From contig JAFPXD010000062.1 of the NCBI GenBank assembly GCA_017394835.1, positions 11,369 to 75,368 on the forward strand: a stretch of DNA of 64,000 bases, in the 5' to 3' direction. The notes under the pieces were generated by a model. It was not told the origin of the DNA. It saw only the letters and a list, made by a program, of their open reading frames with translations, and did no database searches. How positions within the stretch are numbered: the first letter of the stretch is position 1; the number at the start of each line of letters is the position of its first letter. Of this stretch, positions 1 to 64,000 are shown piece after piece. The stretch is from Clostridia bacterium. Its GTDB lineage: Bacteria; Bacillota; Clostridia; Christensenellales; CAG-138. A program made the translations under genes and the position numbers.

Positions 1-1055
1 GTAATAACCGCACCGGCTGCATATTCAGCGGTAGTATAGACTTCTCCGTTGATTGTGAAGGTTACCGTATAAAGCTCAACCTCAGGGATTATAACCGCAC
101 CGTCGGTCTCATCATGCGGGAGCTGAATTACGTTTCCGCTAAGCTCATCATATGTGAACTGATCTATCGTCAACGTAAGCGGTATAGTCGTGCCCGGTTC
201 AACATCAGCCGAAACATGGAATGTAATCGTGAAGACAGTTCCGGTCGAGCTGAACTCGCCATCAGGAACAATTGCCATGAAGCCTATCCTGCCTGCAGTG
301 CCGGTGTTCTGCTGCACCATGCCGTCAACATCAAGAATGTCGTACCAGACTTCACCTTTCTTCAGGCTGCCTTTATTGGTGAGCTTCTCTGCATCATAAT
401 CGACAAAAACTGTCAAGGCGGTAGCGGCATACTCGCCATCCATTCTCAGAGAAATGCTGACATCGGAATCAGGCTCCGCCTCGACAGTGTCCAGAACGAA
501 TTCAACCGCATTAGGTTCAGGTGTAGGTGTACCGGGAATAATAACCGCACCGTTTTCTGCTGTATTAGGAAGCTGTATGACGTTACCGCTGAGCTCATCA
601 TAAGTGAACTGGTCGATAGTCAACGTAAGCGGTATGGTCGTGCCGGGCTCGACATCTGCAGAGACATGGAAGTTAATTGTGAACACAGTTCCGGTAGAAC
701 TGAACTCACCATCCGGCACAATCGCCATGAAGCCGATCCTGCCGGCGGTTCCGGTGTTCTGCTGCACCATGCCGTCAACATCGAGTATGTCATACCAAAC
801 ATCACCCTTTTTAAGGCTGCCCTTATTAGTAAGCATCGTAGGATCATAATCGACGAAGACCGTCAATGCTGTTGCAGCGTATTCGCCTTCCATTGTCAGT
901 GAAACGCTGACGTCGGTGTCTGGTTCCGCTTCGACACTGCTAAGTGCAAAAGTCACGGTGCCCCGATGGTTTCTTTCTGTCAAAGCCGAAACAGGCATAG
1001 CCACAACAGACAGAACCATCATCAGCACTACCAGAGCAGAAATGAACCTTTTCAT
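1..1055 (-). CDS. Secreted protein with two tandem cohesin-like domains followed by an InlB-B/Flg_new-like repeat; runs off the left edge
   Basis: Not in the ORF track (no stop in window). ATG at 1055 with RBS AGGAGG (cctcct at 1061-1066). Translation MKRFISALVVLMMVLSVVAMPVSA (signal peptide), then two ~150-aa units with the cohesin pattern VEAEPDxDVSxSL...DYD...GTVFTIxFHV..PGTTIPLTL, then YTVTFTINGEVYTT. Confidence 0.8.
   Translation of the reverse strand, partial: MKRFISALVVLMMVLSVVAMPVSALTERNHRGTVTFALSSVEAEPDTDVSVSLTMEGEYAATALTVFVDYDPTMLTNKGSLKKGDVWYDILDVDGMVQQNTGTAGRIGFMAIVPDGEFSSTGTVFTINFHVSADVEPGTTIPLTLTIDQFTYDELSGNVIQLPNTAENGAVIIPGTPTPEPNAVEFVLDTVEAEPDSDVSISLRMDGEYAATALTVFVDYDAEKLTNKGSLKKGEVWYDILDVDGMVQQNTGTAGRIGFMAIVPDGEFSSTGTVFTITFHVSADVEPGTTIPLTLTIDQFTYDELSGNVIQLPHDETDGAVIIPEVELYTVTFTINGEVYTTAEYAAGAVI
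88..945 (-). repeat. Two 450-bp direct repeats encoding the cohesin-like domains
   Basis: For example gccgtcaacatc occurs at 321 and 771 (offset 450); long near-identical stretches. Confidence 0.9.
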
Positions 1056-1305
1056 AATGTCCTCCTGATTTGTGTGAAAGATTATCGGGATACTCAACTG
1101 CTCCAAGCAGTCCATAGAAACATTTTTCAGCAAATACTGGCTGAATGTTATTAACTTGTTTGCTGCAAAATGTTATTAAGACTGATGAAAGCATGTTTAT
1201 GCATACACCCCGACGACTGTATACATAAGGTCATGCGTATCCAAATAGTGTGAGACGCATCCTCACATGCAGAAAAATCTATTTGGAGACATTGTACTGT
1301 CAAAT

Positions 1306-1334
1306 GTTGGCTTTTCGTTGAGTTGAGAAATCAA
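1306..1334 (+). repeat. Left inverted repeat (IRL, 29 bp) of the invertible segment
   Basis: gttggcttttcgttgagttgagaaatcaa is the exact reverse complement of 2778-2806. Confidence 0.95.
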
Positions 1335-1364
1335 CGGGTAGCGACCAACACTCAACTTACGGAT

Positions 1365-1393
1365 ATTATACTAAAAGAGCAGACTATTTTCAA
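1365..1393 (-). promoter_or_regulatory. Sigma70-type promoter inside the invertible segment, pointing out through IRL toward the cohesin gene
   Basis: Minus strand TTGAAA (1393-1388), 17-bp spacer, TATAAT (1370-1365). Confidence 0.75.
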
Positions 1394-1590
1394 GGAAAAT
1401 GGATAATGATTTTATGGACAAAACCGATATATTATTGACGAATGTGAAAAAGAATCCGCTGCTATCTCCTGTACGGCGACTATTCGCAGTCAAATACGTA
1501 GTCTTTGGCTTCCTATGTATTAGAATCAGTTGAGGTCAATTGCTTTGACCTCAAAAAACAGAGCTGACAGAATAGCGAAAGGAGCGCAAA

Positions 1591-2706
1591 ATGGCTCGAA
1601 AAGGCGAAAACATTTTTAAACGGAAGGATGGTCGTTGGGAGGCACGTTATGAAAAAGGACGCGATCTGAACGGCAGAATCATTTATGGCTATTGCTATGC
1701 CGCAACATACCGAGATGCTCGACAAAAGGTTAACTCGCTTAAAGTGGCTGTTGCAAATGGGCAGGCTACAGAAAAGAGCAGCACCAAGACATACTTCAGC
1801 AATTATTGTGATGAATGGCTCCGTGAAAAGAGCACTTATGTTAAACAATCGACTTTTGTGAAGTACAACAGTGTAGTTGAGAACCATATCATGCCAGAGC
1901 TTGGAAACTATAGGCTCTCCGCTATAAACAGCGAGACTTGCTGTAGGCTCAAAGATAAGCTTGTCTCCTCCGGTCACTCACCTAAAATGGTCCGTGATGT
2001 TATTACGGTTCTTCGATCCATCCTTAAGTACGTGCATAAAACGAACCCCTCATTTCAATGTGAGGTGGATATTCCACTGCCGAAGGAGCAGCGAAAAGAA
2101 ATGCGCGTCCTTTCACTCGAGGAGGAAATAAAGTTTATAAGCTTCCTGTCAGATGAAATGGATAACTGCAAGCTTGGAATACTGATCGCCATAATGACAG
2201 GCATGAGAATTGGTGAGATCTGCGCGTTAAAATGGGGCGCAGTCTCTTTCGCTGATGAATCGGTAAAGGTTGTATCGACAATGCAGAGGCTGAAATGCTT
2301 TGGTGGCAATACTTCCGCGAAAACTGCAGTTGTAGTAGGCATGCCCAAAAGCCAGACATCTTCAAGGACGATTCCTCTTACTGCAGAGTGCGTCGCTCTC
2401 TGTAAAAAGATGCGAAGCGACAACCCCGACGCCTTTATCCTAACAGGAACAACGGACTATATGGAGCCAAGAGCATTACAGTATCGTATGAGTAAGTACA
2501 CGAAAGAATGCGGACTGTGCGGCGTGCACTTTCACACATTGAGGCATACCTTCGCGACAAGAGCAGTTGAAGTTGGCTTTGAGATCAAGAGTCTCAGCGA
2601 GATCCTAGGACACGCCAACACGACTGTCACTATGGACAGATATGTTCATTCTTCCATGTTGCTAAAGCGGCAAAACATGGAGAAAATGCCCGCTCTTATT
2701 GTATAA
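1591..2706 (+). CDS. Tyrosine recombinase/integrase (candidate invertase)
   Basis: TGMRIGE, HTLRH, ILGH, DRY catalytic motifs; N-terminal KRKDGRWEARY arm-binding-like segment; RBS AGGAG. Confidence 0.92.
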   Translation: MARKGENIFKRKDGRWEARYEKGRDLNGRIIYGYCYAATYRDARQKVNSLKVAVANGQATEKSSTKTYFSNYCDEWLREKSTYVKQSTFVKYNSVVENHIMPELGNYRLSAINSETCCRLKDKLVSSGHSPKMVRDVITVLRSILKYVHKTNPSFQCEVDIPLPKEQRKEMRVLSLEEEIKFISFLSDEMDNCKLGILIAIMTGMRIGEICALKWGAVSFADESVKVVSTMQRLKCFGGNTSAKTAVVVGMPKSQTSSRTIPLTAECVALCKKMRSDNPDAFILTGTTDYMEPRALQYRMSKYTKECGLCGVHFHTLRHTFATRAVEVGFEIKSLSEILGHANTTVTMDRYVHSSMLLKRQNMEKMPALIV

Positions 2707-2777
2707 ATTCGCAGTCGGATTTTCTGGTCAGTCCTTTGATTTGTCCAGCATTTCTCTGTTCTTTTCAATTCAACAAA

Positions 2778-2806
2778 TTGATTTCTCAACTCAACGAAAA
2801 GCCAAC
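2778..2806 (-). repeat. Right inverted repeat (IRR, 29 bp)
   Basis: ttgatttctcaactcaacgaaaagccaac; the match extends by about 5 bp with one indel. Confidence 0.95.
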
Positions 2807-2811
2807 CATTT

Positions 2812-2839
2812 AGGGCACGTTTGCAACGTGCTCTTTTTT
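2812..2839 (+). terminator. Intrinsic terminator immediately outside IRR
   Basis: Stem AGGGCACGTT / AACGTGCTCT with a 3-nt loop, followed by a T-tract. Confidence 0.75.
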
Positions 2840-2962
2840 GCCCTCAGCATGACTTCCACGGAAAGGAGTATAATGCTGTTGTGTTTTGTTGTTGAGGATG
2901 TCGATAAAAAAGTTCCCAAGCTGAATGAGGCTTGAGAACGGATGTCCTTTAATCAGAATGGT

Positions 2963-4912
2963 TTATGTGATCGATTCATCCCCACTTTTGCTTAATAGTC
3001 TGGCAAACCCGTTTTGAGTCATTATATCATTTGCCCTTTCTACGGATAAATCTTTGGTTTCAAAAAGCATAGCGTGAAACAACCTATCCTCTGCTATATC
3101 CCTAAACGCAAGCCCGGCAATTCTGACGAGCTCTTCTCCAATATCTGCTCTTACGTCAAGAGCTATGCATAACGCAATAATGTGTGTAAGCGTGACCTTA
3201 CCTTTGCACCACTTCTGCATTGCAGAACGGGATATGCCGATCCGCCATGCAAGCTCATCCTGAGAAATACCCTTGGCGTCAAGAATGAACTGTACAGCCT
3301 TATAGAATGTATTAGGCAATTCCTTTTTCAGCCTGTCCCAAAGCATAGCGTCTTCCTGAAATTGCTTGTTTTGCAACATGCGCTCTTTTGTGTCCGGCTC
3401 GGAGTTGAAATTATGCCGCGTCTGATACTTATCTTTGACTTCCGTCTTCCTTGCTGCAATTCCCTTTGAATAGTCGGCTTTTGCATATCGGCCATATGCA
3501 GAAAAAGAAATGCAGCACTCGTCGATATGCGTTCTCGCATACTCTGTCAGCCGCTTGCTCCTGCCCGTGTCGGAGACATATTCGGGGCTGTTGAGGCAAT
3601 AGTGACCCTCGACATACGAATAGCATCCGCTGTGTAGCGCGTCATTGAAATCATCAGACCGATTCAGCAGAGCCGCCGCTTCCATGCGGGATATGCTGTA
3701 CGTGATGCCTTCCTCCCATTTATCGGAGCAGCCGTAGTCGGGGATCCTTTTACCATCAACGTAACAATAGACTCCCTCAGCTTCGGGAAAGCCGAGCTCG
3801 ATCATCCTGTATTTTGCCATCGAGCGGGAAACGCCGAACTTCTCGGCAAGCTTCTCCACAATACGCATGACGTTTTCGGCCGACCTGTCCCACCGACAAT
3901 CATCATATAGGTCCTCGATATAACGCCGTGTATTCGTCTCCTCCATGAGGATGTATGCGGGGAGCTTCTCCGCCTGCAGCTCCATCCACTCGACGGGGCT
4001 GTTTGTTCTCACATACTTTCGTGGTGACAAAGATCTGCCCATGCAGGCTTTATACGGCTCGCAGCTGAGCGACTGCAGCATGAAAAATCGATAGTCGAGG
4101 TAGGCATGCACGCACTCGTGCACGACGGTACTGTTTTTCATTTCGGGCGTCGGGCAGAGATCGGTATTGAGCAGTATTGTTAGCGGCGTCACATCGAGCG
4201 CTTTGAAACGGTCGTTGTCGTCTAAAACGGTGACTGTGGCTCTTGAAAAGTAGATCAGGCCTCTTACGTCGCTGCCCTTCGGGAGCCTTACGTGCTTTAC
4301 CTTCAGCTTCATCCTGTGAGCAAGCTCTATTCCGTCTATCGCTGTAGGCTCGTCAAGAGCTTCCGGATAATAGGTCTTCAGCATCCTGTATGCCGTATCG
4401 GGATAATCATCCTCGTACATGATGGGCAGCAGATACCCGTTAACGCGAGGCCTACCGCAGTTTGATGCCGACGCGGCAGCGCATATACTCGGAGCGCTGC
4501 ATTTTTTCCCTATAACATCGATAAGGTAGTTCATGTTGAAGGGGCGGATATAGTCAATACGTCTGCCATTGGCGTCCGCTCTCACTGTCCCGATGATAAC
4601 GAGCTCTATCGCCATATGCCGAATATCGCTGTCATACACATCGGCGACGCGAGGTTCTCCAATACGAACGAGCCTAAGGTTCTGCGCCTCCTTGTTTCCG
4701 ATGGCGGTCTTAACGTCATCGGGATATGCACGCACGTACATATCGAGCGCGGCTTTGAAATCCTCATTAAACAATTCTCTCAATATCTCGACCGCAGAGA
4801 ACGGTCCCTTCCTGTTTCGGAGGGAGTTCTGTTCCTTGGCTGTGTAAAAGGGCATGCAGCACGGAACGCTGCCGTGTCCCGTCTTCGTCATCGCATATTC
4901 ATAGCTTCTCAT
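2963..4912 (-). CDS. ImmA/IrrE-family Zn-metallopeptidase domain protein with C-terminal XRE HTH
   Basis: VHECVH (HExxH) plus downstream ELQAEKL and AEKFGVSRSMAKYRM; C-terminal ISQDELAWRIGISRSAMQKW HTH. Start chosen at the ATG after AAGGAGG. Confidence 0.75.
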   Translation of the reverse strand: MRSYEYAMTKTGHGSVPCCMPFYTAKEQNSLRNRKGPFSAVEILRELFNEDFKAALDMYVRAYPDDVKTAIGNKEAQNLRLVRIGEPRVADVYDSDIRHMAIELVIIGTVRADANGRRIDYIRPFNMNYLIDVIGKKCSAPSICAAASASNCGRPRVNGYLLPIMYEDDYPDTAYRMLKTYYPEALDEPTAIDGIELAHRMKLKVKHVRLPKGSDVRGLIYFSRATVTVLDDNDRFKALDVTPLTILLNTDLCPTPEMKNSTVVHECVHAYLDYRFFMLQSLSCEPYKACMGRSLSPRKYVRTNSPVEWMELQAEKLPAYILMEETNTRRYIEDLYDDCRWDRSAENVMRIVEKLAEKFGVSRSMAKYRMIELGFPEAEGVYCYVDGKRIPDYGCSDKWEEGITYSISRMEAAALLNRSDDFNDALHSGCYSYVEGHYCLNSPEYVSDTGRSKRLTEYARTHIDECCISFSAYGRYAKADYSKGIAARKTEVKDKYQTRHNFNSEPDTKERMLQNKQFQEDAMLWDRLKKELPNTFYKAVQFILDAKGISQDELAWRIGISRSAMQKWCKGKVTLTHIIALCIALDVRADIGEELVRIAGLAFRDIAEDRLFHAMLFETKDLSVERANDIMTQNGFARLLSKSGDESIT

Positions 4913-5009
4913 ACGGCGTTCCTCCTTAGGTCTCGTATCGTGGCACCGATTATACACCGCCGAAAACACGATTGCAAGAAAAAATTGTAACTATTTTTGC
5001 AAATACCTC

Positions 5010-5039
5010 TTGCATCGCCAAATATGCTTGTGCTATAAT
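5010..5039 (+). promoter_or_regulatory. Sigma70 promoter of the repressor/mutagenesis operon, with an upstream palindrome (about 4972-5002) as possible operator
   Basis: TTGCAT-18-TATAAT with extended TG; TTGCAAGAAAAA...TTTTTGCAA inverted repeat. Confidence 0.6.
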
Positions 5040-5093
5040 GGATGCCATAAGGTATCCGCCCATGGAGTGCGGATAAACAGAGGAGGCGACAAC

Positions 5094-5927
5094 ATGGCCG
5101 AAAAGAATATCGATCAATTGAAATTCGGAAGCGTTTTGAAAAAGCATCGCTCGGAGGCAAAGCTCACTATGGGTGAATTTGCCAAGATGATGAACGTAAC
5201 AAGGAACACAATAATAAATTGGGAGGCGGATAAGTCCAAGCCCGACTATCGATATATCCCCGAGATCTGCGCCTTATTGGGCATCAAGCTCCATGAGCTT
5301 TTCGGCATGGAGCCCGAGAACGGACTTGATCCCGTTGAGGAGAGGGTACTTAACTTCTTCCGTCAGCTTACCCCCGTAAGCCGCAGGGTCGTCGAAAAGA
5401 TGATCTACGCCATGCTCAACGAGGAGATCGCTCAAAAGGACAGGCAAATGAAATCCACATTCCGCATATTCCTCGTTCGTCCCGGCATGGCGGCAGCGGG
5501 CGTCGGCGATTACGTTCCCGATTCTCCGCCCGAATACACCTTCCTCCGCAAGAATACGGTCAACGACAGAGCTGACGGCATAGTCAAGGTCGACGGCGAC
5601 AGCATGGAGCCTGTTTATCACTCGGGCGATTATGTCTACTACGAGAACGCCGTGTCCGCTTTCCCCGGTGAGGACGTGATTGTCGATACCGACGACGGCG
5701 CGGTCATTAAACGTATGGCGGATGACAACACGCTCTATTCGGTCAATCCCGCTATTCCGTATCCGAAGAAGAACGAGCAGAACACGCTGGTGATAAGGGG
5801 CAGAGTGCTGGGGACGGTGCATTCCTCAGATATGCCCTCCGGCGATGAAGCGGACACGCTTGAGGAGCTGTTCTCCGATGAGATCCGCGAGTTCAACAGG
5901 AAGCACGGCTTGAAGTTCGGAGAGTAA
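5094..5927 (+). CDS. XRE-HTH plus peptidase S24 (LexA/CI-like) repressor
   Basis: N-terminal HTH (VTRNTIINWEADKSKP), AAG cleavage-site motif, VDGDSMEP Ser motif, downstream IKR Lys; RBS AGGAGG. Confidence 0.88.
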   Translation: MAEKNIDQLKFGSVLKKHRSEAKLTMGEFAKMMNVTRNTIINWEADKSKPDYRYIPEICALLGIKLHELFGMEPENGLDPVEERVLNFFRQLTPVSRRVVEKMIYAMLNEEIAQKDRQMKSTFRIFLVRPGMAAAGVGDYVPDSPPEYTFLRKNTVNDRADGIVKVDGDSMEPVYHSGDYVYYENAVSAFPGEDVIVDTDDGAVIKRMADDNTLYSVNPAIPYPKKNEQNTLVIRGRVLGTVHSSDMPSGDEADTLEELFSDEIREFNRKHGLKFGE

Positions 5928-5957
5928 GAAGATTATTTCAGAAGGGAGTTGATCACA

Positions 5958-6263
5958 ATGGCATACGTGAAGCCGCTGCATCCGGAGCGGGTATATGTCA
6001 AGGTCAACTCCGATTTCGATTCGACGGGATACATGCAGCCTCGCTCCATTACATGGAAGGACGGCAGAGTATTCCCCATAGAAGCGGTCAAGGATTTCAG
6101 GCCGGCTTCATCAATAGAGCGCAGTCTCCCCGGGGACTGCTTTACCGTCGTTATCAAGGGCGAGGTCAAATACCTTTTCTTTGAGCGCTGTCAGGATCGC
6201 TTCGCGAGCCATTTCGGAAGATGGTTCGTCGAAAGCATGCGGAGGGACGATCGGAGTGAATAA
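5958..6263 (+). CDS. Small accessory protein of the Firmicute Y-polymerase cassette
   Basis: VYVKV..FD..G.M.P..I.W.DGRVFPI...YLFFE...RWFVE pattern; overlaps the polymerase start. Confidence 0.65.
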   Translation: MAYVKPLHPERVYVKVNSDFDSTGYMQPRSITWKDGRVFPIEAVKDFRPASSIERSLPGDCFTVVIKGEVKYLFFERCQDRFASHFGRWFVESMRRDDRSE

Positions 6264-7881
6264 GGTCTATATAGCGATAGACTTGAAGAGCTTCTATGCC
6301 AGCGTCGAGTGCGCCGACAGGAAGTTCGATCCGCTGGCCACAAATCTTGTTGTGGCGGACCTTTCGCGTACCGAAAAGACCATCTGCCTTGCTGTCTCTC
6401 CCTCGCTCAAAGCCCACGGCATATCCGGCAGAGCGAGGCTTTTTGAAGTGGTCCAACGGGTAAAAGAAGTCAATCAGGAGCGCTTCCGCAAAGCTATTAA
6501 GCTCGGCGTCCTCCCGAAGGACGAAAAGGGACATTATCATTTCGCCTCATCATCATTCGACGCCGAGGCGCTCGAGGAAGATCCGGCGCTTGAGCTCAAT
6601 TACATAGTCGCCCCTCCGCGCATGATGCTGTACGAAAAGGTCAGCACACAGGTCTTCTCCATCTATTCAAAATACATTGCCCCTGAGGACATCCATGTTT
6701 ACAGCATAGACGAGGTGTTCATGGATGTGACCAACTATCTTGCCACATACGCCGTAACTCCGCGGGAGCTTGCCATGCAGATGATCCGAGAGGTGCTTTA
6801 TACGACAGGAATAACAGCTACGGCAGGTATCGGTACGAATATGTATCTTGCAAAGGTCGCCATGGATATAGTCGCAAAGCACGTTCCCGCAGATGAACAG
6901 GGCGTGAGAATAGCGGAGCTTAACGAGCAGACCTACAGGGAATTGCTCTGGTGCCACACCCCGATAACCGATTTCTGGAGAGTGGGTGGCGGCACGGCAC
7001 GCAGGCTTGCCGCTCTTGGCTGCTATACCATGGGTGATATAGCGAGGCTGAGCGTTCATAACGAAGAGGCGCTCTATAAGGCGATGGGAATAAACGCGGA
7101 GCTCCTCATAGACCACGCTTGGGGTTGGGAGCCGACCGATATTGCGACGATAAAGAGCTACACACCGGAAGCGACCTCGCTCTCATCCGGGCAGGTGCTG
7201 AAAGAGCCTTACACCTGTGAGAAGGGTAAGCTCATAACCCGTGAGATGACCGAGCTTTTGGTGCTCGATATGGTCAGGAAAGCCGTCGTCACGAAGCAGG
7301 TCACGCTGACGATAGGCTATGACCGAGAGAGCTTGGAGCAGCGCGGGAAAGGATACATAGTCAAGACCACCGGAAAGCCATATACGGGCAAGGTCTCACC
7401 CGATCTGTACGGCAGACCCCACCCGAACCACGCTCACGGCACAGGCAACCTCGATCATTTCACGAGCTCTACGACAGCGATAATGGACGTCATGATGGCG
7501 CTCTATGACCGCATTGTCGATCCCGATCTGCTCATACGCAGGGTGGGCATTTCAACAGGAGCGCTCATCCCCGAAAACGAGATACCCGCGGAGGCACCGG
7601 AGCAGATGAGCCTCTTCGTCGATTACGAAGCCGTCGATAAGGCAAAAGCCGAAAGAGCCGCAGAGGAGGAAAAGGAGCGCAGGCTGCAAAGGGCTACGCT
7701 TTCATTGCAGGATCGCTTCGGTAAGAACGTGCTGCTCAAAGGAATGAACTTCTTTGAGGGCGGAACGACAAGGGAACGTAACGAGCAGATCGGCGGTCAC
7801 AGAGCCGGGCGCGATGAGATAATGACCGGCAGAACGAAGAAAAAGGATGAACCGCGAAAGGAGGACGCCGAGGATGAGTAA
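6256..7881 (+). CDS. Y-family (UmuC/DinB/ImpB-like) error-prone DNA polymerase
   Basis: YIAIDLKSFYASVE, YSIDEVFMD, TATAGIG, DFWRVG motifs; QMSLF clamp-binding-like motif. Confidence 0.93.
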   Translation: MNKVYIAIDLKSFYASVECADRKFDPLATNLVVADLSRTEKTICLAVSPSLKAHGISGRARLFEVVQRVKEVNQERFRKAIKLGVLPKDEKGHYHFASSSFDAEALEEDPALELNYIVAPPRMMLYEKVSTQVFSIYSKYIAPEDIHVYSIDEVFMDVTNYLATYAVTPRELAMQMIREVLYTTGITATAGIGTNMYLAKVAMDIVAKHVPADEQGVRIAELNEQTYRELLWCHTPITDFWRVGGGTARRLAALGCYTMGDIARLSVHNEEALYKAMGINAELLIDHAWGWEPTDIATIKSYTPEATSLSSGQVLKEPYTCEKGKLITREMTELLVLDMVRKAVVTKQVTLTIGYDRESLEQRGKGYIVKTTGKPYTGKVSPDLYGRPHPNHAHGTGNLDHFTSSTTAIMDVMMALYDRIVDPDLLIRRVGISTGALIPENEIPAEAPEQMSLFVDYEAVDKAKAERAAEEEKERRLQRATLSLQDRFGKNVLLKGMNFFEGGTTRERNEQIGGHRAGRDEIMTGRTKKKDEPRKEDAEDE

Positions 7882-8365
7882 GGGCATTAAGGGAAATGAA
7901 CCAGATCCGCGCATAGTCTATGCGGATATTATAGGCCTTCCGCATTGGCAGTCTCCAACGCGACCGCATATGAGCCTCTATGATCGCTCGGCGCAGTTCG
8001 CGTCATATAAGGCGCTGTCCGGATATGAGGATATGGTAGCTGAGGAAGCCCGGCTCACGGACAGGAAGCTCGAGCTTGAGGATTACGAGCTTGAGCTGCT
8101 CAACCAGAAGCTTTCGCTCGTCAACGATGTTATCGCCGACGGGCATCATCCTGTGCTCACGTTCACCGTTTTCGAGCCGGATGAACTTAAAGAGGGCGGC
8201 AGATACGTCGAGATCACCGATACCGTCAAGCGTATCGACACGACCGGAAGAAAGGTCATCCTCACAAGCACGAGGGAAAGCGGGCTGCACAAGACCATTG
8301 ACTTTGACAGGATCGCCGCGGTCCATGGAGAGCTCGTTGACTATATGGACGACTGTTGGGAATAA
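7874..8365 (+). CDS. YolD-like protein
   Basis: YADII.LPH...RPHMSLYDRSAQFASYKAL motif; follows the Y-polymerase. Confidence 0.8.
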   Translation: MSKGIKGNEPDPRIVYADIIGLPHWQSPTRPHMSLYDRSAQFASYKALSGYEDMVAEEARLTDRKLELEDYELELLNQKLSLVNDVIADGHHPVLTFTVFEPDELKEGGRYVEITDTVKRIDTTGRKVILTSTRESGLHKTIDFDRIAAVHGELVDYMDDCWE

Positions 8366-8456
8366 AGATGAATAATTCAGAGAGCATGACCTCGGCCTTC
8401 CCCTTCAATGGCGGGGCTTTTTCACGTTTAAGGCACACCATCTCCGAAAATGTAAT

Positions 8457-8485
8457 TTGAATACGCCCCTTCTTTATGCTATAAT
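8457..8485 (+). promoter_or_regulatory. Sigma70 promoter for the 8533 and R-M genes
   Basis: TTGAAT-17-TATAAT with extended TG. Confidence 0.7.
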
Positions 8486-8532
8486 CGAATAAAACCTGAC
8501 TAAGGGTTCATATAACCGCCAGGAGGAGCAAA

Positions 8533-8847
8533 ATGGGCGACGTTATTTATCTTAACGAATACAAAAAGCAGCATGGGATCCCACTTCCGCGATCCCCGTA
8601 TTATACGCTGAAAGCTACGGACGCGCAGCTTTATGAGGCTTACCATGCCGCCGCCATGCTTCTTAACGAGTTCAGCGAAAACCATGATAATGCACCGTAT
8701 GCTGTCTTGGTCGGATATGAGAACATAAAGACCGGTCATATCAAACTTTTGAAACAGCCGCCCATGTTTTCCACCAAGGAAGCTTTTGAGTCAATGTCCG
8801 GCATGAGAGGGCATAAAAGCATTGCCGTTGTTCGAAAAGCCGAGTAG
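8533..8847 (+). CDS. Hypothetical protein
   Basis: Strong RBS AGGAGG and upstream promoter; no recognised motif. Confidence 0.65.
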   Translation: MGDVIYLNEYKKQHGIPLPRSPYYTLKATDAQLYEAYHAAAMLLNEFSENHDNAPYAVLVGYENIKTGHIKLLKQPPMFSTKEAFESMSGMRGHKSIAVVRKAE

Positions 8848-8876
8848 AAGTTAAGCTTATTTAGAGGTAATATCGT

Positions 8877-11669
8877 ATGAACGACATTCAGCAAAGAAAA
8901 GCGGCAAAGGATTTTGCAGCAAGATGGAAGGACAAGGGCTACGAGAAGGGCGAGAGCCAGCTTTTCTGGACGACGCTTCTGACCGACGTTTTCGGCGTGA
9001 CGAACGTCGCCGATTTCATCGAATTCGAGGATCAAGTGCATCTCGATCACACCTCGTTCATCGACGGTTACATTCCCTCAACGAAGGTGCTGATCGAGCA
9101 GAAGGGCCTCGGCAAGGACCTCAATAAGCCCATCAAACAGTCCGACGGCTCCATGCTCAACCCCTTCCAGCAGGCAAAACGCTACATAACCGAGCTGCCG
9201 CTGTCCCGCCATCCGCGTTGGGTCGTTACCTGCAACTTCGCGGAATTCTATATCTACGATATGGAGCGCCCGGGCGGCGAGCCGGAGAAGATCAAGCTCT
9301 GCGACCTTGAAAAGGAATACTACCGCCTCTCCTTCCTGACCGAGACCGAGAGCGTGCATATCCAAAGGGAGATGGAGATCTCCATCAAGGCCGGCGAGGT
9401 AGTCGGGCTCCTTTACGATGCATTCTTAAAGCAGTACGGCTCTGCCGACGCCGAAACGCTGAAGAGCCTCAACAAGCTCTGCGTCCGTCTCGTATTCTGC
9501 CTCTATGCGGAGGACGCGGGCATATTCGGCAAGCATTTGATGTTCCACGATTATCTGTCGCAATTCTCAACAAGGGAGATGCGCAAGGGTCTGACCGCCC
9601 TTTTCAAGGTGCTTGACCAGAAGCCCGAGGAGCGCGACCGCTTCCTTGCGGACGACGATCCCTTGCTTGCGGCATTCCCATACGTCAACGGCGGGCTGTT
9701 CGCCGACGAGGATATAATCATTCCCCCGTTCACTGATGAGATACGCGAGCTGCTGCTCGTTAAGGCGAGCGCGGATTTTGACTGGTCGTCCATCAGTCCC
9801 ACCATATTCGGCGCTGTGTTCGAGAGCACCCTGAACCCCGAAACACGCCGCTCCGGCGGCATGCACTATACCTCGATCGAGAACATCCACAAGGTTATCG
9901 ACCCGCTGTTTTTGGACGAGCTCAAGGCAGAGCTTGAGGAGATCTCCGCTATTCAGATAGAAAAGACGAAGACGCGCAAGCTCCGTGAGTTTCAAGCGAA
10001 GCTCGCCTCGCTCGAGTTTTTGGACCCGGCGGCAGGCAGCGGCAATTTCCTCACGGAATCCTATCTCTGCATCCGCAGGCTGGAAAACGACGTGCTCCGT
10101 CTTTTGAGCGGCGGTCAGGTGAAATTGGGCGGCGAGATAATGAGCCCGATACAGGTGAGTATTTCACAGTTCCATGGCATCGAGATAAACGACTTTGCCG
10201 TAACGGTTGCAAAGACCGCGCTTTGGATCGCCGAAAGCCAGATGATGAAGGAGACTGAGGATATCATCTATGCGAACCTCGAGTTCCTGCCCCTGAAAAC
10301 CAACGCAAATATAGTCGAGGGCAACGCCCTGCGGCTCGATTGGAACAAGGTCGTGCCGAAGGAAAGGCTGAATTATATCATGGGGAATCCACCGTTTGTG
10401 GGATCTTCTATCATGGCACAAGGGAGCCCACAAAAAGACGATGTGCATTTTGTTTTCCCCGATCTTGCCAAAAATGAAGTTCAGGATCTGGACTATGTTA
10501 CATGCTGGTATAAACTTGCTGCAGATTATATGCAGGGAAGTCGCATGGAGTGCTGCTTTGTTTCAACAAATTCCATCTGTCAAGGATCGCAGGTCCCTAT
10601 TCTTTGGAACATACTGTTAAATACGTACCAAAACCATATCAATTTTGCGTATCAAACATTCCGTTGGAATAGTGAGTCGGTGAATCAAGCAGCAGTTCAT
10701 TGCGTTATTGTAGGGTTCTCTCCCATTGAGCGAAAAGTTAAGAAGCTGTTTACAAAGGGACAAAGAGGAATAGAAGTACCAAATATCAGCCCTTATCTTA
10801 CTAATGGTTCTGATGTTTTTGTTGTAGCCACTAAGAATCCAATCTGCGACGCTCCTTCAATGAATTTCGGAAACCAGCCTAGGGATGGTGGGTTTCTTGT
10901 TATTCCTGTTGAGGAGAGAGACGAAATCCTCAAGAAAGAGCCCACTTTGGAGAAGTGGATTCGTGAGTATATAGGAGCAGTTGAATTCATCAATAACAAA
11001 AAGCGTTTTTGCCTTTGGCTAAAGCATGCCTCTCCGTCTGATATAAAGGCGAGTAAAATATTGTATTCGAAAGTTGAAGCAGTAAGGGCATTCAGACTGG
11101 ATTCGAGGGCAAAAACGACTAACGGCTATGCAAAAGTGCCACACCTTTTTGCTCAGATAACCCAACCTGAAGGAGTTGACTTTTTGCTCATTCCGCGTGT
11201 GTCATCTGAAAGAAGAAGATACATCCCTATCGGCTTTATGAGCAAAGACATCATTGCTTCTGATGCTGTTCAAATTGTTCCGGATGCATCTTTGTATCAT
11301 TTCGGAATCTTGACATCCAATATTCATATGGCATGGATGAGAACGGTTGCCGGCAGGCTAAAGAGCGACTATCGATATTCAAAGGAGGTAGTGTACAATA
11401 CTTTCCCATGGCCTAATCCGACAGTTGAGCAAAAGGCAAAGATAGAACAGACTGCTCAAATGATACTCGATGCGAGAGCAAAATACCCTGATTCATCACT
11501 TGCGGATCTTTATGATGATAACACTATGCCCAACGAGCTCAGAACCGCACATCAGAAAAACGATCGGGCAGTTTGGGAAGCTTACGGAAAAGCATGGAGC
11601 ATAAGCTCAGAAGCCGACTGCGTCGCAGAGCTCATGAAGCTGTATCAGAAGCTGACCGAGAAGGCATAA
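8877..11669 (+). CDS. MmeI-like type IIL restriction-modification enzyme (endonuclease, m6A methyltransferase and TRD)
   Basis: N-terminal ID...LIEQK nuclease motif, GMHYTS, FLDPAAGSGNF, IMGNPPF, C-terminal GRLKSDYRYS...YNTFPWP; 930 aa. Confidence 0.9.
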   Translation: MNDIQQRKAAKDFAARWKDKGYEKGESQLFWTTLLTDVFGVTNVADFIEFEDQVHLDHTSFIDGYIPSTKVLIEQKGLGKDLNKPIKQSDGSMLNPFQQAKRYITELPLSRHPRWVVTCNFAEFYIYDMERPGGEPEKIKLCDLEKEYYRLSFLTETESVHIQREMEISIKAGEVVGLLYDAFLKQYGSADAETLKSLNKLCVRLVFCLYAEDAGIFGKHLMFHDYLSQFSTREMRKGLTALFKVLDQKPEERDRFLADDDPLLAAFPYVNGGLFADEDIIIPPFTDEIRELLLVKASADFDWSSISPTIFGAVFESTLNPETRRSGGMHYTSIENIHKVIDPLFLDELKAELEEISAIQIEKTKTRKLREFQAKLASLEFLDPAAGSGNFLTESYLCIRRLENDVLRLLSGGQVKLGGEIMSPIQVSISQFHGIEINDFAVTVAKTALWIAESQMMKETEDIIYANLEFLPLKTNANIVEGNALRLDWNKVVPKERLNYIMGNPPFVGSSIMAQGSPQKDDVHFVFPDLAKNEVQDLDYVTCWYKLAADYMQGSRMECCFVSTNSICQGSQVPILWNILLNTYQNHINFAYQTFRWNSESVNQAAVHCVIVGFSPIERKVKKLFTKGQRGIEVPNISPYLTNGSDVFVVATKNPICDAPSMNFGNQPRDGGFLVIPVEERDEILKKEPTLEKWIREYIGAVEFINNKKRFCLWLKHASPSDIKASKILYSKVEAVRAFRLDSRAKTTNGYAKVPHLFAQITQPEGVDFLLIPRVSSERRRYIPIGFMSKDIIASDAVQIVPDASLYHFGILTSNIHMAWMRTVAGRLKSDYRYSKEVVYNTFPWPNPTVEQKAKIEQTAQMILDARAKYPDSSLADLYDDNTMPNELRTAHQKNDRAVWEAYGKAWSISSEADCVAELMKLYQKLTEKA

Positions 11670-11700
11670 ACCCACCGAAAACAACAAATATATTATTTCA

Positions 11701-11732
11701 AACTCGCAACCCACGGGGGTTGCGAGTTTTTT
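11701..11732 (+). terminator. Hairpin terminator after the R-M gene
   Basis: aactcgcaaccc acgg gggttgcgagtt followed by a T-tract. Confidence 0.7.
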
Positions 11733-11989
11733 ATCACATTTTAAACCTAAAAATCAATATATAGTGGCATACGCCTTATTTCTATCTACATCTTGTGCTT
11801 TTGCCCTCAAATTTTCGCAACCCCCGCGGGTTGCGGATTTTTTAGTTTGAATCGTGTATGATACCGCCATCGAAGCACCGCAAGAATCGCATCGACCGAT
11901 CATCGATGGCTCAACGCACCATTGCGGAACTGTGGCAACAAGGGCAGACCATTGAGCAGAACGCCTGGCTATTATGAAAGGATATTGAG

Positions 11990-12571
11990 ATGAGAAGAAA
12001 AAAACGTGAAATGACCCTTGCGGAAGTCGCCAGTGCCTTGGGACATCTATATTTGCTCGATCCCCGTGTTGCAGAATTGGATGCAAAAACACTTGGAGCA
12101 ATGCTGAGGAATGAAAACAATGAGGATGGCCGTTATAGCTTCGACCGCTTCACAAAGGAAGACAAGGCAGCTTATAAAAAGTTCCTTGAAGGTTACCCCT
12201 ATAAAGAGGATTTGAACTCTCTGTTTATCGAATTCAAATATGAAGCGGACAAAGAGCAAAGAAAAGATAAGAAGCACATGGTTGAGCTTTCGGACGAAGA
12301 GATTGAGCTTACGTTTCCTCCTGCACCGAGCTGCGAGGAAGAAGTGTTGGAGAGAGCGTGCATTGCTCGCATTAAAGCACTAATCGACACCATATTGCCC
12401 GACGATCAAGCTTCCCGCATCAAAAGATACTTTTATGAGAAAATGTCCGAAAGGGAAATCGCGGATGAAGACGGAACCTCGAAACAGTCAGTCTCACAAT
12501 CCATTAGAGCGGCAATAAGGAGGTTGAGAAAAGCTCTAAGGGAGGAGGGTTACAATGTTCCGAACACATGA
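11990..12571 (+). CDS. Sigma-70 region-4-like HTH protein of a mobile element
   Basis: C-terminal YFYEKMSEREIADEDGTSKQSVSQSIRAAIRRLRK. Confidence 0.7.
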   Translation: MRRKKREMTLAEVASALGHLYLLDPRVAELDAKTLGAMLRNENNEDGRYSFDRFTKEDKAAYKKFLEGYPYKEDLNSLFIEFKYEADKEQRKDKKHMVELSDEEIELTFPPAPSCEEEVLERACIARIKALIDTILPDDQASRIKRYFYEKMSEREIADEDGTSKQSVSQSIRAAIRRLRKALREEGYNVPNT

Positions 12572-12773
12572 GGAGATCTACGAAGCCCTCCCGCCGGTCC
12601 TAAGGACAAAGGATATTGCAAGCGCTCTCGGTATTTCGGAGGACTTTGCCAGAATCCTCTTCAAGGTCGATTGGGGCTTGAAGACAATTACGAACACCTC
12701 CTTTAAGCTTGTGAGCAGAGAAAGCTTTCTTGCATGGCTTGATTCTCTGGAAGGAGCGTATCGTGACGCCTAG
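12555..12773 (+). CDS. Excisionase-like HTH_17 protein 1
   Basis: LPPVLRTKDIASALGIS...VSRESFLAW; RBS GGAGG. Confidence 0.7.
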   Translation: MFRTHEEIYEALPPVLRTKDIASALGISEDFARILFKVDWGLKTITNTSFKLVSRESFLAWLDSLEGAYRDA

Positions 12774-12999
12774 GATCGTATTATTTGTTTCTGATGTCGC
12801 CGACATCCTCAACATCTCGAAGCGCCTTGCTTATAATCTATTCAAGCAAGCGGACTTCCCCGGCATGAAGATCGGACAATTCTATTGCGTTCGAATGGAT
12901 CGGCTCTACAGTTGGCTGCTAATGAAAACCAAAAAGGAGGTAGAAGATGCGTCGAAGAAGAATAAGCCCTCAAAGGCTGCCCGTCGTACTGACGGTTGA
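12763..12999 (+). CDS. Excisionase-like HTH_17 protein 2
   Basis: VSDVADILNISKRLAYNLF..ADFPGMKIG...W; GTG start after AAGGAG. Confidence 0.7.
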   Translation: MTPRIVLFVSDVADILNISKRLAYNLFKQADFPGMKIGQFYCVRMDRLYSWLLMKTKKEVEDASKKNKPSKAARRTDG

Positions 13000-13162
13000 A
13001 GACATTATGGCGACATTGGGTGTAGGTGCAACCACAGCGAAAAACTTTTTCCATATCGAAGGGTTCCCGAAGTTGGACATAATGAAGCGAAATCTTGTGC
13101 TGAAGGAGAGCTTCTTCAAATGGATGGAAGGGAGAGAGCAGAATGAAACAGGCAAGCGTTAA
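12947..13162 (+). CDS. Excisionase-like HTH_17 protein 3
   Basis: LPVVLTVEDIMATLGVG...GFPKL...KESFFKW; RBS AGGAGG. Confidence 0.7.
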   Translation: MRRRRISPQRLPVVLTVEDIMATLGVGATTAKNFFHIEGFPKLDIMKRNLVLKESFFKWMEGREQNETGKR

Positions 13163-13388
13163 GCGATTAAGGCCTCCGCACGAGCCTAAGCAGTTCACGA
13201 GTTTCGAAGAGATACCCGATTATCTTATGGTCAAGGACGTAGCGGATATTCTCAGGATCTCTGTTGCCTCAGCCTATCACTTGGTAAAGGCGGAAGGATT
13301 TCCGGTACTATTGCTTAACGGGCAGATGCGCGTTGAGAAAGAAGCTTTCATTTCATGGATGCGCGGAAAGGAGCGAAATAATGGCTAA
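13143..13388 (+). CDS. Excisionase-like HTH_17 protein 4
   Basis: IPDYLMVKDVADILRISVASAYHLV..EGFP...VEKEAFISW. Confidence 0.75.
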   Translation: MKQASVKRLRPPHEPKQFTSFEEIPDYLMVKDVADILRISVASAYHLVKAEGFPVLLLNGQMRVEKEAFISWMRGKERNNG

Positions 13389-14535
13389 GCACAAGAAAAG
13401 GGAAGACGGTCTGTACCTCAGGCAGTTTTCAACAGGGAAGAAAGCCGATGGCTCATATATCAGAAAGTCGGTTTACGCGAAAACGCAGAAGGAGCTCGAG
13501 GAAAAGTACTTCGAAGCCATTGAGGGCTATCATCTCGGGTTCAGTCACAATATCGGAAACACTACCTTTGCAAACCTTGCGGAGATCTGGCTCAACAATC
13601 AGGGAGCCGGCATGAGCGAGAAGTGGAATTACCGTCAAAAGCAGGTTATCGACAATCATCTTCTGCCGGCGATAGGTGCAGTAAAGCTCAAGGATCTCAA
13701 GGCGCTTCATCTTCAGGCGATCATAAGCGAAAAGGCGAAGGCAGGACTTGCGACTTCTACGATGAAGCAGATTAAACAGACCGCAACGAGGATCGTAGAA
13801 ATGGCTGTGAACTCCGATCTGCTGCCGAAGAACGTGTTCAGCTGCGTTAAAGTCCCGAAGCTTGAGCCGAAGGAACGTGAAGCACTGGATGAGGAGCAGA
13901 TCAAGATGGTCAACGAAACTTGGGCGACTCACTTTATGGGCTATCCGACTCTGATAATGCTCTACTGCGGGCTTCGCAGAGGTGAGATGCTTGCATTGCA
14001 GTGGAGGGACGTCGATCTTGAGCGAGATGTGATCTGCGTCACAAAGGCTGTTGAGTTTCTCTCAAACCAGACTACGATCAAACCGCCGAAATCCCGTGCC
14101 GGCAAGCGTGAAGTGCCTATTCCTCTCTTTCTCCACAACGTGTTGGAGCAGGTCAAGGGGGATCCGAATGCCGTTGTTTGCCCAAACTCTTCAGGCGGTT
14201 ACATGACGGATTCAGCTTTCAGCAGCGCATGGCATTCCTACATGAATCATCTGAACCTTATATACGGCGGCAAGAATGCCTCTCGATCAAGGCCAAAGGT
14301 CGAGGTCATAAAACAGTTCACCCCGCATATGCTGCGGCATACATACGCGACCATGCTCTATGACGCAGGCGTTGATATAAAGTCTGCACAGAAGTTTCTC
14401 GGACATGCCAACATTGAAATGACACTTTCGGTTTATACCCACCTTACAAAGTTCAAGATCGATGGGGCTATCGAGAGCCTAAATACCCATATTGCTGAAA
14501 TGGGATACAGCGGTTCTGCCGATGATGACGATTGA
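13381..14535 (+). CDS. Tyrosine integrase of the island
   Basis: CGLRRGE, PHMLRHTY, FLGH, VYTH motifs; RBS AAGGAG; close to the tRNA-derived att site. Confidence 0.93.
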   Translation: MAKHKKREDGLYLRQFSTGKKADGSYIRKSVYAKTQKELEEKYFEAIEGYHLGFSHNIGNTTFANLAEIWLNNQGAGMSEKWNYRQKQVIDNHLLPAIGAVKLKDLKALHLQAIISEKAKAGLATSTMKQIKQTATRIVEMAVNSDLLPKNVFSCVKVPKLEPKEREALDEEQIKMVNETWATHFMGYPTLIMLYCGLRRGEMLALQWRDVDLERDVICVTKAVEFLSNQTTIKPPKSRAGKREVPIPLFLHNVLEQVKGDPNAVVCPNSSGGYMTDSAFSSAWHSYMNHLNLIYGGKNASRSRPKVEVIKQFTPHMLRHTYATMLYDAGVDIKSAQKFLGHANIEMTLSVYTHLTKFKIDGAIESLNTHIAEMGYSGSADDDD

Positions 14536-14550
14536 TCACTTGCAGATGAT

Positions 14551-14582
14551 AAAAGCCTTGGTGCATATGCATCGAGGCTTTT
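14551..14582. terminator. Bidirectional terminator
   Basis: aaaagccttggtgc atat gcatcgaggctttt between convergent genes. Confidence 0.7.
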
Positions 14583-14615
14583 GTTATCCATCAGGTATGT
14601 GACGACACGGCGGTC

Positions 14616-15983
14616 TTATGTGCTTTTCTCTATGGCTTCCTCTTCTTCCGGATGGAACGAAGTCATAAACCGCTTCAGCAGGAAGGCGCAGAAATAGGGG
14701 AACGAATACACCTTGTTCGCATGGCCGATATTGCCTTGAGAAAGCTTGATCCCATATAATACATCGGGATATTTTTCCGATGCGATCAGCGTCTGCATCG
14801 ATTTTGCCTTCCCGCTTTTTGCTTTGACTTCAACAGGGATCAGCGAGACTGCGGAACGGATAAAGAAATCCTCTTCCAACGTGGCGTCGGTGCGCTTATA
14901 GTAAAACAGCTTATAACCCTGCTTTATGAGAGCCCCCCCGATCATGTTTTCGCAAAGAGCGCCCTTATATACTCCAAGGTTTTTATTGGCACGAAGATCG
15001 TCCTGAGCCTCATCGTCAAGCATGGAAACAAGCAATCCGGTGTCGGCGAAATAAAGCTTGAACACATCAGGATCAAAATTGCCTCCGAGGGGCAGCTCGG
15101 GGAAATCCATGCAGTAGCATATGTTTACCATGCCTGCGTCCGAAAGCCATTCAGCGCATCCTCGATAGTCACGGAACCTCGCTCCGGGAGCGACCTTCGA
15201 TATCTGGAACTTTTTATTCTCCCTTGCGAGCTGCGGAGCGATCCTGTTGAAAACGTTGATTATCCTTGCCTGATCCACGCCCTCAGCGTATTTGCGGATG
15301 TCCTCCTTGTAGTCGGCTATAAGCTGCCTTTGTACGTCCAGCGAGCCCTCAAAGGTGTTTCGTTTGATATACTCGACCACAACAGCCGGCATGCCCCCGA
15401 GGATACTGAAATCAAAGAACAAGGAATTGAACAACCCCATTTCAAGCTCATTAAACGGGCGAAGCTCACGCATATGCGTCAACAGTTCCTGCACGGTATC
15501 GTCGCCGTACCCTTTGGCCCACAGAAATTCCTCGAAGTCCATCGAGAACATCTCGTAGTCTTTTTTGTATCCTACGCTGTTGCTTTCGATCTTCTTGTAG
15601 TTCACTCCGAGCATAGACCCGCTGCATATTACATCGAACCGCTTGTCTGTGTGGAAGAATTTCAGGGACGCGGCTATCTCCGGAAACTCGGTGATCTCGT
15701 CAAAAAAGATCAGCGTCTTCCCGGGGATGAAGCGCTTTGATGGGTCTAATAGGGAGATGTTTTTGATAATGCTCGGCGCATCATATCCGTCGGCTATTAT
15801 CCCTTTGTACTTTTCGTCCCGAACAAAATTGATCTCGATGATGCTCTGATAATTGGCCGCAGCAAAGTGAAGCACCGATTCGGTCTTGCCGACCTGCCTG
15901 CTGCCTTTGATGATAAGCGGCTTCCTTTCAGGATCCGCCTTCCATTCAGCCAGAAAAGCATCTATCTTTCTTTTCAAGTACAT
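14616..15983 (-). CDS. AAA_14 ATPase with DUF4143 / nuclease-like C-terminus
   Basis: GSRQVGKT Walker A, FFDEI Walker B, GGMP, KLYFADTGLL, PVEVK. Confidence 0.88.
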   Translation of the reverse strand: MYLKRKIDAFLAEWKADPERKPLIIKGSRQVGKTESVLHFAAANYQSIIEINFVRDEKYKGIIADGYDAPSIIKNISLLDPSKRFIPGKTLIFFDEITEFPEIAASLKFFHTDKRFDVICSGSMLGVNYKKIESNSVGYKKDYEMFSMDFEEFLWAKGYGDDTVQELLTHMRELRPFNELEMGLFNSLFFDFSILGGMPAVVVEYIKRNTFEGSLDVQRQLIADYKEDIRKYAEGVDQARIINVFNRIAPQLARENKKFQISKVAPGARFRDYRGCAEWLSDAGMVNICYCMDFPELPLGGNFDPDVFKLYFADTGLLVSMLDDEAQDDLRANKNLGVYKGALCENMIGGALIKQGYKLFYYKRTDATLEEDFFIRSAVSLIPVEVKAKSGKAKSMQTLIASEKYPDVLYGIKLSQGNIGHANKVYSFPYFCAFLLKRFMTSFHPEEEEAIEKST

Positions 15984-16243
15984 CAGAAAGCACCTCCAAT
16001 CGCGCTGCCAATCCTATTATACACATTTTTGAAGCGAAAATCAACTGTTCTTCCACAAAAACGCAGCGAATATGTGGTGGTATTTCACAAAACAAGGTTC
16101 GTGATGCTCGTTCGACTTTTGAAAATCCAAGCCTCTGCTACTGACGATCATCTGTTGATCCGATACGGAACTGCCTCGGCAGTGGCTTGAACATGGCAAT
16201 TTTGACTCTATTCGAACCATGGACCTTCCGCTATGGAAACAAA

Positions 16244-16264
16244 ATTTACTGCATATTTACTGCA
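16244..16264 (+). repeat. Tandem 10-bp direct repeat, putative integrase arm-type sites
   Basis: atttactgca twice at 11-bp period, about 140 bp before the att core. Confidence 0.55.
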
Positions 16265-16401
16265 CAAAATTTTAGAACAAACGGATATGAATCTCGGATT
16301 TTCTGCTTCGATTAGAAAGGGGCCTTTAAAAAAGCCTTATAAATCAAGCATTTTTGAAACGAATCTCGTAAACTCATCCCGCATTATGTTCGATTTCTCC
16401 T

Positions 16402-16448
16402 GCCTCCTAAGCGGAAGGTCTCGGGTTCGAATCCCGACAAGTGTGCCA
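16402..16448 (+). mobile_element. att site: 3' portion of tRNA-Arg(CCT), from the anticodon loop to CCA; probable attR of the island to the left
   Basis: ctCCTaa anticodon loop, T-arm tcggg-ttcgaat-cccga, 3' CCA; no matching acceptor 5' strand or D-arm upstream. Confidence 0.8.
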
Positions 16449-16450
16449 CG

Positions 16451-16492
16451 AAAAAGCCTTGAAAACATTAAGTTTTCAAGGCTTTTTCTTTT
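16451..16492 (+). terminator. Terminator hairpin after the tRNA fragment
   Basis: aaaaagccttgaaaac attaa gttttcaaggctttt plus T-tract. Confidence 0.8.
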
Positions 16493-16511
16493 GCTGTTTT
16501 TGACCAGAAAA

Positions 16512-16651
16512 CGACCGCATTAGAACCAAATCTCCACTCTTTCACAACTCAAATCAACTCAAAAATGCTCTCTTAGGCGACCGCATTAGAACACCTTTTG
16601 ACGATTCTAATGCGGTCAGGCAAAGGCCACTTTACTACAATTTTACTACAA
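16512..16651. repeat. Repeated sites, probably the end of a second element
   Basis: cgaccgcattagaac at 16512 and 16578, inverted copy at 16605-16617; tttactacaa twice at 16631 and 16642. Confidence 0.65.
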
Positions 16652-16789
16652 TCGCTTCATTTTGACCGTATTTGAAACCAGTATTATACGTTTTGGCTTT
16701 TCGGTCTGATTTTTTAGCTTCAAATCATCGATTTGGGGCTTTTTTGTCGTTCGAGAGCATTTCTTATGATAGTCCCTCCGGGGATTCAA

Positions 16790-17001
16790 AAAAAAACGAT
16801 ACTCCGTCGAGAAGAAGCTCAAAAGAATGCAGGGACAGCTCGCCCCGCAGGGACGACCCCAAGGGCAGTAAGCCTTCTGTTGAAAAGAAGCTCGAAGAAA
16901 ACAAGCGCAAGCTTGAACGCGAGAGCAAGAAGCAGAAGGACCGTACCCGCGATAAGAGCCGTTCTAAGCAGAAGTCCAAGCCCAAGACAAAGGAACGCTG
17001 A
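16790..17001 (+). pseudogene. C-terminal remnant of a PcfB/DUF3801-like ICE protein
   Basis: KPSVEKKL...KSKPKTKER basic tail typical of genes preceding virD4; no credible start. Confidence 0.4.
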
Positions 17002-17201
17002 TGGACAAACCGACCGCCAAATCCCGGGAGTGGGTATTCTTCCGTGATGAAAGCGGAAGGATCGCCTTCAACCCGAAGTGCAGCGAATGCGCCAAAGATT
17101 GCAAACAGAGTTTCAGGGCAACGCTCGTGCGCTGCCCTGTGTTTGTAAAGAGCAAGGGTAAGGACGGCAGTTTTGATAATCCCTGTGACGAGAGACGTTG
17201 A
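17001..17201 (+). CDS. Small Cys-rich ICE-associated hypothetical protein
   Basis: CSECAKDCKQSFRA...CP motif; start overlaps the upstream stop. Confidence 0.6.
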   Translation: MDKPTAKSREWVFFRDESGRIAFNPKCSECAKDCKQSFRATLVRCPVFVKSKGKDGSFDNPCDERR

Positions 17202-17249
17202 TTATCGCTTCATGTTGTGGTAGACTTATCTCGACAAATCGAAGTTTGT
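17198..17249 (+). promoter_or_regulatory. Promoter plus 16-bp palindromic site at the head of the cargo array
   Basis: TTGATT-17-(TG)TAGACT, then ACAAATCGAAGTTTGT 7 nt downstream, then RBS. Confidence 0.65.
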
Positions 17250-17263
17250 GGAGGAGTACAGCC

Positions 17264-18049
17264 ATGGATATAACACAGACCTTTTATGATAATATGGCAG
17301 CTCAGTATGACAAACTGTTCCTTGATTGGCAATCGACAACACATGAGCAAGCTTTGATCCTGAGCAAACTCTTTTCAGACAGCGGTTTCGACAAAACAGC
17401 GAGGATCCTTGATTGCGCTTGCGGGATAGGAACACAGGCAATCGGTTTGGCTGCCATTGGTTATACTGTGACCGCATCGGATATCAGTGACGGAGAGCTA
17501 ACAGAGGCTGCCGCCCGTGCCGAAAAAAACGGTGTGAATATACGTTTCATGCATGCTGATTTCTGTGCATTATCCGATACCTTTTCAGAAAAGTTTGACA
17601 TAGTGATCGCAATGGACAACGCTCTGCCGCATATGCTTACACCCGATGCTTTGGAATTCGCTGTCAGAAGCATAATCGGTCAAATAAGATCCGGCGGTAT
17701 CTTTGCGGCCAGCATCCGGGATTATGATAGTCTTTTGGCCACGAAGCCGCCGTACTCTCCGCCCTATATTCATAAGACCGATAAGGGACAGCGCGTTTCA
17801 TTCCAAACGTGGGTGTGGAACGGAGACAACTATCGGCTGACGCAGTACATCATCGATGATGAAGCTGAGCTTGGGATCAGCAAATTTGAATGCGAATACA
17901 GGGCAACGCGCAGGGACGAGCTTACGCAGAAACTTCTTGATAACGGCTGCTGTGAAGTGGTTTGGAAATTCCCTGAGGAAACAGGCTTTTATCAGCCGAT
18001 TCTCGTAGCGAGAAAACGAAAAATTCAAGTTTGTGAGGGAAACGGATGA
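17264..18049 (+). CDS. Class I SAM-dependent methyltransferase
   Basis: ILDCACGIG motif I, TASDIS, FDIVIAMDNALPH. Confidence 0.9.
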   Translation: MDITQTFYDNMAAQYDKLFLDWQSTTHEQALILSKLFSDSGFDKTARILDCACGIGTQAIGLAAIGYTVTASDISDGELTEAAARAEKNGVNIRFMHADFCALSDTFSEKFDIVIAMDNALPHMLTPDALEFAVRSIIGQIRSGGIFAASIRDYDSLLATKPPYSPPYIHKTDKGQRVSFQTWVWNGDNYRLTQYIIDDEAELGISKFECEYRATRRDELTQKLLDNGCCEVVWKFPEETGFYQPILVARKRKIQVCEGNG

Positions 18050-18534
18050 TAACTCTGCGCAAAATGACAGAAGATGAGTTTCGTGCTTTCAAAAAGTTCA
18101 GTGTCGTCGATTACGCGTCGGATCTGATGAAAGGACGAGACATGAACCCGGAGCAGGCGCTGATGGAAGCGGAAGAGGAATTCGACGCGGATCTACCCGA
18201 CGGGCTTGATACAGAATACAGCTTCATGATGAACATCGAAGACGAGAACGAGAATAGAGTTGGATGGATCTATTTCAAATACTATGCTCGTGAAGACGAC
18301 GATCAATGTTATGTGTTCCTCGAAGATCTGCTGATATTCGAATCGGAAAGAAGAAAAGGTTTTGCGTCTGCGGCAATCCATGAGATGAATATACTGGCGA
18401 AACAGGACGGCTGTTCATCAAGTGTACTCTTTGTGTGGGATCATAATCCGGAAGGGATGAGCTTGTATGAAAAATGCGGGTATGCGCCTTATTACCGTGC
18501 GGAAGGCGGAACATACATGGTGAAGGAATTGTGA
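18046..18534 (+). CDS. GNAT acetyltransferase
   Basis: ERRKGFA acetyl-CoA motif, N..GMSLYEKCGY. Confidence 0.88.
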   Translation: MITLRKMTEDEFRAFKKFSVVDYASDLMKGRDMNPEQALMEAEEEFDADLPDGLDTEYSFMMNIEDENENRVGWIYFKYYAREDDDQCYVFLEDLLIFESERRKGFASAAIHEMNILAKQDGCSSSVLFVWDHNPEGMSLYEKCGYAPYYRAEGGTYMVKEL

Positions 18535-18614
18535 TCCGACACAAAGAGATCATCAAATCCCCGTTTGTCGGGATGGACGGAGAAACAAACATTTCTGGGT
18601 TTATGGAGGTTAAA

Positions 18615-19121
18615 ATGGAACTGCATTTAGAAAAAATAACTTACCTCAACTGGCATGATGTTGAAGACCTGTGCGTGAACGAGGAGCAAAGAGATTATGT
18701 CGCGGACAACGTCTCGAGCCTTGCCCTTGCGGGCGTTATTCGCGAGGCGGGGTTCCACGTTTTCTCGTTCGGCGTATACTTGGGGGAAGAGCCGATCGGT
18801 TTTGCGATGATCGGCTACGATATCCCATTGGATACGGATGACGACGTCAACGAAAAATACTGGTTCACAAGAAGCAGCTATTTCATCTGGCGTTTTATGA
18901 TCGACAAGCGCTGGCAGGGCAAAGGCTACGGAAAGGAAGCGCTGAGGCTGCTTATCGATTTCATTCGTTCTGCACCGTGCAGAGAGGCAAAATACGCCTG
19001 GCTTTGCTATAATACGGCTAACACGGTCGCAAGGAACATGTATGCTTCGGCCGGATTCGAAGAAGTCCCCGAGGTATATGACGAAGAAGACGACGAAATG
19101 CCTGCCGTGCTAAAGCTGTAG
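18615..19121 (+). CDS. GNAT acetyltransferase (spermidine acetyltransferase-like)
   Basis: RFMIDKRWQGKGYG, N.VARNMYASAGF; RBS GGAGG. Confidence 0.88.
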   Translation: MELHLEKITYLNWHDVEDLCVNEEQRDYVADNVSSLALAGVIREAGFHVFSFGVYLGEEPIGFAMIGYDIPLDTDDDVNEKYWFTRSSYFIWRFMIDKRWQGKGYGKEALRLLIDFIRSAPCREAKYAWLCYNTANTVARNMYASAGFEEVPEVYDEEDDEMPAVLKL

Positions 19122-19229
19122 GAGTATCAGATAAATTCCCGTTTGCGGACGAAAGAATAGAAGACAAAATGATCGGCATTGGAGAGAAAACATATTTTTA
19201 AGAACGGAATGAAACAATAATGCAAGACC

Positions 19230-19277
19230 TTGACAAGTGACCTTTCGTTCACTATAATTGGTGAACGAGAGGTCACT
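19230..19277 (+). promoter_or_regulatory. Consensus promoter overlapped by an inverted-repeat operator (TetR autoregulation)
   Basis: TTGACA-17-TATAAT; agtgacctttcgttcac / gtgaacgagaggtcact flank the -10. Confidence 0.85.
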
Positions 19278-19298
19278 CTGTTATTTGCGGAGGTTATT

Positions 19299-19901
19299 AT
19301 GGCGAACGACACAAAAGAGAGAATACTGGAAGCTGCGCTTTTGATGTTTTCACAAAACGGCTATGCGGGGACAAACATTCGGGAACTCAGCGCGTCTCTC
19401 GGGCTTGTGAAGTCCGGGGTCTATAAGCATTTTGAGAGCAAGGAAGCGATCTGGAATGCGCTGCTGGATCAGATGATCGCCTATTACGCAGAGCATTTCG
19501 GTTCACCTGAGCACTTGCCGCCTGTACCGGATTCGCCGGAAGGGCTTGTCACGTTGACGATGCAGATGGTGAACTTCACCGTGCATGATGAGAAGATCGT
19601 CATGACGCGCAAGGTGCTGACGCTTGAGCAGTTCCGCGACGACCGCGCCAGAGATCTTGCCACAAAGCATTTTCTCACCGGTCTTACGGAGATGTTCACG
19701 CACATCTTTTCAGGCATGATGGACAAGGGATCGCTCCGCCGTGACGATCCCGCCATGCTGGCCTTTGCCTATACTGCGCCGATCTCCGCTCTGATCCATT
19801 TATGCGACCGTGAGCCGGAGAAGACGGATGAGGCCATGGCACAGGTCGAAGCGTTCAGCCGATACTATATCAAGACATACGGGGTGACAGACAATGCATA
19901 A
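19299..19901 (+). CDS. TetR/AcrR family regulator
   Basis: TKERILEAALLMFSQNGYAGTNIREL...GVYKHFESKE. Confidence 0.92.
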   Translation: MANDTKERILEAALLMFSQNGYAGTNIRELSASLGLVKSGVYKHFESKEAIWNALLDQMIAYYAEHFGSPEHLPPVPDSPEGLVTLTMQMVNFTVHDEKIVMTRKVLTLEQFRDDRARDLATKHFLTGLTEMFTHIFSGMMDKGSLRRDDPAMLAFAYTAPISALIHLCDREPEKTDEAMAQVEAFSRYYIKTYGVTDNA

Positions 19902-20391
19902 AAAGGCGCTTGTCGTGATCGACATTCAAAACGACATCACAAAACACTATCGGGATATCATTGACAAGCTCAACGCCGCCATTGACTGGGCAGCGGAACG
20001 GGAGATGGACGTCGTTTACATCAAGCACAACAACCTCTCCCCCGGCACCCGGACCTTCAAGCCTGACTCAAAAGGCGCGGAGCTTGTGCCGGAATTGAAG
20101 ATCGTGTCGAATAAGGTCTTTGTCAAGACAAAGGCCAACGCGCTGACGAGCGAGGAGTTTTCCGCGTATATCCGGGAAAACGGGATCGATGAGTTTTTCA
20201 TCTCCGGAGCGGACGCCACCGGCTGCGTGAAATCCACCTGCTTTAATATGACGAAAGCCGGGTACGCCGTCCACGTCATCTCCGATTGCGTTACCAGTTA
20301 CGATCCGAAGAAGCTGCCGGAAATGCTCAGCTATTATGCGGACAAAGGCTGTGAGGTCAGAACATTGGAGGAGTATCGAAACGATGTTTGA
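19894..20391 (+). CDS. Isochorismatase-family cysteine hydrolase
   Basis: ALVVIDIQND, catalytic Lys, GADATGCVKST. Confidence 0.88.
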   Translation: MHKKALVVIDIQNDITKHYRDIIDKLNAAIDWAAEREMDVVYIKHNNLSPGTRTFKPDSKGAELVPELKIVSNKVFVKTKANALTSEEFSAYIRENGIDEFFISGADATGCVKSTCFNMTKAGYAVHVISDCVTSYDPKKLPEMLSYYADKGCEVRTLEEYRNDV

Positions 20392-21541
20392 TTTGGATCG
20401 TTATTTGAATGCTTTGATCCTGTCCTGCCGGACAGCCTTCGGTGATCGGCTGCTGTATGTGGGGCTGCAGGGCAGCCAGCTGCGCGGAGAAGCTCACGAA
20501 GGCAGCGATATTGATGTGATGGTGATCCTGGATCGGTTTTCTGTTCAGGACATGGATCGGTATCGGGAGATCCTGAATAGGATCGGTTTCTATGAGAGCT
20601 CCTGCGGGTTTATCTGCGGCAGAGACGAGCTGCTTCGCTGGAATCCGCTGGAGGTCTGCCAGCTGCGTCATACGACAAAAGACCTTTTTGGCGATTTGAC
20701 GGATTATCTTCCGCTCGCGGCACGGGAGGACGAAGTCAACTATGTCAAGCTCAGTTTGGGGAATCTGTACCATGAGCTCTGCCATCGCTATATCCATGCA
20801 GACAGAGATAAAAACATCGCGAAGTTCCGCGGCGCCTGCAAAGGAGTGTTTTTCCTGATGCAGAATCTGCACTATCTTGAGACCGGCCATTTTATCCTCA
20901 CAAAAAAGGAACTCAAGGCGGCTGTTTCGGCGGAAGACCGGCGGGTGCTGGAGCTTACCGAGCTGCCGGACGGATTTGATTTCGATCAGGCGTTTTCCGT
21001 CCTGTTTGCCTGGTGCCAATCGGCTTTTCTGCGTGTGGAACAACTCGCGAAAAAAGGATCCGCTTTCCCCCGATGGAATACAAGTGAGGCTTTACAGTTT
21101 TTAAAAGCGGATACATCGGATGCCTTGACATTGAACGGAATTTCAAGGCGTGCATTTGACAGCGATGTTCTCTTAGGCGGGCCGTCGGCAGGAGGTCCGC
21201 CCGGGTATGCGTCGGTTTCATTTCATACGGAGATGGCAAGACAAGGGCATCTCTTCAAATTGACAGATGAAGGCCTGATCGTCGGCGGAGCGATTCTGTT
21301 TTTGCAGGGAGACGCGCTGAACGTCGGCAGGATCTTTGTTGCGCCGGAGCATTTCCGTAAGGGTTACGGAGCTTTTATGATGCGGGAAATAGAATCAATG
21401 TTTCCCGAAGTAAAAGAGTTTACCCTGGACACACCCGACTGGAATAGCAGAACAAATTCATTTTATACAAAGCTGGGATATACGGAAATAAAACGGGACA
21501 GTAGTTTGGTATATTATTCAAAGAGAAAAGCGGATGGATAG
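20384..21541 (+). CDS. Nucleotidyltransferase-domain / GNAT fusion protein
   Basis: LQGSQLRGE..EGSDIDV (Pol-beta NTase) at the N-terminus; HFRKGYG..N.FYTKLGY GNAT at the C-terminus. Confidence 0.8.
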   Translation: MFDLDRYLNALILSCRTAFGDRLLYVGLQGSQLRGEAHEGSDIDVMVILDRFSVQDMDRYREILNRIGFYESSCGFICGRDELLRWNPLEVCQLRHTTKDLFGDLTDYLPLAAREDEVNYVKLSLGNLYHELCHRYIHADRDKNIAKFRGACKGVFFLMQNLHYLETGHFILTKKELKAAVSAEDRRVLELTELPDGFDFDQAFSVLFAWCQSAFLRVEQLAKKGSAFPRWNTSEALQFLKADTSDALTLNGISRRAFDSDVLLGGPSAGGPPGYASVSFHTEMARQGHLFKLTDEGLIVGGAILFLQGDALNVGRIFVAPEHFRKGYGAFMMREIESMFPEVKEFTLDTPDWNSRTNSFYTKLGYTEIKRDSSLVYYSKRKADG

Positions 21542-21556
21542 TGAGGTCATGAAATA

Positions 21557-21637
21557 ATGCGTATCTATGTTGATTTTGACGATTGCCTGTGCGAAACGGC
21601 AATAAGAATTCAAGTTTATCGAGCTCGTTCATTATAG
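21557..21637 (+). pseudogene. 5' stub of a HAD-family phosphatase gene, truncated at the repeat site
   Basis: MRIYVDFDDCLCETA (HAD motif I) with RBS, then runs into the site at 21604 and stops. Confidence 0.6.
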
Positions 21638-21668
21638 AATTAAAACGATCTGCTGAGGAGACCAGACA

Positions 21669-22664
21669 ATGAAGATAAAGTTCAATACAGAAACATTGCA
21701 GCCAATGTCGCAGTGGTTGATAAATAGAAAAAGCCATGGATACGGCGATGAAAAGGAACTGAGGGCTATTTTAAGCCTTCCGGATTATAAAGTGGAATTT
21801 GACAGATATTCCGATCCGTCCCTTCCCGTCTGCGGTATCAGTTTTGAAGAAGCGGTGGACTTCTTTATGAATTTTGATAAAAAGGACTTTGAAAACCCCC
21901 GGCTGCATTATAAAAAAGATTCTTTTACGGCATTTTATAACGAAATCGAGCAGCGGATGAAAATGATAGGCAGATTTACCGCACTCGACGCAGAAGATCT
22001 CAAGCTAATGGAAACGCTTCTGCAAAACGGTCTGCCCGATCGTATGACCGACGAGGTGCAGGAGTTAAACATAATCCTGATAATATCGATCGGCAATTCA
22101 ATGGGATGGCCGTACGGTCATTTCATCGATTACGACGCGGCTAATCTCGATCTGTTTGAAAGCAAGGACGATTTTCTGCATCTTACCGCGCACGAAATAC
22201 ACCATTTGCTTGCGGGGCAAATCCTGTTTCCCGACGGTATTACGCCTCAGGATCTGTTTTTACAGAATTTCGCATACGAAGGTCTTGCCGTACATTACTG
22301 CAACAATCTGGCCACAGTAAACAAAACGGCAAAATACGCGGGACCTGCTTATATGATGGATAAAGACGACATGGCTTTTTATGGATCCCACTTTGATGAA
22401 ATATTCAACATGATCCGGGAAGATCATAAAGCCTGCGCTGCAAAAACTTTTGACGAGGTAAAAGACATCGTATCAAAATACGAGCAGTTTGAGTTTATGG
22501 GAAAAGGTATAAGGCAGTATCCAACCTATTATTTCGGCTGTTATATGTGGGGCTTAGTCGACCTGTACTATGGAAAAGAAGAATTATACAGATCCTTGAG
22601 CAGTCCGGGGAGGTTCGTGGAACTATATAACGCTATAGCGGACAAGAAATATTCGTTTTATTAG
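21669..22664 (+). CDS. Putative Zn-dependent protease (HExxH)
   Basis: AHEIHH...YEGLA zincin motifs. Confidence 0.7.
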   Translation: MKIKFNTETLQPMSQWLINRKSHGYGDEKELRAILSLPDYKVEFDRYSDPSLPVCGISFEEAVDFFMNFDKKDFENPRLHYKKDSFTAFYNEIEQRMKMIGRFTALDAEDLKLMETLLQNGLPDRMTDEVQELNIILIISIGNSMGWPYGHFIDYDAANLDLFESKDDFLHLTAHEIHHLLAGQILFPDGITPQDLFLQNFAYEGLAVHYCNNLATVNKTAKYAGPAYMMDKDDMAFYGSHFDEIFNMIREDHKACAAKTFDEVKDIVSKYEQFEFMGKGIRQYPTYYFGCYMWGLVDLYYGKEELYRSLSSPGRFVELYNAIADKKYSFY

Positions 22665-22721
22665 TTTAGCAAATAGTAAAGAAAAGGATTTCAACAGTAA
22701 CCCAATGAAACATAAATCCCA

Positions 22722-22854
22722 TCTTCGATCATTCGGCGCAGAGTATATAGAGCTTGTTCCCGCTAAACCGGCTGTACGGTTTTATATCCGCATTGGGTTT
22801 GAATTCTCCCGTACGTCTTCAGACGGAGAACGAGTTTTTCGCAAGGCGTTGTAA
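22722..22854 (+). pseudogene. 3' stub of a GNAT gene
   Basis: ...GAEYIELVPAKPAVRFYIRIGFEF...KAL* resembles a GNAT C-terminus; no start. Confidence 0.5.
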
Positions 22855-23001
22855 TGAACATGCAATCATTCCATTGACAGTTTTTATCCGCACAGTATAT
22901 AATGCTTTGTGATAAGAGCCGAAGGCGCGCAGGGCGGATACGAGACCCGCGTGCGCGAAAAAGAAGGACGATACCAAACAGCCGGAAGGAGAGGCGACAA
23001 C

Positions 23002-23349
23002 GTGGACGGGATAAACGAGGATTTTTGGAACGCGATGGATGAATTGGTGAACAGTTCGGAGATAGTGATCGACAGGCCTAAGGGAACCGCGCACCCCAGG
23101 TATCCCGATTTCATCTATAAGGTGGATTACGGATACCTGAAAAACACGTCGTCCATGGACGGCGGCGGGATCGACGTATGGGTCGGGAGCGGCGAAAAAA
23201 GGGTCGACGCCGTAATGTGCATAGTCGACCTCGTCAAAAAGGATTCGGAGATCAAAATACTGATTGGATGCACCGAAGAGGAAAAGGCGATCGTTTACGA
23301 AACGCACAACGAGACGCCGTTCATGAAGGGCATTTTAATAAGCAGGTAA
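23002..23349 (+). CDS. Inorganic pyrophosphatase-like small protein
   Basis: IVIDRPKGTAHP...YKVDYGYL...DGGGIDVW; promoter TTGACA-18-TATAAT at 22874-22903. Confidence 0.8.
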   Translation: MDGINEDFWNAMDELVNSSEIVIDRPKGTAHPRYPDFIYKVDYGYLKNTSSMDGGGIDVWVGSGEKRVDAVMCIVDLVKKDSEIKILIGCTEEEKAIVYETHNETPFMKGILISR

Positions 23350-23421
23350 GCTCCCGTTTGCCGGGATGTGCTAAATACAAATAAACCTCTTTTGTCTGCC
23401 GGGGCAAGGGAGGTTTTTTCG

Positions 23422-23473
23422 TTGCCTGACACGCTACGCTGTGGTATAATCAGCTCGACAAATCGGTATTTGG
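23422..23473 (+). promoter_or_regulatory. Promoter plus 16-bp palindromic site
   Basis: TTGCCT-17-(TG)TATAAT, then ACAAATCGGTATTTGG 7 nt downstream. Confidence 0.65.
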
Positions 23474-23483
23474 AGAGCTGTTT

Positions 23484-24365
23484 ATGAAGAATGCAACAAC
23501 ATCGAAATCGAAAAAAGTTCAATTAAGCAAATTATGGTGGTATCTGCTGCTGGTGATCGCGCTGTCTGCTTTTTGCTATATCACCCTTAACGTATGGCTG
23601 CAGCCGTATTCGATCGAATACAGCGAAACGGGGAAGATGACCGCCGGCTATTTCCTATATGCGGCGATAGGACTGTTATTCTCAACCCCGACGCCCTTTT
23701 TGGCGGTTTTGATGATCTCTCTGTTCATAGAGAAAATCGGCGTCAAGCAATTGTTCCGCAACATTTTCCGCACGGAAAACAAGCTGAAGACCTTCTTGAT
23801 CACAGGCGGGTTTTGTTTGCTTGCTTTTGTTTACGCAATACTGTTCGGGACGCCCAACGGCTCTCCGTGGTATATGTTCCCTCTCGGTTTCCTGATCATG
23901 ATACCGTTTGTCGGTATCGCGGAAGAGACCGGCTGGCGGGGTTTGCTGCAGCCTGAATTGGATAAAAGAATGAAGTATCCGTTTTCGGTCCTTCTTACCG
24001 CGGCCATTTGGTTCGTCTGGCATTTTCCCGTGTTCATAGACCCGACCTCAAATCATTACGGAGACAGCGTGATCGGATTCGGGATCACGATCTTCATCTG
24101 GGCGTTTGCCTTGGCCGCGATCTATAGATCCACTAAAAGCGTGATCGCCTGTGCGCTGTATCATACGTTCATTGACGCGATCGGCGCGGTTTATGATTGG
24201 AACGCATTATTTGACGGTTTCCCGGGAAGCGTATCGGCAAACGTTTACCGCGGCGTCTGGCTTATAGCGGCTGTTGTCCTATGGATCTATGCGGATAAGA
24301 AAGAGACCGGGCCCGATAATACCGTTTTGGATCAATTGAACGGAAACCTTACGAGGGGAGCATAA
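23484..24365 (+). CDS. CPBP/Abi (CAAX) intramembrane metalloprotease
   Basis: EETGWRG, WFVWH, LYH motifs; multiple TM segments. Confidence 0.9.
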   Translation: MKNATTSKSKKVQLSKLWWYLLLVIALSAFCYITLNVWLQPYSIEYSETGKMTAGYFLYAAIGLLFSTPTPFLAVLMISLFIEKIGVKQLFRNIFRTENKLKTFLITGGFCLLAFVYAILFGTPNGSPWYMFPLGFLIMIPFVGIAEETGWRGLLQPELDKRMKYPFSVLLTAAIWFVWHFPVFIDPTSNHYGDSVIGFGITIFIWAFALAAIYRSTKSVIACALYHTFIDAIGAVYDWNALFDGFPGSVSANVYRGVWLIAAVVLWIYADKKETGPDNTVLDQLNGNLTRGA

Positions 24366-24377
24366 CGGGGAACTGAA

Positions 24378-25754
24378 ATGAAAAAGATCATCGCTGCAAT
24401 ACTTATCTCACTGACGCTGATTTCCATGGCGTCGGCCTGCACGCATAGGCCGGCGGACAACGGCGAGGCGGCGAACACCGCGGAAGCAACGCAGATCCCG
24501 ACCGCGAAACCGACGGAAGCTTCGACCGAGGCTCCGACGGAAGCTCCCACGCCCGCGCCGACGGAGGATCCCGCGGCGGCAGAAGCAAAGCGCATGGCCG
24601 CGGAGCACGGGCTTGCCGCGGATGACCTCAGGGGCGAATACGCGCTGTTCATCAGGTTCTGCGAAGCCGTGGAGGGCAACGAAGGACTCGATGAATACGG
24701 CGAGTTCGTTTACAGGATATTCCCCGTTATAGCGGACAACGCCGATCTTGTTGACGAAGAGCGTCTTTTTTCGCGTTTGAGCAGGCTCAGCATCACCGTC
24801 GAGGAGCTTGGCGAGGACGGCAACGCGGGAGAATTCGACCCATCAGACGTTTCCATACTGCTTGACAAAAGAACGACGGACAGGGACCATTACAGGGCCC
24901 CGTCCACGCTGTTCCACGAGCTTATGCACTTCCTCGATTATACGTTTGCCGGAGAGATGATTCCCATTTATCTGCTTGACGGGCGGCGCCTGACCCCCGC
25001 CGACACCGCGGAATTGAGTCCTGAGGATTTCGAGCGAAAGCTGTGCTGCGAGGATACCAGCTTCGTGACGGAGGGCGGCGCGGAGCTTTACACCTGCAAG
25101 TATTATTCCGGCACGGTGGGCAGCTACCATAAAGACTGCGGTTTTCTGACGGGTCTTGAATACCTGTACGGGGAGGATACCGTCCGCAGGCTGTTCTTCG
25201 GCTGGGATTCGGACGCTATTTTTGCCGAACTGCTTTTGGACGCGGGTTTTTCCGAGGAGGAATACGTTTCCGCCTGTGAAACGCTCAACTGGTTCTCCCG
25301 CCCGTCCGTTTACGACGAGCCCGAGACCTTCTTCGCTCCGGAGGACGTACTCATCCGCCTTTATGAATATAAGCTCGGCGGCGGCTGGAGGGAGGACGCG
25401 CGCTTTATCTACATCCTCAAGTGCCTGGACGGGATAGAGCTTCCCGATTACCTAAGGTCCGAGCACGCGGAGTTTTTGAGCACGGTGCTGTTCACCACGT
25501 GGGGCAAGTACGATCGGTTCGAGAAGGAGCTTCTGGCCTGCGCGCCGGAGGGCACGAGCCTTATGATCAAGCCTCCGGTGCCGTTCTTCCGCGGAGGGGA
25601 GCTTTATATCGGCTCTTACGCGACTATTACGGACGGCGAGACCGGTAAAGACGTTTCGGGAGTGCTGATCTTCGATTTTGATTTCGATCAGAATAAACCG
25701 TTGAGCTGCGAGTTTACGAATACCGAAGAGGTGTTTGAACGGTATTTCGGGTAG
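24378..25754 (+). CDS. Lipoprotein with Pro/Thr linker and HExxH motif
   Basis: Lipobox ASAC, PTEA/PTPAPT linker, FHELMH...TEGGAE. Confidence 0.7.
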   Translation: MKKIIAAILISLTLISMASACTHRPADNGEAANTAEATQIPTAKPTEASTEAPTEAPTPAPTEDPAAAEAKRMAAEHGLAADDLRGEYALFIRFCEAVEGNEGLDEYGEFVYRIFPVIADNADLVDEERLFSRLSRLSITVEELGEDGNAGEFDPSDVSILLDKRTTDRDHYRAPSTLFHELMHFLDYTFAGEMIPIYLLDGRRLTPADTAELSPEDFERKLCCEDTSFVTEGGAELYTCKYYSGTVGSYHKDCGFLTGLEYLYGEDTVRRLFFGWDSDAIFAELLLDAGFSEEEYVSACETLNWFSRPSVYDEPETFFAPEDVLIRLYEYKLGGGWREDARFIYILKCLDGIELPDYLRSEHAEFLSTVLFTTWGKYDRFEKELLACAPEGTSLMIKPPVPFFRGGELYIGSYATITDGETGKDVSGVLIFDFDFDQNKPLSCEFTNTEEVFERYFG

Positions 25755-25759
25755 GTCAT

Positions 25760-26849
25760 ACGGATATGCTCGCCGCTTCATTTCGTTTGGTGCGAAAACA
25801 GCTTGAAGTGCATACTGGTCTTTCTCGGACTGTATGCTTTCGGCATACTCCTCTATCTCGGAAGCAGGGGCAATACCCGTGACGGCGAGGAGCACGGCTC
25901 GGCCAAATGGGGCACTCCGCAGGAGCTCAACAAGGAGCTGAAGCAGAAAACGAACTTCCCGCTCTCGAAGGAGATACGCTTGGGGATGGACACGCATAAG
26001 CACAGGCGAAACCTTAACGTGTTCGTTCTCGGCGGCTCCGGTGCGGGCAAAACGAGGTTCGTTGCTTTGCCGAACATTTTGGAAGCAAACTGCAGCTACG
26101 TTATTACCGACCCGAAGGGAGAGATACTCGCCAACACCGGCTACTTCCTCAAGGAACACGGTTACGACGTTCATGTGTTCAACCTTGTCGATTTCAATGC
26201 CTCGGATGGGTATAACCCATTTAGGTATCTGCGGGATGACAAGGACGTGCTGAAGCTCATAACCAACCTCATTCGGAACACCACGCCGAAGACCGCGGGC
26301 AACTCCGATCCCTTCTGGGAGAAGGCGGAAACGGCTTTGCTGGAAGCACTGATGTTCTATCTTATGTACGAGGCCCCTCCCGAGGAGCAGAACTTCGGTA
26401 TGATAATGAAGATGATCTCCTACGCCGACGTCCGCGAGGAGGATTCCGCTCATATCTCACCGTTGGATCTCTTATTCCAACAGCTGAGTTATCAGAGCCC
26501 CGGACATATCGCGGCAAAGCAGTACGCGGTGTATAAGCAGGCAGCAGGCAAAACGGCAAAGAGCATAAACATATCGCTCGCCGTAAGGCTCGCCGCTTTC
26601 AACATGAAGCAGCTGCAGAGGATCACCAATACCGATAATATGGACTTCGGCAGTCTGGGAGAAAAGAAGACCGCTATCTTCGCGGTCATTCCCGATAACG
26701 ATACCTCTCTCTCATACCTTGTCGGTATGCTCTATACGCAGATCATACAGGAGCTCTACTACATTGCCGACCACAAGTATCAAGACGCGCTGCCCGTGCA
26801 CGTCCGTTTTGTCCTCGACGAGTTTGCGAATGTGAACCCCTTATTTTGA
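25760..26849 (+). pseudogene. virD4: VirD4/TraG type IV coupling protein, truncated at both ends
   Basis: EEHGSAKWG, GGSGAGKT Walker A, DPFW, ends at LDEFANV; N-terminal TM region and C-terminal part missing. Confidence 0.85.
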
Positions 26850-26965
26850 TAATTACATTGTGATGTGGTTATAATATGGAGACTGAATCAAAAATATCTG
26901 AAGGAAGGAAGCAAGAATGCAGAATGTCTCAATCATTCTATAGCAAAGCAGGATAGCGTGGTATT

Positions 26966-27604
26966 CTATACACCCGAATCATTCCCCTGCAGAATCTTTC
27001 CAATCTCATATTTTAACACGAATATCCCGCATTCCTTGGCAATATCATTTGCATATTCAAACCTTCGGATTGCACCAACTAAATAGGTTAGGTAATGATC
27101 TAATTCGTTGTAATAATAATGCGTTAGTTTTCCGCTCACGCTGTCCCGGAAAATCCATTCCGATGCTTTTCCTTCCTCGCTCATGAATTCGATTGCTTCT
27201 TCATTCTCATAATCCCATCCATCAACCGCGTATCCCCGATTTGGGCACTTTATTTCGCAATCAAATTCCCAGGTTTTTGGGAAGGTACACTGAAACTGCA
27301 ACGTTTGCTTCAGCAATTCCGTTCGGCTTTCATAAAAACGCTCCAAATTACTGAAATTAGGCAGTTCAACTGGAGCAAGGCCCTTTTGCCGCATTGCTGC
27401 CCTAATTGGCAACATAAGGGCAATTGACAACGAATCTCCACCAAACTCATTGTATTCCCCTTTACCAGCGCTTTCTCGAACATGTTGATATAACTCATTT
27501 ATCTCTTCTAGGAACTGACGGCCAAAAACTGCTATAATAACATTTTCAAACTGTTCATGTGCTTTCATTATCCTCGCCCCCATTGTATAATTCTTACCAT
27601 TCAT
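26966..27604 (-). CDS. Hypothetical protein (AT-rich cargo)
   Basis: Long open frame, visibly lower GC than its flanks; start uncertain. Confidence 0.55.
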   Translation of the reverse strand: MNGKNYTMGARIMKAHEQFENVIIAVFGRQFLEEINELYQHVRESAGKGEYNEFGGDSLSIALMLPIRAAMRQKGLAPVELPNFSNLERFYESRTELLKQTLQFQCTFPKTWEFDCEIKCPNRGYAVDGWDYENEEAIEFMSEEGKASEWIFRDSVSGKLTHYYYNELDHYLTYLVGAIRRFEYANDIAKECGIFVLKYEIGKILQGNDSGV

Positions 27605-27716
27605 CTTATCATTAAAAATGAATGTTATCAATCATAATTTGTACGAGTGAGCACACATTTGCAAAGTGGAGCAGAAATAAATACAATGAAGCCGTGAGAA
27701 TAAACGAGGAGCGAAC

Positions 27717-28067
27717 ATGATGTTAGAGTTGACCTATCACTGGGAGGGTGATTACTTGATTCCTGATCTGGAGCCCCCGGAGGCCCCGAAGATCGGCAAG
27801 TACGGAACCCTGCGCCACAAGTACCTGCGGAACAATCACCGGGGAATCTTCGACGGGATGCTCCTGGAGGGAAGTCTGAACCCCCATCTGGAGCAGATCG
27901 ACCGGCAGGCCAACGAGATGATGGAGCGCTTGACGGCGCAAATGGCCCAGGCCGAGGGCGTCACTGAGCAGCTCAAGGCCCAGGATCAAATGGCTTGGGT
28001 CGCAGCTATGAACAGTATCAAGAACCGGGCGGAAGAGATCGTGCTGCACGATCTGATCTTCGCATGA
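27717..28067 (+). CDS. tnpV: TnpV family protein (Tn4451-like mobilisable elements)
   Basis: GDYLIPDL..IGKYG...EGVTEQLKAQDQMAWVAAMNSIKNRAEEIV signature. Confidence 0.88.
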   Translation: MMLELTYHWEGDYLIPDLEPPEAPKIGKYGTLRHKYLRNNHRGIFDGMLLEGSLNPHLEQIDRQANEMMERLTAQMAQAEGVTEQLKAQDQMAWVAAMNSIKNRAEEIVLHDLIFA

Positions 28068-28360
28068 GCGCCGGGAAGATCAAGCTGGGTGACTATGACC
28101 TACGGGTCATAGTCACCGGCATGATGAAGTACCGGGATACAACTCCGGCTGAAGTGCTGGAGATCATAGACCCAATGTTGCTTCGGCTGTTCGACACCAT
28201 CAAGGCATTGAAGCCCGGCAAAAGCACGAAGTGCCTCTTCAGCCCAGAAGAAAAGCGTCTCGTCCGCTTCTATCTGAACGAATGGCGCAACCAGCTTATC
28301 CAGGAGAACAACCTCGGCGGCATGGATGGTGTTTCCGATGTCATGATCAAATTTATATAA
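28064..28360 (+). CDS. Hypothetical protein
   Basis: ATGA overlap with the tnpV stop; followed by a hairpin at about 28372-28409. Confidence 0.55.
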   Translation: MSAGKIKLGDYDLRVIVTGMMKYRDTTPAEVLEIIDPMLLRLFDTIKALKPGKSTKCLFSPEEKRLVRFYLNEWRNQLIQENNLGGMDGVSDVMIKFI

Positions 28361-28508
28361 GGATTTCAAACAGAACCGCCCCAATCTCACACGAGACTGG
28401 AGCGGTTCTATGCGTGATTTCGTTGATCTGTGATGAGAACCTAGCCGATGGATTAAAAAAATAATAACGATACCTTCATTATTCTGCCCTCCGTTTTTTC
28501 GTTTATTG

Positions 28509-29321
28509 TCAGGATAAATACCCTTCTCTTGCCTTTACGCCGAAGCGCTTTTCGAGAAGGTGCATCTCGTCGTCAGTGATGGTATTGAGTATCGGCAAGT
28601 GCGCGATCTTCAAGTAGATCTCCGCGGCCTTTTCGGCGGTCTCGATAAGCCCGAATGTCTCGTCAAGGTCGCGTCCCGCGCCGTATATGCCGTGCTGTGC
28701 CCAGACTACGAGGCGTGCAGTCTCCATCTTTTGTGCTGTGGCTTCGCCGATCTCGATGGTGCCGCAGAGCATCCACGGGAGGACGTTCACGCCGTCGGGG
28801 AAGACGACTATGCACTCGGTGCACATCTGCCACAGGGTGCGGGTGAACTCGCGCTCGTCGAGAGAATGGACGAACGTCATGGCGAGCAGGTTCGCAGGAT
28901 GGCAGTGCATCACGACGCGGTTTTCGGGATCGGCCTTCTGCCGCGCGATATGGCTCATCATGTGCGCGGGGAATTCGCTCGTGAACCTGCCGCCGTCCGA
29001 AAAGCCCCAAAGCATCTCGGCTTCCGTGCCTCGATTCGCCAGGCGGACTATGCCGAGATTATTTGCGGGATCGTACTGCACGTTCTTGAAATACTTGCCC
29101 GTGCCCGTGACGAGGAAGTACTTGCCGTCGAGCTCCGGGGCCGTAAATCCCGTGGGGATAACGCGCACGATCGCGGGGATGTTCAGATAGTTTTTCACCT
29201 CGGCTTCGTCAAGGAGCATGCTGATATTGCCGCCGTTTCGCTCGTCCCAGCCGTGGGCGTACATATTGGTCGTCGTCCTTATCATTTCGATCATGAATGG
29301 CGCATCAAGTACGTTTTTCAT
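28509..29321 (-). CDS. rhaD: Rhamnulose-1-phosphate aldolase
   Basis: GWDERNGGNIS, TSEFPAH, VMHCHP, QHG. Confidence 0.95.
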   Translation of the reverse strand: MKNVLDAPFMIEMIRTTTNMYAHGWDERNGGNISMLLDEAEVKNYLNIPAIVRVIPTGFTAPELDGKYFLVTGTGKYFKNVQYDPANNLGIVRLANRGTEAEMLWGFSDGGRFTSEFPAHMMSHIARQKADPENRVVMHCHPANLLAMTFVHSLDEREFTRTLWQMCTECIVVFPDGVNVLPWMLCGTIEIGEATAQKMETARLVVWAQHGIYGAGRDLDETFGLIETAEKAAEIYLKIAHLPILNTITDDEMHLLEKRFGVKAREGYLS

Positions 29322-30568
29322 TTTCTTGCCTCCAGCACTTGTTCTTCGTATTCTTCGATCTCTTTATACCATTCGCCGTCGACGGGTTTCCCGCAAGCTC
29401 TGCAGTACTCGTCCCATATCTCGCCGAAGGGCAGGGTCTTTAGCTCCTCCTGCATCACCATCAGCCTTGTGAATTCGCCTGAGTCCTGCATAGCTTTCAG
29501 TTCATCGACCGGCTGAAGCAGGGCGAACAGCAGCGCCTTCTGCATGTTCCTGTAACCGGTCACCCAAGCGGAAATGCGGTTGATCGAAGCGTCGAAATAG
29601 TCGAGCGCGATATGCACGCGACCAAAACCGCAGCGCACGATCTCTTTCGCTATCTCCTTTGTTTCGTCGTCGAACAATACTACGTGATCGCTGTCCCAGC
29701 GGATGGGGCGCGTGACGTGCAGCGCGATCTCCGGGAAGAAAGTGAGCAGCGCGGGGATCTTATCGCTGACCACCTCGGTCGGGTGATAGTGCCCGTTGTC
29801 CATAAGGGGTATGCACTTATCGCGGTTCATGGCTGCGTAAGAAAGCGCGAATTCGCCGGAGCCTACGGTGTACGCCTCAACGCCTATTCCGAAGACCTTG
29901 CTTTCCACGCAGGGCTTGACCTTATTAAAGTCGAAAGGCTCGGAAAGAATTGCGTCGATCGCTTCGCGGTATCTCTCGCGCGGGCCCATGCGGTCGGCGG
30001 GGATGTCTTTGAAGCCGTCGCCCGTCCAGATGTTCATCACGCAGGGCTCGCCGAGCTCCTCCGAAAGATAGCTTGAGATGCGGATACACGCCTTGCCGTG
30101 CTCTATCCAGAATTTGCGGGTCGCTTCATTTGAAGAAGATAGCGTCAGCGGATCGCACATGGGATGCGAGAAGAAGGTCGGGTTAAAGTCACAGCCGAGG
30201 CCCCTTTCCTTGCAGAAATCGACCCATTTTTTGAAATGCTTCGGTTCAAGCTTGTCGCGGTCGGCCCACTCTCCGTTTTCAAATATCGCGTAGGAAGCGT
30301 GCAGATTCAGCTTGGGCTTGCCGGGGATGAGGGAAAGTACTTCGTCGATATCCGCTATCAGCTCTTCGGGCGTGCGGGCGCGGCCGGGGTAGTTGCCTGT
30401 CGTCTGTATGCCTCCGGTCAGTGGTTTATTGGGGTCGGTATCGAACCCGCGCACGTCATCGCCCTGCCAGCAGTGCAGGGAGACGGGAACTGTCTTCAAT
30501 TTCTCTATTGCCTTCTCAACGTCCACGCCGTACGCGGCGTATTTTGCCTTTGCTTCACAATAACTCAT
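29318..30568 (-). CDS. rhaA: L-rhamnose isomerase
   Basis: SLHCWQGDDV, GGIQTTGNYPG, ESKVFGIG, RWDSDHV, LDYFDASINR. Confidence 0.96.
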   Translation of the reverse strand: MSYCEAKAKYAAYGVDVEKAIEKLKTVPVSLHCWQGDDVRGFDTDPNKPLTGGIQTTGNYPGRARTPEELIADIDEVLSLIPGKPKLNLHASYAIFENGEWADRDKLEPKHFKKWVDFCKERGLGCDFNPTFFSHPMCDPLTLSSSNEATRKFWIEHGKACIRISSYLSEELGEPCVMNIWTGDGFKDIPADRMGPRERYREAIDAILSEPFDFNKVKPCVESKVFGIGVEAYTVGSGEFALSYAAMNRDKCIPLMDNGHYHPTEVVSDKIPALLTFFPEIALHVTRPIRWDSDHVVLFDDETKEIAKEIVRCGFGRVHIALDYFDASINRISAWVTGYRNMQKALLFALLQPVDELKAMQDSGEFTRLMVMQEELKTLPFGEIWDEYCRACGKPVDGEWYKEIEEYEEQVLEARK

Positions 30569-31839
30569 ATATCTGCCTCCATTTGTATTTTCAGATTCCC
30601 AAGCGCCGTCGCCTCGATGGGCAGGGCGACAACTCTCTTTCCGGTCGCTTCCTCGGTCAGACGGTTGAGGAATGCGTTTTTCGCTCCGCCGCCGACGATA
30701 TAGATGCTGTCATAATGACAGCCGGTGTTGTGCTGCAGCTCCTGTACCGCGTTCATATAGGAGAGAGCAAGCGAGCGGTAAGCGCAGCGGAAGTAATCGC
30801 CGGCCGTCTGAGGCCGCATGGCGAGCGCCGCGTCGAACGCGGCCTTCATGCTCTCAGGGGCAAGGAACGCCGCCGCGTTTGCGTCGACAGTCTCCGAGAA
30901 TTCGCTCGCCTCGGCTTCTGCCGTGATCTGATCCCAAGGCTTATCCGGGCAAAGCTCTCTCCGCAGACGGTTCACGAGCCACATCCCCATAATGTTCTTC
31001 TGGTAACGGTTATAGCCCACTCCACCCTCATTTGACCAATTGGCGAGCTCCGAGCTCACGTTCGTGATGGGTTTATCCGTCTTCACGCCGAGAAGAGACC
31101 AAGTCCCGCTCGAGATGTACGGCGCGTTCTTAACCATCGGGATCCCCTCGACAGCGGAACCGGTGTCGTGCGTGGCGCAGAGAACGACCTTCATTCCCTC
31201 GTATTCGCCGATGACCGTGCCGGGCTTTTGAAGAGTGTTGAATAAATGCCTTGGCAGATCCAGCGCCTCGATTATCGCTTCGTCGTATTCGCCCCTTTCG
31301 GCGTTCACCATGCCGGTCGTGGTGGCATTGGTGTACTCGTGGGACTTTACGCCGGTGAGCTTATACATCAGATACTCCGGTATCATCAGGAAGCCCGTCA
31401 CGCCTTCGAGCCTGCCCGCGAGCTTGTCGGCATAGATCTGATAGACCGTGTTGAACGGCTGGAACTGGATGCCGGTGTGCCTGTAAAGCCGCGTGAAGGA
31501 GATACGCTCATGCACTTTCGGGATGATCTCCTCCGTGCGTCTGTCGCGATAGGCGAAGCAGGGCAGGACCTCCTCATCGCCTTTCATAAGCACGTAGTCC
31601 ACGCCCCATGTGTCGATAGAGAGGCTGACGATATCGTGAAACTCTGCCTTGGCTTTTTCGATGCCCTCATTAACGCAGCCGACAAGGGCTTCGATATCCC
31701 AGACGAGGTGCCCGTCAAGCTCACGAACTCCGTTCGGGAATCGGCAGACCTCTTTTGTCCGGAGCTTGCCGTCCTTCATCCAGCCGACTATGTGGCGCCC
31801 GGATGACGCACCTATGTCTATTGCGAGATAATACTTCAT
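30565..31839 (-). CDS. rhaB: Rhamnulokinase
   Basis: LAIDIGASSGR, IDTWGVDY, HDTGSA, SSGTWSL, NEGG, KNIMGMW. Confidence 0.93.
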   Translation of the reverse strand: MKYYLAIDIGASSGRHIVGWMKDGKLRTKEVCRFPNGVRELDGHLVWDIEALVGCVNEGIEKAKAEFHDIVSLSIDTWGVDYVLMKGDEEVLPCFAYRDRRTEEIIPKVHERISFTRLYRHTGIQFQPFNTVYQIYADKLAGRLEGVTGFLMIPEYLMYKLTGVKSHEYTNATTTGMVNAERGEYDEAIIEALDLPRHLFNTLQKPGTVIGEYEGMKVVLCATHDTGSAVEGIPMVKNAPYISSGTWSLLGVKTDKPITNVSSELANWSNEGGVGYNRYQKNIMGMWLVNRLRRELCPDKPWDQITAEAEASEFSETVDANAAAFLAPESMKAAFDAALAMRPQTAGDYFRCAYRSLALSYMNAVQELQHNTGCHYDSIYIVGGGAKNAFLNRLTEEATGKRVVALPIEATALGNLKIQMEADI

Positions 31840-31843
31840 AGCC

Positions 31844-34387
31844 TTACGCCTCTATAATGTAGCTGCCAGCGCTGACCGTTTCCGGCCTTCTTTCGGGGAT
31901 AACGAGCTCCGCCGTGCAGTTTGCGGGTATTGTGATCGTATAGACCGTTTTGCCGTTTTTGCGTTCCCAGCGGCTTTCGACGAGACCGAAGATACTGTTG
32001 TAGCTCGCCTCGGCATGGGTGAAATGCCCGCCGGGCTGCGGAGCAACGGTGAAATGATTATTGCCCGTGACATTTATGCCGCACATGGTCTTGAAAAGCC
32101 ATTCGACCATCGCGCCCTTTGAATAATGGTTCAAAGAGCCGATGCCGCCCTGAGTGCTGTTTGGACCCTCCCATGCTTCCCAGATGGTGGTCGCGCCGTT
32201 CTTCGGCATGGAGAGCCAGCCCGGAAGCTCCTCGTTTTCAAGCAGACGATATGCCGCCTCGATATTATAGGATGAGAGCACGTAGAGTATCAGCGGCGTG
32301 GACAGGAAGCCCGTGCCGAGCCTCCAGCCGTAGTTTTCAAGTGCCTTTATCAGCCGCTTTTTTGCAAATTCGGTCTGTTTATCATCAAGAAGGCCGAAAT
32401 ACAGAGGCCGCACGAGCCGTGCCTGCCGGTCGGTGTCGAGCGTGTACTCATCGGTTTTGACAAGCTCGCGGTAAGCCGCCCTGCATCCGTCCGAATAAGT
32501 GCGGAACTCCTCCGCGTCCTTCTTGTGTCCGAGCTTCTCCGCGACATCCGCCATCAGCCCGAGCACATGGCAGGTATATGCAGTGCTGACTTCCGGATGC
32601 GGCGCGACGAAATCCTGCCACCGGAAGCCCCCGTCCACGTCGGCTGGCTCAACCCACTCTCCGTAGCTCTGACCCCGGTTTACAAAATACGGCTTCGCTT
32701 CATTCGGAAGCTTCACGTGCTTTCCGAAGAACGGCATCGTTTTCCCGCAGCGGGTCTCCATAAAGCGCGCGTACTTCGCCATGCCGTCGTAGAACTCGTT
32801 AAGGACGGAATCGTCCCGGTTTATCTCGCTGTATCGATGGGGCATCAGCACACCAACATCCGACCAGCCCACGGAGCCGTTCATGGTCCACATATAGAAA
32901 TCAGCGCCGCCGTCCGGAGCGATATGCGGAAGGCGTCCGTTCTTTTTCTGCCAATCGAAAACGTCGTGAAGGTATTTCTTTGCAAACGGCGCGAAGTCAA
33001 ACAGGTATGACGCCGTCGTGAAGAAGAGCTGCGCGTCGCCCGTCCAGCCGTGGCGCTCGCGTGTCGGACAGTCGGTCGGGATATCGAGGTGATTGCCCTT
33101 CGCGGACCAGACCGCAGCGTCGACAAAGCGATTCAAAAGCTCATTGGAGCACGAAAACCATCCCGTGCGTTCGAGGTCGGAATAGACCGCGATCGCTTCT
33201 GTCTCCTTCGGATCGAGCTCTAAATCCGTCTCGACCTCTGCATAGCGGAAGCCGAATACCGCAAAGCGTGTTTTATATTCGTTTATGCCCTCACCGCAGG
33301 TGTAGTCGATCCTCTGAAGAGGCGTTGTAAAGCCCTTCCTCGAGAGCTGTATGTTCTTCTGGGTGAGGTTTCCTTCGTTATCAAGCATCTCGCCGAAGCG
33401 CCAGATCATCCGCTGCCCGACGCGCGCGTTCACACGGAAAGCTGCGTAGCCCGCGATATTCTGCCCGAAATCCAGAAGCTTTTTTCCGTTGGGCGAAGTC
33501 GTAATCACGGGATGAAAACGCTCGTGCTCGCGGACGGGATCATTGTTGGACGCGGAAGGCGTAACATTGTGGCTTGTTTCCTTCGCCTTTCCCCTGTACG
33601 ACGGCTCGCGGAACGCCTCGACGATCTCGCCGTCCTTGTTGTCGGCCTCACGAATGGGGCCGTCGTTCGACCAAGCCCATGTGCCGTCCGTGCAGACCGA
33701 ATCAATAGTGCCGTCGGCGTAGGCTATCTCGAGCTGCATGAGGAGCTTGGTCTCCGTACCGTACTGGTTCCTTCTGCCCCACGCGCCGCAGCTGCCGCGA
33801 TACCAGCCGTCGGCAAGAAGCGCGGTCAGCTCGTGTTCGCCCTCCGTGAGCATTTCGGTCACGTCATAAGTCTGGTACTGCACGCGCTTCGTGTAGTCCG
33901 TATAGCCGGGTGTGAATACGAGATCGCCGATCTTCTTCCCGTCGAGCGAGGCCTCGTAAAGCCCGCAGGCGGTGGCGTACAGTCTCGCTTTCGCGACGTG
34001 TTTTTCTATTGTCAGAGATTTTTTGAAGCAGTCGACCGGGTAGCGGTTCTTTTTATTTACGGAATGATCGCCCGTGATCCACTTGGCCTTCCAATCGGAA
34101 GGTTCCATTAACCCCATCTCGAAGAACGCGCTTTGCGGTTCGCCCGCTTCGCCATGTTCGTCCCAGAGTGTGACCGTCCAGTTGACACGCTCGCGGGAAA
34201 AAAGCTCAAGCGGATACTCAGCTCTCATCGAATCGCTTTCGACCTTGCCGGAATCCCAGCTTTCGGTGACGATCCGATACGCCGTCTGCTTCTTCCCGCC
34301 CTCACAGTTCCACATAAGGCGGGGCTTTTTTATGTCGATGCCGAGGGGGTCATAAAGGTATTCGGTCCTTAACCTTATCGCTTTCAT
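31844..34387 (-). CDS. Alpha-L-rhamnosidase (GH78)
   Basis: [36 protein letters not shown]. Confidence 0.93.
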
Positions 34388-35922
34388 TCGTTATCTCCTT
34401 CAACCGTATTCGCATCGCGGCGCGCCTTGATCTCCGCCTGCTTTCTCGGCAGGTCCTTTTCGACGTTCAGGAAGAACAGGATCACGACGAGCGCGATTCC
34501 GGTAAAGACTTCCAGTCCGACAAACGCGAACGAAATGACCCAGTTGACGCTTGATGGCTGCTGCATTGCCACGGTCAGCACGCCGTCGGCAGCAGGCTTT
34601 ATGCTGTCGAGCGCGATCTGCGGCGCCCAGCCGTTGGCGGCAAGCGTACTCGCGGCTTCCGATACGGTTTTTGCCGTGAACGGCGCAAGATAGCCCGCCT
34701 TAGAAAGCATCCAGTTGAACACGCCCGTCATGATGCCCACCATCGCGACCGCAATGATGTTGTAGATGGACATAGCCGCGCCGTCGATGCGGAGATCGGT
34801 TTTCCACTCGAGGTGGTCAAGACAGTCCGCAAACAGCGCCATAAAGACATAAGCGCAGGGCAGGCCGCCTATATTCTTGATGAACTGTCCGATCAGAACC
34901 ATGACAAGGTTGGTCTGGAATATCCAGCAGATCAAAGAGCCCACCGCATAGAGGATGAAGCCTATCATCGTGACGTTGCGTTTGCCGAACTTCTTTGCGA
35001 GCGGCCATACAGCAAAGATGCCGATGCCCATCGGAATGCCGCCAATGACGGAGACAAGCATCTGCGTTATGCCGTCGTTATAAGTGCCGAGCACGTAGTT
35101 GCAGTAGTAAACGAGGCCGAGATTCTTGAGTGTCATACCGATCGTATAGATGAGGAAATAAGCATACATGAGTATCATGTATTTGTCCGTAAACAGAAGC
35201 TTCAGCTGCTGTCCGAAGGGAAGCCCTCTCTTCTCGCCCGCTTCCGCCGCTTCCTCGGTCACGCGCTCCTTGGTGAAGAAGTACTCCATCAGCGTCAGCG
35301 GCAGAGCGATTATCGAAAGGATCGACATCAAAAGGATCCATTTGGACTTGTCCACGCCGATCGCAGGCATGACGACCATCGGAAAGACGAGTGCAACAAG
35401 GATGCCGCTCATCATGATCGTGGTGATCTGGTTAAATACCGAAAGCCCGCCGCGCGCCTTGCTGTCGCGGGTAGAAAGCGGTACCATGAGGTTGTGGCTC
35501 ATGTTGAATATGGTGTAGGCGAACGAATAAAACAGGTTGTAGCTGAGCATGACCCAGATCGCCTTTACCGTGTCGGACGCGTTCGGAACCGTGAAGAGCA
35601 GAATGCCGGTAACAGGCACGAGGATCGCCGAAAGCAAAAGCCACGGACGAGCCTTGCCCTCCTTGGTCTTCGTGCGGTCTATAATCTGTCCCATGATCAC
35701 GTTGGTGATCGCGTCGATGACCTTACTTGCGATCGGGAAGACCGTCAGAAAGATCCCTCCCCAGAGCGGCGTCAGGTTCAGCACGTCGGTGTAATACACG
35801 TTGAGGTATGTCGCGAGCACCGCGTTCAGAAGCAGCGCACCGGCGGGTCCAAGCAAATACCCAAGCCATTTCTCTTTTGCAGTGACGGTTTCGCTCGTTA
35901 CAAGACTTCTCGGCAGTTTCAT
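34384..35922 (-). CDS. MFS glycoside-pentoside-hexuronide symporter
   Basis: [13 protein letters not shown] motif; about 12 TM segments. Confidence 0.9.
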
Positions 35923-36048
35923 GGTGTCATTCCTGCGGCTTTGCTTTGCAAAGTCATCCTTTCATGTGATATTTGACGGTTTCGCGTTAGCGAAATTGAC
36001 GCGTCGTCTGCGGCAAAGTCAAATTCATAAAGTTTGAAAACCTTGTTT

Positions 36049-38184
36049 TCAAACTTGGTTCTCCTTCGGAAGTTTAGGTGCGTTTATCTTTTTTATAAAA
36101 CATCCGATCCCTTTGAAAAGATGCCGGTTGGTAAGCTCAACAAAGCCCTCGGCAAAGTTATATGGCATCTGACTGCCTGCGCACATCGAGAGTGACCGCG
36201 GCGAATTGCTGTCCATGATACGCTTCATAAAGAACGCGCCTTTGATCGCATTGTCTCTTTCGGGACCTTCCGGCAGCTTTTCAGCGTGCTTCCTCTGTTT
36301 CTTTAACACAGACATAACAGCGTTATAAAGGATGCGCCCCATAAACGTCTGATTGAAATCGGTAAAGCGCGATTCGAGCGTGACCGGAAAACGCGGAGGC
36401 TCGGGAGTTACGACAAGCTCGTCGGGATAATCGTTTTCGTCCGCGGGCTCAGGCACGATCGAGACCGTTACGCTCTCGCCCGGCGCAAGATACACCTTTT
36501 TGAATCCGCGAAGCTCGCCGTCAATAAATAACCGGGCCACCTCGCCGCCGAAGCGGGAGCCGGTGTTTGTGATCGCCTGCTCGAAGGCTTCGCCGTTTTG
36601 CTTCCATTCTGTCTTTTCGAAGGTCGTGTAGGAGAGCCCGAAACCGAACGGAAAGCGCACCGGAATGTTGTGTTTGTTGTAGTACCGATAGCCGACCTCG
36701 GTACCCTCGGCATAGACCTCATTGATGCTTTTTCCGAATGTTTCGTGCGAGGGAACGTCCTCATATCGGATCGGCCACGTTTCTGCAAGCTTGCCGGACG
36801 GGTTCTTTTCTCCAAACAGCAGTTCATAGACCGCTGTACCGCCGTTCTGCCCGGGGAGGTACATATTAAGGATCGCATCGACCTTGTCGCAGAACGGGAG
36901 CTCTACCGGCGAGCCGCCGAACAGCACTGCGATGACCGGCTTGCCTGTCTTTGTCATTTCGTCTATCAGCCTTAGATGGCTTTCCGGGAGCCGCATATCA
37001 TCGCGGTCGCAGCCCTCCGATTCGTATTCGTCGGTAAGCCCAATAAAAACGATTATCTTGTCGCATTCCTCTATCGGAACGGAGCTTATGCCGTGCGCCG
37101 TAAAAGCATCCTTCGGCGTAGTGAGGCGAGCGGGATTTATCATAGAGCTGCCCGCGCCCTGATAACGCATGTTTTCAAACAGCTCGCCGCAGATATGGAG
37201 TTTGTCTTCGCCGGAAAGAGGGAGAGCTCCTTCGTTCTTCATGAGCACTGCCGAGTCCGCCGCGATCTCGGCGGCGAGCGCGTGATGCGCGTCCCAATCC
37301 ACCGGAGCGGGATCGGCTTGCCTTACATATTTTTCGATCCAGTTGAGGATATTCCGGCAGGCATTGTCAAGGTCTTCCATCGGGAGAGTCCCGTCCTTGA
37401 TCCCGTCCAGGATCCATCTGCGGCAGATCGCCGTATCGCCGGGCATTTCCAGATCGAGTCCGGATTTAAGGCTTGCGACGCGGTCGTGCATTGCGCCCCA
37501 GTCGGTCATCACCACGCCCTCAAATCCCCATTCCTTGCGGAGCACGTCGGTCAAAAGCCACTTGTGCTCGGAGCAGTACGTGCCGTTGATCTGATTGTAT
37601 GCGCACATGACAGTTGCCGGATGCGCATGCTTTACGATGTGCTCGAAAGGCTTCAGATACAGCCTGCGCATCGTGTTTTCAGAGGCGATAGAATTGCCCA
37701 TGAAACGGTAATTTTCGGAATTGTTCAGCGCAAAGTGTTTGACAGAAACGCCGACGCCCTTCGACTGTACGCCGTCTATCTCCGCCGCGCCCATCACGCC
37801 CGCAAGAAGCGGATCCTCGGAAAAATACTCGAAGTTCCTGCCGCACAGCGGATTTCGCTTGATATTAACGCCCGGACCAAGCAGGGTGTGCACACCGTAA
37901 TACCTGCACTCCTCGGCTATCGCTTCGCCCATACGCCGTGTGTTCTCGGGATTCCAGCTCGAGGCGGTTGCCGCCGCCGTCGGGAACGCTGTCGCGGGCT
38001 CGGATTCCGAAACGCCGTTGTCACCGCCCTCCTTCTGCACCCTTAGGCCGTGCGGTCCGTCCGACATGCGTAAAGACGGAATGCCGAGCCTCGGTATGGG
38101 ATTGGTGTACATGAAGTCCGTTCCGGCGACCAGCGCCGCCTTTTCCTCCGCCGTCATTTCGAAGATCAGCTTTTCAATATCCAT
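36049..38184 (-). CDS. GH3 beta-glucosidase
   Basis: SDGPHGLR, GRNFEYFSEDP, VKHFA, VMTDW, ESEGCDR, FPFGFGLSYT. Confidence 0.93.
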   Translation of the reverse strand: MDIEKLIFEMTAEEKAALVAGTDFMYTNPIPRLGIPSLRMSDGPHGLRVQKEGGDNGVSESEPATAFPTAAATASSWNPENTRRMGEAIAEECRYYGVHTLLGPGVNIKRNPLCGRNFEYFSEDPLLAGVMGAAEIDGVQSKGVGVSVKHFALNNSENYRFMGNSIASENTMRRLYLKPFEHIVKHAHPATVMCAYNQINGTYCSEHKWLLTDVLRKEWGFEGVVMTDWGAMHDRVASLKSGLDLEMPGDTAICRRWILDGIKDGTLPMEDLDNACRNILNWIEKYVRQADPAPVDWDAHHALAAEIAADSAVLMKNEGALPLSGEDKLHICGELFENMRYQGAGSSMINPARLTTPKDAFTAHGISSVPIEECDKIIVFIGLTDEYESEGCDRDDMRLPESHLRLIDEMTKTGKPVIAVLFGGSPVELPFCDKVDAILNMYLPGQNGGTAVYELLFGEKNPSGKLAETWPIRYEDVPSHETFGKSINEVYAEGTEVGYRYYNKHNIPVRFPFGFGLSYTTFEKTEWKQNGEAFEQAITNTGSRFGGEVARLFIDGELRGFKKVYLAPGESVTVSIVPEPADENDYPDELVVTPEPPRFPVTLESRFTDFNQTFMGRILYNAVMSVLKKQRKHAEKLPEGPERDNAIKGAFFMKRIMDSNSPRSLSMCAGSQMPYNFAEGFVELTNRHLFKGIGCFIKKINAPKLPKENQV

Positions 38185-38296
38185 ATCGGGTCCTCCGCAA
38201 GCTATTTCACAATGGTATTATATAAAAACGCGTTGTTGATGTATTGCATTATTGTAACATTTTTCGTATAATTGTAATGACTCGGGAGGTGGTTTG

Positions 38297-39487
38297 ATGA
38301 GCGAATTCGACATGACCTATATCGTCAGCTCCATGGCGGCGCTTTCCTGCATACCCGTCAGGCTGTATGCGAACGGCAAATGTGTTTATTCGAGGTTCCC
38401 GACGCCGCTGCCGAAGGATCCGTTTTCGCTCTATTCCGACGAGGTACTGTCGATTTCTTACCACGTCGGCTATTTCGTTACGCCGCTTTTTCACTACTAC
38501 GGCGTGATAAACGCGAAAGGGACGAAGATCGTTATCGGCCCGACCTCGCAGATAATGGCGAACGAACAGGAGCTCAAGGAGCTCGCGTTCCTTGCGGGAG
38601 TATCCAAAGAAGACGTGCCGGCATTCGTAAACGGTATGAACGGGATCCTGCGAATGCCGGTGGAAACGCTCCTTCAGATGCTCTGCACCATGAACCATTT
38701 CCTGAATGACGGCGAGAAGCTCGGGCTTTCCGACATCGCCATTTTCAGCGATGAGCAGGAAGCGCTTAAGAGCCATGTCGAGGAGCGCCGCACAAAGCGC
38801 GTTTATGAGGAAGACAGGAGCGGGATGCCGCACAACGTACTGGCTCTCGAAAACGCACTTATGGATCTCGTAAGGAAGGGCGACGTCGCCGCGCTAAGAA
38901 GCTGGCTTGCCGAAACACCCGCGGTACGCGGAGGCGCCATCGCGCCGAATCAGCTTCGTCAGCTCAGGAACACCTTTATCGTCGCCGCTACGCTCGCGTC
39001 CCGTGCGGCCATCCGCGGAGGTATGCGCGAGGACGACGCATTTACACTTTCCGACGGTTACATTCAGCGTGTCGAGCTTCTGAGCGATCACAGCAAGATC
39101 ATCAATCTGCAGTACAATATGATCCTCGAATTCACCGAACAGGTGGAAAAGCTGAAAAGAGGTGCTCACTCGTCGAAGCTCGTTTCGGACGTCGCAAACT
39201 ATATCCGTCATCATCTGTCCGAACCTATAAGCACGGAACGAATGGCGGATGAGCTGTATATGAGCAGGCCATATCTTTCCGCAAGGTTCAAAAAGGAGAC
39301 GGGCGAAACCCTGACCGATTTCATCCTCCGCGAAAAAACGCAGGAGGCAAAACGCCTCCTGCGCTGGTCGGACAGATCCGCCTCCGCCGTCGCCGCCTAC
39401 CTCGGCTTCTCCTCCCACAGCCACTTCATCCGCGTGTTCAAAAAGTACGCCGGCGTCACCCCGAACGAGTGGCGTGAGCGGCAGTAA
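38297..39487 (+). CDS. AraC-family regulator, divergent from the rhamnoside operon
   Basis: C-terminal double HTH YLSARFKKETG...LGFSSHSHFIRVFKKYAGVTP. Confidence 0.9.
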   Translation: MSEFDMTYIVSSMAALSCIPVRLYANGKCVYSRFPTPLPKDPFSLYSDEVLSISYHVGYFVTPLFHYYGVINAKGTKIVIGPTSQIMANEQELKELAFLAGVSKEDVPAFVNGMNGILRMPVETLLQMLCTMNHFLNDGEKLGLSDIAIFSDEQEALKSHVEERRTKRVYEEDRSGMPHNVLALENALMDLVRKGDVAALRSWLAETPAVRGGAIAPNQLRQLRNTFIVAATLASRAAIRGGMREDDAFTLSDGYIQRVELLSDHSKIINLQYNMILEFTEQVEKLKRGAHSSKLVSDVANYIRHHLSEPISTERMADELYMSRPYLSARFKKETGETLTDFILREKTQEAKRLLRWSDRSASAVAAYLGFSSHSHFIRVFKKYAGVTPNEWRERQ

Positions 39488-39614
39488 AGCCAAAGTCTAA
39501 AACAACTGCGTTCTCAGCAGGGTCATCTGCATTTTTGCCTTTAATCGGCGGCATCCTCGATTTCAGTGCTCAAATACGACGGTTTTTTGACCGCCGTTTT
39601 TTCGTTTTAATACA

Positions 39615-39668
39615 CCTCATCCGACCTCGGGCAAAGGCCCTCGGCCACCTTCCCCTCGAGGGGAAGGC
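39615..39668 (+). repeat. REP-like extragenic palindromic element
   Basis: cctcatc...ccttcccctcgaggggaagg hairpin; related copy inverted at 43091-43146. Confidence 0.6.
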
Positions 39669-39714
39669 ATAACTCTACTTAAGGCGAAGGCATAAACCCC
39701 TCATTTACCCAAAA

Positions 39715-39787
39715 AATTGCATCTTATCGCCCGAAAATGCATCTTGCGTGCCGGGGTGTTGCAATGGCGCGGCGGAGCGGTTACAAT
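39715..39787 (+). promoter_or_regulatory. Promoter with upstream direct repeats (candidate LytTR sites)
   Basis: tgcatctt at 39718 and 39738; TTGCAA-17-TACAAT at 39759-39787. Confidence 0.6.
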
Positions 39788-39818
39788 ACAAACGACACGA
39801 AGAAGGAAGGTGATAACC

Positions 39819-40316
39819 ATGACGAATACGAAAGTTATCATTCATGATCTGGGCGGCGAATACGACGCGGTGTTTGAGGCCAAATGCGACCGCGTCATCT
39901 CCGCGGACGGCAAATACGCCCCCTGCAAGGGCTGCTTCGGCTGCTGGACCAAGCATCCGGCGGAGTGCTCGATGAAGGACGCGCTCCATCAGGCCTGCCG
40001 CGTCATCGGGCGGGCGGACGAGCTGGTGATCGTCACCCGCAGCCTCTACGGCGAATACAGCCCCGCCGTCAAGAACGTGCTGGACCGCGCGATCGGCACT
40101 TCCACGCCGTTCTCCACCTACCGCGGACGACAGATGCACCACACGCTGCGCTACGGCAAACACGAGCTCTGGAAGGTGATCGTCTGCGGCGATATCACCG
40201 ATGAGGAGAAGGAGACCTTCCGCTATCGTGCGGAGCGCAACGCCGTCAACGACGGATATGAGCGTTCGGAAGTCGTTTTTATCCGGGATATTTCGGAATT
40301 GGAGGAATTGCTGTGA
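39819..40316 (+). CDS. Flavodoxin/Fe-S flavoprotein-like protein
   Basis: CKGCFGCW..HP.EC motif, YSPAVKNVLDR. Confidence 0.75.
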   Translation: MTNTKVIIHDLGGEYDAVFEAKCDRVISADGKYAPCKGCFGCWTKHPAECSMKDALHQACRVIGRADELVIVTRSLYGEYSPAVKNVLDRAIGTSTPFSTYRGRQMHHTLRYGKHELWKVIVCGDITDEEKETFRYRAERNAVNDGYERSEVVFIRDISELEELL

Positions 40317-41056
40317 AGACTCTGTTTATAAATTGCAGTCCCAAAAAGAGCTTCAGCGCTTCGAGCTGGTTCCTGGCCATGCTGCGCCTGTTCACCGCCG
40401 GCAAAAAGGTCAGTGAGAAGCTGCGCACCCCCGCGGATCATGCCCGCATACTGGAGCAGCTCCGCGGCGCCGACGCCGTCGTGTTCTGCCTCCCGCTTTA
40501 CGTGGACGGCATACCCTCCCACGTGCTCCGCTTCATGGAGAAGATGGAGGCCTTCTGCAAGGAGAACGCGCTAACGCCGAAGGTGTACTGCGTGGCCAAC
40601 AACGGCTTCATCGAGGGGAAGCAGAACGAGCCGCTGATGCGGAGCTTCGAGCATTTCTGCGCCCGCGCCGGCCTCGGCTGGGGCGGCGGCGTCGGGATCG
40701 GCGGCGGCGTTATGCTGAACGTGACCCGCATACTGTTCCTCGTGGATATCGGCCTGCTGCTGCTCAACACCGTGCTCAGCGCCGCCCGGACCGGGAACTT
40801 CTTCCCCGGGGGCGCGTGGATCAGCTTCACGGAGAACGCCGCGATCCTGCTGTATTTCAACCTCGGCGCGCTCGTTTACCTGATCCGTATGGCGCATTTC
40901 ATCCGCAAAGGAACCTGCAGCGGCAAAAAATACACCCGGATCCTGATCCCGTCGTTCATATTCATACTGTTCGCGGATATCTTTTTCATCATCGTCTCCG
41001 CTTTCGAGGGCGGCCTCTTCCGGGGCTGGCTCGCGAAAAAGGAGTATCAGGAATAA
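40313..41056 (+). CDS. Flavodoxin-like protein with C-terminal TM helices
   Basis: FINCSPK, PLYVDGIPS, NNGFIEG, GIGGG. Confidence 0.75.
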   Translation: MKTLFINCSPKKSFSASSWFLAMLRLFTAGKKVSEKLRTPADHARILEQLRGADAVVFCLPLYVDGIPSHVLRFMEKMEAFCKENALTPKVYCVANNGFIEGKQNEPLMRSFEHFCARAGLGWGGGVGIGGGVMLNVTRILFLVDIGLLLLNTVLSAARTGNFFPGGAWISFTENAAILLYFNLGALVYLIRMAHFIRKGTCSGKKYTRILIPSFIFILFADIFFIIVSAFEGGLFRGWLAKKEYQE

Positions 41057-41105
41057 AGGCGATAGCGCCCGCCAAACCGTTTGAATCATCATTAGGAGGC
41101 CCACA

Positions 41106-42161
41106 ATGAGTTCTGTATTCGAAAAGCTTCTCAATCGCATTCTGTTCAGCAATTACAACGGCCTGCCCGTCAGCGGCAGCTATGCTGTCAAGGAGGCCGA
41201 GGTCATCCTGATCGATCGGAAGAGGAACGATCCCTTCGAGAAGGCCGGCGCCCCCCGCGAGGTTCCGGTGCATCTCTATTATCCGGAAACGGAGGGGACG
41301 GAGCGCTTCCCGCTCGTGATCTTCTCCCACGGGGCCTTCGGATTCTATAAGAGCAACGGCTCCACCTATGAGGAGCTGGCCTCCAACGGTTACGTCGTCG
41401 CCGCCCTCGATCATCCGCATCACGCGATGTTCACGAAGAATTCCCGCGGGAAGCGCGTGATCGTTTCCGGCGCGTTCATGAAGAGCATCCGCGAGATGCG
41501 CCCCGACCTCAAGGCCGAAAGGCAGTATGAGCGCTACGTCGAATGGATGGGCATCCGCACCCCGGATATCTGCTTCGTGATAGACGAGCTCAAGGCCGCC
41601 GCCGGAAAAGGCGAGGCGGGAGAGAACTGGCACGTCGAAAAGGAAAATGCCGGGGCGATCCCGACCGTGCTTCGCCTGATCGACGCCGCCAGCATCGGCG
41701 TTATGGGCCACTCTATGGGCGGAGCCGCGGCGGTCGAGACCGGCAGGGTGCGGAGCGACGTTTCCGCCGTCATCGACCTGGACGGCACCATGCTTGGGGA
41801 ATACACCGGCGTTGAAAACGATACCCTCACCGTCCGCGAGGAGCCATATACCGTTCCGGTGCTTGAATTTGTGAACTGGGAACAGTATAATGAGCTTAAG
41901 AAGGACCTGTCGGAGGGCTTGCGCTATCCCAACGACGTGCTGATCCGCAGCGCGGCCGAGGGGTTCACGACGACCCTGCGAGATACGAAGCATATGGACT
42001 TCACCGATCTGCCCCTGGCCTCCCCCTTCCTGGGGAAGAAGCTCGGAACGGGCGAGCGCGATACCGCGGAGGCGCTGACGATCGTCAATTCGCTGGTGCT
42101 GGGGTTCTTTGATACTTATCTGAAAGGCGAGGGTGAGTTCAGGGTCGATGAAATTTACTGA
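41106..42161 (+). CDS. Alpha/beta hydrolase (PAF-acetylhydrolase-like)
   Basis: FSHG, LASNGYVV..DHP, GHSMGG, DLDG, HMDFTD. Confidence 0.88.
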   Translation: MSSVFEKLLNRILFSNYNGLPVSGSYAVKEAEVILIDRKRNDPFEKAGAPREVPVHLYYPETEGTERFPLVIFSHGAFGFYKSNGSTYEELASNGYVVAALDHPHHAMFTKNSRGKRVIVSGAFMKSIREMRPDLKAERQYERYVEWMGIRTPDICFVIDELKAAAGKGEAGENWHVEKENAGAIPTVLRLIDAASIGVMGHSMGGAAAVETGRVRSDVSAVIDLDGTMLGEYTGVENDTLTVREEPYTVPVLEFVNWEQYNELKKDLSEGLRYPNDVLIRSAAEGFTTTLRDTKHMDFTDLPLASPFLGKKLGTGERDTAEALTIVNSLVLGFFDTYLKGEGEFRVDEIY

Positions 42162-42176
42162 CCGCCCCGAAGCAAA

Positions 42177-42614
42177 ATGAACGTACGGATCGAACAGACC
42201 GGGAAAGAGCAGGAGGAGCTGGTCCTCATCCGCTGCCACGCAGTAACGGAGGAGGTGCGGGATATCGCGGCCTTCGCCAAATCCCGCTCCGGCAGCCTGA
42301 CCGCCTCCGCCGACGAAAGGCAGTACGAGGTCGCCGTGACGGACGTCTGCTACATCGAATCGGTGGACGGCAAGACCTTTCTCTATACGAAAAAACGGGT
42401 CTATGAGACCTCATACCGCATATACGAGTTGGAGGAGATGCTCAAGGCGAAGCATTTCCTCCGGGTATCCAAGCCCATGCTCGTCAACCTGATGAAGATC
42501 CGCTCGATCCAGCCCGCGCTGAACGGAAGGTTCACGGCGGTGCTGAGCTCCGGCGAGAAGATCATCATCTCCCGCAATTACGTTAAAGCGCTGAAGGAAG
42601 CGCTGAAAGGCTGA
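42177..42614 (+). CDS. Stand-alone LytTR DNA-binding protein
   Basis: YIESVD, FLRVSKPMLVN, ISRNY; no receiver domain. Confidence 0.88.
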   Translation: MNVRIEQTGKEQEELVLIRCHAVTEEVRDIAAFAKSRSGSLTASADERQYEVAVTDVCYIESVDGKTFLYTKKRVYETSYRIYELEEMLKAKHFLRVSKPMLVNLMKIRSIQPALNGRFTAVLSSGEKIIISRNYVKALKEALKG

Positions 42615-42619
42615 GGACC

Positions 42620-43060
42620 ATGGATATCAAACGCTTTATTATCAATAAACTGATCCTGTTCTTCATGCTTTCGACGCTGATCACCGTCGCGGTGGCGCTG
42701 ATCGGCTCCGCCTTCGCCGGCGAAGAGAGCATCGGCTACAAAACGATGCTGATGCCAATCGGCTACGCCGCGCTCTGCATGCTGCCGACCTTCGTGACAT
42801 ATTCCAAACGCGAGCTCTCGCTCAAGGAACTGCTGCTGCGCAAGGCGCTGATGCTCGTGCTGCTGGAGGGCGTGATGATGCTGATCGTTTTCACGAGCCC
42901 CGTTATCGACAGCAGCGATATCCGCGCCGTGCTGACCATCGCCGCGAGCGTGCTGGTGATCTTCGTGCTGGTGAACCTCTTCCTCTGGCTCAAGGACTCC
43001 GCCGAAGCGAAGAAAATGAACCGCGACCTGGAAAAATTCCTGCAGCAGCATGAGGAGTAA
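42620..43060 (+). CDS. 4-TM membrane protein paired with LytTR
   Basis: Four hydrophobic segments and the C-terminus AKKMNRDL. Confidence 0.7.
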   Translation: MDIKRFIINKLILFFMLSTLITVAVALIGSAFAGEESIGYKTMLMPIGYAALCMLPTFVTYSKRELSLKELLLRKALMLVLLEGVMMLIVFTSPVIDSSDIRAVLTIAASVLVIFVLVNLFLWLKDSAEAKKMNRDLEKFLQQHEE

Positions 43061-43090
43061 CGAGCCCATGGCTTCCACTGGAGCTCGCAT

Positions 43091-43146
43091 GGCTTCCCCT
43101 GGAGGGGAAGCCGGCTGCCGAGTTATGCGAGGCAGACTGATGAGAT
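43091..43146 (-). repeat. REP-like element, inverted relative to 39615
   Basis: Reverse complement ctcatcag...gcttcccctccaggggaagcc. Confidence 0.55.
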
Positions 43147-43319
43147 GAACAAAATCGAAGGGGCTGCTGCACTAAGCCCCATCAAAAACAAGACCGGGTA
43201 GCCCGCAAGGGTTGCCCGGTTTGCTGCTTTCATGTATAATCAATTTGCTGAAAAACCACACAGAAAGCGAGAAGATCGTACAATGAAAGCGCGTGAAAAA
43301 AAGTAGTATTGCTTATAGT

Positions 43320-43550
43320 ATTCTTCGTTATCGTCTTCCTCGACAGGAAGCTTTCCGCGCTCCACGGGCAGAACACGGCGATCAGGCCGCTGATACGCGG
43401 CGCTTCTCCCGAGGAGGTCGACCGAAACATCGACCGCCTCTATAATGAAAGACACGAAAAATACGCGGCCTCGTCCGGATCTCACCGTCGATCCGGACGA
43501 GGACGGCGCCGCGGAAAAGGTGCTGGAGTTCTTTTTGGAGAACCGCTGAT
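43320..43550 (+). pseudogene. C-terminal remnant of a shikimate-kinase-like gene
   Basis: IVFLDR...RPLI...LYNERHEKYA pattern, frameshifted, no P-loop N-terminus. Confidence 0.4.
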
Positions 43551-43669
43551 CCGACGGCCGTTTTACTCAGAAAAATATATTATGCTTTTTACCGCTTTCG
43601 GCGCAACCTTTCACGGGCGGGGGCGGTATTATATGTGAACGGCGATAAAAAGGGAAGGAGAATGCGAGC

Positions 43670-44221
43670 ATGAACGTTCGTCGGGCGGAAACTGCGGCAG
43701 AAGCCGCAAAGGCGGAGGGCTGCGTTATTTCTTTGCCTCCGCTTGTTGACCCGGAGGACGTCTACCGCAGATATTCGGGCATGGTGTTCAGGCTCGCGCT
43801 GGCAAGATGCCGAAGCCGGGCCGACGCCGAGGACGTCATGCAGGAGGTCTTCCTGCGGTACGTCCGCAGGGATCCGAAGCTCGATACCGCGGAGCATCAG
43901 CGCGCGTGGCTCATAAAAGCGACGATCAACTGTACGAACACGCTGCTGTCGAGCGCATGGAACAAGCGCACGGCGCTATACAGCGAACTCACGCAGCTTG
44001 CGCCGACCTTCCCGGATGAAAGCGCCGCCGATATTTACGCCGCCGTACTGCGCCTGCCGAAAAAGCAGAGGACGGCTGTACACCTCTATTACTATGAGGG
44101 TTACCGCGTAAAGGAGATCGCTTCTCTCATGGACGTCAGCGAAAGCGGGGTAAAATCCCTGCTGCACCGCGCAAGAGAGGGGCTTGAAAAGGACCTGAAA
44201 GGAGATTATTTCGATGTTTGA
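43670..44221 (+). CDS. ECF RNA polymerase sigma factor
   Basis: DAEDVMQEVF, AWL, LYYYEGYRVKEIA..VKSLLHRAR. Confidence 0.92.
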   Translation: MNVRRAETAAEAAKAEGCVISLPPLVDPEDVYRRYSGMVFRLALARCRSRADAEDVMQEVFLRYVRRDPKLDTAEHQRAWLIKATINCTNTLLSSAWNKRTALYSELTQLAPTFPDESAADIYAAVLRLPKKQRTAVHLYYYEGYRVKEIASLMDVSESGVKSLLHRAREGLEKDLKGDYFDV

Positions 44222-46388
44222 AGATGATTACAAGGCCGCAAACGACGCGCTCGCGCCTTCCTCTGAGGCGGAGCAGCGCACGCTTGCCTCCATGCGCCGC
44301 GCGGATCGCTCCGGGAAAAAGCCCCGCAGGATCTCCGTGGGCCTTCGAAACGCCATCACGGCCTGCCTTTGCCTGCTTTTAGCCGCGCCCGCGGTGTTCG
44401 GCGCCGTGAAGCTCGCCTCCAAGCCCTCCGAAAGGACAAATCCGGCCGAGCCGACGGAATACAGCGCCGCAGTTCCCAATGCCGAACCCGCCGGCGATTA
44501 TTCCGAGGTTTTCGCTTGGCTGCGTCCCACCCTCTCCGACACCGCAAGCTTCAGAGACGGTTATTTTTGGTATGATGCATCGAATGGGGGCGAGATCGAG
44601 AAGAGCGCATACGAAGGCGTGAGAGCGATCGGAGCGCCGACTGCGATGGACGGCGTTAAGGCATGTTCGGGAGATCATTCCGATACCAACGTCCAGGTTG
44701 AAGGCGTCGACGAATCCGACATTGTAAAGACCGACGGCAGATACATATACGTGCTCAATAACGAGGGCGTCGCAGTGCTCAAAGCCGAAGGCGCCGATAC
44801 CCGCGCTGTCGCCCATATCTACGAAAGCGAAATGCCCCTTCACAACGAGGAGGCCGGCAGGAGCTTCTGCGGCATGTACCTTGCGAACGGCAAGCTCATC
44901 GTCATCGCGCAGGAGTATAAGCATCTGCCCATCTATTTCAGGGACCCGATCGTCTATGGGAAGGAAGCCGATACCGAAACGAACGACGCGAACGAAAGCG
45001 CCGAGCCCGAGAGCACCGAGGAGTGCTATTATTGCTTCGGCTGGTTCCGCGGCGATACCATGGTCTACGTATTCGATGTCGGGGATCCGGAAAGGCCCGA
45101 GCGAATCTCCGCGCTCTGCGTTGAGGGCAGCTTCAACGATTCCCGCGTGACCGACGGCAGGCTGTACGTTATCACCTCGTATAGTCCCGATACCGAGGTC
45201 TATCCCGACGATCCCTCGACGTTTATCCCCGGCTGCTTCGATAACGACGGCAAGTGCGAACTGACCTCCGTTTCCAACATCGCGCGCATAGGAGAGGGCG
45301 GAAGCTACACCTATATCGCCGCGCTGGACGTTTCGGATCCCTCCGCGTTCTCGGACACTCTCGCTCTGCTCGGATCAACGGACACGATCTACTGCAGCGG
45401 GACCTCGATATACCTTACCATGTCAAATTATGAGGAGAAGAAGGAGATCGTCCGCTTCTTCACAGACGATGACTGCGAATGTACCATCGACGCCAATGGC
45501 GACCATGAGGGGACCCTCATTACATGGTATGAAAAGACCGGGATTTGCCGCGTATCGCTTGCGGGAGGGAAACCCGTACTCGCCGCGCAGGGCTTAGTTG
45601 ACGGCACGTGTCTCAACCAATTCTCGCTGGACGAATACGACGGGCATCTTCGCATTGCAGTTACGAAAAGCGTTTCCCATTGGGTAGAGCAGGCGCTTGA
45701 AGACGGAGGCGAGATCAGTTACTTCGTCGATGATGAAGACGAGGTCAACGCCGTCTACGTACTTAACTCCGACCTCGTCACAGTCGGCAGGCTCGAGGGC
45801 CTTGCCAAAGGCGAGCTTATCAAGTCCGTCAGGTTTATGGGCGATATCGGTTACGTCGTCACCTTCCGCCAGACCGATCCTCTGTTCAGCATCGACCTTT
45901 CCGTTCCCGCTTCGCCCAAGGTGATGGGCAAGCTCAAGATCCCCGGCTTCTCGGAGTATCTGCACGGCTGGGGCGACGGTCTGCTCTTCGGATTCGGGCA
46001 GATGGCCGATACCGAGACCGGCGGCACGCAGGGCATAAAGCTGTCCATGTTCGATATTTCCGACCCGACCAACGTAAAAGAGCGCGCCAGCCTTCATATT
46101 GAAAACATAGATTATTCCGCAGCGGAATACGACCATAAGGCGATACTGGTCGCTCCCGAGCGCGGGCTCATAGGCTTCCCCGCGGAGTACGACAGCTATG
46201 CGATCTACTCCTACGGCGAGGATGGCTTTGCGGAAAAGGCCCGTATAGTATTCGGCGATTCCGATTGGTGCGGCGCCGAAGGAAAGGGCCTCTACATTGG
46301 CTCCTGCTTCTACGTGATAGACGTTGCCGGCACGGTGTACGTCATCGATCTTAACGCCTTCGAGCTCACCGCGACGGTGAAATTCTGA
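44214..46388 (+). CDS. Membrane-anchored beta-propeller domain protein (probable anti-sigma/sensor)
   Basis: Short cytoplasmic N-terminus plus TM; TNVQVEGVDESDIVKTDG, NQFSLDEYDG, VTFRQTDPLF, LKIPGFSEYLH. Confidence 0.82.
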   Translation: MFEDDYKAANDALAPSSEAEQRTLASMRRADRSGKKPRRISVGLRNAITACLCLLLAAPAVFGAVKLASKPSERTNPAEPTEYSAAVPNAEPAGDYSEVFAWLRPTLSDTASFRDGYFWYDASNGGEIEKSAYEGVRAIGAPTAMDGVKACSGDHSDTNVQVEGVDESDIVKTDGRYIYVLNNEGVAVLKAEGADTRAVAHIYESEMPLHNEEAGRSFCGMYLANGKLIVIAQEYKHLPIYFRDPIVYGKEADTETNDANESAEPESTEECYYCFGWFRGDTMVYVFDVGDPERPERISALCVEGSFNDSRVTDGRLYVITSYSPDTEVYPDDPSTFIPGCFDNDGKCELTSVSNIARIGEGGSYTYIAALDVSDPSAFSDTLALLGSTDTIYCSGTSIYLTMSNYEEKKEIVRFFTDDDCECTIDANGDHEGTLITWYEKTGICRVSLAGGKPVLAAQGLVDGTCLNQFSLDEYDGHLRIAVTKSVSHWVEQALEDGGEISYFVDDEDEVNAVYVLNSDLVTVGRLEGLAKGELIKSVRFMGDIGYVVTFRQTDPLFSIDLSVPASPKVMGKLKIPGFSEYLHGWGDGLLFGFGQMADTETGGTQGIKLSMFDISDPTNVKERASLHIENIDYSAAEYDHKAILVAPERGLIGFPAEYDSYAIYSYGEDGFAEKARIVFGDSDWCGAEGKGLYIGSCFYVIDVAGTVYVIDLNAFELTATVKF

Positions 46389-46482
46389 AAGACGTAAAAG
46401 CAGAAAAAGCCCCATTCCCATGATACGAAAGCCGCTGCGGAGCTGCTTTTCAGCTCTGCGGCGGCTTGCTTTATATAGCTGC

Positions 46483-46600
46483 GGGGATCATGATCCGCTT
46501 CGCGGATGACCCCTCTCTTGGTTTTTCGCCTTCGGCTCAAAACCACTCCCCCACCACTGGGGAAGCGCGCTGACCCGCGCGGCTCGCTTCGCTCGTAACG
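46483..46600. repeat. Multi-hairpin REP-like extragenic element
   Basis: Nested palindromes (atccgcttcgcggat; gttttcgccttcggctcaaaac; ccccaccactgggg). Confidence 0.45.
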
Positions 46601-46964
46601 GTACTTCCTTATCAGGAAGACCAACGTCTTCCACAAGGATAATATGCGGTATGACGAAGAGACCGACAGCTTCACCTGCCCGAACCGCAAGCGTCTCATT
46701 CACTCATACGACAGGGAAGTAAAGACCGATAACGGCTATACAGTCAAGAAGAGCTATTACGTCTGTGAGAGCTGCGAAGGATGTCCTTACAGGGAAAAGT
46801 GCTTCAAGGGTCAATACGAAAACCGAAAGATAGAGCTCTCCAAAACAATGCGCCGCCAAACGGAAGAGGCCGAGGAGCGCATCTCGACCCCCAAAGGAAT
46901 AATTCTCCGCGTGAACCGATCGATACAGGTAGAGGGAGTTTTCGGGGTATTGAAGCAGGACTAA
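46600..46964 (+). mobile_element. IS1182-like transposase C-terminal fragment
   Basis: YDEETDSFTCPN, CESCEGCPYREKC, NRSIQVEGVFGVLKQD; no N-terminus. Confidence 0.75.
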
Positions 46965-47025
46965 CCGAATCCGTAAACGGCGCTATGAACGCCGAGTGAC
47001 AGACATGAAAAGGAGCGTAAAGCAA

Positions 47026-47151
47026 ATGAAGAAGTACGACGATCCCGAGATAGAGCTCGTAAGCTTTGACGTTGAAGACGAGACCGATTTCGGAGGCGAC
47101 AATGAGATCTCCGCCGGCGAGCTGTTCCCGGACAGGCAGATCGATTGGTAA
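47026..47151 (+). CDS. 41-aa acidic peptide with a RiPP-leader-like N-terminus
   Basis: Not in the ORF track; RBS AAGGAG; MKKYDDPEIELVSFDVEDETDFGGDNEISAGELFPDRQIDW. Confidence 0.65.
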   Translation: MKKYDDPEIELVSFDVEDETDFGGDNEISAGELFPDRQIDW

Positions 47152-47308
47152 GGAGCCGCCGCCTTGAACACACAAACATGGGCTGCCCCGTATACGCGGG
47201 GCGGCCCGAATTTGTTTTTGGCCGCCTTGAGCATAGAGCGTACCCTCAAGCTGCGGTGATCTTGAAGAAAGCAGGCGTCCGGCCGCCGAATGTCCTTATG
47301 CCAAAATC

Positions 47309-47348
47309 CGTTGATTATCGCTTCATATTATGGTAAACTTATTTCGAC
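47309..47348 (+). promoter_or_regulatory. Second copy of the array-head promoter module
   Basis: 36/40 identical to 17196-17235; TTGATT-17-TAAACT. Confidence 0.75.
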
Positions 47349-47411
47349 CGATCGTATACTGACTTTTATAAGGGACAGCGGGATCGGATCCCCGATAATC
47401 GAGGTGAGGAT

Positions 47412-48851
47412 ATGTTCATCGTTGATCACAAGAGCCTCAGGCTTTCTTTTAACGAGTTTTATGAATTTTCGGAAAAGGATCTGCCGCAGTACGGAGAATA
47501 CTGCCTTCTGGAGCTGAAAGACGGAGCCTATACCGCGGGAGGCTGGCATCCTTCCGGGGACGACCACGCCGCGGCGGGTTATTTCCTGCGCGGGACCGCG
47601 GATACGGTCGATGCGGAGGAGGTGGCAAGATGGCACTCTCTCGATCGCTACGATCTTACGGCATGTCTTGAGGAAGAAGATATCAACTGGATAAACATCG
47701 GCCGCGAGGAGGAAGAGGGCGACCGCAACGTTCAGTTTGAAGGCTTCAAGTCGTTTGCCGACAAAAAGTACCCGAAGGAAGAGCAGTTCTGCCTTCTCAT
47801 CATGAAGGACGGAGGTCTGGCGGCGGGCAGATGGAACAAGTGGAGGGGTGAAGCCGGAGGGTCGTTCATTTACTCTTCGGCGCTGGCGAGCCACAGCTGG
47901 GACGAGGTGTGGGCTTGGACGCCGCTCAGTATCGACAAGTTCTTTGCGATGGAGCTGGAGCGGGAAAACGAGAAAAAGCGCGAAAAGAGGCTGAACAGGA
48001 ATCCTATCGCCGATCCCGAGCTCTTCAAATACGGAACGGATATCGATACGTATTACGAAAAAGCGCTTGAAAAGCTGCGCGGGGAGTTTAGCTGGGCGAC
48101 CGTTACGATGATGAGGAAGAAAACCCCGGTGTGGCAGATCGCGCCTCTTCACGGCAAATATGTTTTCGGGCAGATCAGCAAGAACTATTATGACGATTCG
48201 GATATCGTGACGCCCTGGACGGAGGGCGCCACTGCGGACGAATTCATCGATTATCTGGTCAGATATACGCACGATACGGTCGAGCGCTCCGATCCGGAAG
48301 TGAAATTCAAGTTCGGCACGGATATAAACGTATATCTCGATAAGGCTTTCGAGAACGTCAAGAAGGATTATCGCTGGATCGATAAAAAGATGCTCGGGAA
48401 GACCTGGCAGTATGATATCAGAACAGTCGACGGAGACCTGGAATTCGTCAGAAAATGCTGGAACGAAAGCGAGTTTTCGGTGTACGACGTCGAAAGCGCC
48501 GAACGTTTCATCGAGAGTGTGGAGTACGATTATCAGAACGAGGCGCTTCGGGAAAACAAGACCGTGGGCAGCTACGCCCCCTCGTTCGGACATATCGAGA
48601 TCCACGGCTGGAATCTTGAAAGATACGTTTTCTATAAGCTGAAGTCGGGCGATTACAAGGTGAGCGTAACGGCCGGAGACCGCGTGACCGGCGGCAGCAG
48701 GGAGTTTTTCATTACCCCGTACTGCTTCGAGGCAAAGACCTACGAGGAGTTCCTTGACAGGTATCTTGAGATCGTTCCGGGCTATTCATTCGGGCTCGGC
48801 AAGGAGGAGCTCCTTCCCGACAATGACCTTAAAAAATTCCTTGGGTATTGA
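47412..48851 (+). CDS. Hypothetical protein with two pairs of internal repeats
   Basis: 479-aa ORF with RBS GAGG; repeats CLL..KDG...AG.W and FK(Y/F)GTDI..Y..KA.E. Confidence 0.75.
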   Translation: MFIVDHKSLRLSFNEFYEFSEKDLPQYGEYCLLELKDGAYTAGGWHPSGDDHAAAGYFLRGTADTVDAEEVARWHSLDRYDLTACLEEEDINWINIGREEEEGDRNVQFEGFKSFADKKYPKEEQFCLLIMKDGGLAAGRWNKWRGEAGGSFIYSSALASHSWDEVWAWTPLSIDKFFAMELERENEKKREKRLNRNPIADPELFKYGTDIDTYYEKALEKLRGEFSWATVTMMRKKTPVWQIAPLHGKYVFGQISKNYYDDSDIVTPWTEGATADEFIDYLVRYTHDTVERSDPEVKFKFGTDINVYLDKAFENVKKDYRWIDKKMLGKTWQYDIRTVDGDLEFVRKCWNESEFSVYDVESAERFIESVEYDYQNEALRENKTVGSYAPSFGHIEIHGWNLERYVFYKLKSGDYKVSVTAGDRVTGGSREFFITPYCFEAKTYEEFLDRYLEIVPGYSFGLGKEELLPDNDLKKFLGY

Positions 48852-48921
48852 AGCCTTAAGACGACGCCGCGGGAAAAGAAAAGTTGAGTTCATAATATGA
48901 AGTCCAAAAGGATGTGAAGAC

Positions 48922-49689
48922 ATGCCCGTTATTCAATTATTGCTTTCTCTGATCGTGCTGGGGATCCTGTATTTCAGAATGATCCGCAGAGAGATCCCCG
49001 GCCCGATCGCAAAAATCCAGGCCGCAGTTCCGGTCGTTCTGGGCGTGGTCTCTGTGATCCTTTCTTTTCTGATGTTCCTCGCCTTAGGCTATTTGCTCGA
49101 TAAAGCCGGTTTTTCCGTGCGGCGTCTTCCCGCCCTTCTCCATTCTATATGCTCGGCCTTTATCGCGGCCGGTCTGCCGGAGGAGATCGCAAAGCTCTTG
49201 ATGATCCTGCTGACCCTGCTGATATTCCGCCGCAGGATCCGGAACGTCTATGAATACATACTGATCGGCGCTGCCGTCGGCTTTGGATTTACGCTTCTGG
49301 AGGAATTCGTTTACGGCTCCCAGGCGGGGATCATAGCGATCGTAAGACTGGCCACCGTTGCGAGCCACATGGTGTTCGGGATCATCATGGCGAAGCACCT
49401 TGGAACGGCAAAGCACAACAGAATAAAGGGAAGCGGACCGGTAACGCGGGAATACGCGCTGGCCTTGCTTGTTCCCATATTGCTCCACACCTTGTTTGAC
49501 GCCGGCACGGGTGCCAACGCCTATTTGAGCAGCGGCAATGAAGATGATGAACTGATCGGCATCGCGTTCGGCCTGGCCGTTGCGGTCGTCCTGTTCATTG
49601 TGCAGATCGTCGTGCTGGTCAGACTGAAAAAGAATACGGAGAAATACTGCGGGATGGCAATAAGCAGCCCGAATAAGCAGGACGCATAA
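48922..49689 (+). CDS. PrsW-family intramembrane metalloprotease
   Basis: PEEIAK, GFGFTLLEE, ASH, LHTLFD motifs. Confidence 0.85.
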   Translation: MPVIQLLLSLIVLGILYFRMIRREIPGPIAKIQAAVPVVLGVVSVILSFLMFLALGYLLDKAGFSVRRLPALLHSICSAFIAAGLPEEIAKLLMILLTLLIFRRRIRNVYEYILIGAAVGFGFTLLEEFVYGSQAGIIAIVRLATVASHMVFGIIMAKHLGTAKHNRIKGSGPVTREYALALLVPILLHTLFDAGTGANAYLSSGNEDDELIGIAFGLAVAVVLFIVQIVVLVRLKKNTEKYCGMAISSPNKQDA

Positions 49690-49898
49690 AAGGGGCCGCT
49701 GCACATCCCTCGCTGACGACCGTTTCCATTCAGAGCGTCGAGATAGGCAAGCTTTCGGCAGACGTGCTCAACAACAGGATAATGAATCCGAACAGCCCCT
49801 ACAGGCGCGTGTTCTCGGTCTCAACCCCGGTATTCGCCGAAAGCACAAACAGGAAATGACAGGCGGGCTCAAAAGACGTACTTTCTCAAGCCTCACGT

Positions 49899-49929
49899 GG
49901 AGCGAAGGGTTTTCTCTTCGCTCCCTTTT
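49899..49929 (+). terminator. Intrinsic terminator about 60 nt upstream of the BMP-fusion gene
   Basis: ggagcgaaggg tttt ctcttcgctcc then ctttt. Confidence 0.65.
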
Positions 49930-49990
49930 CAGATAAGAAGCGGGCCGTATGTCCCGAAAGACCAGACCGATATTACCCGGAGGAAACCCT

Positions 49991-51940
49991 ATGTCCGTAT
50001 CCGAATCTTCCGGCATGGCGGAATACATAAAAGCCAACCGTCTTGCACTGAAAGAAAAAAAGGCCCTTGAGGCCCGCGGGCTCTGCCCCAACCCCGCCGT
50101 GCTCGACGCCCTGTTCCCCGAGGCGGCGCACCTTTCCGGCGTGGATCTGCCCGTGATCGAAATACCCGCCGACCGTATCGCAGGCGCAGTCTCGGCGGGC
50201 AGGGTGAGCGCGTTTTCCGCTTCGTTCCTGCCGCTGCCCGAGCCCAATACCGAGTTCGGCTCGAAATGGATCGCGCTGTGCGAGGCGCATCTTTCCGACA
50301 CGGGCATACGCGAGCCGGTCGACTGCGTCGAATACTTGGGCAGCTTCTACGTGAAGGAGGGCAACAAGCGCGTGAGCGTGCTCAGGTATTTCGGCGCGGT
50401 AAGGATCTCGGCAAGGGTGAGAAGGCTGCTGCCGCCGCGCACGGGCGCGCCCCGAACGGAGGCGTATTACGAGTTCCTCGATTTTTACGGGCAGACCGGG
50501 ATATACGACATACAGTTCACAAGGCCCGGCGAATACGCGCGCCTTGCGGCTGCCCTGGGGAAAAAGCCGGACGCGGAATGGACCGAAAGGGAGAGCAGGC
50601 AGCTTGCTTCCGTATTCCACGGCTTCAAGGAAGCGTTCGCCTCGCTCACGGAAAACGACCGGACGGCGGACGCGGAGGACGCGTTCATGCTGTTTTTGAA
50701 GGCCTACTCCTATGAGCAGCTTGCCGATATGTCCCCGCAGGAGCTTAAAAAAGCGCTCGCGGCCATTTGGAACGACGTAAAGACCTCCTCCGAGCCGGAG
50801 AGCCTCACAGTAAAAACGGCGGCGGAGGACGGCGAGAAGAAGGGCGTCATATCGAAGCTCATATCCATACTGCCGAAGCATCTCGATATCGCGTTCATCT
50901 ATCAGGGCGACGCGCAGAGCAGCGCGTGGACGCGCGGCCATGCGGAGGGCGCCGCTTATCTTAAAAACGCGCTCGCGGGGAGCGTGACCGTTAAGGAATA
51001 CTGCCATGCGGACACGCCGGAGGACGCGGACGCCGTTATAGCCGAGGCCGTGCGGGAAGGCTCCGACCTCGTTTTCACCACCACTCCCCCGCTGCTCGGC
51101 ACCTCGCTCAAGGCGGCGGTCAAATACCCGAAGACCGCCTTCTACAACTGCTCCGCCTGCCAGCCGCTTTCAAGCATCAAAAGCTATTACTGCCGCACCT
51201 ACGAGGGCAAATTCATAACGGGCGTTATCGCGGGCGCTTTGGCGGAAAACGATCTCGTGGGCTATATAGGCTCCTACCCGATAATGGGCGTGCCCGCTTC
51301 GATAAACGCGTTCGCTCTCGGAGTCGGCATGACAAATCCGAGGGCAAAAATACTGCTCGAGTGGAGCTGTACGGAGATCGACTGCGTGAAGAAGCTGCGC
51401 GGCAGGGGCGTTCGGGTGATATCGAACCGCGATATCCCCACCCCCGACGCGAGCTATCTCAGTCACGGCTATTACGGCACCTTTGTTTTGGACGAAAACG
51501 GAGAGCCCCTGCCCGCGGCCTCGCCCGTATGGATGTGGGGCAGGCTTTATGAAAGCATAGTGCGCCAGATACTCTCCGGCGCCGCCGATAAAAAGGAGCT
51601 TGCCGTAAACTACTGGCTCGGGATGGATTCCGGCGTCATCGACGCCGCGGTATCGGAGAACGTGCCGGAGGGCGTGAGAAGGCTTGCCGGCATCCTTGCG
51701 GAAAGGCTCCGCGCGGGTAAGCTCGACATATTCGCCCAAAGGCTCGCCGCGCAGGACGGAAGCCTTATTTCGGACGGAGCCGCCCCGCTCACCTCGCTGG
51801 AGATACTGAAGATGGATAAGCTCGCGGCTTCCGTAGAGGGGCATATCCCCGGATACGACGAGCTGCTCCCCCTCTCCCGCCCGCTCGTGCGCTCGCTCGG
51901 GATCTACAGGGAAAAGCTGCCGCCCGAGCTTCGGGAGTGA
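49991..51940 (+). CDS. Cytoplasmic ParB/Srx-like plus BMP (nucleoside-binding) domain protein
   Basis: FYVKEGNKRVSV ParB-like motif at the N-terminus; BMP fold (WTRGH, YEGKF, INAFALG); no signal peptide. Confidence 0.75.
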   Translation: MSVSESSGMAEYIKANRLALKEKKALEARGLCPNPAVLDALFPEAAHLSGVDLPVIEIPADRIAGAVSAGRVSAFSASFLPLPEPNTEFGSKWIALCEAHLSDTGIREPVDCVEYLGSFYVKEGNKRVSVLRYFGAVRISARVRRLLPPRTGAPRTEAYYEFLDFYGQTGIYDIQFTRPGEYARLAAALGKKPDAEWTERESRQLASVFHGFKEAFASLTENDRTADAEDAFMLFLKAYSYEQLADMSPQELKKALAAIWNDVKTSSEPESLTVKTAAEDGEKKGVISKLISILPKHLDIAFIYQGDAQSSAWTRGHAEGAAYLKNALAGSVTVKEYCHADTPEDADAVIAEAVREGSDLVFTTTPPLLGTSLKAAVKYPKTAFYNCSACQPLSSIKSYYCRTYEGKFITGVIAGALAENDLVGYIGSYPIMGVPASINAFALGVGMTNPRAKILLEWSCTEIDCVKKLRGRGVRVISNRDIPTPDASYLSHGYYGTFVLDENGEPLPAASPVWMWGRLYESIVRQILSGAADKKELAVNYWLGMDSGVIDAAVSENVPEGVRRLAGILAERLRAGKLDIFAQRLAAQDGSLISDGAAPLTSLEILKMDKLAASVEGHIPGYDELLPLSRPLVRSLGIYREKLPPELRE

Positions 51941-51948
51941 CCGATCTT

Positions 51949-52310
51949 ATGAAAATACTTGCCGTTTCCGATCACGAAGCTCCCGCTCTCTGGGATCACT
52001 ACATCCCCGGCAGGCTCGACAGCTACGACTTGATCCTTGCCTGCGGAGACTTGAAGGCGGAGTATCTCACCTTTCTCGTCACCATGAGCCATGCGCGCCT
52101 CCTGTACGTGCACGGGAATCACGACGGCGGTTATGCCCTGCGCCCGCCGGAGGGCTGCGACGATATCGACGGCAGGCTCGTCGTGTATAACGGCGTGCGC
52201 ATACTCGGCCTCGGCGGCTGCCTTTGGTACCGCGAGGGACCGCATCAATACACCGAAAAGCAGATGCGGCGGCGGATCCGGCGCCTGAAGCGTTCCATAA
52301 GGCGTGTGGG
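51949..52310 (+). pseudogene. Metallophosphoesterase, 3'-truncated
   Basis: AVSDHE, ACGDL, VHGNHD present; later THAP/HGH motifs absent. Confidence 0.8.
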
Positions 52311-52622
52311 CGTCAGCGCATCTCGATCGCCCGTGCGCTCTTAAAAGACGCGTCGATCGTGCTTTTAGACGAGGCGACGGCTTCGCTTGACGTGGAAAAC
52401 GAAACCAAGGTGCAGGGCGCGCTTTCGCATCTGCTCGCGGGCAAGACCGTTCTTGTCATCGCCCACCGTATGCGCACCGTCGAGGCGGCGGACAAGATCG
52501 TCGTGCTGAAGGACGGTAAAGTCGCGGAAGAGGGTTCGCCGAAAGAGCTTTACGAAAACGAGGACGGCATTTTCCGCCGCATGGCGGATCTCCAGTCCGC
52601 AAGCGCCTCGTGGAGCGTGTAA
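52311..52622 (+). pseudogene. C-terminal remnant of an ABC transporter ATPase
   Basis: RQRISIARAL, LLDEATASLD, IAHR; no Walker A or start. Confidence 0.85.
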
Positions 52623-52666
52623 CGATCCGGGACTGTTAATTCAATAAACTGCGGAGGATTTGTAAA

Positions 52667-52918
52667 TTGGAAAAGATCACGGTAAAGATCGAAGGCATGA
52701 TGTGCGGCATGTGCGAGGCGCATATTCAGGACACGATAAGGACTGCGTTCCCTTCCGCGAAGAAGGTTAAGGCCTCAAGGGCGCGCGGAGAAGCGACTTT
52801 CCTAATAGAAGGCGGCTTCGACGAAGCAAAGCTCAAAAAAGCCGTGGAGGACACGGGCTATACCTTTGTTTCCGTAACTTCGGAGGAATACAAAAAGCGC
52901 GGGCTGTTCGGGATGTAA
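52667..52918 (+). CDS. Heavy-metal-associated (CopZ-like) domain protein
   Basis: IEGMMCGMCEAH; TTG start after GGAGG. Confidence 0.85.
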   Translation: MEKITVKIEGMMCGMCEAHIQDTIRTAFPSAKKVKASRARGEATFLIEGGFDEAKLKKAVEDTGYTFVSVTSEEYKKRGLFGM

Positions 52919-53015
52919 TAATGGCAAGGAAGGATTCCGATAATCAAAAGAAGTTTCGGTTCCAAATACGGCGGGCGGAGGTTCCTCCGCCCGCCGAAGG
53001 GCTTTCAAGCCGGGA

Positions 53016-54998
53016 TCACAGATCGCCCATGCCGAGCGCATAGCGGAACACCATGAGCGCGTCGGCGGCGTCGACGAGTCCGTCGCCCGTCACGTCGGCG
53101 TTATCGAACGCGGGCAGGGAATCCTCGAGCCCGAGCGCGTAACGGAATATGAGCAGCGCGTCCACCGAATCCACAGCGCCGCTGCCGTTCGCGTCGCCGG
53201 GGAGCCCGGGCAGAGCGTCCCCGCTGTAGCTCACGTTGTCAACGTATCCGCAGTCGTCAAGGGCGTGGACGCTGGCGTCCTTCTTGTAGCGCCACTCAAA
53301 GGTGTAGGTGCCGCTGCTCGGGGCGGTGAAAACCTTGGTCTCCCAATCCGGAGCGCCGGAGATCTGGCTGCCCTGGAGCTGATTGTTCACATAGAAGCCG
53401 AGCTTATCGTAGTTTTCGCTCGATACCTTCCAATCGAAGGTAAGGGTCTCGCCCGCCTCCATATCGAGGACGAGCTTGAGCGTAGAGGTCGAATTGTTGA
53501 CCCCCTTGTTGCCGGACTTTGCCGCGAGCCTGCCCTCGACAAGCACCGTCTGCCAGGGCGTGCCCGAGGAGGTGAATGCAAGGCTCCCGCCCTCGACGTT
53601 AAGCGCATCGCTTATGGGCGGCAGGGGTATTATGTTGACGGAGCAGTATGCGCGGCCGGCGTTCGCGCCGTTTACAAGCACGTCGCAGAAGACCCTTGTC
53701 GAGCCTATCGTCTCGCCCGTTATGCGGACAACGTTGTCATTGCCTATGACCGTCGCCGTGCTCTCGTTTTCGCTGTGCCATACGAGATCGTAGTTGTTGG
53801 CGTTTTCGGGCACGCGCTCAAAGCGCACGGCGGAGGAGGTGCCCACATAGATATCGATGTCGGAGGGGGCAAGGCTGTAGCTCTGAAGCTCAACGGGATC
53901 GACCTCCGCGCCGAAGAGCTTCCAGTCGCAGTGAACGGTCTGGTGACTGTCGGGATTGGAGGGATAGGGATCGACGGGACTCATCACAATGGGGTAAGCC
54001 GCACCGCTCGAGGAGCTCATGAGGGGGTCCCAGTTGCCGAGCTCCGCCGTCATTGCGTTGAAAGCCTCCGCGACGGTCGTGTCGTTATACTTCATGTTGT
54101 TCCAGAAATGCGTTTCGTAGCGGTATTCGCCGCCGAAGGTCACGGTCTGGGAATAGCCGTAAACACAGCCCGCGCCCGCGCGCAGCAGCGCCGCGCCCGT
54201 CTCGCCGTGATTGCTCCTTATCATGCCCTCACAGAAGGCCATCCAAACTATGCTGTTGGGCAGACTGCGGGCAACGTGATGCTCGATGTATCTTCCGTCA
54301 ATATAAGCGGAATTGCTGCCGGAGCTGGAGGCCCAGCCGTTCTGATAATCCTCGGAGGTGATGCCCGCGTCCGTCGTCAGCGCAAGATACCCGTCCGCGC
54401 CGTGCGAATCCATGAGCACAACGCCCGCGTCGGGCATTGCCGCCGCTATGTTGGGCCCGGTCGCGTTGGAGGTGGAGAGGATAGTGCACCTGCCGCCCGT
54501 CGCCTCGGCTATGGAAGCGGCTTCATTGGGATACTGATTGGTGAAGTTTGCGTCCTGCCCGTAAAACGGCCCTATGAGCAGAACGTTCAGCTCCTCCGCG
54601 CCGTTCATCGCCGCGAAGGCCTCCGTGATATCGGCGAGCAGCTCGTGATCGACAGCGGATACGTGCGGCGTATTGCGGTTTTTATAGTTGTAATTGCAGA
54701 GCATCCCGCTGACTCTGAACGTGAAGCCGTCTTTGCGGATGGAGCTCACGCTCCCCGCGTCCACGAGCGGGCTCGATACGGCGGCGCTGCGGACGGCTTC
54801 CGTGACCTCGCCTTTGTCGGCGCCGGAGCTCATGCGCTCGCTCTCGACCGCGTCAAGCTCATACCAGACCTTGTCGAGCAGGCCGAGCATGGCCTTTTCA
54901 CGCGCAGAGTCGGCGATCCCCTTCGCAAGCCCCGAAGGCGCCGTCAGCACAAGCAGAAGAACGGTCAAAAGGATACAGATAATGCGTTTTGTTTTCAT
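53016..54998 (-). CDS. Secreted dockerin-bearing protein with putative clan-CD-like peptidase and Ig-like domains
   Basis: Signal peptide; DSHG...MAFCE possible His/Cys dyad; C-terminal duplicated GDANGSGAVDSVDAL / ADVTGDGLVDAADAL dockerin. Confidence 0.78.
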   Translation of the reverse strand: MKTKRIICILLTVLLLVLTAPSGLAKGIADSAREKAMLGLLDKVWYELDAVESERMSSGADKGEVTEAVRSAAVSSPLVDAGSVSSIRKDGFTFRVSGMLCNYNYKNRNTPHVSAVDHELLADITEAFAAMNGAEELNVLLIGPFYGQDANFTNQYPNEAASIAEATGGRCTILSTSNATGPNIAAAMPDAGVVLMDSHGADGYLALTTDAGITSEDYQNGWASSSGSNSAYIDGRYIEHHVARSLPNSIVWMAFCEGMIRSNHGETGAALLRAGAGCVYGYSQTVTFGGEYRYETHFWNNMKYNDTTVAEAFNAMTAELGNWDPLMSSSSGAAYPIVMSPVDPYPSNPDSHQTVHCDWKLFGAEVDPVELQSYSLAPSDIDIYVGTSSAVRFERVPENANNYDLVWHSENESTATVIGNDNVVRITGETIGSTRVFCDVLVNGANAGRAYCSVNIIPLPPISDALNVEGGSLAFTSSGTPWQTVLVEGRLAAKSGNKGVNNSTSTLKLVLDMEAGETLTFDWKVSSENYDKLGFYVNNQLQGSQISGAPDWETKVFTAPSSGTYTFEWRYKKDASVHALDDCGYVDNVSYSGDALPGLPGDANGSGAVDSVDALLIFRYALGLEDSLPAFDNADVTGDGLVDAADALMVFRYALGMGDL

Positions 54999-55424
54999 TG
55001 CGAGACACCTCCCGAAACGGAAAAAACCGTTTGATTTTATATATTCTCATACGGATAGTTTAGCACACAACCGATGCCCTGTCAAGATTTGCGCCGCGGT
55101 GCAGCCCGCGCGCGGTGTTTTGGTACAATAGATAGGTAACAGAAAATGATACAAAAAGGGGATCTCAGCCACGCTTCATTCACGGTCTATATCGAAGCCG
55201 TGAACGAGGTATTCCGGAAGCGTGCGGACTGCGGCCGTCCGTAAAGCCGGCAGCGAAAAGGGTCTTTCAAAACAGCGTATAACGGAACGAAACTGCGCGA
55301 TTTACGAAAAGCTCACGAAGGCTTTCGTATGGATCGCCGCAGTTTTTTGCCTTTTTGGCCGTTGAAACGGGAGTAAAAACCCGATATAATAATACCCGGA
55401 AAAAGCTCATGGAGGAGCGGCGGT

Positions 55425-56123
55425 ATGAGTCCCGAAAAGAAACGCATCTATATAGCGGACGATGATGAAAGCATAAGGCAGGTCATAAGGACCTTCCTCA
55501 AAAACGACGGCTATCTGACAGAGGACTTCCCCACGGGGGACGCCCTTTACGAAAGGTTTGAAGCCGAGCCCTGCGATCTTGTGATACTGGACGTAATGAT
55601 GCCCGGTTCGGACGGCTTTGCGATCCTCACGAAGCTCCGTAAGATCAGTACGGTCCCCGTGATAATGCTGACGGCAAGGGATTCGGAAAACGATCTTGCC
55701 ATGGGTCTGGGCCTCGGCAGCGACGATTACATCACGAAGCCCTTTTCCGCAATGGCGCTGCTCATGCGCGTACGGGCGATATTCAGAAGGATCGAATTCG
55801 AAAGCGCGAAATTCAGACCCGTTCAAAGCGAAACGCGCTTCGGAAGGCTGAACCTCGACGAAGCCTCCCGCTCTGTACTGCTCGATAAGGAGCCCCTGCC
55901 CCTCACCCCCACGGAATACGGCGTGCTGCGCGACCTCATGCTGCACCCGGGCGAGGCGGTCTCACGCGAGGAGCTGCTGAACCGCATCTGGGGCTTTGAA
56001 TCCGCAGTGGAAACTCGCGCGACGGACGATACCGTAAGGAGGCTCCGCCAAAAGCTGGAAGGGAGCGGCGTAAGGATCGCGGCGGTCTGGGGCTACGGCT
56101 TCCGCCTTGAGGAAGACAAATGA
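55425..56123 (+). CDS. OmpR-family response regulator
   Basis: IADDD, LDVMMP, DDYITKPF, winged-helix VWGYGF. Confidence 0.95.
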   Translation: MSPEKKRIYIADDDESIRQVIRTFLKNDGYLTEDFPTGDALYERFEAEPCDLVILDVMMPGSDGFAILTKLRKISTVPVIMLTARDSENDLAMGLGLGSDDYITKPFSAMALLMRVRAIFRRIEFESAKFRPVQSETRFGRLNLDEASRSVLLDKEPLPLTPTEYGVLRDLMLHPGEAVSREELLNRIWGFESAVETRATDDTVRRLRQKLEGSGVRIAAVWGYGFRLEEDK

Positions 56124-57460
56124 AGAAGCATACGCTGAAAACAAGACTGCTGATAACGCTCGTCGGCGTCACCTGCGCGGCGCTCGTTATAGTCGCGCTC
56201 GCATTCAATCTTTCGGTGCGCGGATACATAGACGCGCGCGTCAGATCGCAGCTTGAAGCAATATCGTCCTCCGTATCGGACGAGCGGCAGGGCGGCCCCT
56301 TAAGCCCTTCCTTTGACGACCGCCCCGACAGAGTGACCGGCGCCCGCGGCAACGCGCTCATATTGAGCTCGGAAGGCGAGCTCATAGTCGTGCTGCACGG
56401 CGACGCGGATACCGCCGCCTTCATTGCCGAAAGCCTCGGCTCCGGCAAGCTGACCGTCGGCGGCAAATACACCGTGCTCACCGCCGAAAACGGCACCTAC
56501 GCCGTGACTCTTTCGGAAGATCCGGTGCTCAAAAACGCATATATCGCCTCGTTCATTGACATAACCGCCATAACGGGGCTCGCCTCGCGCATGAATATAA
56601 TACTGATCGCGGTGATAGCCGCGGCGATAATAATATGCTTTGTATTGAGCCGCCTGTTCGCAAAGTCGCTCGCAAAGCCCGTGCAGAGCCTTTCGGAATA
56701 CGCGAAGGACATTGGCGAGGGCGATCTCGAGCCGAGGGAATTCGATTATAAGGAGGCGGAATTCGCCGGTCTTGCCGATTCCATGAACCGCATGGCTGCA
56801 GCCCTTAAGGAATCGAAGAGCCGCCAGGAGGTGTTCTTCCAGAACGTATCGCACGAGCTGCGCACGCCGCTCACCTCCATACGCGGCAACGCCGAGGGCA
56901 TAGTTTGCGGCGTGATGGAGCCGCAGGCCGCAGGCCGGACAATTATCCGCGAATCCGACCGCCTCACCTCCATGGTGGAGGATATTCTTTATATCTCGCG
57001 CATTGAAAAGACGAGCGGCGCTGAAAACGCCGAGCCCGCAGACCTGAGGGACGTGCTCTCGCTCTGCGTTTCGGAGCACAGGACGGAGGCGGAGAGCCGC
57101 GGGTTGGCCTTCTCCTTCGATTTTGACGAGGAGCCCGCGATGGTGCGCATACCCGAAAAGGACGCGGAGCGCATATTCGGGAACATCATTTCAAACGCTG
57201 TGCGCTATGCGAATGAAAGGATCTGCCTTTCCTGCCACGATACGGGCGAGGGCGTGACGATCCGCATTTGCGACGACGGCCCCGGCATACCCGAAAAGGA
57301 TCTTCCGCACGTATTCGAAAGGTTCTATAAGGGCGAGGGCGGCAAGCACGGCATAGGACTTTCCATCGCGAAGGAAGCGGCGGAGGCCTACGGCGGGAGC
57401 CTCACGGCGGAAAACGGCCCCGGAGCGGTGTTCACCGCGGTATTCCCGAAAGCGTTATAA
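56120..57460 (+). CDS. Sensor histidine kinase (HAMP)
   Basis: SHELRTPL H-box, NAVRY N-box, DDGPG, GIGLSI. Confidence 0.95.
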   Translation: MKKHTLKTRLLITLVGVTCAALVIVALAFNLSVRGYIDARVRSQLEAISSSVSDERQGGPLSPSFDDRPDRVTGARGNALILSSEGELIVVLHGDADTAAFIAESLGSGKLTVGGKYTVLTAENGTYAVTLSEDPVLKNAYIASFIDITAITGLASRMNIILIAVIAAAIIICFVLSRLFAKSLAKPVQSLSEYAKDIGEGDLEPREFDYKEAEFAGLADSMNRMAAALKESKSRQEVFFQNVSHELRTPLTSIRGNAEGIVCGVMEPQAAGRTIIRESDRLTSMVEDILYISRIEKTSGAENAEPADLRDVLSLCVSEHRTEAESRGLAFSFDFDEEPAMVRIPEKDAERIFGNIISNAVRYANERICLSCHDTGEGVTIRICDDGPGIPEKDLPHVFERFYKGEGGKHGIGLSIAKEAAEAYGGSLTAENGPGAVFTAVFPKAL

Positions 57461-57603
57461 ACGAATATGAAGCCCTGAGCCTTGGCGGCGCCGCCAAGGC
57501 TCTTTTCGTATTTTTTGCGTATTTTTCGCAATAGTTTTTCGGAGATGCGGCGCCCGGGATCGGCTATAATGGGCTCAACAAAAAGAAACAGGAGGCGTTC
57601 AAA

Positions 57604-58863
57604 ATGAAACTCACGAATAAAAGGATCCTTCCCATTCTGATCGCATTGGCGGTCATGTTCTCGCTGCTTATGCTCACCGCGTGCAGCGGCACGGCGGGAA
57701 GCGCCGCAAGCGTTTCATTCGGCTCCGGAACGGCGCTGGCCGCTCCCGCGGAAAACGGCTCCTCCGCCGTATCGTCCGCAGCTTCAGCCGATACCGAAAG
57801 CATTGCGGAAGACGCCTTTTCAAAGAGAGACCTTTCGGGCGATTACGATACCGAAGAAGCAGTTTCGATCTCTCTTGATGAAGCGGGCTCCGACGTTGTC
57901 ATATCGGAGGCCGGCGTCTATATCCTGACGGGCTCCCTCGCAAACGGCAGCGTGATAGTTGACGCGGCCGATGAGGATAAGATACAGCTCGTGCTCGACG
58001 GAGCAAGCATCAGCTCCGATACCTACGCCGCGATATACGTCAAGCAGGCCGATAAGGTGTTCATCACATTGGCGGAAGGCTCCGAAAACGAGCTTTCAAA
58101 CAGCGGATCGTTCGTGCAGAGGGACGATAACAACGTGGATGGAGTTATATTCTCAAAGGACGATCTCACGATAAACGGCACGGGCCGGCTCACGATAACG
58201 TCCCCTTCGGAGCACGGCATAGTCTGCAAGGATGAGCTCGTGATCGCAGGCGGCACGATCTCCGTCACGGCGGGGGCTCACGGCATACAGGCAAAGGACG
58301 GCATCGCGGTTTCGGACGGAAGCATCACCATCCGCGCCGGCAAGGACGGCCTGCACGCGGAAAACGACGAGGACGATACCCTCGGCACGATCTATATCAC
58401 CGGCGGCAGCTATAACGTAAACGTCGGGGACGACGGCTTCCACGCGGAGTCCCTGCTCAGAATAGACGGAGGCTCCTTCGAGATCACCGCGGCAGAGGGG
58501 CTTGAAGCGACCTACGTGCTCATAAACGACGGCAAGATCACTATCTCCGCCTCGGACGACGGCATAAACGCGGCGAGAAGATCCACCGCCTATACTCCCA
58601 CGGTCGAGATAAACGGCGGCAGCCTCAATATCTCGATGGGTCAGGGCGATACCGACGGCGTCGACGCCAACGGCAGCCTGATCATCATGGGCGGCGAGAT
58701 CAGCATCACAGGCAATTCGGCCTTCGATTACGACGGCTCCGTGACCTGGACGGGCGGCACAATAACAGTAAACGGTCAGCAGCAGACCGAGATCACTAAC
58801 CAGATGATGGGCGGCCCCGGCGGCATGGGCGGTCAGCCCGGCTTCGGCGGAAGGCGCCGCTGA
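57604..58863 (+). CDS. Lipoprotein with a Cthe_2159-like beta-helix carbohydrate-binding domain
   Basis: Lipobox LTAC; repeated DGxHA / DDGINA / I.GG motifs. Confidence 0.8.
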   Translation: MKLTNKRILPILIALAVMFSLLMLTACSGTAGSAASVSFGSGTALAAPAENGSSAVSSAASADTESIAEDAFSKRDLSGDYDTEEAVSISLDEAGSDVVISEAGVYILTGSLANGSVIVDAADEDKIQLVLDGASISSDTYAAIYVKQADKVFITLAEGSENELSNSGSFVQRDDNNVDGVIFSKDDLTINGTGRLTITSPSEHGIVCKDELVIAGGTISVTAGAHGIQAKDGIAVSDGSITIRAGKDGLHAENDEDDTLGTIYITGGSYNVNVGDDGFHAESLLRIDGGSFEITAAEGLEATYVLINDGKITISASDDGINAARRSTAYTPTVEINGGSLNISMGQGDTDGVDANGSLIIMGGEISITGNSAFDYDGSVTWTGGTITVNGQQQTEITNQMMGGPGGMGGQPGFGGRRR

Positions 58864-58910
58864 AGACAAAGACCCGCAGCGAATAAAAGAAAATAAAGGA
58901 GGACAAAACC

Positions 58911-60260
58911 ATGTACGATAATGATATTTACCCCGAATTCAGCGCCGCCGAAGCGGCAAACGATACCCTCGCCGAAAGCACAAACACCCCCGCGAAAAAG
59001 CGCGGCAGAGGCAGAAAATTCCTCTCGATGCTGCTCTGCGGCCTCATATTCGGGGCCGCGGCGGCGGGAGCGTTCAAGGGAACGAGCTCGTTTCTGAACA
59101 GAGGGAGCGAGGCTCCGGCGGCGGTATCCGCAGAGACCGCCGCAGGCAGTTCCGAAAAGGAAACAGTTTCGAGCATCACCCCTGTCTCCTACACTTCGGC
59201 AGCCGCCAAAGCCTCGCAGACGCTTGACGTAAGCGAGATCGCCGAAGGCGCTATGCCCTCCATGGTCTCCATCACGAACATAAGCGTGCAGGAGGTCGAA
59301 AGCTATTTCGGCTTCTTCGGCAGAGGCGGGACCCAAACCCGCGAGATCACGAGCAGCGGCACGGGCATAATAATAGGCGAAAACGAAAGCGAGCTGCTTA
59401 TAGTCACCAACAACCACGTGATCGAGGGCGCGGAGACCCTCACCGTCTGCTTCATAGATAACGAGGCCTGCGAAGCCGTTGTAAAGGGCGCCGATCCCGA
59501 TAACGACCTTGCGGTGATAGCCGTCAAGCTCTCCGATATAAAGGAGGCGACCGCGGCAGTCATAAAGGCCGCCGTACTCGGCAATTCCGATGAGCTCAAG
59601 GTCGGTCAGCAAGTCGTGGCGATAGGCAACGCGCTGGGCTGCGGACAGTCCGTAACAACGGGCATAGTCAGCGCGCTCGGCAGAACGATAGATACCGCCG
59701 AGGCCGAAATGATCCAGACCGACGCCGCCATAAACCCCGGCAATTCCGGCGGCGCGCTGCTCAATATGAAAGGCGAGGTCGTGGGCATCAACTCCGCCAA
59801 GTTCAGCTCCACCGAGGTCGAGGGCATGGGCTACGCGATCTCCATCACCGACGCGCTCCCCATCATCGAGAGCCTCATGGACCGCGCCGCCCGCGAGATC
59901 GTATCGGATGAAAACGCCTCTTGGCTCGGGGTGAGCGGCGAGGACATAACCTCCTCCGTCTCCTCCGCCTACGGCGTCCCGCAGGGCGTATATCTGACCT
60001 ATATAGACGGCGAAAGCCCTTTAGGCAAGCTCGGCGTTACGGCAAAGAGCATCATCACCCACTTTGACGGGATCCGCGTGACGAGCATGGACGATCTCAA
60101 GAGCCTCATGAAATACTATGCCGCGGGCGAAACGGTGAATATCACGCTGCAGGCGCCCGAAGCAAACGGATACGCCGAAAAAACCGTTGAAGTCACGCTC
60201 GGGAGAGCCTCGGAGCACACCCGGACGGCAGAAGGATACGATCCCTTCGGCAATCACTGA
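58911..60260 (+). CDS. HtrA/DegP-like serine protease with PDZ domain
   Basis: TNNHV, DLAV, QTDAAINPGNSGG; N-terminal TM. Confidence 0.93.
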   Translation: MYDNDIYPEFSAAEAANDTLAESTNTPAKKRGRGRKFLSMLLCGLIFGAAAAGAFKGTSSFLNRGSEAPAAVSAETAAGSSEKETVSSITPVSYTSAAAKASQTLDVSEIAEGAMPSMVSITNISVQEVESYFGFFGRGGTQTREITSSGTGIIIGENESELLIVTNNHVIEGAETLTVCFIDNEACEAVVKGADPDNDLAVIAVKLSDIKEATAAVIKAAVLGNSDELKVGQQVVAIGNALGCGQSVTTGIVSALGRTIDTAEAEMIQTDAAINPGNSGGALLNMKGEVVGINSAKFSSTEVEGMGYAISITDALPIIESLMDRAAREIVSDENASWLGVSGEDITSSVSSAYGVPQGVYLTYIDGESPLGKLGVTAKSIITHFDGIRVTSMDDLKSLMKYYAAGETVNITLQAPEANGYAEKTVEVTLGRASEHTRTAEGYDPFGNH

Positions 60261-60436
60261 AAACATATATCCCACACCCCGATCATCCCTCCCGGAAAGG
60301 GGCCCGAAGCGCAGCGCTTCGGGCCTCTTTCATTTGTTTACGGCTTTTGCATTATTAATGATAGTATATTGACCCCCTCCGGCGGATGGGGTATAATTAT
60401 CTTATTATAAAAAAACAGGGATGGAGGTAACCCATT

Positions 60437-63400
60437 ATGAGCAAACGACTTCTCGCCTTGATACTCGCGGCGCTGATGGCATTCACGGCAATGCCGCCGG
60501 CGTTCGCATCCGGCTCTTCGGAGAAGCCGGCGGAGGCCGCTCCCGGGCAGACCGCTCCCGAGCAGGCCGCTCCCGAAAAGCCGGCGGAGGCTCCCCTCAG
60601 GACGGTGGATTCCGGCTCCTGCGGAGAGAGCGTCACGTGGGCCTTCGATACCGATACCGGGGAGCTGACGATCTCCGGCACGGGCGCGATGGCGCATTAC
60701 AATACCGAAGACAACCGTCCGCCGTGGTTCATGTATTCGCAGCAGATAGTCTATGCCGTCATAGGCGAAAGCGTGACCTCTCTGGGCAACTGCGCTTTCG
60801 CATACTGCTCCGCGTTAAGGGAGATCTTCATTCCCGCAAGCGTGGTCAGCATCGGCGACTACTGCTTCCGGGAATGCACCTCGCTCACGGGCGTGGGCAT
60901 GAAGGAGGGCCTTCAGACCATAGGCTACGCGGCATTCTATAGCTGCACCGCGCTGAATTACGTGACATTCCCCGCGACTCTCACCTCAATAGGCGATTAC
61001 GCGTTCTATGAGTCCGGCCTCGTGAGCATGTGGTTCCTCGGCAACGCGCCGACCTTCAACGACACGGTATTCAACTACACCACCATTCTCAACAGGTACT
61101 CGAATACCACGGGCTGGGGCACTACCTGGCCGTGGAACAACTGTTATATTTACGATTACGATCCCGGCTACGCCGGCAGCGACACCACCTGGAGCTACGA
61201 TCCCGCAACGCATACCCTCACCTTCAGCGGCACGGGCAAGGTCAATGCGAACGGGCTCGATCACTCCTTCATGCCCTGGTACGGCTACACGCACGACGTG
61301 ACCTCGATAGTGTTCGAGGAGGGCGTTACCGGCTGCGATCATTACGACTTCATCTGGTTCGACAATCTCACTTCCATATCGATCCCCTCCACTATGACGA
61401 GCTGGGGCACGCTCCCGTTCCTCGGCTGCACCTCGCTTGAAAACATCACGGTCGATCCCGCGAGCACGTACTGCACCGTCACGGACGGCGTGCTTTACAG
61501 GCTCTCCTCCGGCACTCCCGACAGGGTGATGTTCTGCCCCGCTTCGAAGACGGGCGCTTTCACGATCCCCTCGACCGTTCAGGGAATACACTCGGGCGCG
61601 TTCCAGTCAACGGGGCTCACCTCTATCACGATCCCCGCGAACTGCCGCTATATTGACGATGGCGCTTTCATCGGGAACAAGCAGCTCACCGAATTCATAG
61701 TCGATTCCGGCAATCCTTACTATTCGACCGCAGACGGAGCTCTGCTCTACTACGGCAACGCAGTAAGGGCTTATGCCCAGGGTCTTGCGGGCGAATACAC
61801 CGTGCCCGCCAATATAACTCAGATCGCTCCCTATGCTTTCTACGGAGCTCAGGGCGTCACAAAGCTTTCCGCCGGCCCCAAGCTCACCCAGATAGGAGAT
61901 TACGCTTTCAAGGGCTGCAAAACGATAGAGGAGATCACCGTCGTCAAGCCCGCGCTCCTCACCTCCTGCTTCGAGGGCTGCGAAAGCCTGCGCACGGCGA
62001 CCTTCCTTTCCTCAAAGCCCTCGTTCTACGCCGACTGCTTCAAGGGCGTCGCTCCCGATTTCAAGATAAGGTACGGCGAGGCCTTCGCTTCGAGCTGGGC
62101 TCCCAACGGAGAGACCTCCATCACGCTTTCCGGCGTTTCCTACCCGCTCGAGATGATACCCCTTGAAACGAGCCCCTGCGGCGACACGCTCGGCTGGTGT
62201 TACGATCCCCTGAATAATCTGCTCGTGTTCTCCGGAACGGGCGATATGTACGATTACAACGATACGGATAACCTCCCCCCGTGGCATCAGTACGCTTCCG
62301 AAATACTGAGCATAAACTTCTCCGTGGGAATGACGGGCCTCGGCGCTTACGCGCTTTACGAGTGCTCGAACGTGCAGACGCTGAACCTGCCCAACACGCT
62401 GGAGCGCATAGGCCTGCACGCCTTCCGCGGATGCTCGAAGGTGTATTCGGTATCCATGCCCTCCGGCGGCTCGACCTATAAGGTCATGAACAGCAATCTT
62501 TTCACTGCGGACGGTTCGACCCTCGTTTACGCGCACGCCTACAGCGCAGGCCAGCCCACAACCTCCGGTCTTACGACGATAGGCGCTTACGCATTCGAGG
62601 GCGCGGACTTCACCTCCGTGACGATACCCTCCACCGTCACCACCGTCTGCGAGGGCGCGTATTCCGACTGCCCGAAGCTCACCACGGTGACCATCCCCGC
62701 AAGCGTTGCCGTGATGGGCGCCTATGCCTTCGGTCATGACCCGAAGCTCGCCACGGTCAACCTTACCGAGGGGCTCGCTTCCGTAGGCGCTTACGCCTTT
62801 GCCGATGACCCGCAGCTCGTTTCCATCACATTCAACCCCGGCATGAACACGATAGGCGATCACGCCTTCGACGGCTGCACGGCGATGACGGAAGCCGTGT
62901 TCCTCTGCGATCCGCCCGCTGATTTCGGTACGGACGTGTTTACGGGCTGCGCTTCCGGCTTTACCGTCAGGTATCTGCGCGACCTCGCCTCCTCCTGGGC
63001 GCCGAACGGCGAGACCACTTGGCAGGGCTACCCCATCGAAAGCTACCGCCTGCCCAACCCCACCGGCACGCAGGGCTCCTGGATCACCTGGGAATACGAT
63101 TACGAGACTCACATCCTCTATATCGACGCGAGACAGAGCAGCACTTCCATCGGCTCCTTCAGCACCTCCTCCCACCCCTCCTGGTGGACTTACAAGGATG
63201 AGTGCGTGGGCGTGGAATTCACGAGCAACATATCGAGCATAGGCAAATACGCCTTCTATCAGTTCTCGGCGCTTCAGTGGGTCCGTCATCAGCCCGCCTC
63301 CTCCTCGACCATCACGATCGATCAGTACGCGTTCGCCGAATGCTCGAGCCTTACGGAATTCACGAGCAACGACCGTCTGACCAAGATAAACGCATACGCG

Positions 63401-64000
63401 TTCAAGAACTGCACCTCGCTGACCTCGTTCTTCATCCCGAAGGGCGTGAGCACGCTTGAGACGTTCGCGTTCAGCGGCTGTTCTAACCTGACGGAGATAA
63501 ACGTCGCTTACAACAACACCACCTTCTCCTCCTGTGACGGAGTCGTTTATATCGCCGCTATGACCGCGAGCGTTATGACTCCTCCGGGCAAGACGGGGAC
63601 CTTGCAGATGCCCGCCTCCGTAACGACCGTAAACGGTTCGAGCGTGAGGAGCTCCGCGATCTCGGGCCTCATACTGCCGGCTTCCGTAACGAGCCTCGGA
63701 AACGGCGCCGTAATGGGCGACCCGAACCTTACCTCCGTGCTTTTCCTCGGCGCGCCGCCCTCCTCGGTGGGATCCAATCTGTTCAACACCTGCAATGCGG
63801 AGCTCACCGTCTATTACCTGCCCGAAAACGCCTCTCTTTGGGCTCCCGCGGGCGAGACGACATGGCAGGGCTTCCCCATCGCCGAATGGCAGGGCTCCGT
63901 TCCCGATCAGTACGGCATATTCTGCAGCAACCTCATGTACAGCTACAACGCCGCGGCTCACACCATCACCATTACGGCGGAGCCCGGCTACACGGATACT
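60437..64000 (+). CDS. Secreted BspA-type leucine-rich-repeat (LRR_5) protein; runs off the right edge
   Basis: Not in the ORF track (no stop). MSKRLLALILAALM signal, GSCGESVTW...LTISGTGAM, repeated IP.SV..IG..AF..C..L units. Confidence 0.88.
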   Translation, partial: MSKRLLALILAALMAFTAMPPAFASGSSEKPAEAAPGQTAPEQAAPEKPAEAPLRTVDSGSCGESVTWAFDTDTGELTISGTGAMAHYNTEDNRPPWFMYSQQIVYAVIGESVTSLGNCAFAYCSALREIFIPASVVSIGDYCFRECTSLTGVGMKEGLQTIGYAAFYSCTALNYVTFPATLTSIGDYAFYESGLVSMWFLGNAPTFNDTVFNYTTILNRYSNTTGWGTTWPWNNCYIYDYDPGYAGSDTTWSYDPATHTLTFSGTGKVNANGLDHSFMPWYGYTHDVTSIVFEEGVTGCDHYDFIWFDNLTSISIPSTMTSWGTLPFLGCTSLENITVDPASTYCTVTDGVLYRLSSGTPDRVMFCPASKTGAFTIPSTVQGIHSGAFQSTGLTSITIPANCRYIDDGAFIGNKQLTEFIVDSGNPYYSTADGALLYYGNAVRAYAQGLAGEYTVPANITQIAPYAFYGAQGVTKLSAGPKLTQIGDYAFKGCKTIEEITVVKPALLTSCFEGCESLRTATFLSSKPSFYADCFKGVAPDFKIRYGEAFASSWAPNGETSITLSGVSYPLEMIPLETSPCGDTLGWCYDPLNNLLVFSGTGDMYDYNDTDNLPPWHQYASEILSINFSVGMTGLGAYALYECSNVQTLNLPNTLERIGLHAFRGCSKVYSVSMPSGGSTYKVMNSNLFTADGSTLVYAHAYSAGQPTTSGLTTIGAYAFEGADFTSVTIPSTVTTVCEGAYSDCPKLTTVTIPASVAVMGAYAFGHDPKLATVNLTEGLASVGAYAFADDPQLVSITFNPGMNTIGDHAFDGCTAMTEAVFLCDPPADFGTDVFTGCASGFTVRYLRDLASSWAPNGETTWQGYPIESYRLPNPTGTQGSWITWEYDYETHILYIDARQSSTSIGSFSTSSHPSWWTYKDECVGVEFTSNISSIGKYAFYQFSALQWVRHQPASSSTITIDQYAFAECSSLTEFTSNDRLTKINAYAFKNCTSLTSFFIPKGVSTLETFAFSGCSNLTEINVAYNNTTFSSCDGVVYIAAMTASVMTPPGKTGTLQMPASVTTVNGSSVRSSAISGLILPASVTSLGNGAVMGDPNLTSVLFLGAPPSSVGSNLFNTCNAELTVYYLPENASLWAPAGETTWQGFPIAEWQGSVPDQYGIFCSNLMYSYNAAAHTITITAEPGYTDT

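Follow-up and report, generated by a model that had tools for sequence, protein, structure and literature searches.

A probable self-contained invertible promoter cassette adjoining a cohesin-dockerin scaffold gene in a Clostridia bacterium

The repeat-bounded segment and its recombinase

We analysed a window of 64,000 nucleotides from contig JAFPXD010000062.1 of a Clostridia bacterium (assembly GCA_017394835.1), near the left end of which two inverted repeats, IRL (1306-1334) and IRR (2778-2806), neither assigned to a strand, bracket a tyrosine recombinase gene. An arm search of the window and the genome found IRR to be the exact reverse complement of IRL, with arms of 29 nt that are 100% complementary and separated by 1443 nt, as the original prediction had read from the DNA. 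At up to 3 mismatches these are the only two copies of the repeat in the window, a number of matches reached in 0 of 100 dinucleotide shuffles of it, and they are also the sole copies in the whole 2.38-Mb genome; a chance inverted repeat is disfavoured, since a perfect 29-bp pair is unexpected in the shuffles. Each arm has the layout of a palindromic core-type recombination site, the half-sites CGTTGAG and ATCAACG of IRL flanking a 7-nt spacer, TTGAGAA, and the two sites are mutually inverted, so that recombination between them yields inversion and not excision.

The enclosed recombinase (1591-2706, plus strand; 371 aa) is of the integrase type according to both Pfam and structure alignment, and the two sites lie 256 nt before its start codon and 71 nt after its stop codon. 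It matches Phage_integrase (PF00589; 8.1e-24, 84.8 bits against a cut-off of 27.1) and Phage_int_SAM_3 (3.7e-13), in agreement with the integrase-like enzyme that had been anticipated; an arm-binding-like segment at the N-terminus is followed by a SAM-like domain and then by the catalytic domain. Of the solved structures, PDB 6en0 ('Int protein', 8.9e-13, residues 171-367), which we take to be the Tn1549 integrase, matches best, and alignment to it shows that the catalytic residues R206, K253, H315, R318, H341 and Y351 are all kept. No NCBIfam model matched the recombinase at its cut-off, the FimB/FimE-type models NF007371 and NF007370 gave no match at E <= 0.001, and the Pfam search returned tyrosine-recombinase families only, with no Resolvase (serine recombinase) match. 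Matches in phage and plasmid records were all distant, below 60% identity; the best has 42% across 99% of the query, and where annotated at all they are named 'site-specific integrase'. The recombinase is the one long gene between the repeats and the other open reading frames there are shorter and overlap its frame, which upholds the claim that the repeats enclose nothing but this gene and a promoter.

The flanking scaffold gene, promoters and terminator

To the left of IRL lies the 5' part of the candidate target gene (3-1055, minus strand), present in full on contig C59 (7999-12423). The full-length protein of 1474 aa comprises a signal peptide, two cohesin domains that both fall within the first 352 aa, many repeats of about 70 aa, Flg_new among them, and a C-terminal type I dockerin (Dockerin_1 at 5.5e-12), and the gene next to the cassette is therefore, as had been proposed, a cohesin scaffold. 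Its start lies 250 nt from IRL, behind an AGGAGG ribosome-binding site at 1066-1061, and it is the sole outward-facing gene adjoining either repeat. Other members of the genus carry many cohesin genes, the best of them 51% identical and located in a different gene cluster.

Within the cassette, the predicted outward promoter P_out (TTGAAA-17-TATAAT, 1393-1365, minus strand) matches the sigma-70 type at 11 of 12 positions, a match equalled by 4 of 2000 shuffled versions of the 256-nt stretch, and 30 nt separate the end of its -10 hexamer from IRL. As assembled, this predicted promoter is aimed leftward through IRL at the neighbouring cohesin gene, as invertons require, so that both the near-consensus motif and the geometry originally described for it hold. 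Transcription would probably start near 1358 and the cohesin gene presumably depends on P_out; the leader of 303 nt predicted from about that position, which includes the stretch between IRL and the cohesin start codon (1056-1305, minus strand), folds at -90.2 kcal/mol (z -4.69), with 0 of 100 shuffles as good. At the opposite end, an intrinsic terminator (2812-2840, plus strand) begins 6 nt past IRR and consists of a 10-pair hairpin (2812-2834; -14.1 kcal/mol, z = -1.96) followed by TTTTTT. Its position agrees with the expectation that the flipped segment would aim the promoter straight into a terminator.

The recombinase gene is preceded by its own predicted promoter (TTGACC-17-CAGAAT, TG-extended, 1545-1573, plus strand), which matches at 9 of 12 positions. 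This motif is overlapped by a palindrome with an 11+11 nt stem (1531-1555; -16.4 kcal/mol, z -3.43) that lacks a T-run on either strand and may, by its position, be an operator of the recombinase promoter.

A further promoter-like site, TTGACA-16-TAGATT (1303-1276, minus strand; 10 of 12 matches), lies outside the cassette just beyond IRL and did not figure in the original prediction.

Given this outer site and the recombinase gene that would be aimed at the cohesin gene after a flip, the OFF state may be leaky. Taken further, the cassette could flip and merely modulate the cohesin level, with expression sustained by a promoter of the gene's own outside IRL and by read-through from the flipped recombinase gene. 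Such modulation is compatible with the 10/12 score and with the interval between IRL and the cohesin start, in which no convincing minus-strand terminator was found (a hairpin at 1145-1126 scores z -0.38 and lacks a T-run), but the outer site is equalled in 127 of 2000 shuffles (6.4%), with a poor -10 hexamer and a spacing of 16, P_out is far stronger, and the predicted recombinase promoter is weak. We consider this alternative rather unlikely.

Related cassettes, orientation and distribution

Judged by its sequence, the cassette is a member of a large family in gut Clostridia, which we defined by full-length recombinase homology, by inverted sites about 200-310 nt ahead of the start codon and about 70-210 nt past the stop codon, and by the outward promoter. 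The search found 271 relatives among genome contigs and 420 among metagenome contigs; retaining 80 of each gave 160 loci, whose recombinases are 50-57% identical to the present one over residues 1-371. Inverted core-type sites occur at the same positions in 145 of the 160: one lies 150-330 nt ahead of the start codon, and the other follows the stop codon by no more than 450 nt, a distance of 84-207 nt at most of the first 80 loci. The window site, TTTCGTTGAGT-TGAGA-AATCAACGG, shares its layout and T-rich outer flank with the family consensus, TTTCGCAGAGT-N5-ACTCTGCGA, from which it differs in the half-sites (CGTTGAG versus CGCAGAG). An outward promoter scoring at least 9/12 within 75 nt inside IRL is present in 61 of 82 sequence clusters, compared with 5/82 for the inward control and 4/82 and 2/82 for the controls at the IRR end, and the mean score is 9.16 against 7.2 in shuffled sequence. 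The family promoter, taken as one with its -10 hexamer 20-36 nt inside the start-proximal site, lies at a median of 30 nt inside the left site, the very distance seen in the window copy.

Comparison of orientation among related genomes, proposed at the outset as a check, revealed both states: among cassettes that align co-linearly, 216 pairs have swapped and reversed flanks and 511 do not. In the pair L031 and L133, the cassettes are 99.87% identical; the flanks, at 100% and 99.95% identity, have traded places, and the breakpoints fall at the repeats. The loci compared are near-identical and come from different samples; both states occur within 4 of the 18 multi-member clusters, and in the largest of these 28 loci are OFF-like and 7 ON-like. 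These observations argue against the enzyme being a plain prophage or integrative-element integrase, with an inverted repeat that is coincidental or att-related and has no switching role. That reading draws on the closest solved structure, which is of the conjugative-transposon type, on the public records, which annotate the relatives only as 'site-specific integrase', and on the integrative island (2963-14535) that the cassette adjoins; against it, the island has its own integrase (13333-14535), 26% identical to the cassette recombinase, the perfect 29-bp repeat is beyond chance expectation, and the placement of sites and promoter recurs across the family. We regard the plain-integrase reading as disfavoured and very improbable. 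An assignment to the integrase of a larger att-bounded element was also considered, and was rejected on the grounds that inverted sites flank the gene, with nothing but the gene and a promoter between them.

The genes placed to receive the outward promoters in the family are largely surface and secretion genes and regulators thereof. Among 73 outward-facing neighbours, 20 encode TetR proteins and 5 a SipW-like peptidase, further ones being CpsB, sugar transferases and pilin-like, VWA and SLH proteins, and operons of the TetR-SipW-camelysin/TasA-like kind are common targets. The families listed for these 73 genes (25 of 26 and 25 of 29 families) include neither Cohesin nor Dockerin.

For the copy in the window, the evidence of flipping is indirect and consists of contig breaks at the two repeats. 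Near-identical copies were not found in public assemblies, the best matches being 56% in genome contigs and 57% in metagenome contigs, and a DNA-level search of 60 relatives returned short recombinase fragments only. The run data examined were Logan contigs, with the stretch present in 0 RNA runs on record, and in the probable source run the contigs built at k=31 have their ends and starts precisely at 1334/1305 and 2806/2777. As these are k=31 contigs, such breaks do not follow from a 29-bp repeat alone, and one additional k-mer from a flipped junction would explain them; alternatively, the breaks could come from this cassette sitting in another genomic context within the sample, or from reads that are chimeric at the repeats. 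A run of another study contains a contig that spans just 1310-2802 and ends at both repeats. The flipped junction of this copy was not seen among the contigs listed.

One run, X6, contains a contig that follows the window from 4010 to 2778 and continues with 240 nt unlike the window, and it was not counted as evidence of flipping. The depth of 0.45 in the X6 bin 900-1386 equals 52 nt x 4.21 / 487, as if the 240 nt were 1335-1574 in flipped orientation; a separate low-depth contig gives the same value, and the figure was set aside. Uncovered parts of the stretch in runs X5 and X6, namely the cohesin flank and 12588-14048, count neither for nor against.

The distribution of the cassette is patchy: it was seen in 0 of 13 other species in the genus, in 8 of 240 genomes from the family, and as a single copy in this genome. 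On the non-target flank, genes of mobile elements are common, among them a relaxase in L031 and, here, ImmA/IrrE, an S24 peptidase, a Y-family polymerase, MmeI and a second integrase; some MAGs carry 2-3 family copies. Runs from two other studies contain the cassette at 99.7-99.8% identity, with 3 differences over 1493 nt in one and 1 over 375 nt in the other; there the adjacent island DNA is about 92-98% identical and the cohesin flank is uncovered. We found no direct repeats longer than 12 nt linking 1056-3000 with 14300-17200, no tRNA in 1-30000 and no Rfam match at gathering score in 1-17500. From the patchy distribution and the adjoining island, the position of the cassette before the cohesin gene may be recent and untuned.

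These same features could be read as those of a mainly horizontal unit, moving alone or as the end of the island, that landed here by chance, with an incidental promoter effect and with inversion rare or lost. The patchiness, the gap in identity between cassette and island, the multiple copies in some MAGs and the mobile genes on the non-target flank favour it; set against them are the single copy in this genome, inverted sites that give inversion and not excision, related cassettes that have flipped in place with both flanks kept, an intact recombinase frame with perfect 29-bp repeats, and the lack of direct repeats between the surroundings of the cassette and the far end of the island. We judge it distinctly improbable relative to an invertible switch acting in place. 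Mobility and switching are combined in a more speculative proposal, in which the cassettes are portable plug-in modules that move between loci and genomes and confer phase variation on whatever gene they adjoin; we consider this rather unlikely. The 99.7-99.8% identity of the cassette next to 92-98% in neighbouring DNA would then be a trace of movement. Its local corollary, likewise doubtful, is that a cellulosome-type adaptor scaffold was recently captured here and enzyme display became a bet-hedged trait that might, for instance, protect from recognition by phage or host or limit what display costs the cell.

Proposed mechanism and relation to known switches

We put at about two in three the probability that 1306-2806 is a self-contained invertible promoter cassette giving phase variation of the scaffold. 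The integrase-type tyrosine recombinase would bind both inverted 29-bp core-type sites, and recombination of IRL with IRR would flip the 1.5-kb segment. In the ON state, as assembled, P_out would read through IRL into the cohesin-dockerin scaffold gene, and in the flipped, OFF state it would read through IRR into the intrinsic terminator and a convergent gene. The terminator would thus serve both states, ending the recombinase transcript as assembled and stopping P_out transcripts after a flip. The outcome would be a surface scaffold protein that phase-varies heritably and reversibly, on the premise that this copy flips at a useful rate, as we infer. The self-contained switch of the original prediction is strongly supported at the family level by the recurrence of inverted sites and outward promoters and by the two orientations among relatives.

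Cohesin-dockerin assemblies (cellulosomes, amylosomes) are usually viewed as substrate-regulated machines. If the proposal is true, clonal cells would differ heritably in the scaffold that they display, with bearing on fibre degradation, adhesion and exposure to phage and immunity in the animal gut. The family would be a large group of single-locus switches from gut Clostridia, apparently not yet described, in which an integrase-type enzyme comes packaged with its sites and a promoter. Searches of the PhaseFinder type cap inverton length, and surveys limited to short invertons with an outside recombinase would miss it. The compact, orthogonal enzyme-plus-site units are furthermore candidate parts for genetic memory. 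In the literature we found no description of this cassette family, which supplementary tables of inverton surveys might nevertheless list, and none that places an invertible promoter in front of a gene for a cohesin or dockerin protein, in accord with the earlier statement that no such case was known for cohesin-dockerin systems.

Among known elements, integrases of the Tn916/Tn1549 type excise and integrate elements between att sites. The cassette enzyme has their domain order and catalytic residues in common, whereas its sites, 1.44 kb apart, are in inverted orientation with nothing but the enzyme's own gene and a promoter between them. In the Salmonella H segment (hin, hixL/hixR and the fljBA promoter), a recombinase and an outward promoter lie together inside a segment of about 1-1.5 kb, and a flip connects or disconnects the internal promoter from a surface-protein gene, as proposed here. 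Hin is a serine recombinase that requires an enhancer and Fis; the cassette enzyme, in contrast, is an integrase-type tyrosine recombinase (PF00589) with a palindromic core and 7-nt spacer and has no sequence relationship to it. An identity as a Hin/Gin/Cin/Pin invertase was ruled out, there being no Resolvase match.

One source places the Hin gene inside its own invertible segment, places the fimS and RecV recombinase genes outside segments of about 150-300 bp, and has RecV serving several distant switches (PMC5903667). The cassette resembles Escherichia coli fimS (FimB/FimE) and the Clostridioides difficile RecV switches (cwpV, flgB) in that a tyrosine recombinase inverts a promoter or leader segment and a surface structure phase-varies, but differs in that its enzyme is carried within the 1.5-kb segment and would act at a single locus. 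The same source describes a putative fimbrial switch of Providencia stuartii, 844 bp long with 14-bp imperfect repeats, that encloses a recombinase open reading frame (PMC5903667). There too a recombinase is found inside an invertible segment beside surface-structure genes; as described, it is set apart as a single case from a proteobacterium with shorter, imperfect repeats. In gut Clostridia, reads show flipping of the Clostridia-specific 'inverton group 139', which lies adjacent to a tyrosine 'invertase group 35'; the example given there has 25-nt repeats about 230 nt apart with the recombinase outside, and invertases near invertons are there said to be generally neither inside nor regulated by them (PMC11892184). 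Both are Clostridia invertible promoters with a dedicated tyrosine recombinase, and the present cassette is distinguished by its length and by its enclosed enzyme. Overall, the cassette is of Hin-like architecture with an integrase-type tyrosine enzyme.

The cassette and its predicted target

The cassette (window 1306-2806) is bounded by perfectly complementary arms of 29 nt at 1306-1334 (IRL) and 2778-2806 (IRR), separated by 1443 nt, the very inverted repeats on which the original prediction of an invertible promoter switch was built. A search allowing up to 3 mismatches finds the arm at these two positions only in the window, two arm matches occur in 0 of 100 dinucleotide shuffles, and the pair is unique in the 2.38-Mb, 71-contig genome, which holds no further copies. 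The one long gene between the arms (1591-2706, + strand) encodes a 371-aa tyrosine recombinase that matches the Pfam families Phage_integrase (8.1e-24) and Phage_int_SAM_3 (3.7e-13) and no NCBIfam model at its cut-off. Its closest solved structure is 6en0, an 'Int protein' (8.9e-13) that we take to be the Tn1549 integrase, and residues R206, K253, H315, R318, H341 and Y351 align with the catalytic residues of that structure. A predicted outward promoter (TTGAAA-17-TATAAT, 1393-1365, - strand) scored 11/12 in a consensus scan, with an equally good site in 4 of 2000 shuffles of the same 256-nt stretch, and 6 nt beyond IRR lies a terminator-like hairpin (2812-2834, + strand) of 10 pairs followed by six T. 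The expected contents of the segment, a tyrosine recombinase gene and a promoter only, and the expected terminator outside the right repeat were both recovered. A palindrome at 1531-1555 (z -3.43) overlaps a predicted weak recombinase promoter and has no T-run after its stem on either strand; it is a possible operator.

The cohesin gene starts at 1055 (- strand), 250 nt beyond IRL, and is preceded by an AGGAGG ribosome-binding site; no other gene beside the repeats faces away from the cassette. The product of the cohesin gene, 1474 aa in full on the contig, comprises in order a signal peptide, two cohesins, a long repeat run with Flg_new among its members and, at the C terminus, a type I dockerin, and is, from its cohesins and dockerin, an adaptor-type scaffold protein. 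In the assembled state the promoter would read through IRL into this gene, and the terminator at 2812-2834 would also end the recombinase transcript; after inversion the promoter would read through IRR into that terminator and then a convergent gene. This geometry is the one originally proposed, and it fits a one-target ON/OFF switch caught in the ON state. The leader predicted for the cohesin gene (303 nt, 1056-1358, - strand) folds at -90.2 kcal/mol, better than any of 100 shuffles (z -4.69), and matches no Rfam family. Immediately beyond IRL, outside the cassette, is another promoter-like site (TTGACA-16-TAGATT, 1303-1276, 10/12), a site as good arising in 6.4% of shuffles; in the flipped state transcription of the recombinase gene would run in the direction of the cohesin gene, the sole hairpin between them being unconvincing, and the OFF state of the cohesin gene may be leaky. 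Downstream of the cohesin gene, the next gene (contig C59 1868-7912, - strand, locus L193) codes for a 2015-aa protein in which an M23 peptidase domain is combined with Flg_new repeats, CHB_HEX_C/Fn3_assoc domains, one cohesin and a dockerin; the hairpin between the two genes lacks a T-run, and they may be co-transcribed.

Sites, promoter and orientation across the recombinase family

Relatives of the recombinase number 271 in one-genome-per-species contigs and 420 in metagenome contigs, and the best 80 of each were taken as a set of 160 loci, with 50-57% identity to the cassette recombinase over its full length and hosts among Lachnospiraceae, Oscillospiraceae and other gut Clostridia. The best upstream/downstream inverted repeat of 145 of the 160 loci has its arms 150-330 nt ahead of the start codon and no more than 450 nt past the stop codon (for most of the first 80, the latter distance is 84-207 nt), the window repeats standing 256 nt before the start codon and 71 nt after the stop codon. 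The aligned arms yield a consensus TTTCGCAGAGT-N5-ACTCTGCGA, palindromic half-sites around a short asymmetric spacer, a layout that is, by its form, that of a tyrosine-recombinase core site; as exact matches span the asymmetric spacer, the two sites are truly inverted. IRL and IRR follow this layout, but their half-sites (CGTTGAG / ATCAACG) are not those of the consensus, as a divergent enzyme would lead one to expect. At L021 the inverted repeat extends to 73 nt (3054-3126 / 4551-4623) and at L085 to 40 nt (3707-3746 and a partner downstream of the gene), the core site being tandemly duplicated on each side at both loci.

The promoter is likewise a family trait. The cassettes form 82 clusters at 90% DNA identity or more, and the first 75 nt inside each site were scanned. 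On the outward strand of the start-proximal site, 61 clusters have a promoter scoring 9/12 or better and 38 one scoring 10/12 or better, against 5 of 82 at 9/12 or better on the inward strand, and 4 and 2 of 82 on the two strands at the other end. The outward promoter has a mean score of 9.16 versus 7.2 in shuffles, and its -10 hexamer ends 8-36 nt from the site (median 30 nt; 30 nt in the window). Since it would transcribe only about 30 nt plus the site inside the cassette, its function must lie outside.

Comparison of orientation among related genomes, one of the checks originally suggested, returned both states: all-versus-all alignment of the family loci gave 511 pairs co-linear in cassette and flanks and 216 pairs with exchanged, reversed flanks and breakpoints at the repeats. 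The clearest flipped pair joins L031, from an isolate genome, and L133, from a metagenome contig, whose cassettes are 99.87% identical; L031 1-3734 corresponds to L133 10928-7195 at 100% and L031 5195-9101 to L133 5734-1828 at 99.95%. Both states occur in 4 of 18 clusters with at least two members (29:7, 5:1, 1:2 and 1:1), and two paralogous loci of one MAG (L029 and L049) are in opposite states. To judge from these alignments, the family flips in nature. Anatomy and family behavior (sites, promoter, both orientations in relatives) support the predicted inversion mechanism and the view that the cassette is functionally an invertible promoter switch, under which the window copy would flip and its promoter would control the cohesin gene.

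At the stop-proximal site of the 71 loci with canonical repeats among the first 80, the neighboring gene is directed outward in 51 cases and toward the cassette in 14; at the promoter-proximal site the corresponding figures are 22 and 39. In most assemblies, therefore, the outward-pointing gene lies on the side that the promoter does not face; relative to its TetR gene, the largest cluster has 28 OFF-like and 7 ON-like loci. The 73 outward-pointing neighbors include TetR (20), SipW-like signal peptidases (5), CpsB, sugar transferases, WecG, and pilin-like, VWA and SLH proteins, and at L031 (5417-8878) and L017 (5313-8746) a TetR and/or SipW-like gene heads an operon of several camelysin/TasA-like (Peptidase_M73) proteins, a kind of operon that recurs as a target in the family. 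Cohesin and dockerin are absent from the families listed for these 73, making the window target unusual for the family. The other flank of L031 carries a MobA/VirD2 relaxase, and that whole locus may sit on a mobilizable element.

Probable acquisition and state of the window copy

Within its genome the cassette enzyme is a single-copy, single-locus recombinase, as a second integrase (13333-14535) shares 26% identity with it and the other two relatives 22%. Neither DNA comparison nor a protein search at E <= 1e-70 found the cassette in any of the genus's 13 other species; within the taxonomic family, 8 of 240 genomes carry it, the source genome included. On this distribution, the window copy was probably acquired horizontally, possibly together with the neighboring island. 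The other seven family-level loci have family-type repeats in five cases, a different 20-nt repeat in one and none in one. L189 (G117:C7) and L190 (G182:C4) carry an in-frame stop (TAG and TAA) in the recombinase, one of them also lacking repeats, and are probably decaying, locked cassettes. On its right-hand side the window cassette is followed by a convergent ImmA/IrrE-type peptidase with HTH (2963-4969, - strand), an S24 LexA-like repressor (5010-5927), a Y-family polymerase (6181-7881), a complete MmeI-type restriction-modification enzyme (8877-11669), a sigma-70 region-4 protein (11990-12571) and the second tyrosine integrase, and window 2963-14535 resembles an integrative island. Its ends were not located: no direct repeat longer than 12 nt links 1056-3000 with 14300-17200, and ARAGORN reported no whole tRNA gene in window 1-30000. 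An apparent tRNA 3' half at about 16390-16440, with a GGTTCGAATCC T-arm and acceptor end ...GCCA, may be what is left of an integrative element's att site.

The cassette could instead be mainly a horizontally moving unit, lying by the cohesin gene by chance, with inversion there rare or lost. Pointing this way, sequencing runs X5 and X6, from two other studies, carry the cassette at 99.7-99.8% identity to the window copy and adjoining island DNA at about 92-98% only, a marked difference in conservation. We consider this explanation improbable, and the invertible switch, flipped in relatives, remains our preferred reading. Evidence on the orientation of the window copy itself came from Logan contigs (k = 31) of four runs; none of the runs found to carry the window sequence is an RNA run. 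The probable source run, X1, yields three contigs (900-1334; 1305-2806, 1502 nt; 2777-9124) with 30-nt overlaps exactly at the repeats. Because the bases beside the 29-bp arms differ (left T and C, right A and C), the two copies have no 30-mer in common, and in a k = 31 graph the repeat by itself creates no branch; judging from the contig ends, one extra k-mer joining left flank, repeat and far inner base, that is, the flipped junction, would produce both breaks. The breaks could also stem from a second context of the cassette in the sample or from chimeric reads. In X5 the cassette is likewise its own contig (1310-2802, 3 differences), broken at both repeats.

Comparison with known switches

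The cassette resembles the Salmonella H segment in enclosing both enzyme and promoter within the invertible segment, but Hin is a serine recombinase, whereas the cassette enzyme is an integrase-type tyrosine recombinase. The switches of fimS (FimB/FimE) and C. difficile RecV are driven by tyrosine recombinases, yet there the enzyme lies outside a short segment, whereas the cassette enzyme lies inside its own. One putative 844-bp Providencia switch encloses a recombinase (PMC5903667), and a Clostridia inverton group (139) has an adjacent invertase group (35), invertases near invertons lying mostly outside them and not under their regulation (PMC11892184); the available text of PMC11602134 and PMC12823448 adds nothing on switches of this kind. 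Full-text literature searches yielded no description of the recombinase-cassette family and, in agreement with the original statement on cohesin-dockerin systems, no invertible promoter linked to a cohesin or dockerin gene, although supplementary tables could list such loci. The cassette belongs to a large, apparently undescribed Clostridia family and, on its sequence features, is a Hin-like, self-contained unit built on an integrase-type tyrosine recombinase and placed before a cohesin-dockerin scaffold gene.

Follow-up and report, generated by a model that had tools for sequence, protein, structure and literature searches.

In this gut Clostridia genome, positions 17198 to 25771 of the window (the whole 64-kb stretch of DNA analyzed) are the cargo portion of a conjugative element that has decayed, an array in which gene modules alternate with linker modules that are either about 10–15 nt long or made up of a terminator plus promoter. 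The modules are joined at two related sites, a 3' type and a 5' type, which the sequence-only reading had lumped as one recurring motif. The motif itself is real: the seven 16-mers at 17234, 18019, 18553, 19131, 21604, 23346 and 23458 (+ strand) are all present, as are weaker copies at 18589 and 22712. The 3' site, with the consensus (A/T)(C/T)AAATTCCNGTTTG(T/C)CGGGA, is found at a stop codon or just after it, and the 5' site, roughly ACAAATCGNNRTTTGNGGAGG, follows a promoter or short linker and precedes the ribosome-binding site. Since both are quasi-palindromes, their orientation relative to each other is not fixed by sequence. Together, the array and the spread of its joint point to an undescribed way of collecting genes, the enzyme for which was not found. 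Site-specific exchange of cassettes by a recombinase acting in trans is the most likely explanation, and one that we hold with about even confidence; a literature search found no paper describing a joint-site gene array of this kind. The features of the region are as follows.

17001..17201, +, 66-aa Cys-rich ORF, no Pfam family
17196..17230, +, promoter-like module upstream of the first cassettes, -35/-10 by eye
17234..17249, +, 5'-type joint site, then GGAGG and ATG; second-best window match of the 5'-site profile, E 0.25
17264..18049, +, SAM-dependent methyltransferase cassette gene (Pfam)
18019..18034, +, hybrid-looking single site within the methyltransferase ORF, at its 3' end; the GNAT1 ribosome-binding site and ATG follow directly
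18046..18534, +, GNAT acetyltransferase 1 (Pfam)
18553..18575, +, 3'-type joint site; best window match of the 3'-site profile, E 9.6e-5
18587..18604, +, weak 5'-type site before GNAT2
18615..19121, +, GNAT acetyltransferase 2 (Pfam)
19130..19146, +, 3'-type joint site after GNAT2; second window match of the 3'-site profile, E 0.0037
19205..21602, +, multi-gene TetR module
19230..19258, +, TetR-module promoter with a 42-nt palindrome
19299..19901, +, TetR (Pfam)
19894..20391, +, isochorismatase-family hydrolase (Pfam)
20384..21541, +, nucleotidyltransferase+GNAT fusion, NTase+GNAT (Pfam)
21558..21602, +, NT5C-type 5'-nucleotidase stub, about 16 first codons
21604..21619, +, site-like junction truncating the nucleotidase gene
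21669..22664, +, DUF5700 putative Zn peptidase (Pfam)
22708..22717, +, half-site (the weak copy at 22712)
22874..23349, +, promoter (22874-22903) and InPase-like pyrophosphatase, ORF from 22909 (Pfam)
23346..23368, +, degenerate 3'-type site overlapping a stop codon; 3'-site profile, E 1.3
23383..23450, +, linker module: intrinsic terminator (23383-23416) and promoter (23422-23450)
23458..23473, +, 5'-type joint site; best window match of the 5'-site profile, E 0.15
23484..24365, +, CAAX/Rce1-like protease (Pfam)
24378..25754, +, 458-aa protein, no family in the Pfam search
25768..25771, +, array right end, junction into an N-terminally truncated coupling-protein gene, no site
25803..26849, +, type IV coupling protein fragment of the decayed conjugative element

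Pfam agrees with the ten co-oriented genes described earlier (the 458-aa protein being without a family), and one ORF, that of the methyltransferase, does read through a site (18019). Of the proposed gene stubs, 21558-21602 is the start of an NT5C-type 5'-nucleotidase whose complete 206-aa version is present in G021, but the 49-aa ORF at 22705-22854 has no Pfam match. Several units, namely TetR-isochorismatase-NTase/GNAT and CAAX + 458-aa, are multi-gene modules, and no site marks the left edge of the TetR module (near 19205), the border between the CAAX and 458-aa genes (near 24363) or the place where the array ends on the right. Modules are indeed bounded by the motif; the array ends at 25768-25771 in a deletion junction into the coupling-protein gene, and the 3' site and terminator belonging to the last cassette, present in G005, are missing in the window.

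Several modules recur elsewhere. The 66-aa Cys-rich ORF travels with the promoter slot, both being found in G004:C9 and both missing from the G013:C2 element; a near copy of the promoter-like module lies at window 47310-47345. Judged from its sequence, this module probably drives the first cassettes, and the promoter scan did not list it. G011 has a copy of GNAT1 (90% identical) that is behind its own promoter there. The TetR module is largely syntenic in G021 (78–83% over TetR and isochorismatase), which carries an extra GNAT after TetR and a 180-aa GNAT in place of the NTase+GNAT fusion; in metagenome X5 the depth of this module is about 10x that of its neighbours, with a smaller excess in X7 and X8. 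An X5 contig of 1111 nt covers exactly 21605-22716, the DUF5700 unit, and in an X7 contig 480 other letters separate 22990 from 22991 in the pyrophosphatase. Genomes of the same genus carry multiple copies of the stretch around the terminator-promoter linker (about 23378-23472). The CAAX and 458-aa gene pair is 93% identical in G005:C29, and the two are separable in X6, where a contig begins at 24363 and CAAX is barely covered.

Profiles built solely from other genomes pick out the window copies, with top matches at 18553, 19130 and 23352 for the 3' site and at 23456 and 17232 for the 5' site; the 18019 site, which counts as a weak member of the 5' type, matches both weakly (E 7.6 and E 17, respectively). 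A stricter core, AAATNNNNGTTTG, has four + strand copies in the 64 kb, every one of them lying between 17236 and 19145, compared with 0.42 expected from shuffles (0/100 shuffles reach 4). The enrichment is local, at a few loci, since genome-wide the motif is at background: a weight matrix made from the seven original sites, with 10 first-order Markov shuffles as the control, gave 17 matches outside the array at >=16 bits (12.5 +/- 3.6 in shuffles) and 46 at >=14 bits (52.1 in shuffles). A looser 13-nt pattern gave 24 matches in 20 chosen loci, about 8 being intergenic sites and the remainder coding DNA. This background frequency, the quasi-palindromic form, and the position of the 17234 and 23458 copies just downstream of promoters would all suit a transcription factor operator or a chance recurrence unrelated to gene movement. 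Such a reading, already disfavoured, is very improbable, as most members of the family follow stop codons rather than lying at promoters, the junctions of alternative arrangements fall in motif copies, and the window copies are recovered by the foreign profiles.

The strict 19-nt site is present in at least 120 stretches, and 65 of the 80 titled rows among its matches carry Clostridia-class labels; the family is spread across the class rather than private to the source genome. Of 110 unique contexts, 53 have the site no more than 45 nt downstream of the stop codon of a frame with at least 80 codons, and in 12 it overlaps the stop. Where there was room on both sides (81 contexts), an ORF ended just before the site on the same strand in 43 and on the opposite strand in 10. 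The cargo is diverse, the largest cluster among 1520 ORFs around sites having 11 members; arrays in two other genera carry a methyltransferase, GNATs, DUF5714, a phosphorylase-family gene and GrpB.

Matches to other genomes and to contigs of four gut metagenomes begin or break off at sites or within about 30 nt of them, with different neighbours beyond; the genes behave as exchangeable modules. Intergenic breakpoints are necessarily near sites in such compact arrays, where the intergenic space is little more than two sites. Breakpoints relative to other genomes are at 17254, 18567, 21602, 23361 and 23456-23469. The 97% homology to G004:C9 stops at 17254, just past the 17234 site, with a different gene beyond; that to G011:C27 stops after the GTTTG of the 18553 site, that to G021 at 21602, and that to G011:C26 after CCCGTTTGC (23361). 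Homology to the CAAX gene in G010, G011 and G005 begins at 23456-23469, each time with a different upstream region. The metagenome contigs, from four runs of four studies, show presence only, and among the pieces listed ends fall at 17212-17245, 18050-18090, 18502-18599, 21565-21629, 22716/22718 (X5 and X7), 23403-23465, 24363-24386 and 25771. Individual contigs depart from the window at 18577 (X7) and 23465 (X6). In an X7 contig 23466 is fused to 18599, so that two different 5' sites contribute the left and the right half of the joint, respectively.

A filled and an empty arrangement occur within one genome. Contigs C14 and C15 have their first 134 nt in common and fork inside a site, C15 carrying a 2.58-kb insert (GNAT and a beta-lactamase-family gene) between two site copies; the sole sequence common to the left junction, the right junction and the empty site is AAATTCC-N-GTTTG (13 bp). 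The beta-lactamase-family cassette is found in five different upstream contexts, all joined at a 5' site or at a 3' site plus linker. In 13 groups the strict 19 nt join one module to 2–4 different partners (12 with one right flank and 2–4 different left flanks, one with a single left flank and four right flanks), the identical stretch being the site alone, and in 9/12 groups the variable base N goes with the right flank. The sequence-only reading was confirmed as an observation, and its interpretation as a gene-capture system is partly supported.

Under the preferred explanation, the cargo region would have been filled with mobile modules from a pool common to gut and rumen Clostridia, joined via short, oriented, sequence-conserved sites. 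A sequence-specific recombinase encoded elsewhere would recombine like sites, so that a linker with its gene or genes, flanked by direct repeats of a site, could be gained or lost as a unit, and two exchanges could swap a single module. The exchange point is apparently at the left arm, and for the 3' site within AAATTCC. The sites, their orientation and spread, and the fall of junctions between alternative arrangements within them are observed; a dedicated recombinase, in preference to general recombination, is what we infer, and the identity of such an enzyme, like any circular intermediate, is putative. Counting against this explanation are the boundaries away from sites, the small intergenic spaces, the many coding matches to the looser pattern, and the background frequency genome-wide. 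No linked enzyme came to light, and the integrase of the window (13333-14535) lacks a homologue next to the other arrays fetched; nor did the metagenome contigs, which show presence only, contain a circular cassette or excision product. The conserved composite junctions of about 45 nt could also sustain rare homologous recombination.

The main rival, which we regard as possible but distinctly less probable, is that the sites are expression signals of a spreading accessory-gene pool, with a short leader stem beside the ribosome-binding site on the 5' side and another stem following the stop codon on the 3' side. There would be no dedicated recombinase; general recombination, whether RecA-dependent, illegitimate but aided by homology, or through replication slippage at short direct repeats, would shuffle the modules, with conserved intergenic modules of 20–130 bp as the substrate. 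In keeping with this, 5' sites lie 6–9 nt past promoter -10 boxes and directly before GGAGG, and the 17234 and 23458 sites fold into small stems where the message is predicted to begin. The composite junctions and the terminator-promoter linker are kept whole as units and are multi-copy in the genus; some module boundaries lie away from sites, and deletion between two 13-bp direct repeats would yield the empty C14 form enzyme-free. A consistently linked recombinase was not found either, any recombinase-like tblastn match occurring at 11 of 120 loci (8 kb each) queried with the five tyrosine and seven serine recombinases of the genome. Against expression signals, however, identity is just 13–20 bp in the 13 shared-flank groups and at the C14/C15 fork, which is short for RecA-driven exchange. 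No stable conserved fold was detected: folding z-scores are near 0 for most junctions, RNAalifold kept just 4 pairs with covariation absent, and no Rfam family matches. Moreover, 18 specified bases are exact across several Clostridia families, which suggests a sequence-specific reader of RNA or DNA.

Improbable, in our judgment, is a third explanation, that the modules are non-autonomous single-strand elements moved in trans by an HUH enzyme (an IS200/IS605-type Y1 transposase, relaxase or Rep), inserting 3' of the target AAATTCC, with a subterminal left-end hairpin, and ending in AAATTCC, which would produce tandem arrays. It would account for the asymmetry, with nearly all conserved sequence on the right-hand side of the inferred exchange point and a variable left partner, for the passage of N with the right flank, and for the small hairpin (TCCNG...CGGGA) or GC-rich hairpin after the junction. 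The 21602 junction, inside a gene at a non-site, resembles a secondary-target insertion, and the arrays are on conjugative or mobilisable elements, which have a single-stranded stage. The sole Y1 transposase of the genome (C2:4813-5133) is, however, flanked by quite different long inverted repeats, and N (A 41, G 39, C 20, T 10; n=110) is a free mismatch in the hairpin. Nor does a Y1 transposase or relaxase appear to be generally linked to the sites, as far as the 120 loci queried with tyrosine and serine recombinases can show. The units share with IS200/IS605-type elements a short fixed sequence to their left, a hairpin near the left end, the lack of a target duplication and a putative action in trans, but their cargo is ordinary genes, and neither a matching Y1 transposase nor a defined right-end hairpin was found.

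In layout, the proposed exchange would be closest to integrons and to the dif modules of Acinetobacter. As in integrons and CALIN (in the excerpts of PMC4889954, clusters of attC sites without an integrase), small, unrelated, co-oriented accessory genes (GNATs, methyltransferases, ASCH, GrpB, DUFs) are assembled, a cargo alike in kind, as first proposed. Many lack their own promoter and are read from one upstream, a site is at or overlaps each stop codon, one cassette recurs in different arrays, and the middle of composite junctions is variable and flanked by a pair of inverted arms (85% of cells complementary); most arrays, like CALIN in those excerpts, are without a nearby recombinase. Unlike integrons, there is no IntI (best TIGR02249 score 48 bits, cut-off 265) and no attC-type conserved fold (Rfam, RNAalifold), both absences having been noted from the beginning. 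The site is conserved in sequence (16–20 bp) rather than structure, with covariation absent, junctions occur at both the 3' and 5' site, the downstream module keeps most of the conserved site, a terminator and promoter are present in some linkers, and the host belongs to class Clostridia; the same excerpts report no complete integron in the Firmicutes genomes surveyed, though CALIN were found. The pdif sites (XerC/XerD) of Acinetobacter plasmids, as described in extracts of PMC13141974, are short quasi-palindromes of two arms and a spacer of about 6 bp that separate two alternating kinds of module; these are acquired or lost two at a time between sites in direct orientation, or exchanged one at a time via two events, with the recombinase encoded elsewhere. 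Gene and linker modules likewise alternate here, and the C15 insert consists of successive linker+gene pairs, but the joint site differs from the one classical dif-like sequence found in the genome (C35:21829-21848), the genes are all co-oriented, and the arrays are on the chromosome and conjugative elements rather than Rep_3 plasmids.

In the host assembly (G000; 2.38 Mb in 71 contigs, 93% complete, 55.6% G+C) the window corresponds to contig C59:11369-75368, and the accessory-gene array lies inside a decayed mobile island. The array and its surroundings are as follows:

Upstream of the array: HTH/M78 gene, LexA-like gene and ImpB/UmuC-like gene
8877-11669, upstream: MmeI-family (Type IIL) restriction-modification gene, complete, with all five MmeI domains
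Upstream: sigma factor
13333-14535, upstream: tyrosine integrase
Upstream: DUF4143 ATPase
17198-25771: array of ten co-oriented accessory genes
25803-26849, downstream: type IV coupling protein, fragment
27717-28067, downstream: TnpV
From about 28.5 kb, downstream of the island genes: chromosomal rhamnose-utilisation genes

A related conjugative element in another genome (G013:C2; locus L020, 4250-4950) has an intact coupling-protein gene but none of the cargo slot, being without the 66-aa ORF, the promoter and any cassette, so the slot is itself an accessory insertion; since the gap shows no site, the slot was not acquired through the joint mechanism considered here. The metagenome runs containing the stretch are from animal gut, several of them bovine, and there was no RNA run containing it among the runs found.

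The sequence-only reading had described ten co-oriented, unrelated genes, punctuated by one 16-bp quasi-palindromic motif and forming an integron-like cassette array with its recombinase in trans. The gene set was confirmed by Pfam, and every listed copy of the motif is present in the window. The core AAATNNNNGTTTG occurs there four times (0.42 expected), always on the + strand and within 2 kb. One of two proposed gene stubs, that of a nucleotidase, is genuine: the counterpart operon in genome G021 terminates in a full 206-aa NT5C-type gene, and homology of the window nucleotidase to G021 stops after 16 codons, precisely at the start of the 21604 motif. The other, at 22705-22854, has no family match. 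A weight-matrix scan, which had been suggested as a check, gave no genome-wide excess; because the seven-site matrix is at genome background outside the array, the signal is that of a low-copy family at few loci.

Recurrence of the motif was borne out by comparison between genomes, but it splits into two site types rather than one:

3' sites, window: 18553, 19131 and a degenerate copy at 23346; after stop codons
3' sites, other G000 contigs: C15:135, C15:1285, C15:2716, C14, C20:36580, C34:364 and C41:27093
5' sites, window: 17234, 23458 and weak copies at 18019 and 18589; between a -10 box or short linker and GGAGG
5' sites, other G000 contigs: C15:1318 and C1

Profiles trained on other genomes only (88 contexts for the 3' site, 27 sequences for the 5' site) found their best window matches at 18553 (E 9.6e-5), 19130 (0.0037) and 23352 (1.3) for the 3' type, and at 23456 (E 0.15) and 17232 (0.25) for the 5' type. 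Compact arrays have a composite junction, with 3' and 5' sites 10-15 nt apart (e.g. window 18553-18604), and most linkers are of this 10-15 nt, promoter-free kind; at window 23346-23473 a terminator and a promoter separate the two sites. The fixed placement of 5' sites between -10 box and ribosome-binding site, and the conservation of linkers as wholes, would also be expected if the motifs were expression signals that gene shuffling uses as short homologies, an explanation we regard as possible, though on the unlikely side.

The first three genes of the array lack scanned promoters, and a promoter-like module at about 17196-17230 was read by eye, being absent from the promoter-scan list; later modules have their own scanned promoters (19230, 22874 and 23422). 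A near copy of the first promoter module, without a full 5' site, lies at window 47310-47345, 5' of a gene whose 479-aa product matches no Pfam family, and the ~30 nt preceding this copy resemble the sequence 5' of 17196 in a contig of X6, a gut metagenome run. The terminator-plus-promoter linker (window 23378-23472) is a multi-copy repeat across genomes of the host genus, and in G013:C20 (L014, 112-3540) its terminator part is found four times between small genes, at spacings of 657, 660 and 2019 nt. Downstream of some 3' sites, and 5' of conserved terminators, are pairs of ~20-nt direct repeats (GTAC..TTTGTACGCTCTTA-like), as in G000 C34:380-440, L039 1560-1620 and L014 720-790. G000 also has three site-like motifs within 700 nt at C44:2090-2796 and one more at C53:143934; these seem to lie in coding DNA, and three of the four have a similar ~30-nt stretch within ~12 nt downstream.

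Whether homology to other genomes ends at the sites, with different neighbours beyond, had been proposed earlier as a check, and it does so at or near several of them. Homology of the first GNAT gene to G011:C27 stops after the GTTTG of the 18553 site, that of the InPase gene to G011:C26 stops after the 23346 site, and that of the CAAX gene begins at 23456-23469 in three genomes, each with a different upstream sequence. The left flank of the window is 97% identical to a conjugative element in G004 (contig C9) up to 17254, just beyond the first site and GGAGG, where the G004 slot holds a beta-lactamase-family cassette in place of the array. Homology restarts at 25770 inside the coupling-protein gene, and since this gene is intact in G004, the right end of the array is a deletion.

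Two other contigs of the host genome are also informative. C14 and C15 have their first 134 nt in common (the end of an ASCH-domain gene) and then fork inside a 3' site. C15 carries an insert of 2.58 kb, with GNAT and beta-lactamase-family genes, which is closed by a second 3' site; C15 then resumes the C14 sequence for ~170 nt at 94% identity before the contigs diverge, so the two represent distinct loci or strains. All that the junctions of the fork, three in number, have in common is AAATTCC-N-GTTTG (N, a free base). Genome G203 has the same left junction with the GNAT cassette alone, and the beta-lactamase-family cassette is found behind five different upstream sequences: the GNAT cassette (C15), a promoter (C1), the conjugative-element promoter (G004:C9) and two other genes (L059 and L120). 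In all five contexts the join lies either at the 5' site or at the 3' site plus linker. That many joints share merely 13-20 bp argues against expression signals serving as short homologies.

The strict 19-nt site AAATTCCNGTTTGTCGGGA, with 18 specified bases, was found in at least 120 stretches. Among the matches listed, 65 of the 80 with titles are labelled as members of the class Clostridia (Lachnospiraceae, Oscillospiraceae, Ruminococcaceae, Clostridiaceae, Eubacteriales and others), and a further match is from a Selenomonas isolate; of the remaining 14, most fall within long open frames and are probably chance matches. Besides the Selenomonas sp., the isolates that carry the site include Eubacterium pyruvativorans, a Ruminococcus sp. 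and Lachnospiraceae. Exact conservation of 18 bases across families is a second point against the expression-signal explanation. The unique contexts among the listed matches number 110, of which 53 lie no more than 45 nt after a stop codon, 12 overlap the stop and 27 fall within long frames; site orientation follows that of the upstream ORF (43 versus 10, in 81 contexts). With so many contexts directly after stops, the sites are not confined to promoters, and a plain transcription-factor operator was rejected; this, or chance, is very improbable as an explanation. A looser 13-nt pattern is present in 125 of 201 family genomes (~225 matches against ~46 for the reversed control, counted by hand), but only ~8 of 24 matches inspected, in 20 loci selected non-randomly, were intergenic sites, and the count was dropped as evidence of spread. 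Only four stretches in a viral-contig collection carry the strict site, and annotated plasmids and phages gave no meaningful match to the 61-nt composite junction.

Among the matches listed, 12 groups have identical 19 nt joining one right-hand module to 2-4 left-hand modules, and in one group a single left-hand module is joined to four right-hand modules. The base N is uniform in nine of the 12 same-right groups and varies (T, A, A, A) in the same-left group, which, together with the C14/C15 fork, points to exchange at the 3' site left of N, in AAATTCC. The equivalent exchange point of the 5' site would fall at ACAAAT or immediately to its left. A single-strand HUH mechanism, which we hold to be improbable, would fit the left/right asymmetry.

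Cargo is highly diverse, the largest cluster among 1520 ORFs around the listed sites having 11 members, and the gene kinds of the window array recur in arrays from two other genera. The kinds seen include GNAT acetyltransferases, a nucleotidyltransferase, beta-lactamase-family hydrolases and methyltransferases. Tn916-like elements carry accessory genes beside their integrase, and one array adjoins a Tn916-type integrase; others end against housekeeping genes.

Contigs from four gut metagenome runs (X5-X8, from four studies) establish the existence of other arrangements but carry no information on their frequency. Among the listed pieces, starts or ends fall at 17212-17245, 18050-18090, 18502-18599 and 21565-21629, and further ends lie at 22716/22718, 23403-23465, 24363-24386 and 25771. 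One X5 contig spans exactly 21605-22716, and an X6 contig departs from the window at 23465. One X7 contig departs at 18577, entering another 5' site, and one fuses 23466 to 18599 across a single additional letter. Other pieces end elsewhere, near 19074, near 19257-19258 (next to the palindrome of the TetR operator) and at 22990, and module edges at ~19205, ~24363 and 25771 are not at sites; edges of this kind favour the expression-signal explanation. An invertible promoter (inverton) lies between inverted repeats and occurs in both orientations; by eye, the ends of the linker 23346-23473 form a weak inverted pair, and no strand-changing joint was listed there in the contigs of the four runs.

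The same runs gave two further observations. The TetR-isochorismatase-NTase/GNAT module (19010-21514) is ~10x deeper than neighbouring cassettes in X5 and ~3-8x deeper in X7 and X8; these are contig depths, not copy numbers, and they suggest that the module is also present in many other organisms or contexts. In the InPase-like gene region, an X7 contig has 480 other letters between 22990 and 22991, within the 5' portion of an ORF annotated from 22909, and X5 contigs have an alternative 5' end near 23014.

A recombinase co-occurring with the sites had been anticipated, and none recurs near them by homologue search, tblastn or ORF clustering. The 12 recombinases of G000 matched 11 of 120 site loci (tblastn, among the matches listed), no homologue of the window integrase was found beside other arrays, and the 1520 clustered ORFs flanking the listed matches included no recurrent enzyme, save for one mobilisable element. 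The failure to find an enzyme near the listed sites counts in favour of the expression-signal explanation. The mobilisable element is ~5 kb long, occurs at 11 loci among the matches listed (L104 2825-7812, L139 1970-6944 and nine more) and begins immediately beyond the 3' site, which itself follows either of two different genes. The element comprises two small ORFs, a MobA/MobL relaxase, a GNAT and a large serine recombinase, followed in L139 by topoisomerase-like DNA (read by eye).

Our judgement, which is evenly poised, is that conservative site-specific exchange by a trans-acting enzyme best explains the joints. Exchange would take place at a short oriented core, and linker-plus-gene units would enter or leave between directly repeated sites of the same type. 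A wider proposal, advanced tentatively, is that gut and rumen Clostridia share their own gene-capture system, with a recombinase in trans, a 16-20-bp oriented core, exchange in or next to AAATTCC, and arrays both on chromosomes and in cargo slots of conjugative elements. Such a system would string promoterless and promoter-bearing modules into arrays, as a functional counterpart of integrons. A dedicated enzyme would explain the movement of small genes for detoxification, modification and possibly resistance in animal gut communities, between strains, genera and conjugative elements. If the motifs are instead expression signals, they would still be a conserved intergenic 'connector' structuring accessory-gene exchange across several Clostridia families. 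The 19-nt joint offers a search key for mining cassettes and, because many listed matches lie within ~150 nt of contig ends, probably marks fragile points in metagenome assemblies; a short sequence-defined site and its recombinase would be a candidate new recombination tool.

Site-bounded gene-cassette arrays are an array kind already known, while this site and system are without a description in the literature searched, site strings included. In integrons, attC is a structure-conserved imperfect hairpin of ~57-141 nt with inverse core and core boxes. As the sequence-only reading had stated, neither attC nor intI is present: the sites are 16-20 bp and conserved in sequence, with no conserved, covarying fold found, and the best TIGR02249 match in the 93% complete G000, the window's ordinary integrase, scores 48.4 bits where the cut-off is 265. 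RNAalifold on 25 junctions kept four pairs with no covariation, and Rfam (E up to 1) gave only three weak, unrelated matches, upstream of the array. A proposed long stem would pair the 3' left arm with the 5' site; complementary cells make up 85%, versus 85.3% in shuffles, so this inverted repeat is held by sequence conservation. Single-sequence folds were mostly no better than shuffles, and the folded-site idea was rejected.

Two other known systems were considered and set aside. Derivation from IS200/IS605 units was rejected because the long inverted repeats on either side of the sole Y1_Tnp gene in G000 bear no relation to the site; at C2:4300-5900 this IS200-like gene lies between two copies of a ~100-nt inverted-repeat element, in what looks like a REP/RAYT-type arrangement. 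Xer-dependent dif modules have sites that resemble the host dif, with arms that bind XerC and XerD. An Xer/dif reading was rejected because the only classical dif-like candidate in this incomplete genome (searched with a consensus pattern), the intergenic C35:21829-21848, has arms unlike those of the cassette site. C35:21829-21848 has a classical dif-type right arm and is a candidate chromosome dimer-resolution site.

The logic of unit gain and loss is that of integron cassettes. An integron has an array of mostly promoterless cassettes under one upstream promoter next to the insertion site, which the first three genes here fit, whereas later modules bring promoters of their own. One survey (PMC4889954) records no complete integron among the Firmicutes genomes surveyed but does record CALIN there, and a gene-capture system in this phylum, which to that extent lacks complete integrons, would have a site defined by sequence and not by structure. 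Acinetobacter dif modules, as described in PMC13141974, alternate between module types, are gained and lost in pairs and have their enzyme encoded elsewhere. Alternating types are also found here, as gene plus linker, and the C15 insert consists of two linker-plus-gene pairs. The sites bounding dif modules are inversely oriented; each site here is quasi-palindromic and so compatible with either orientation. With a dedicated enzyme the system would be a Gram-positive counterpart of both integrons and dif modules, and in its alternating modules, paired gain and loss and enzyme located elsewhere, it is the dif modules that are closer in layout.
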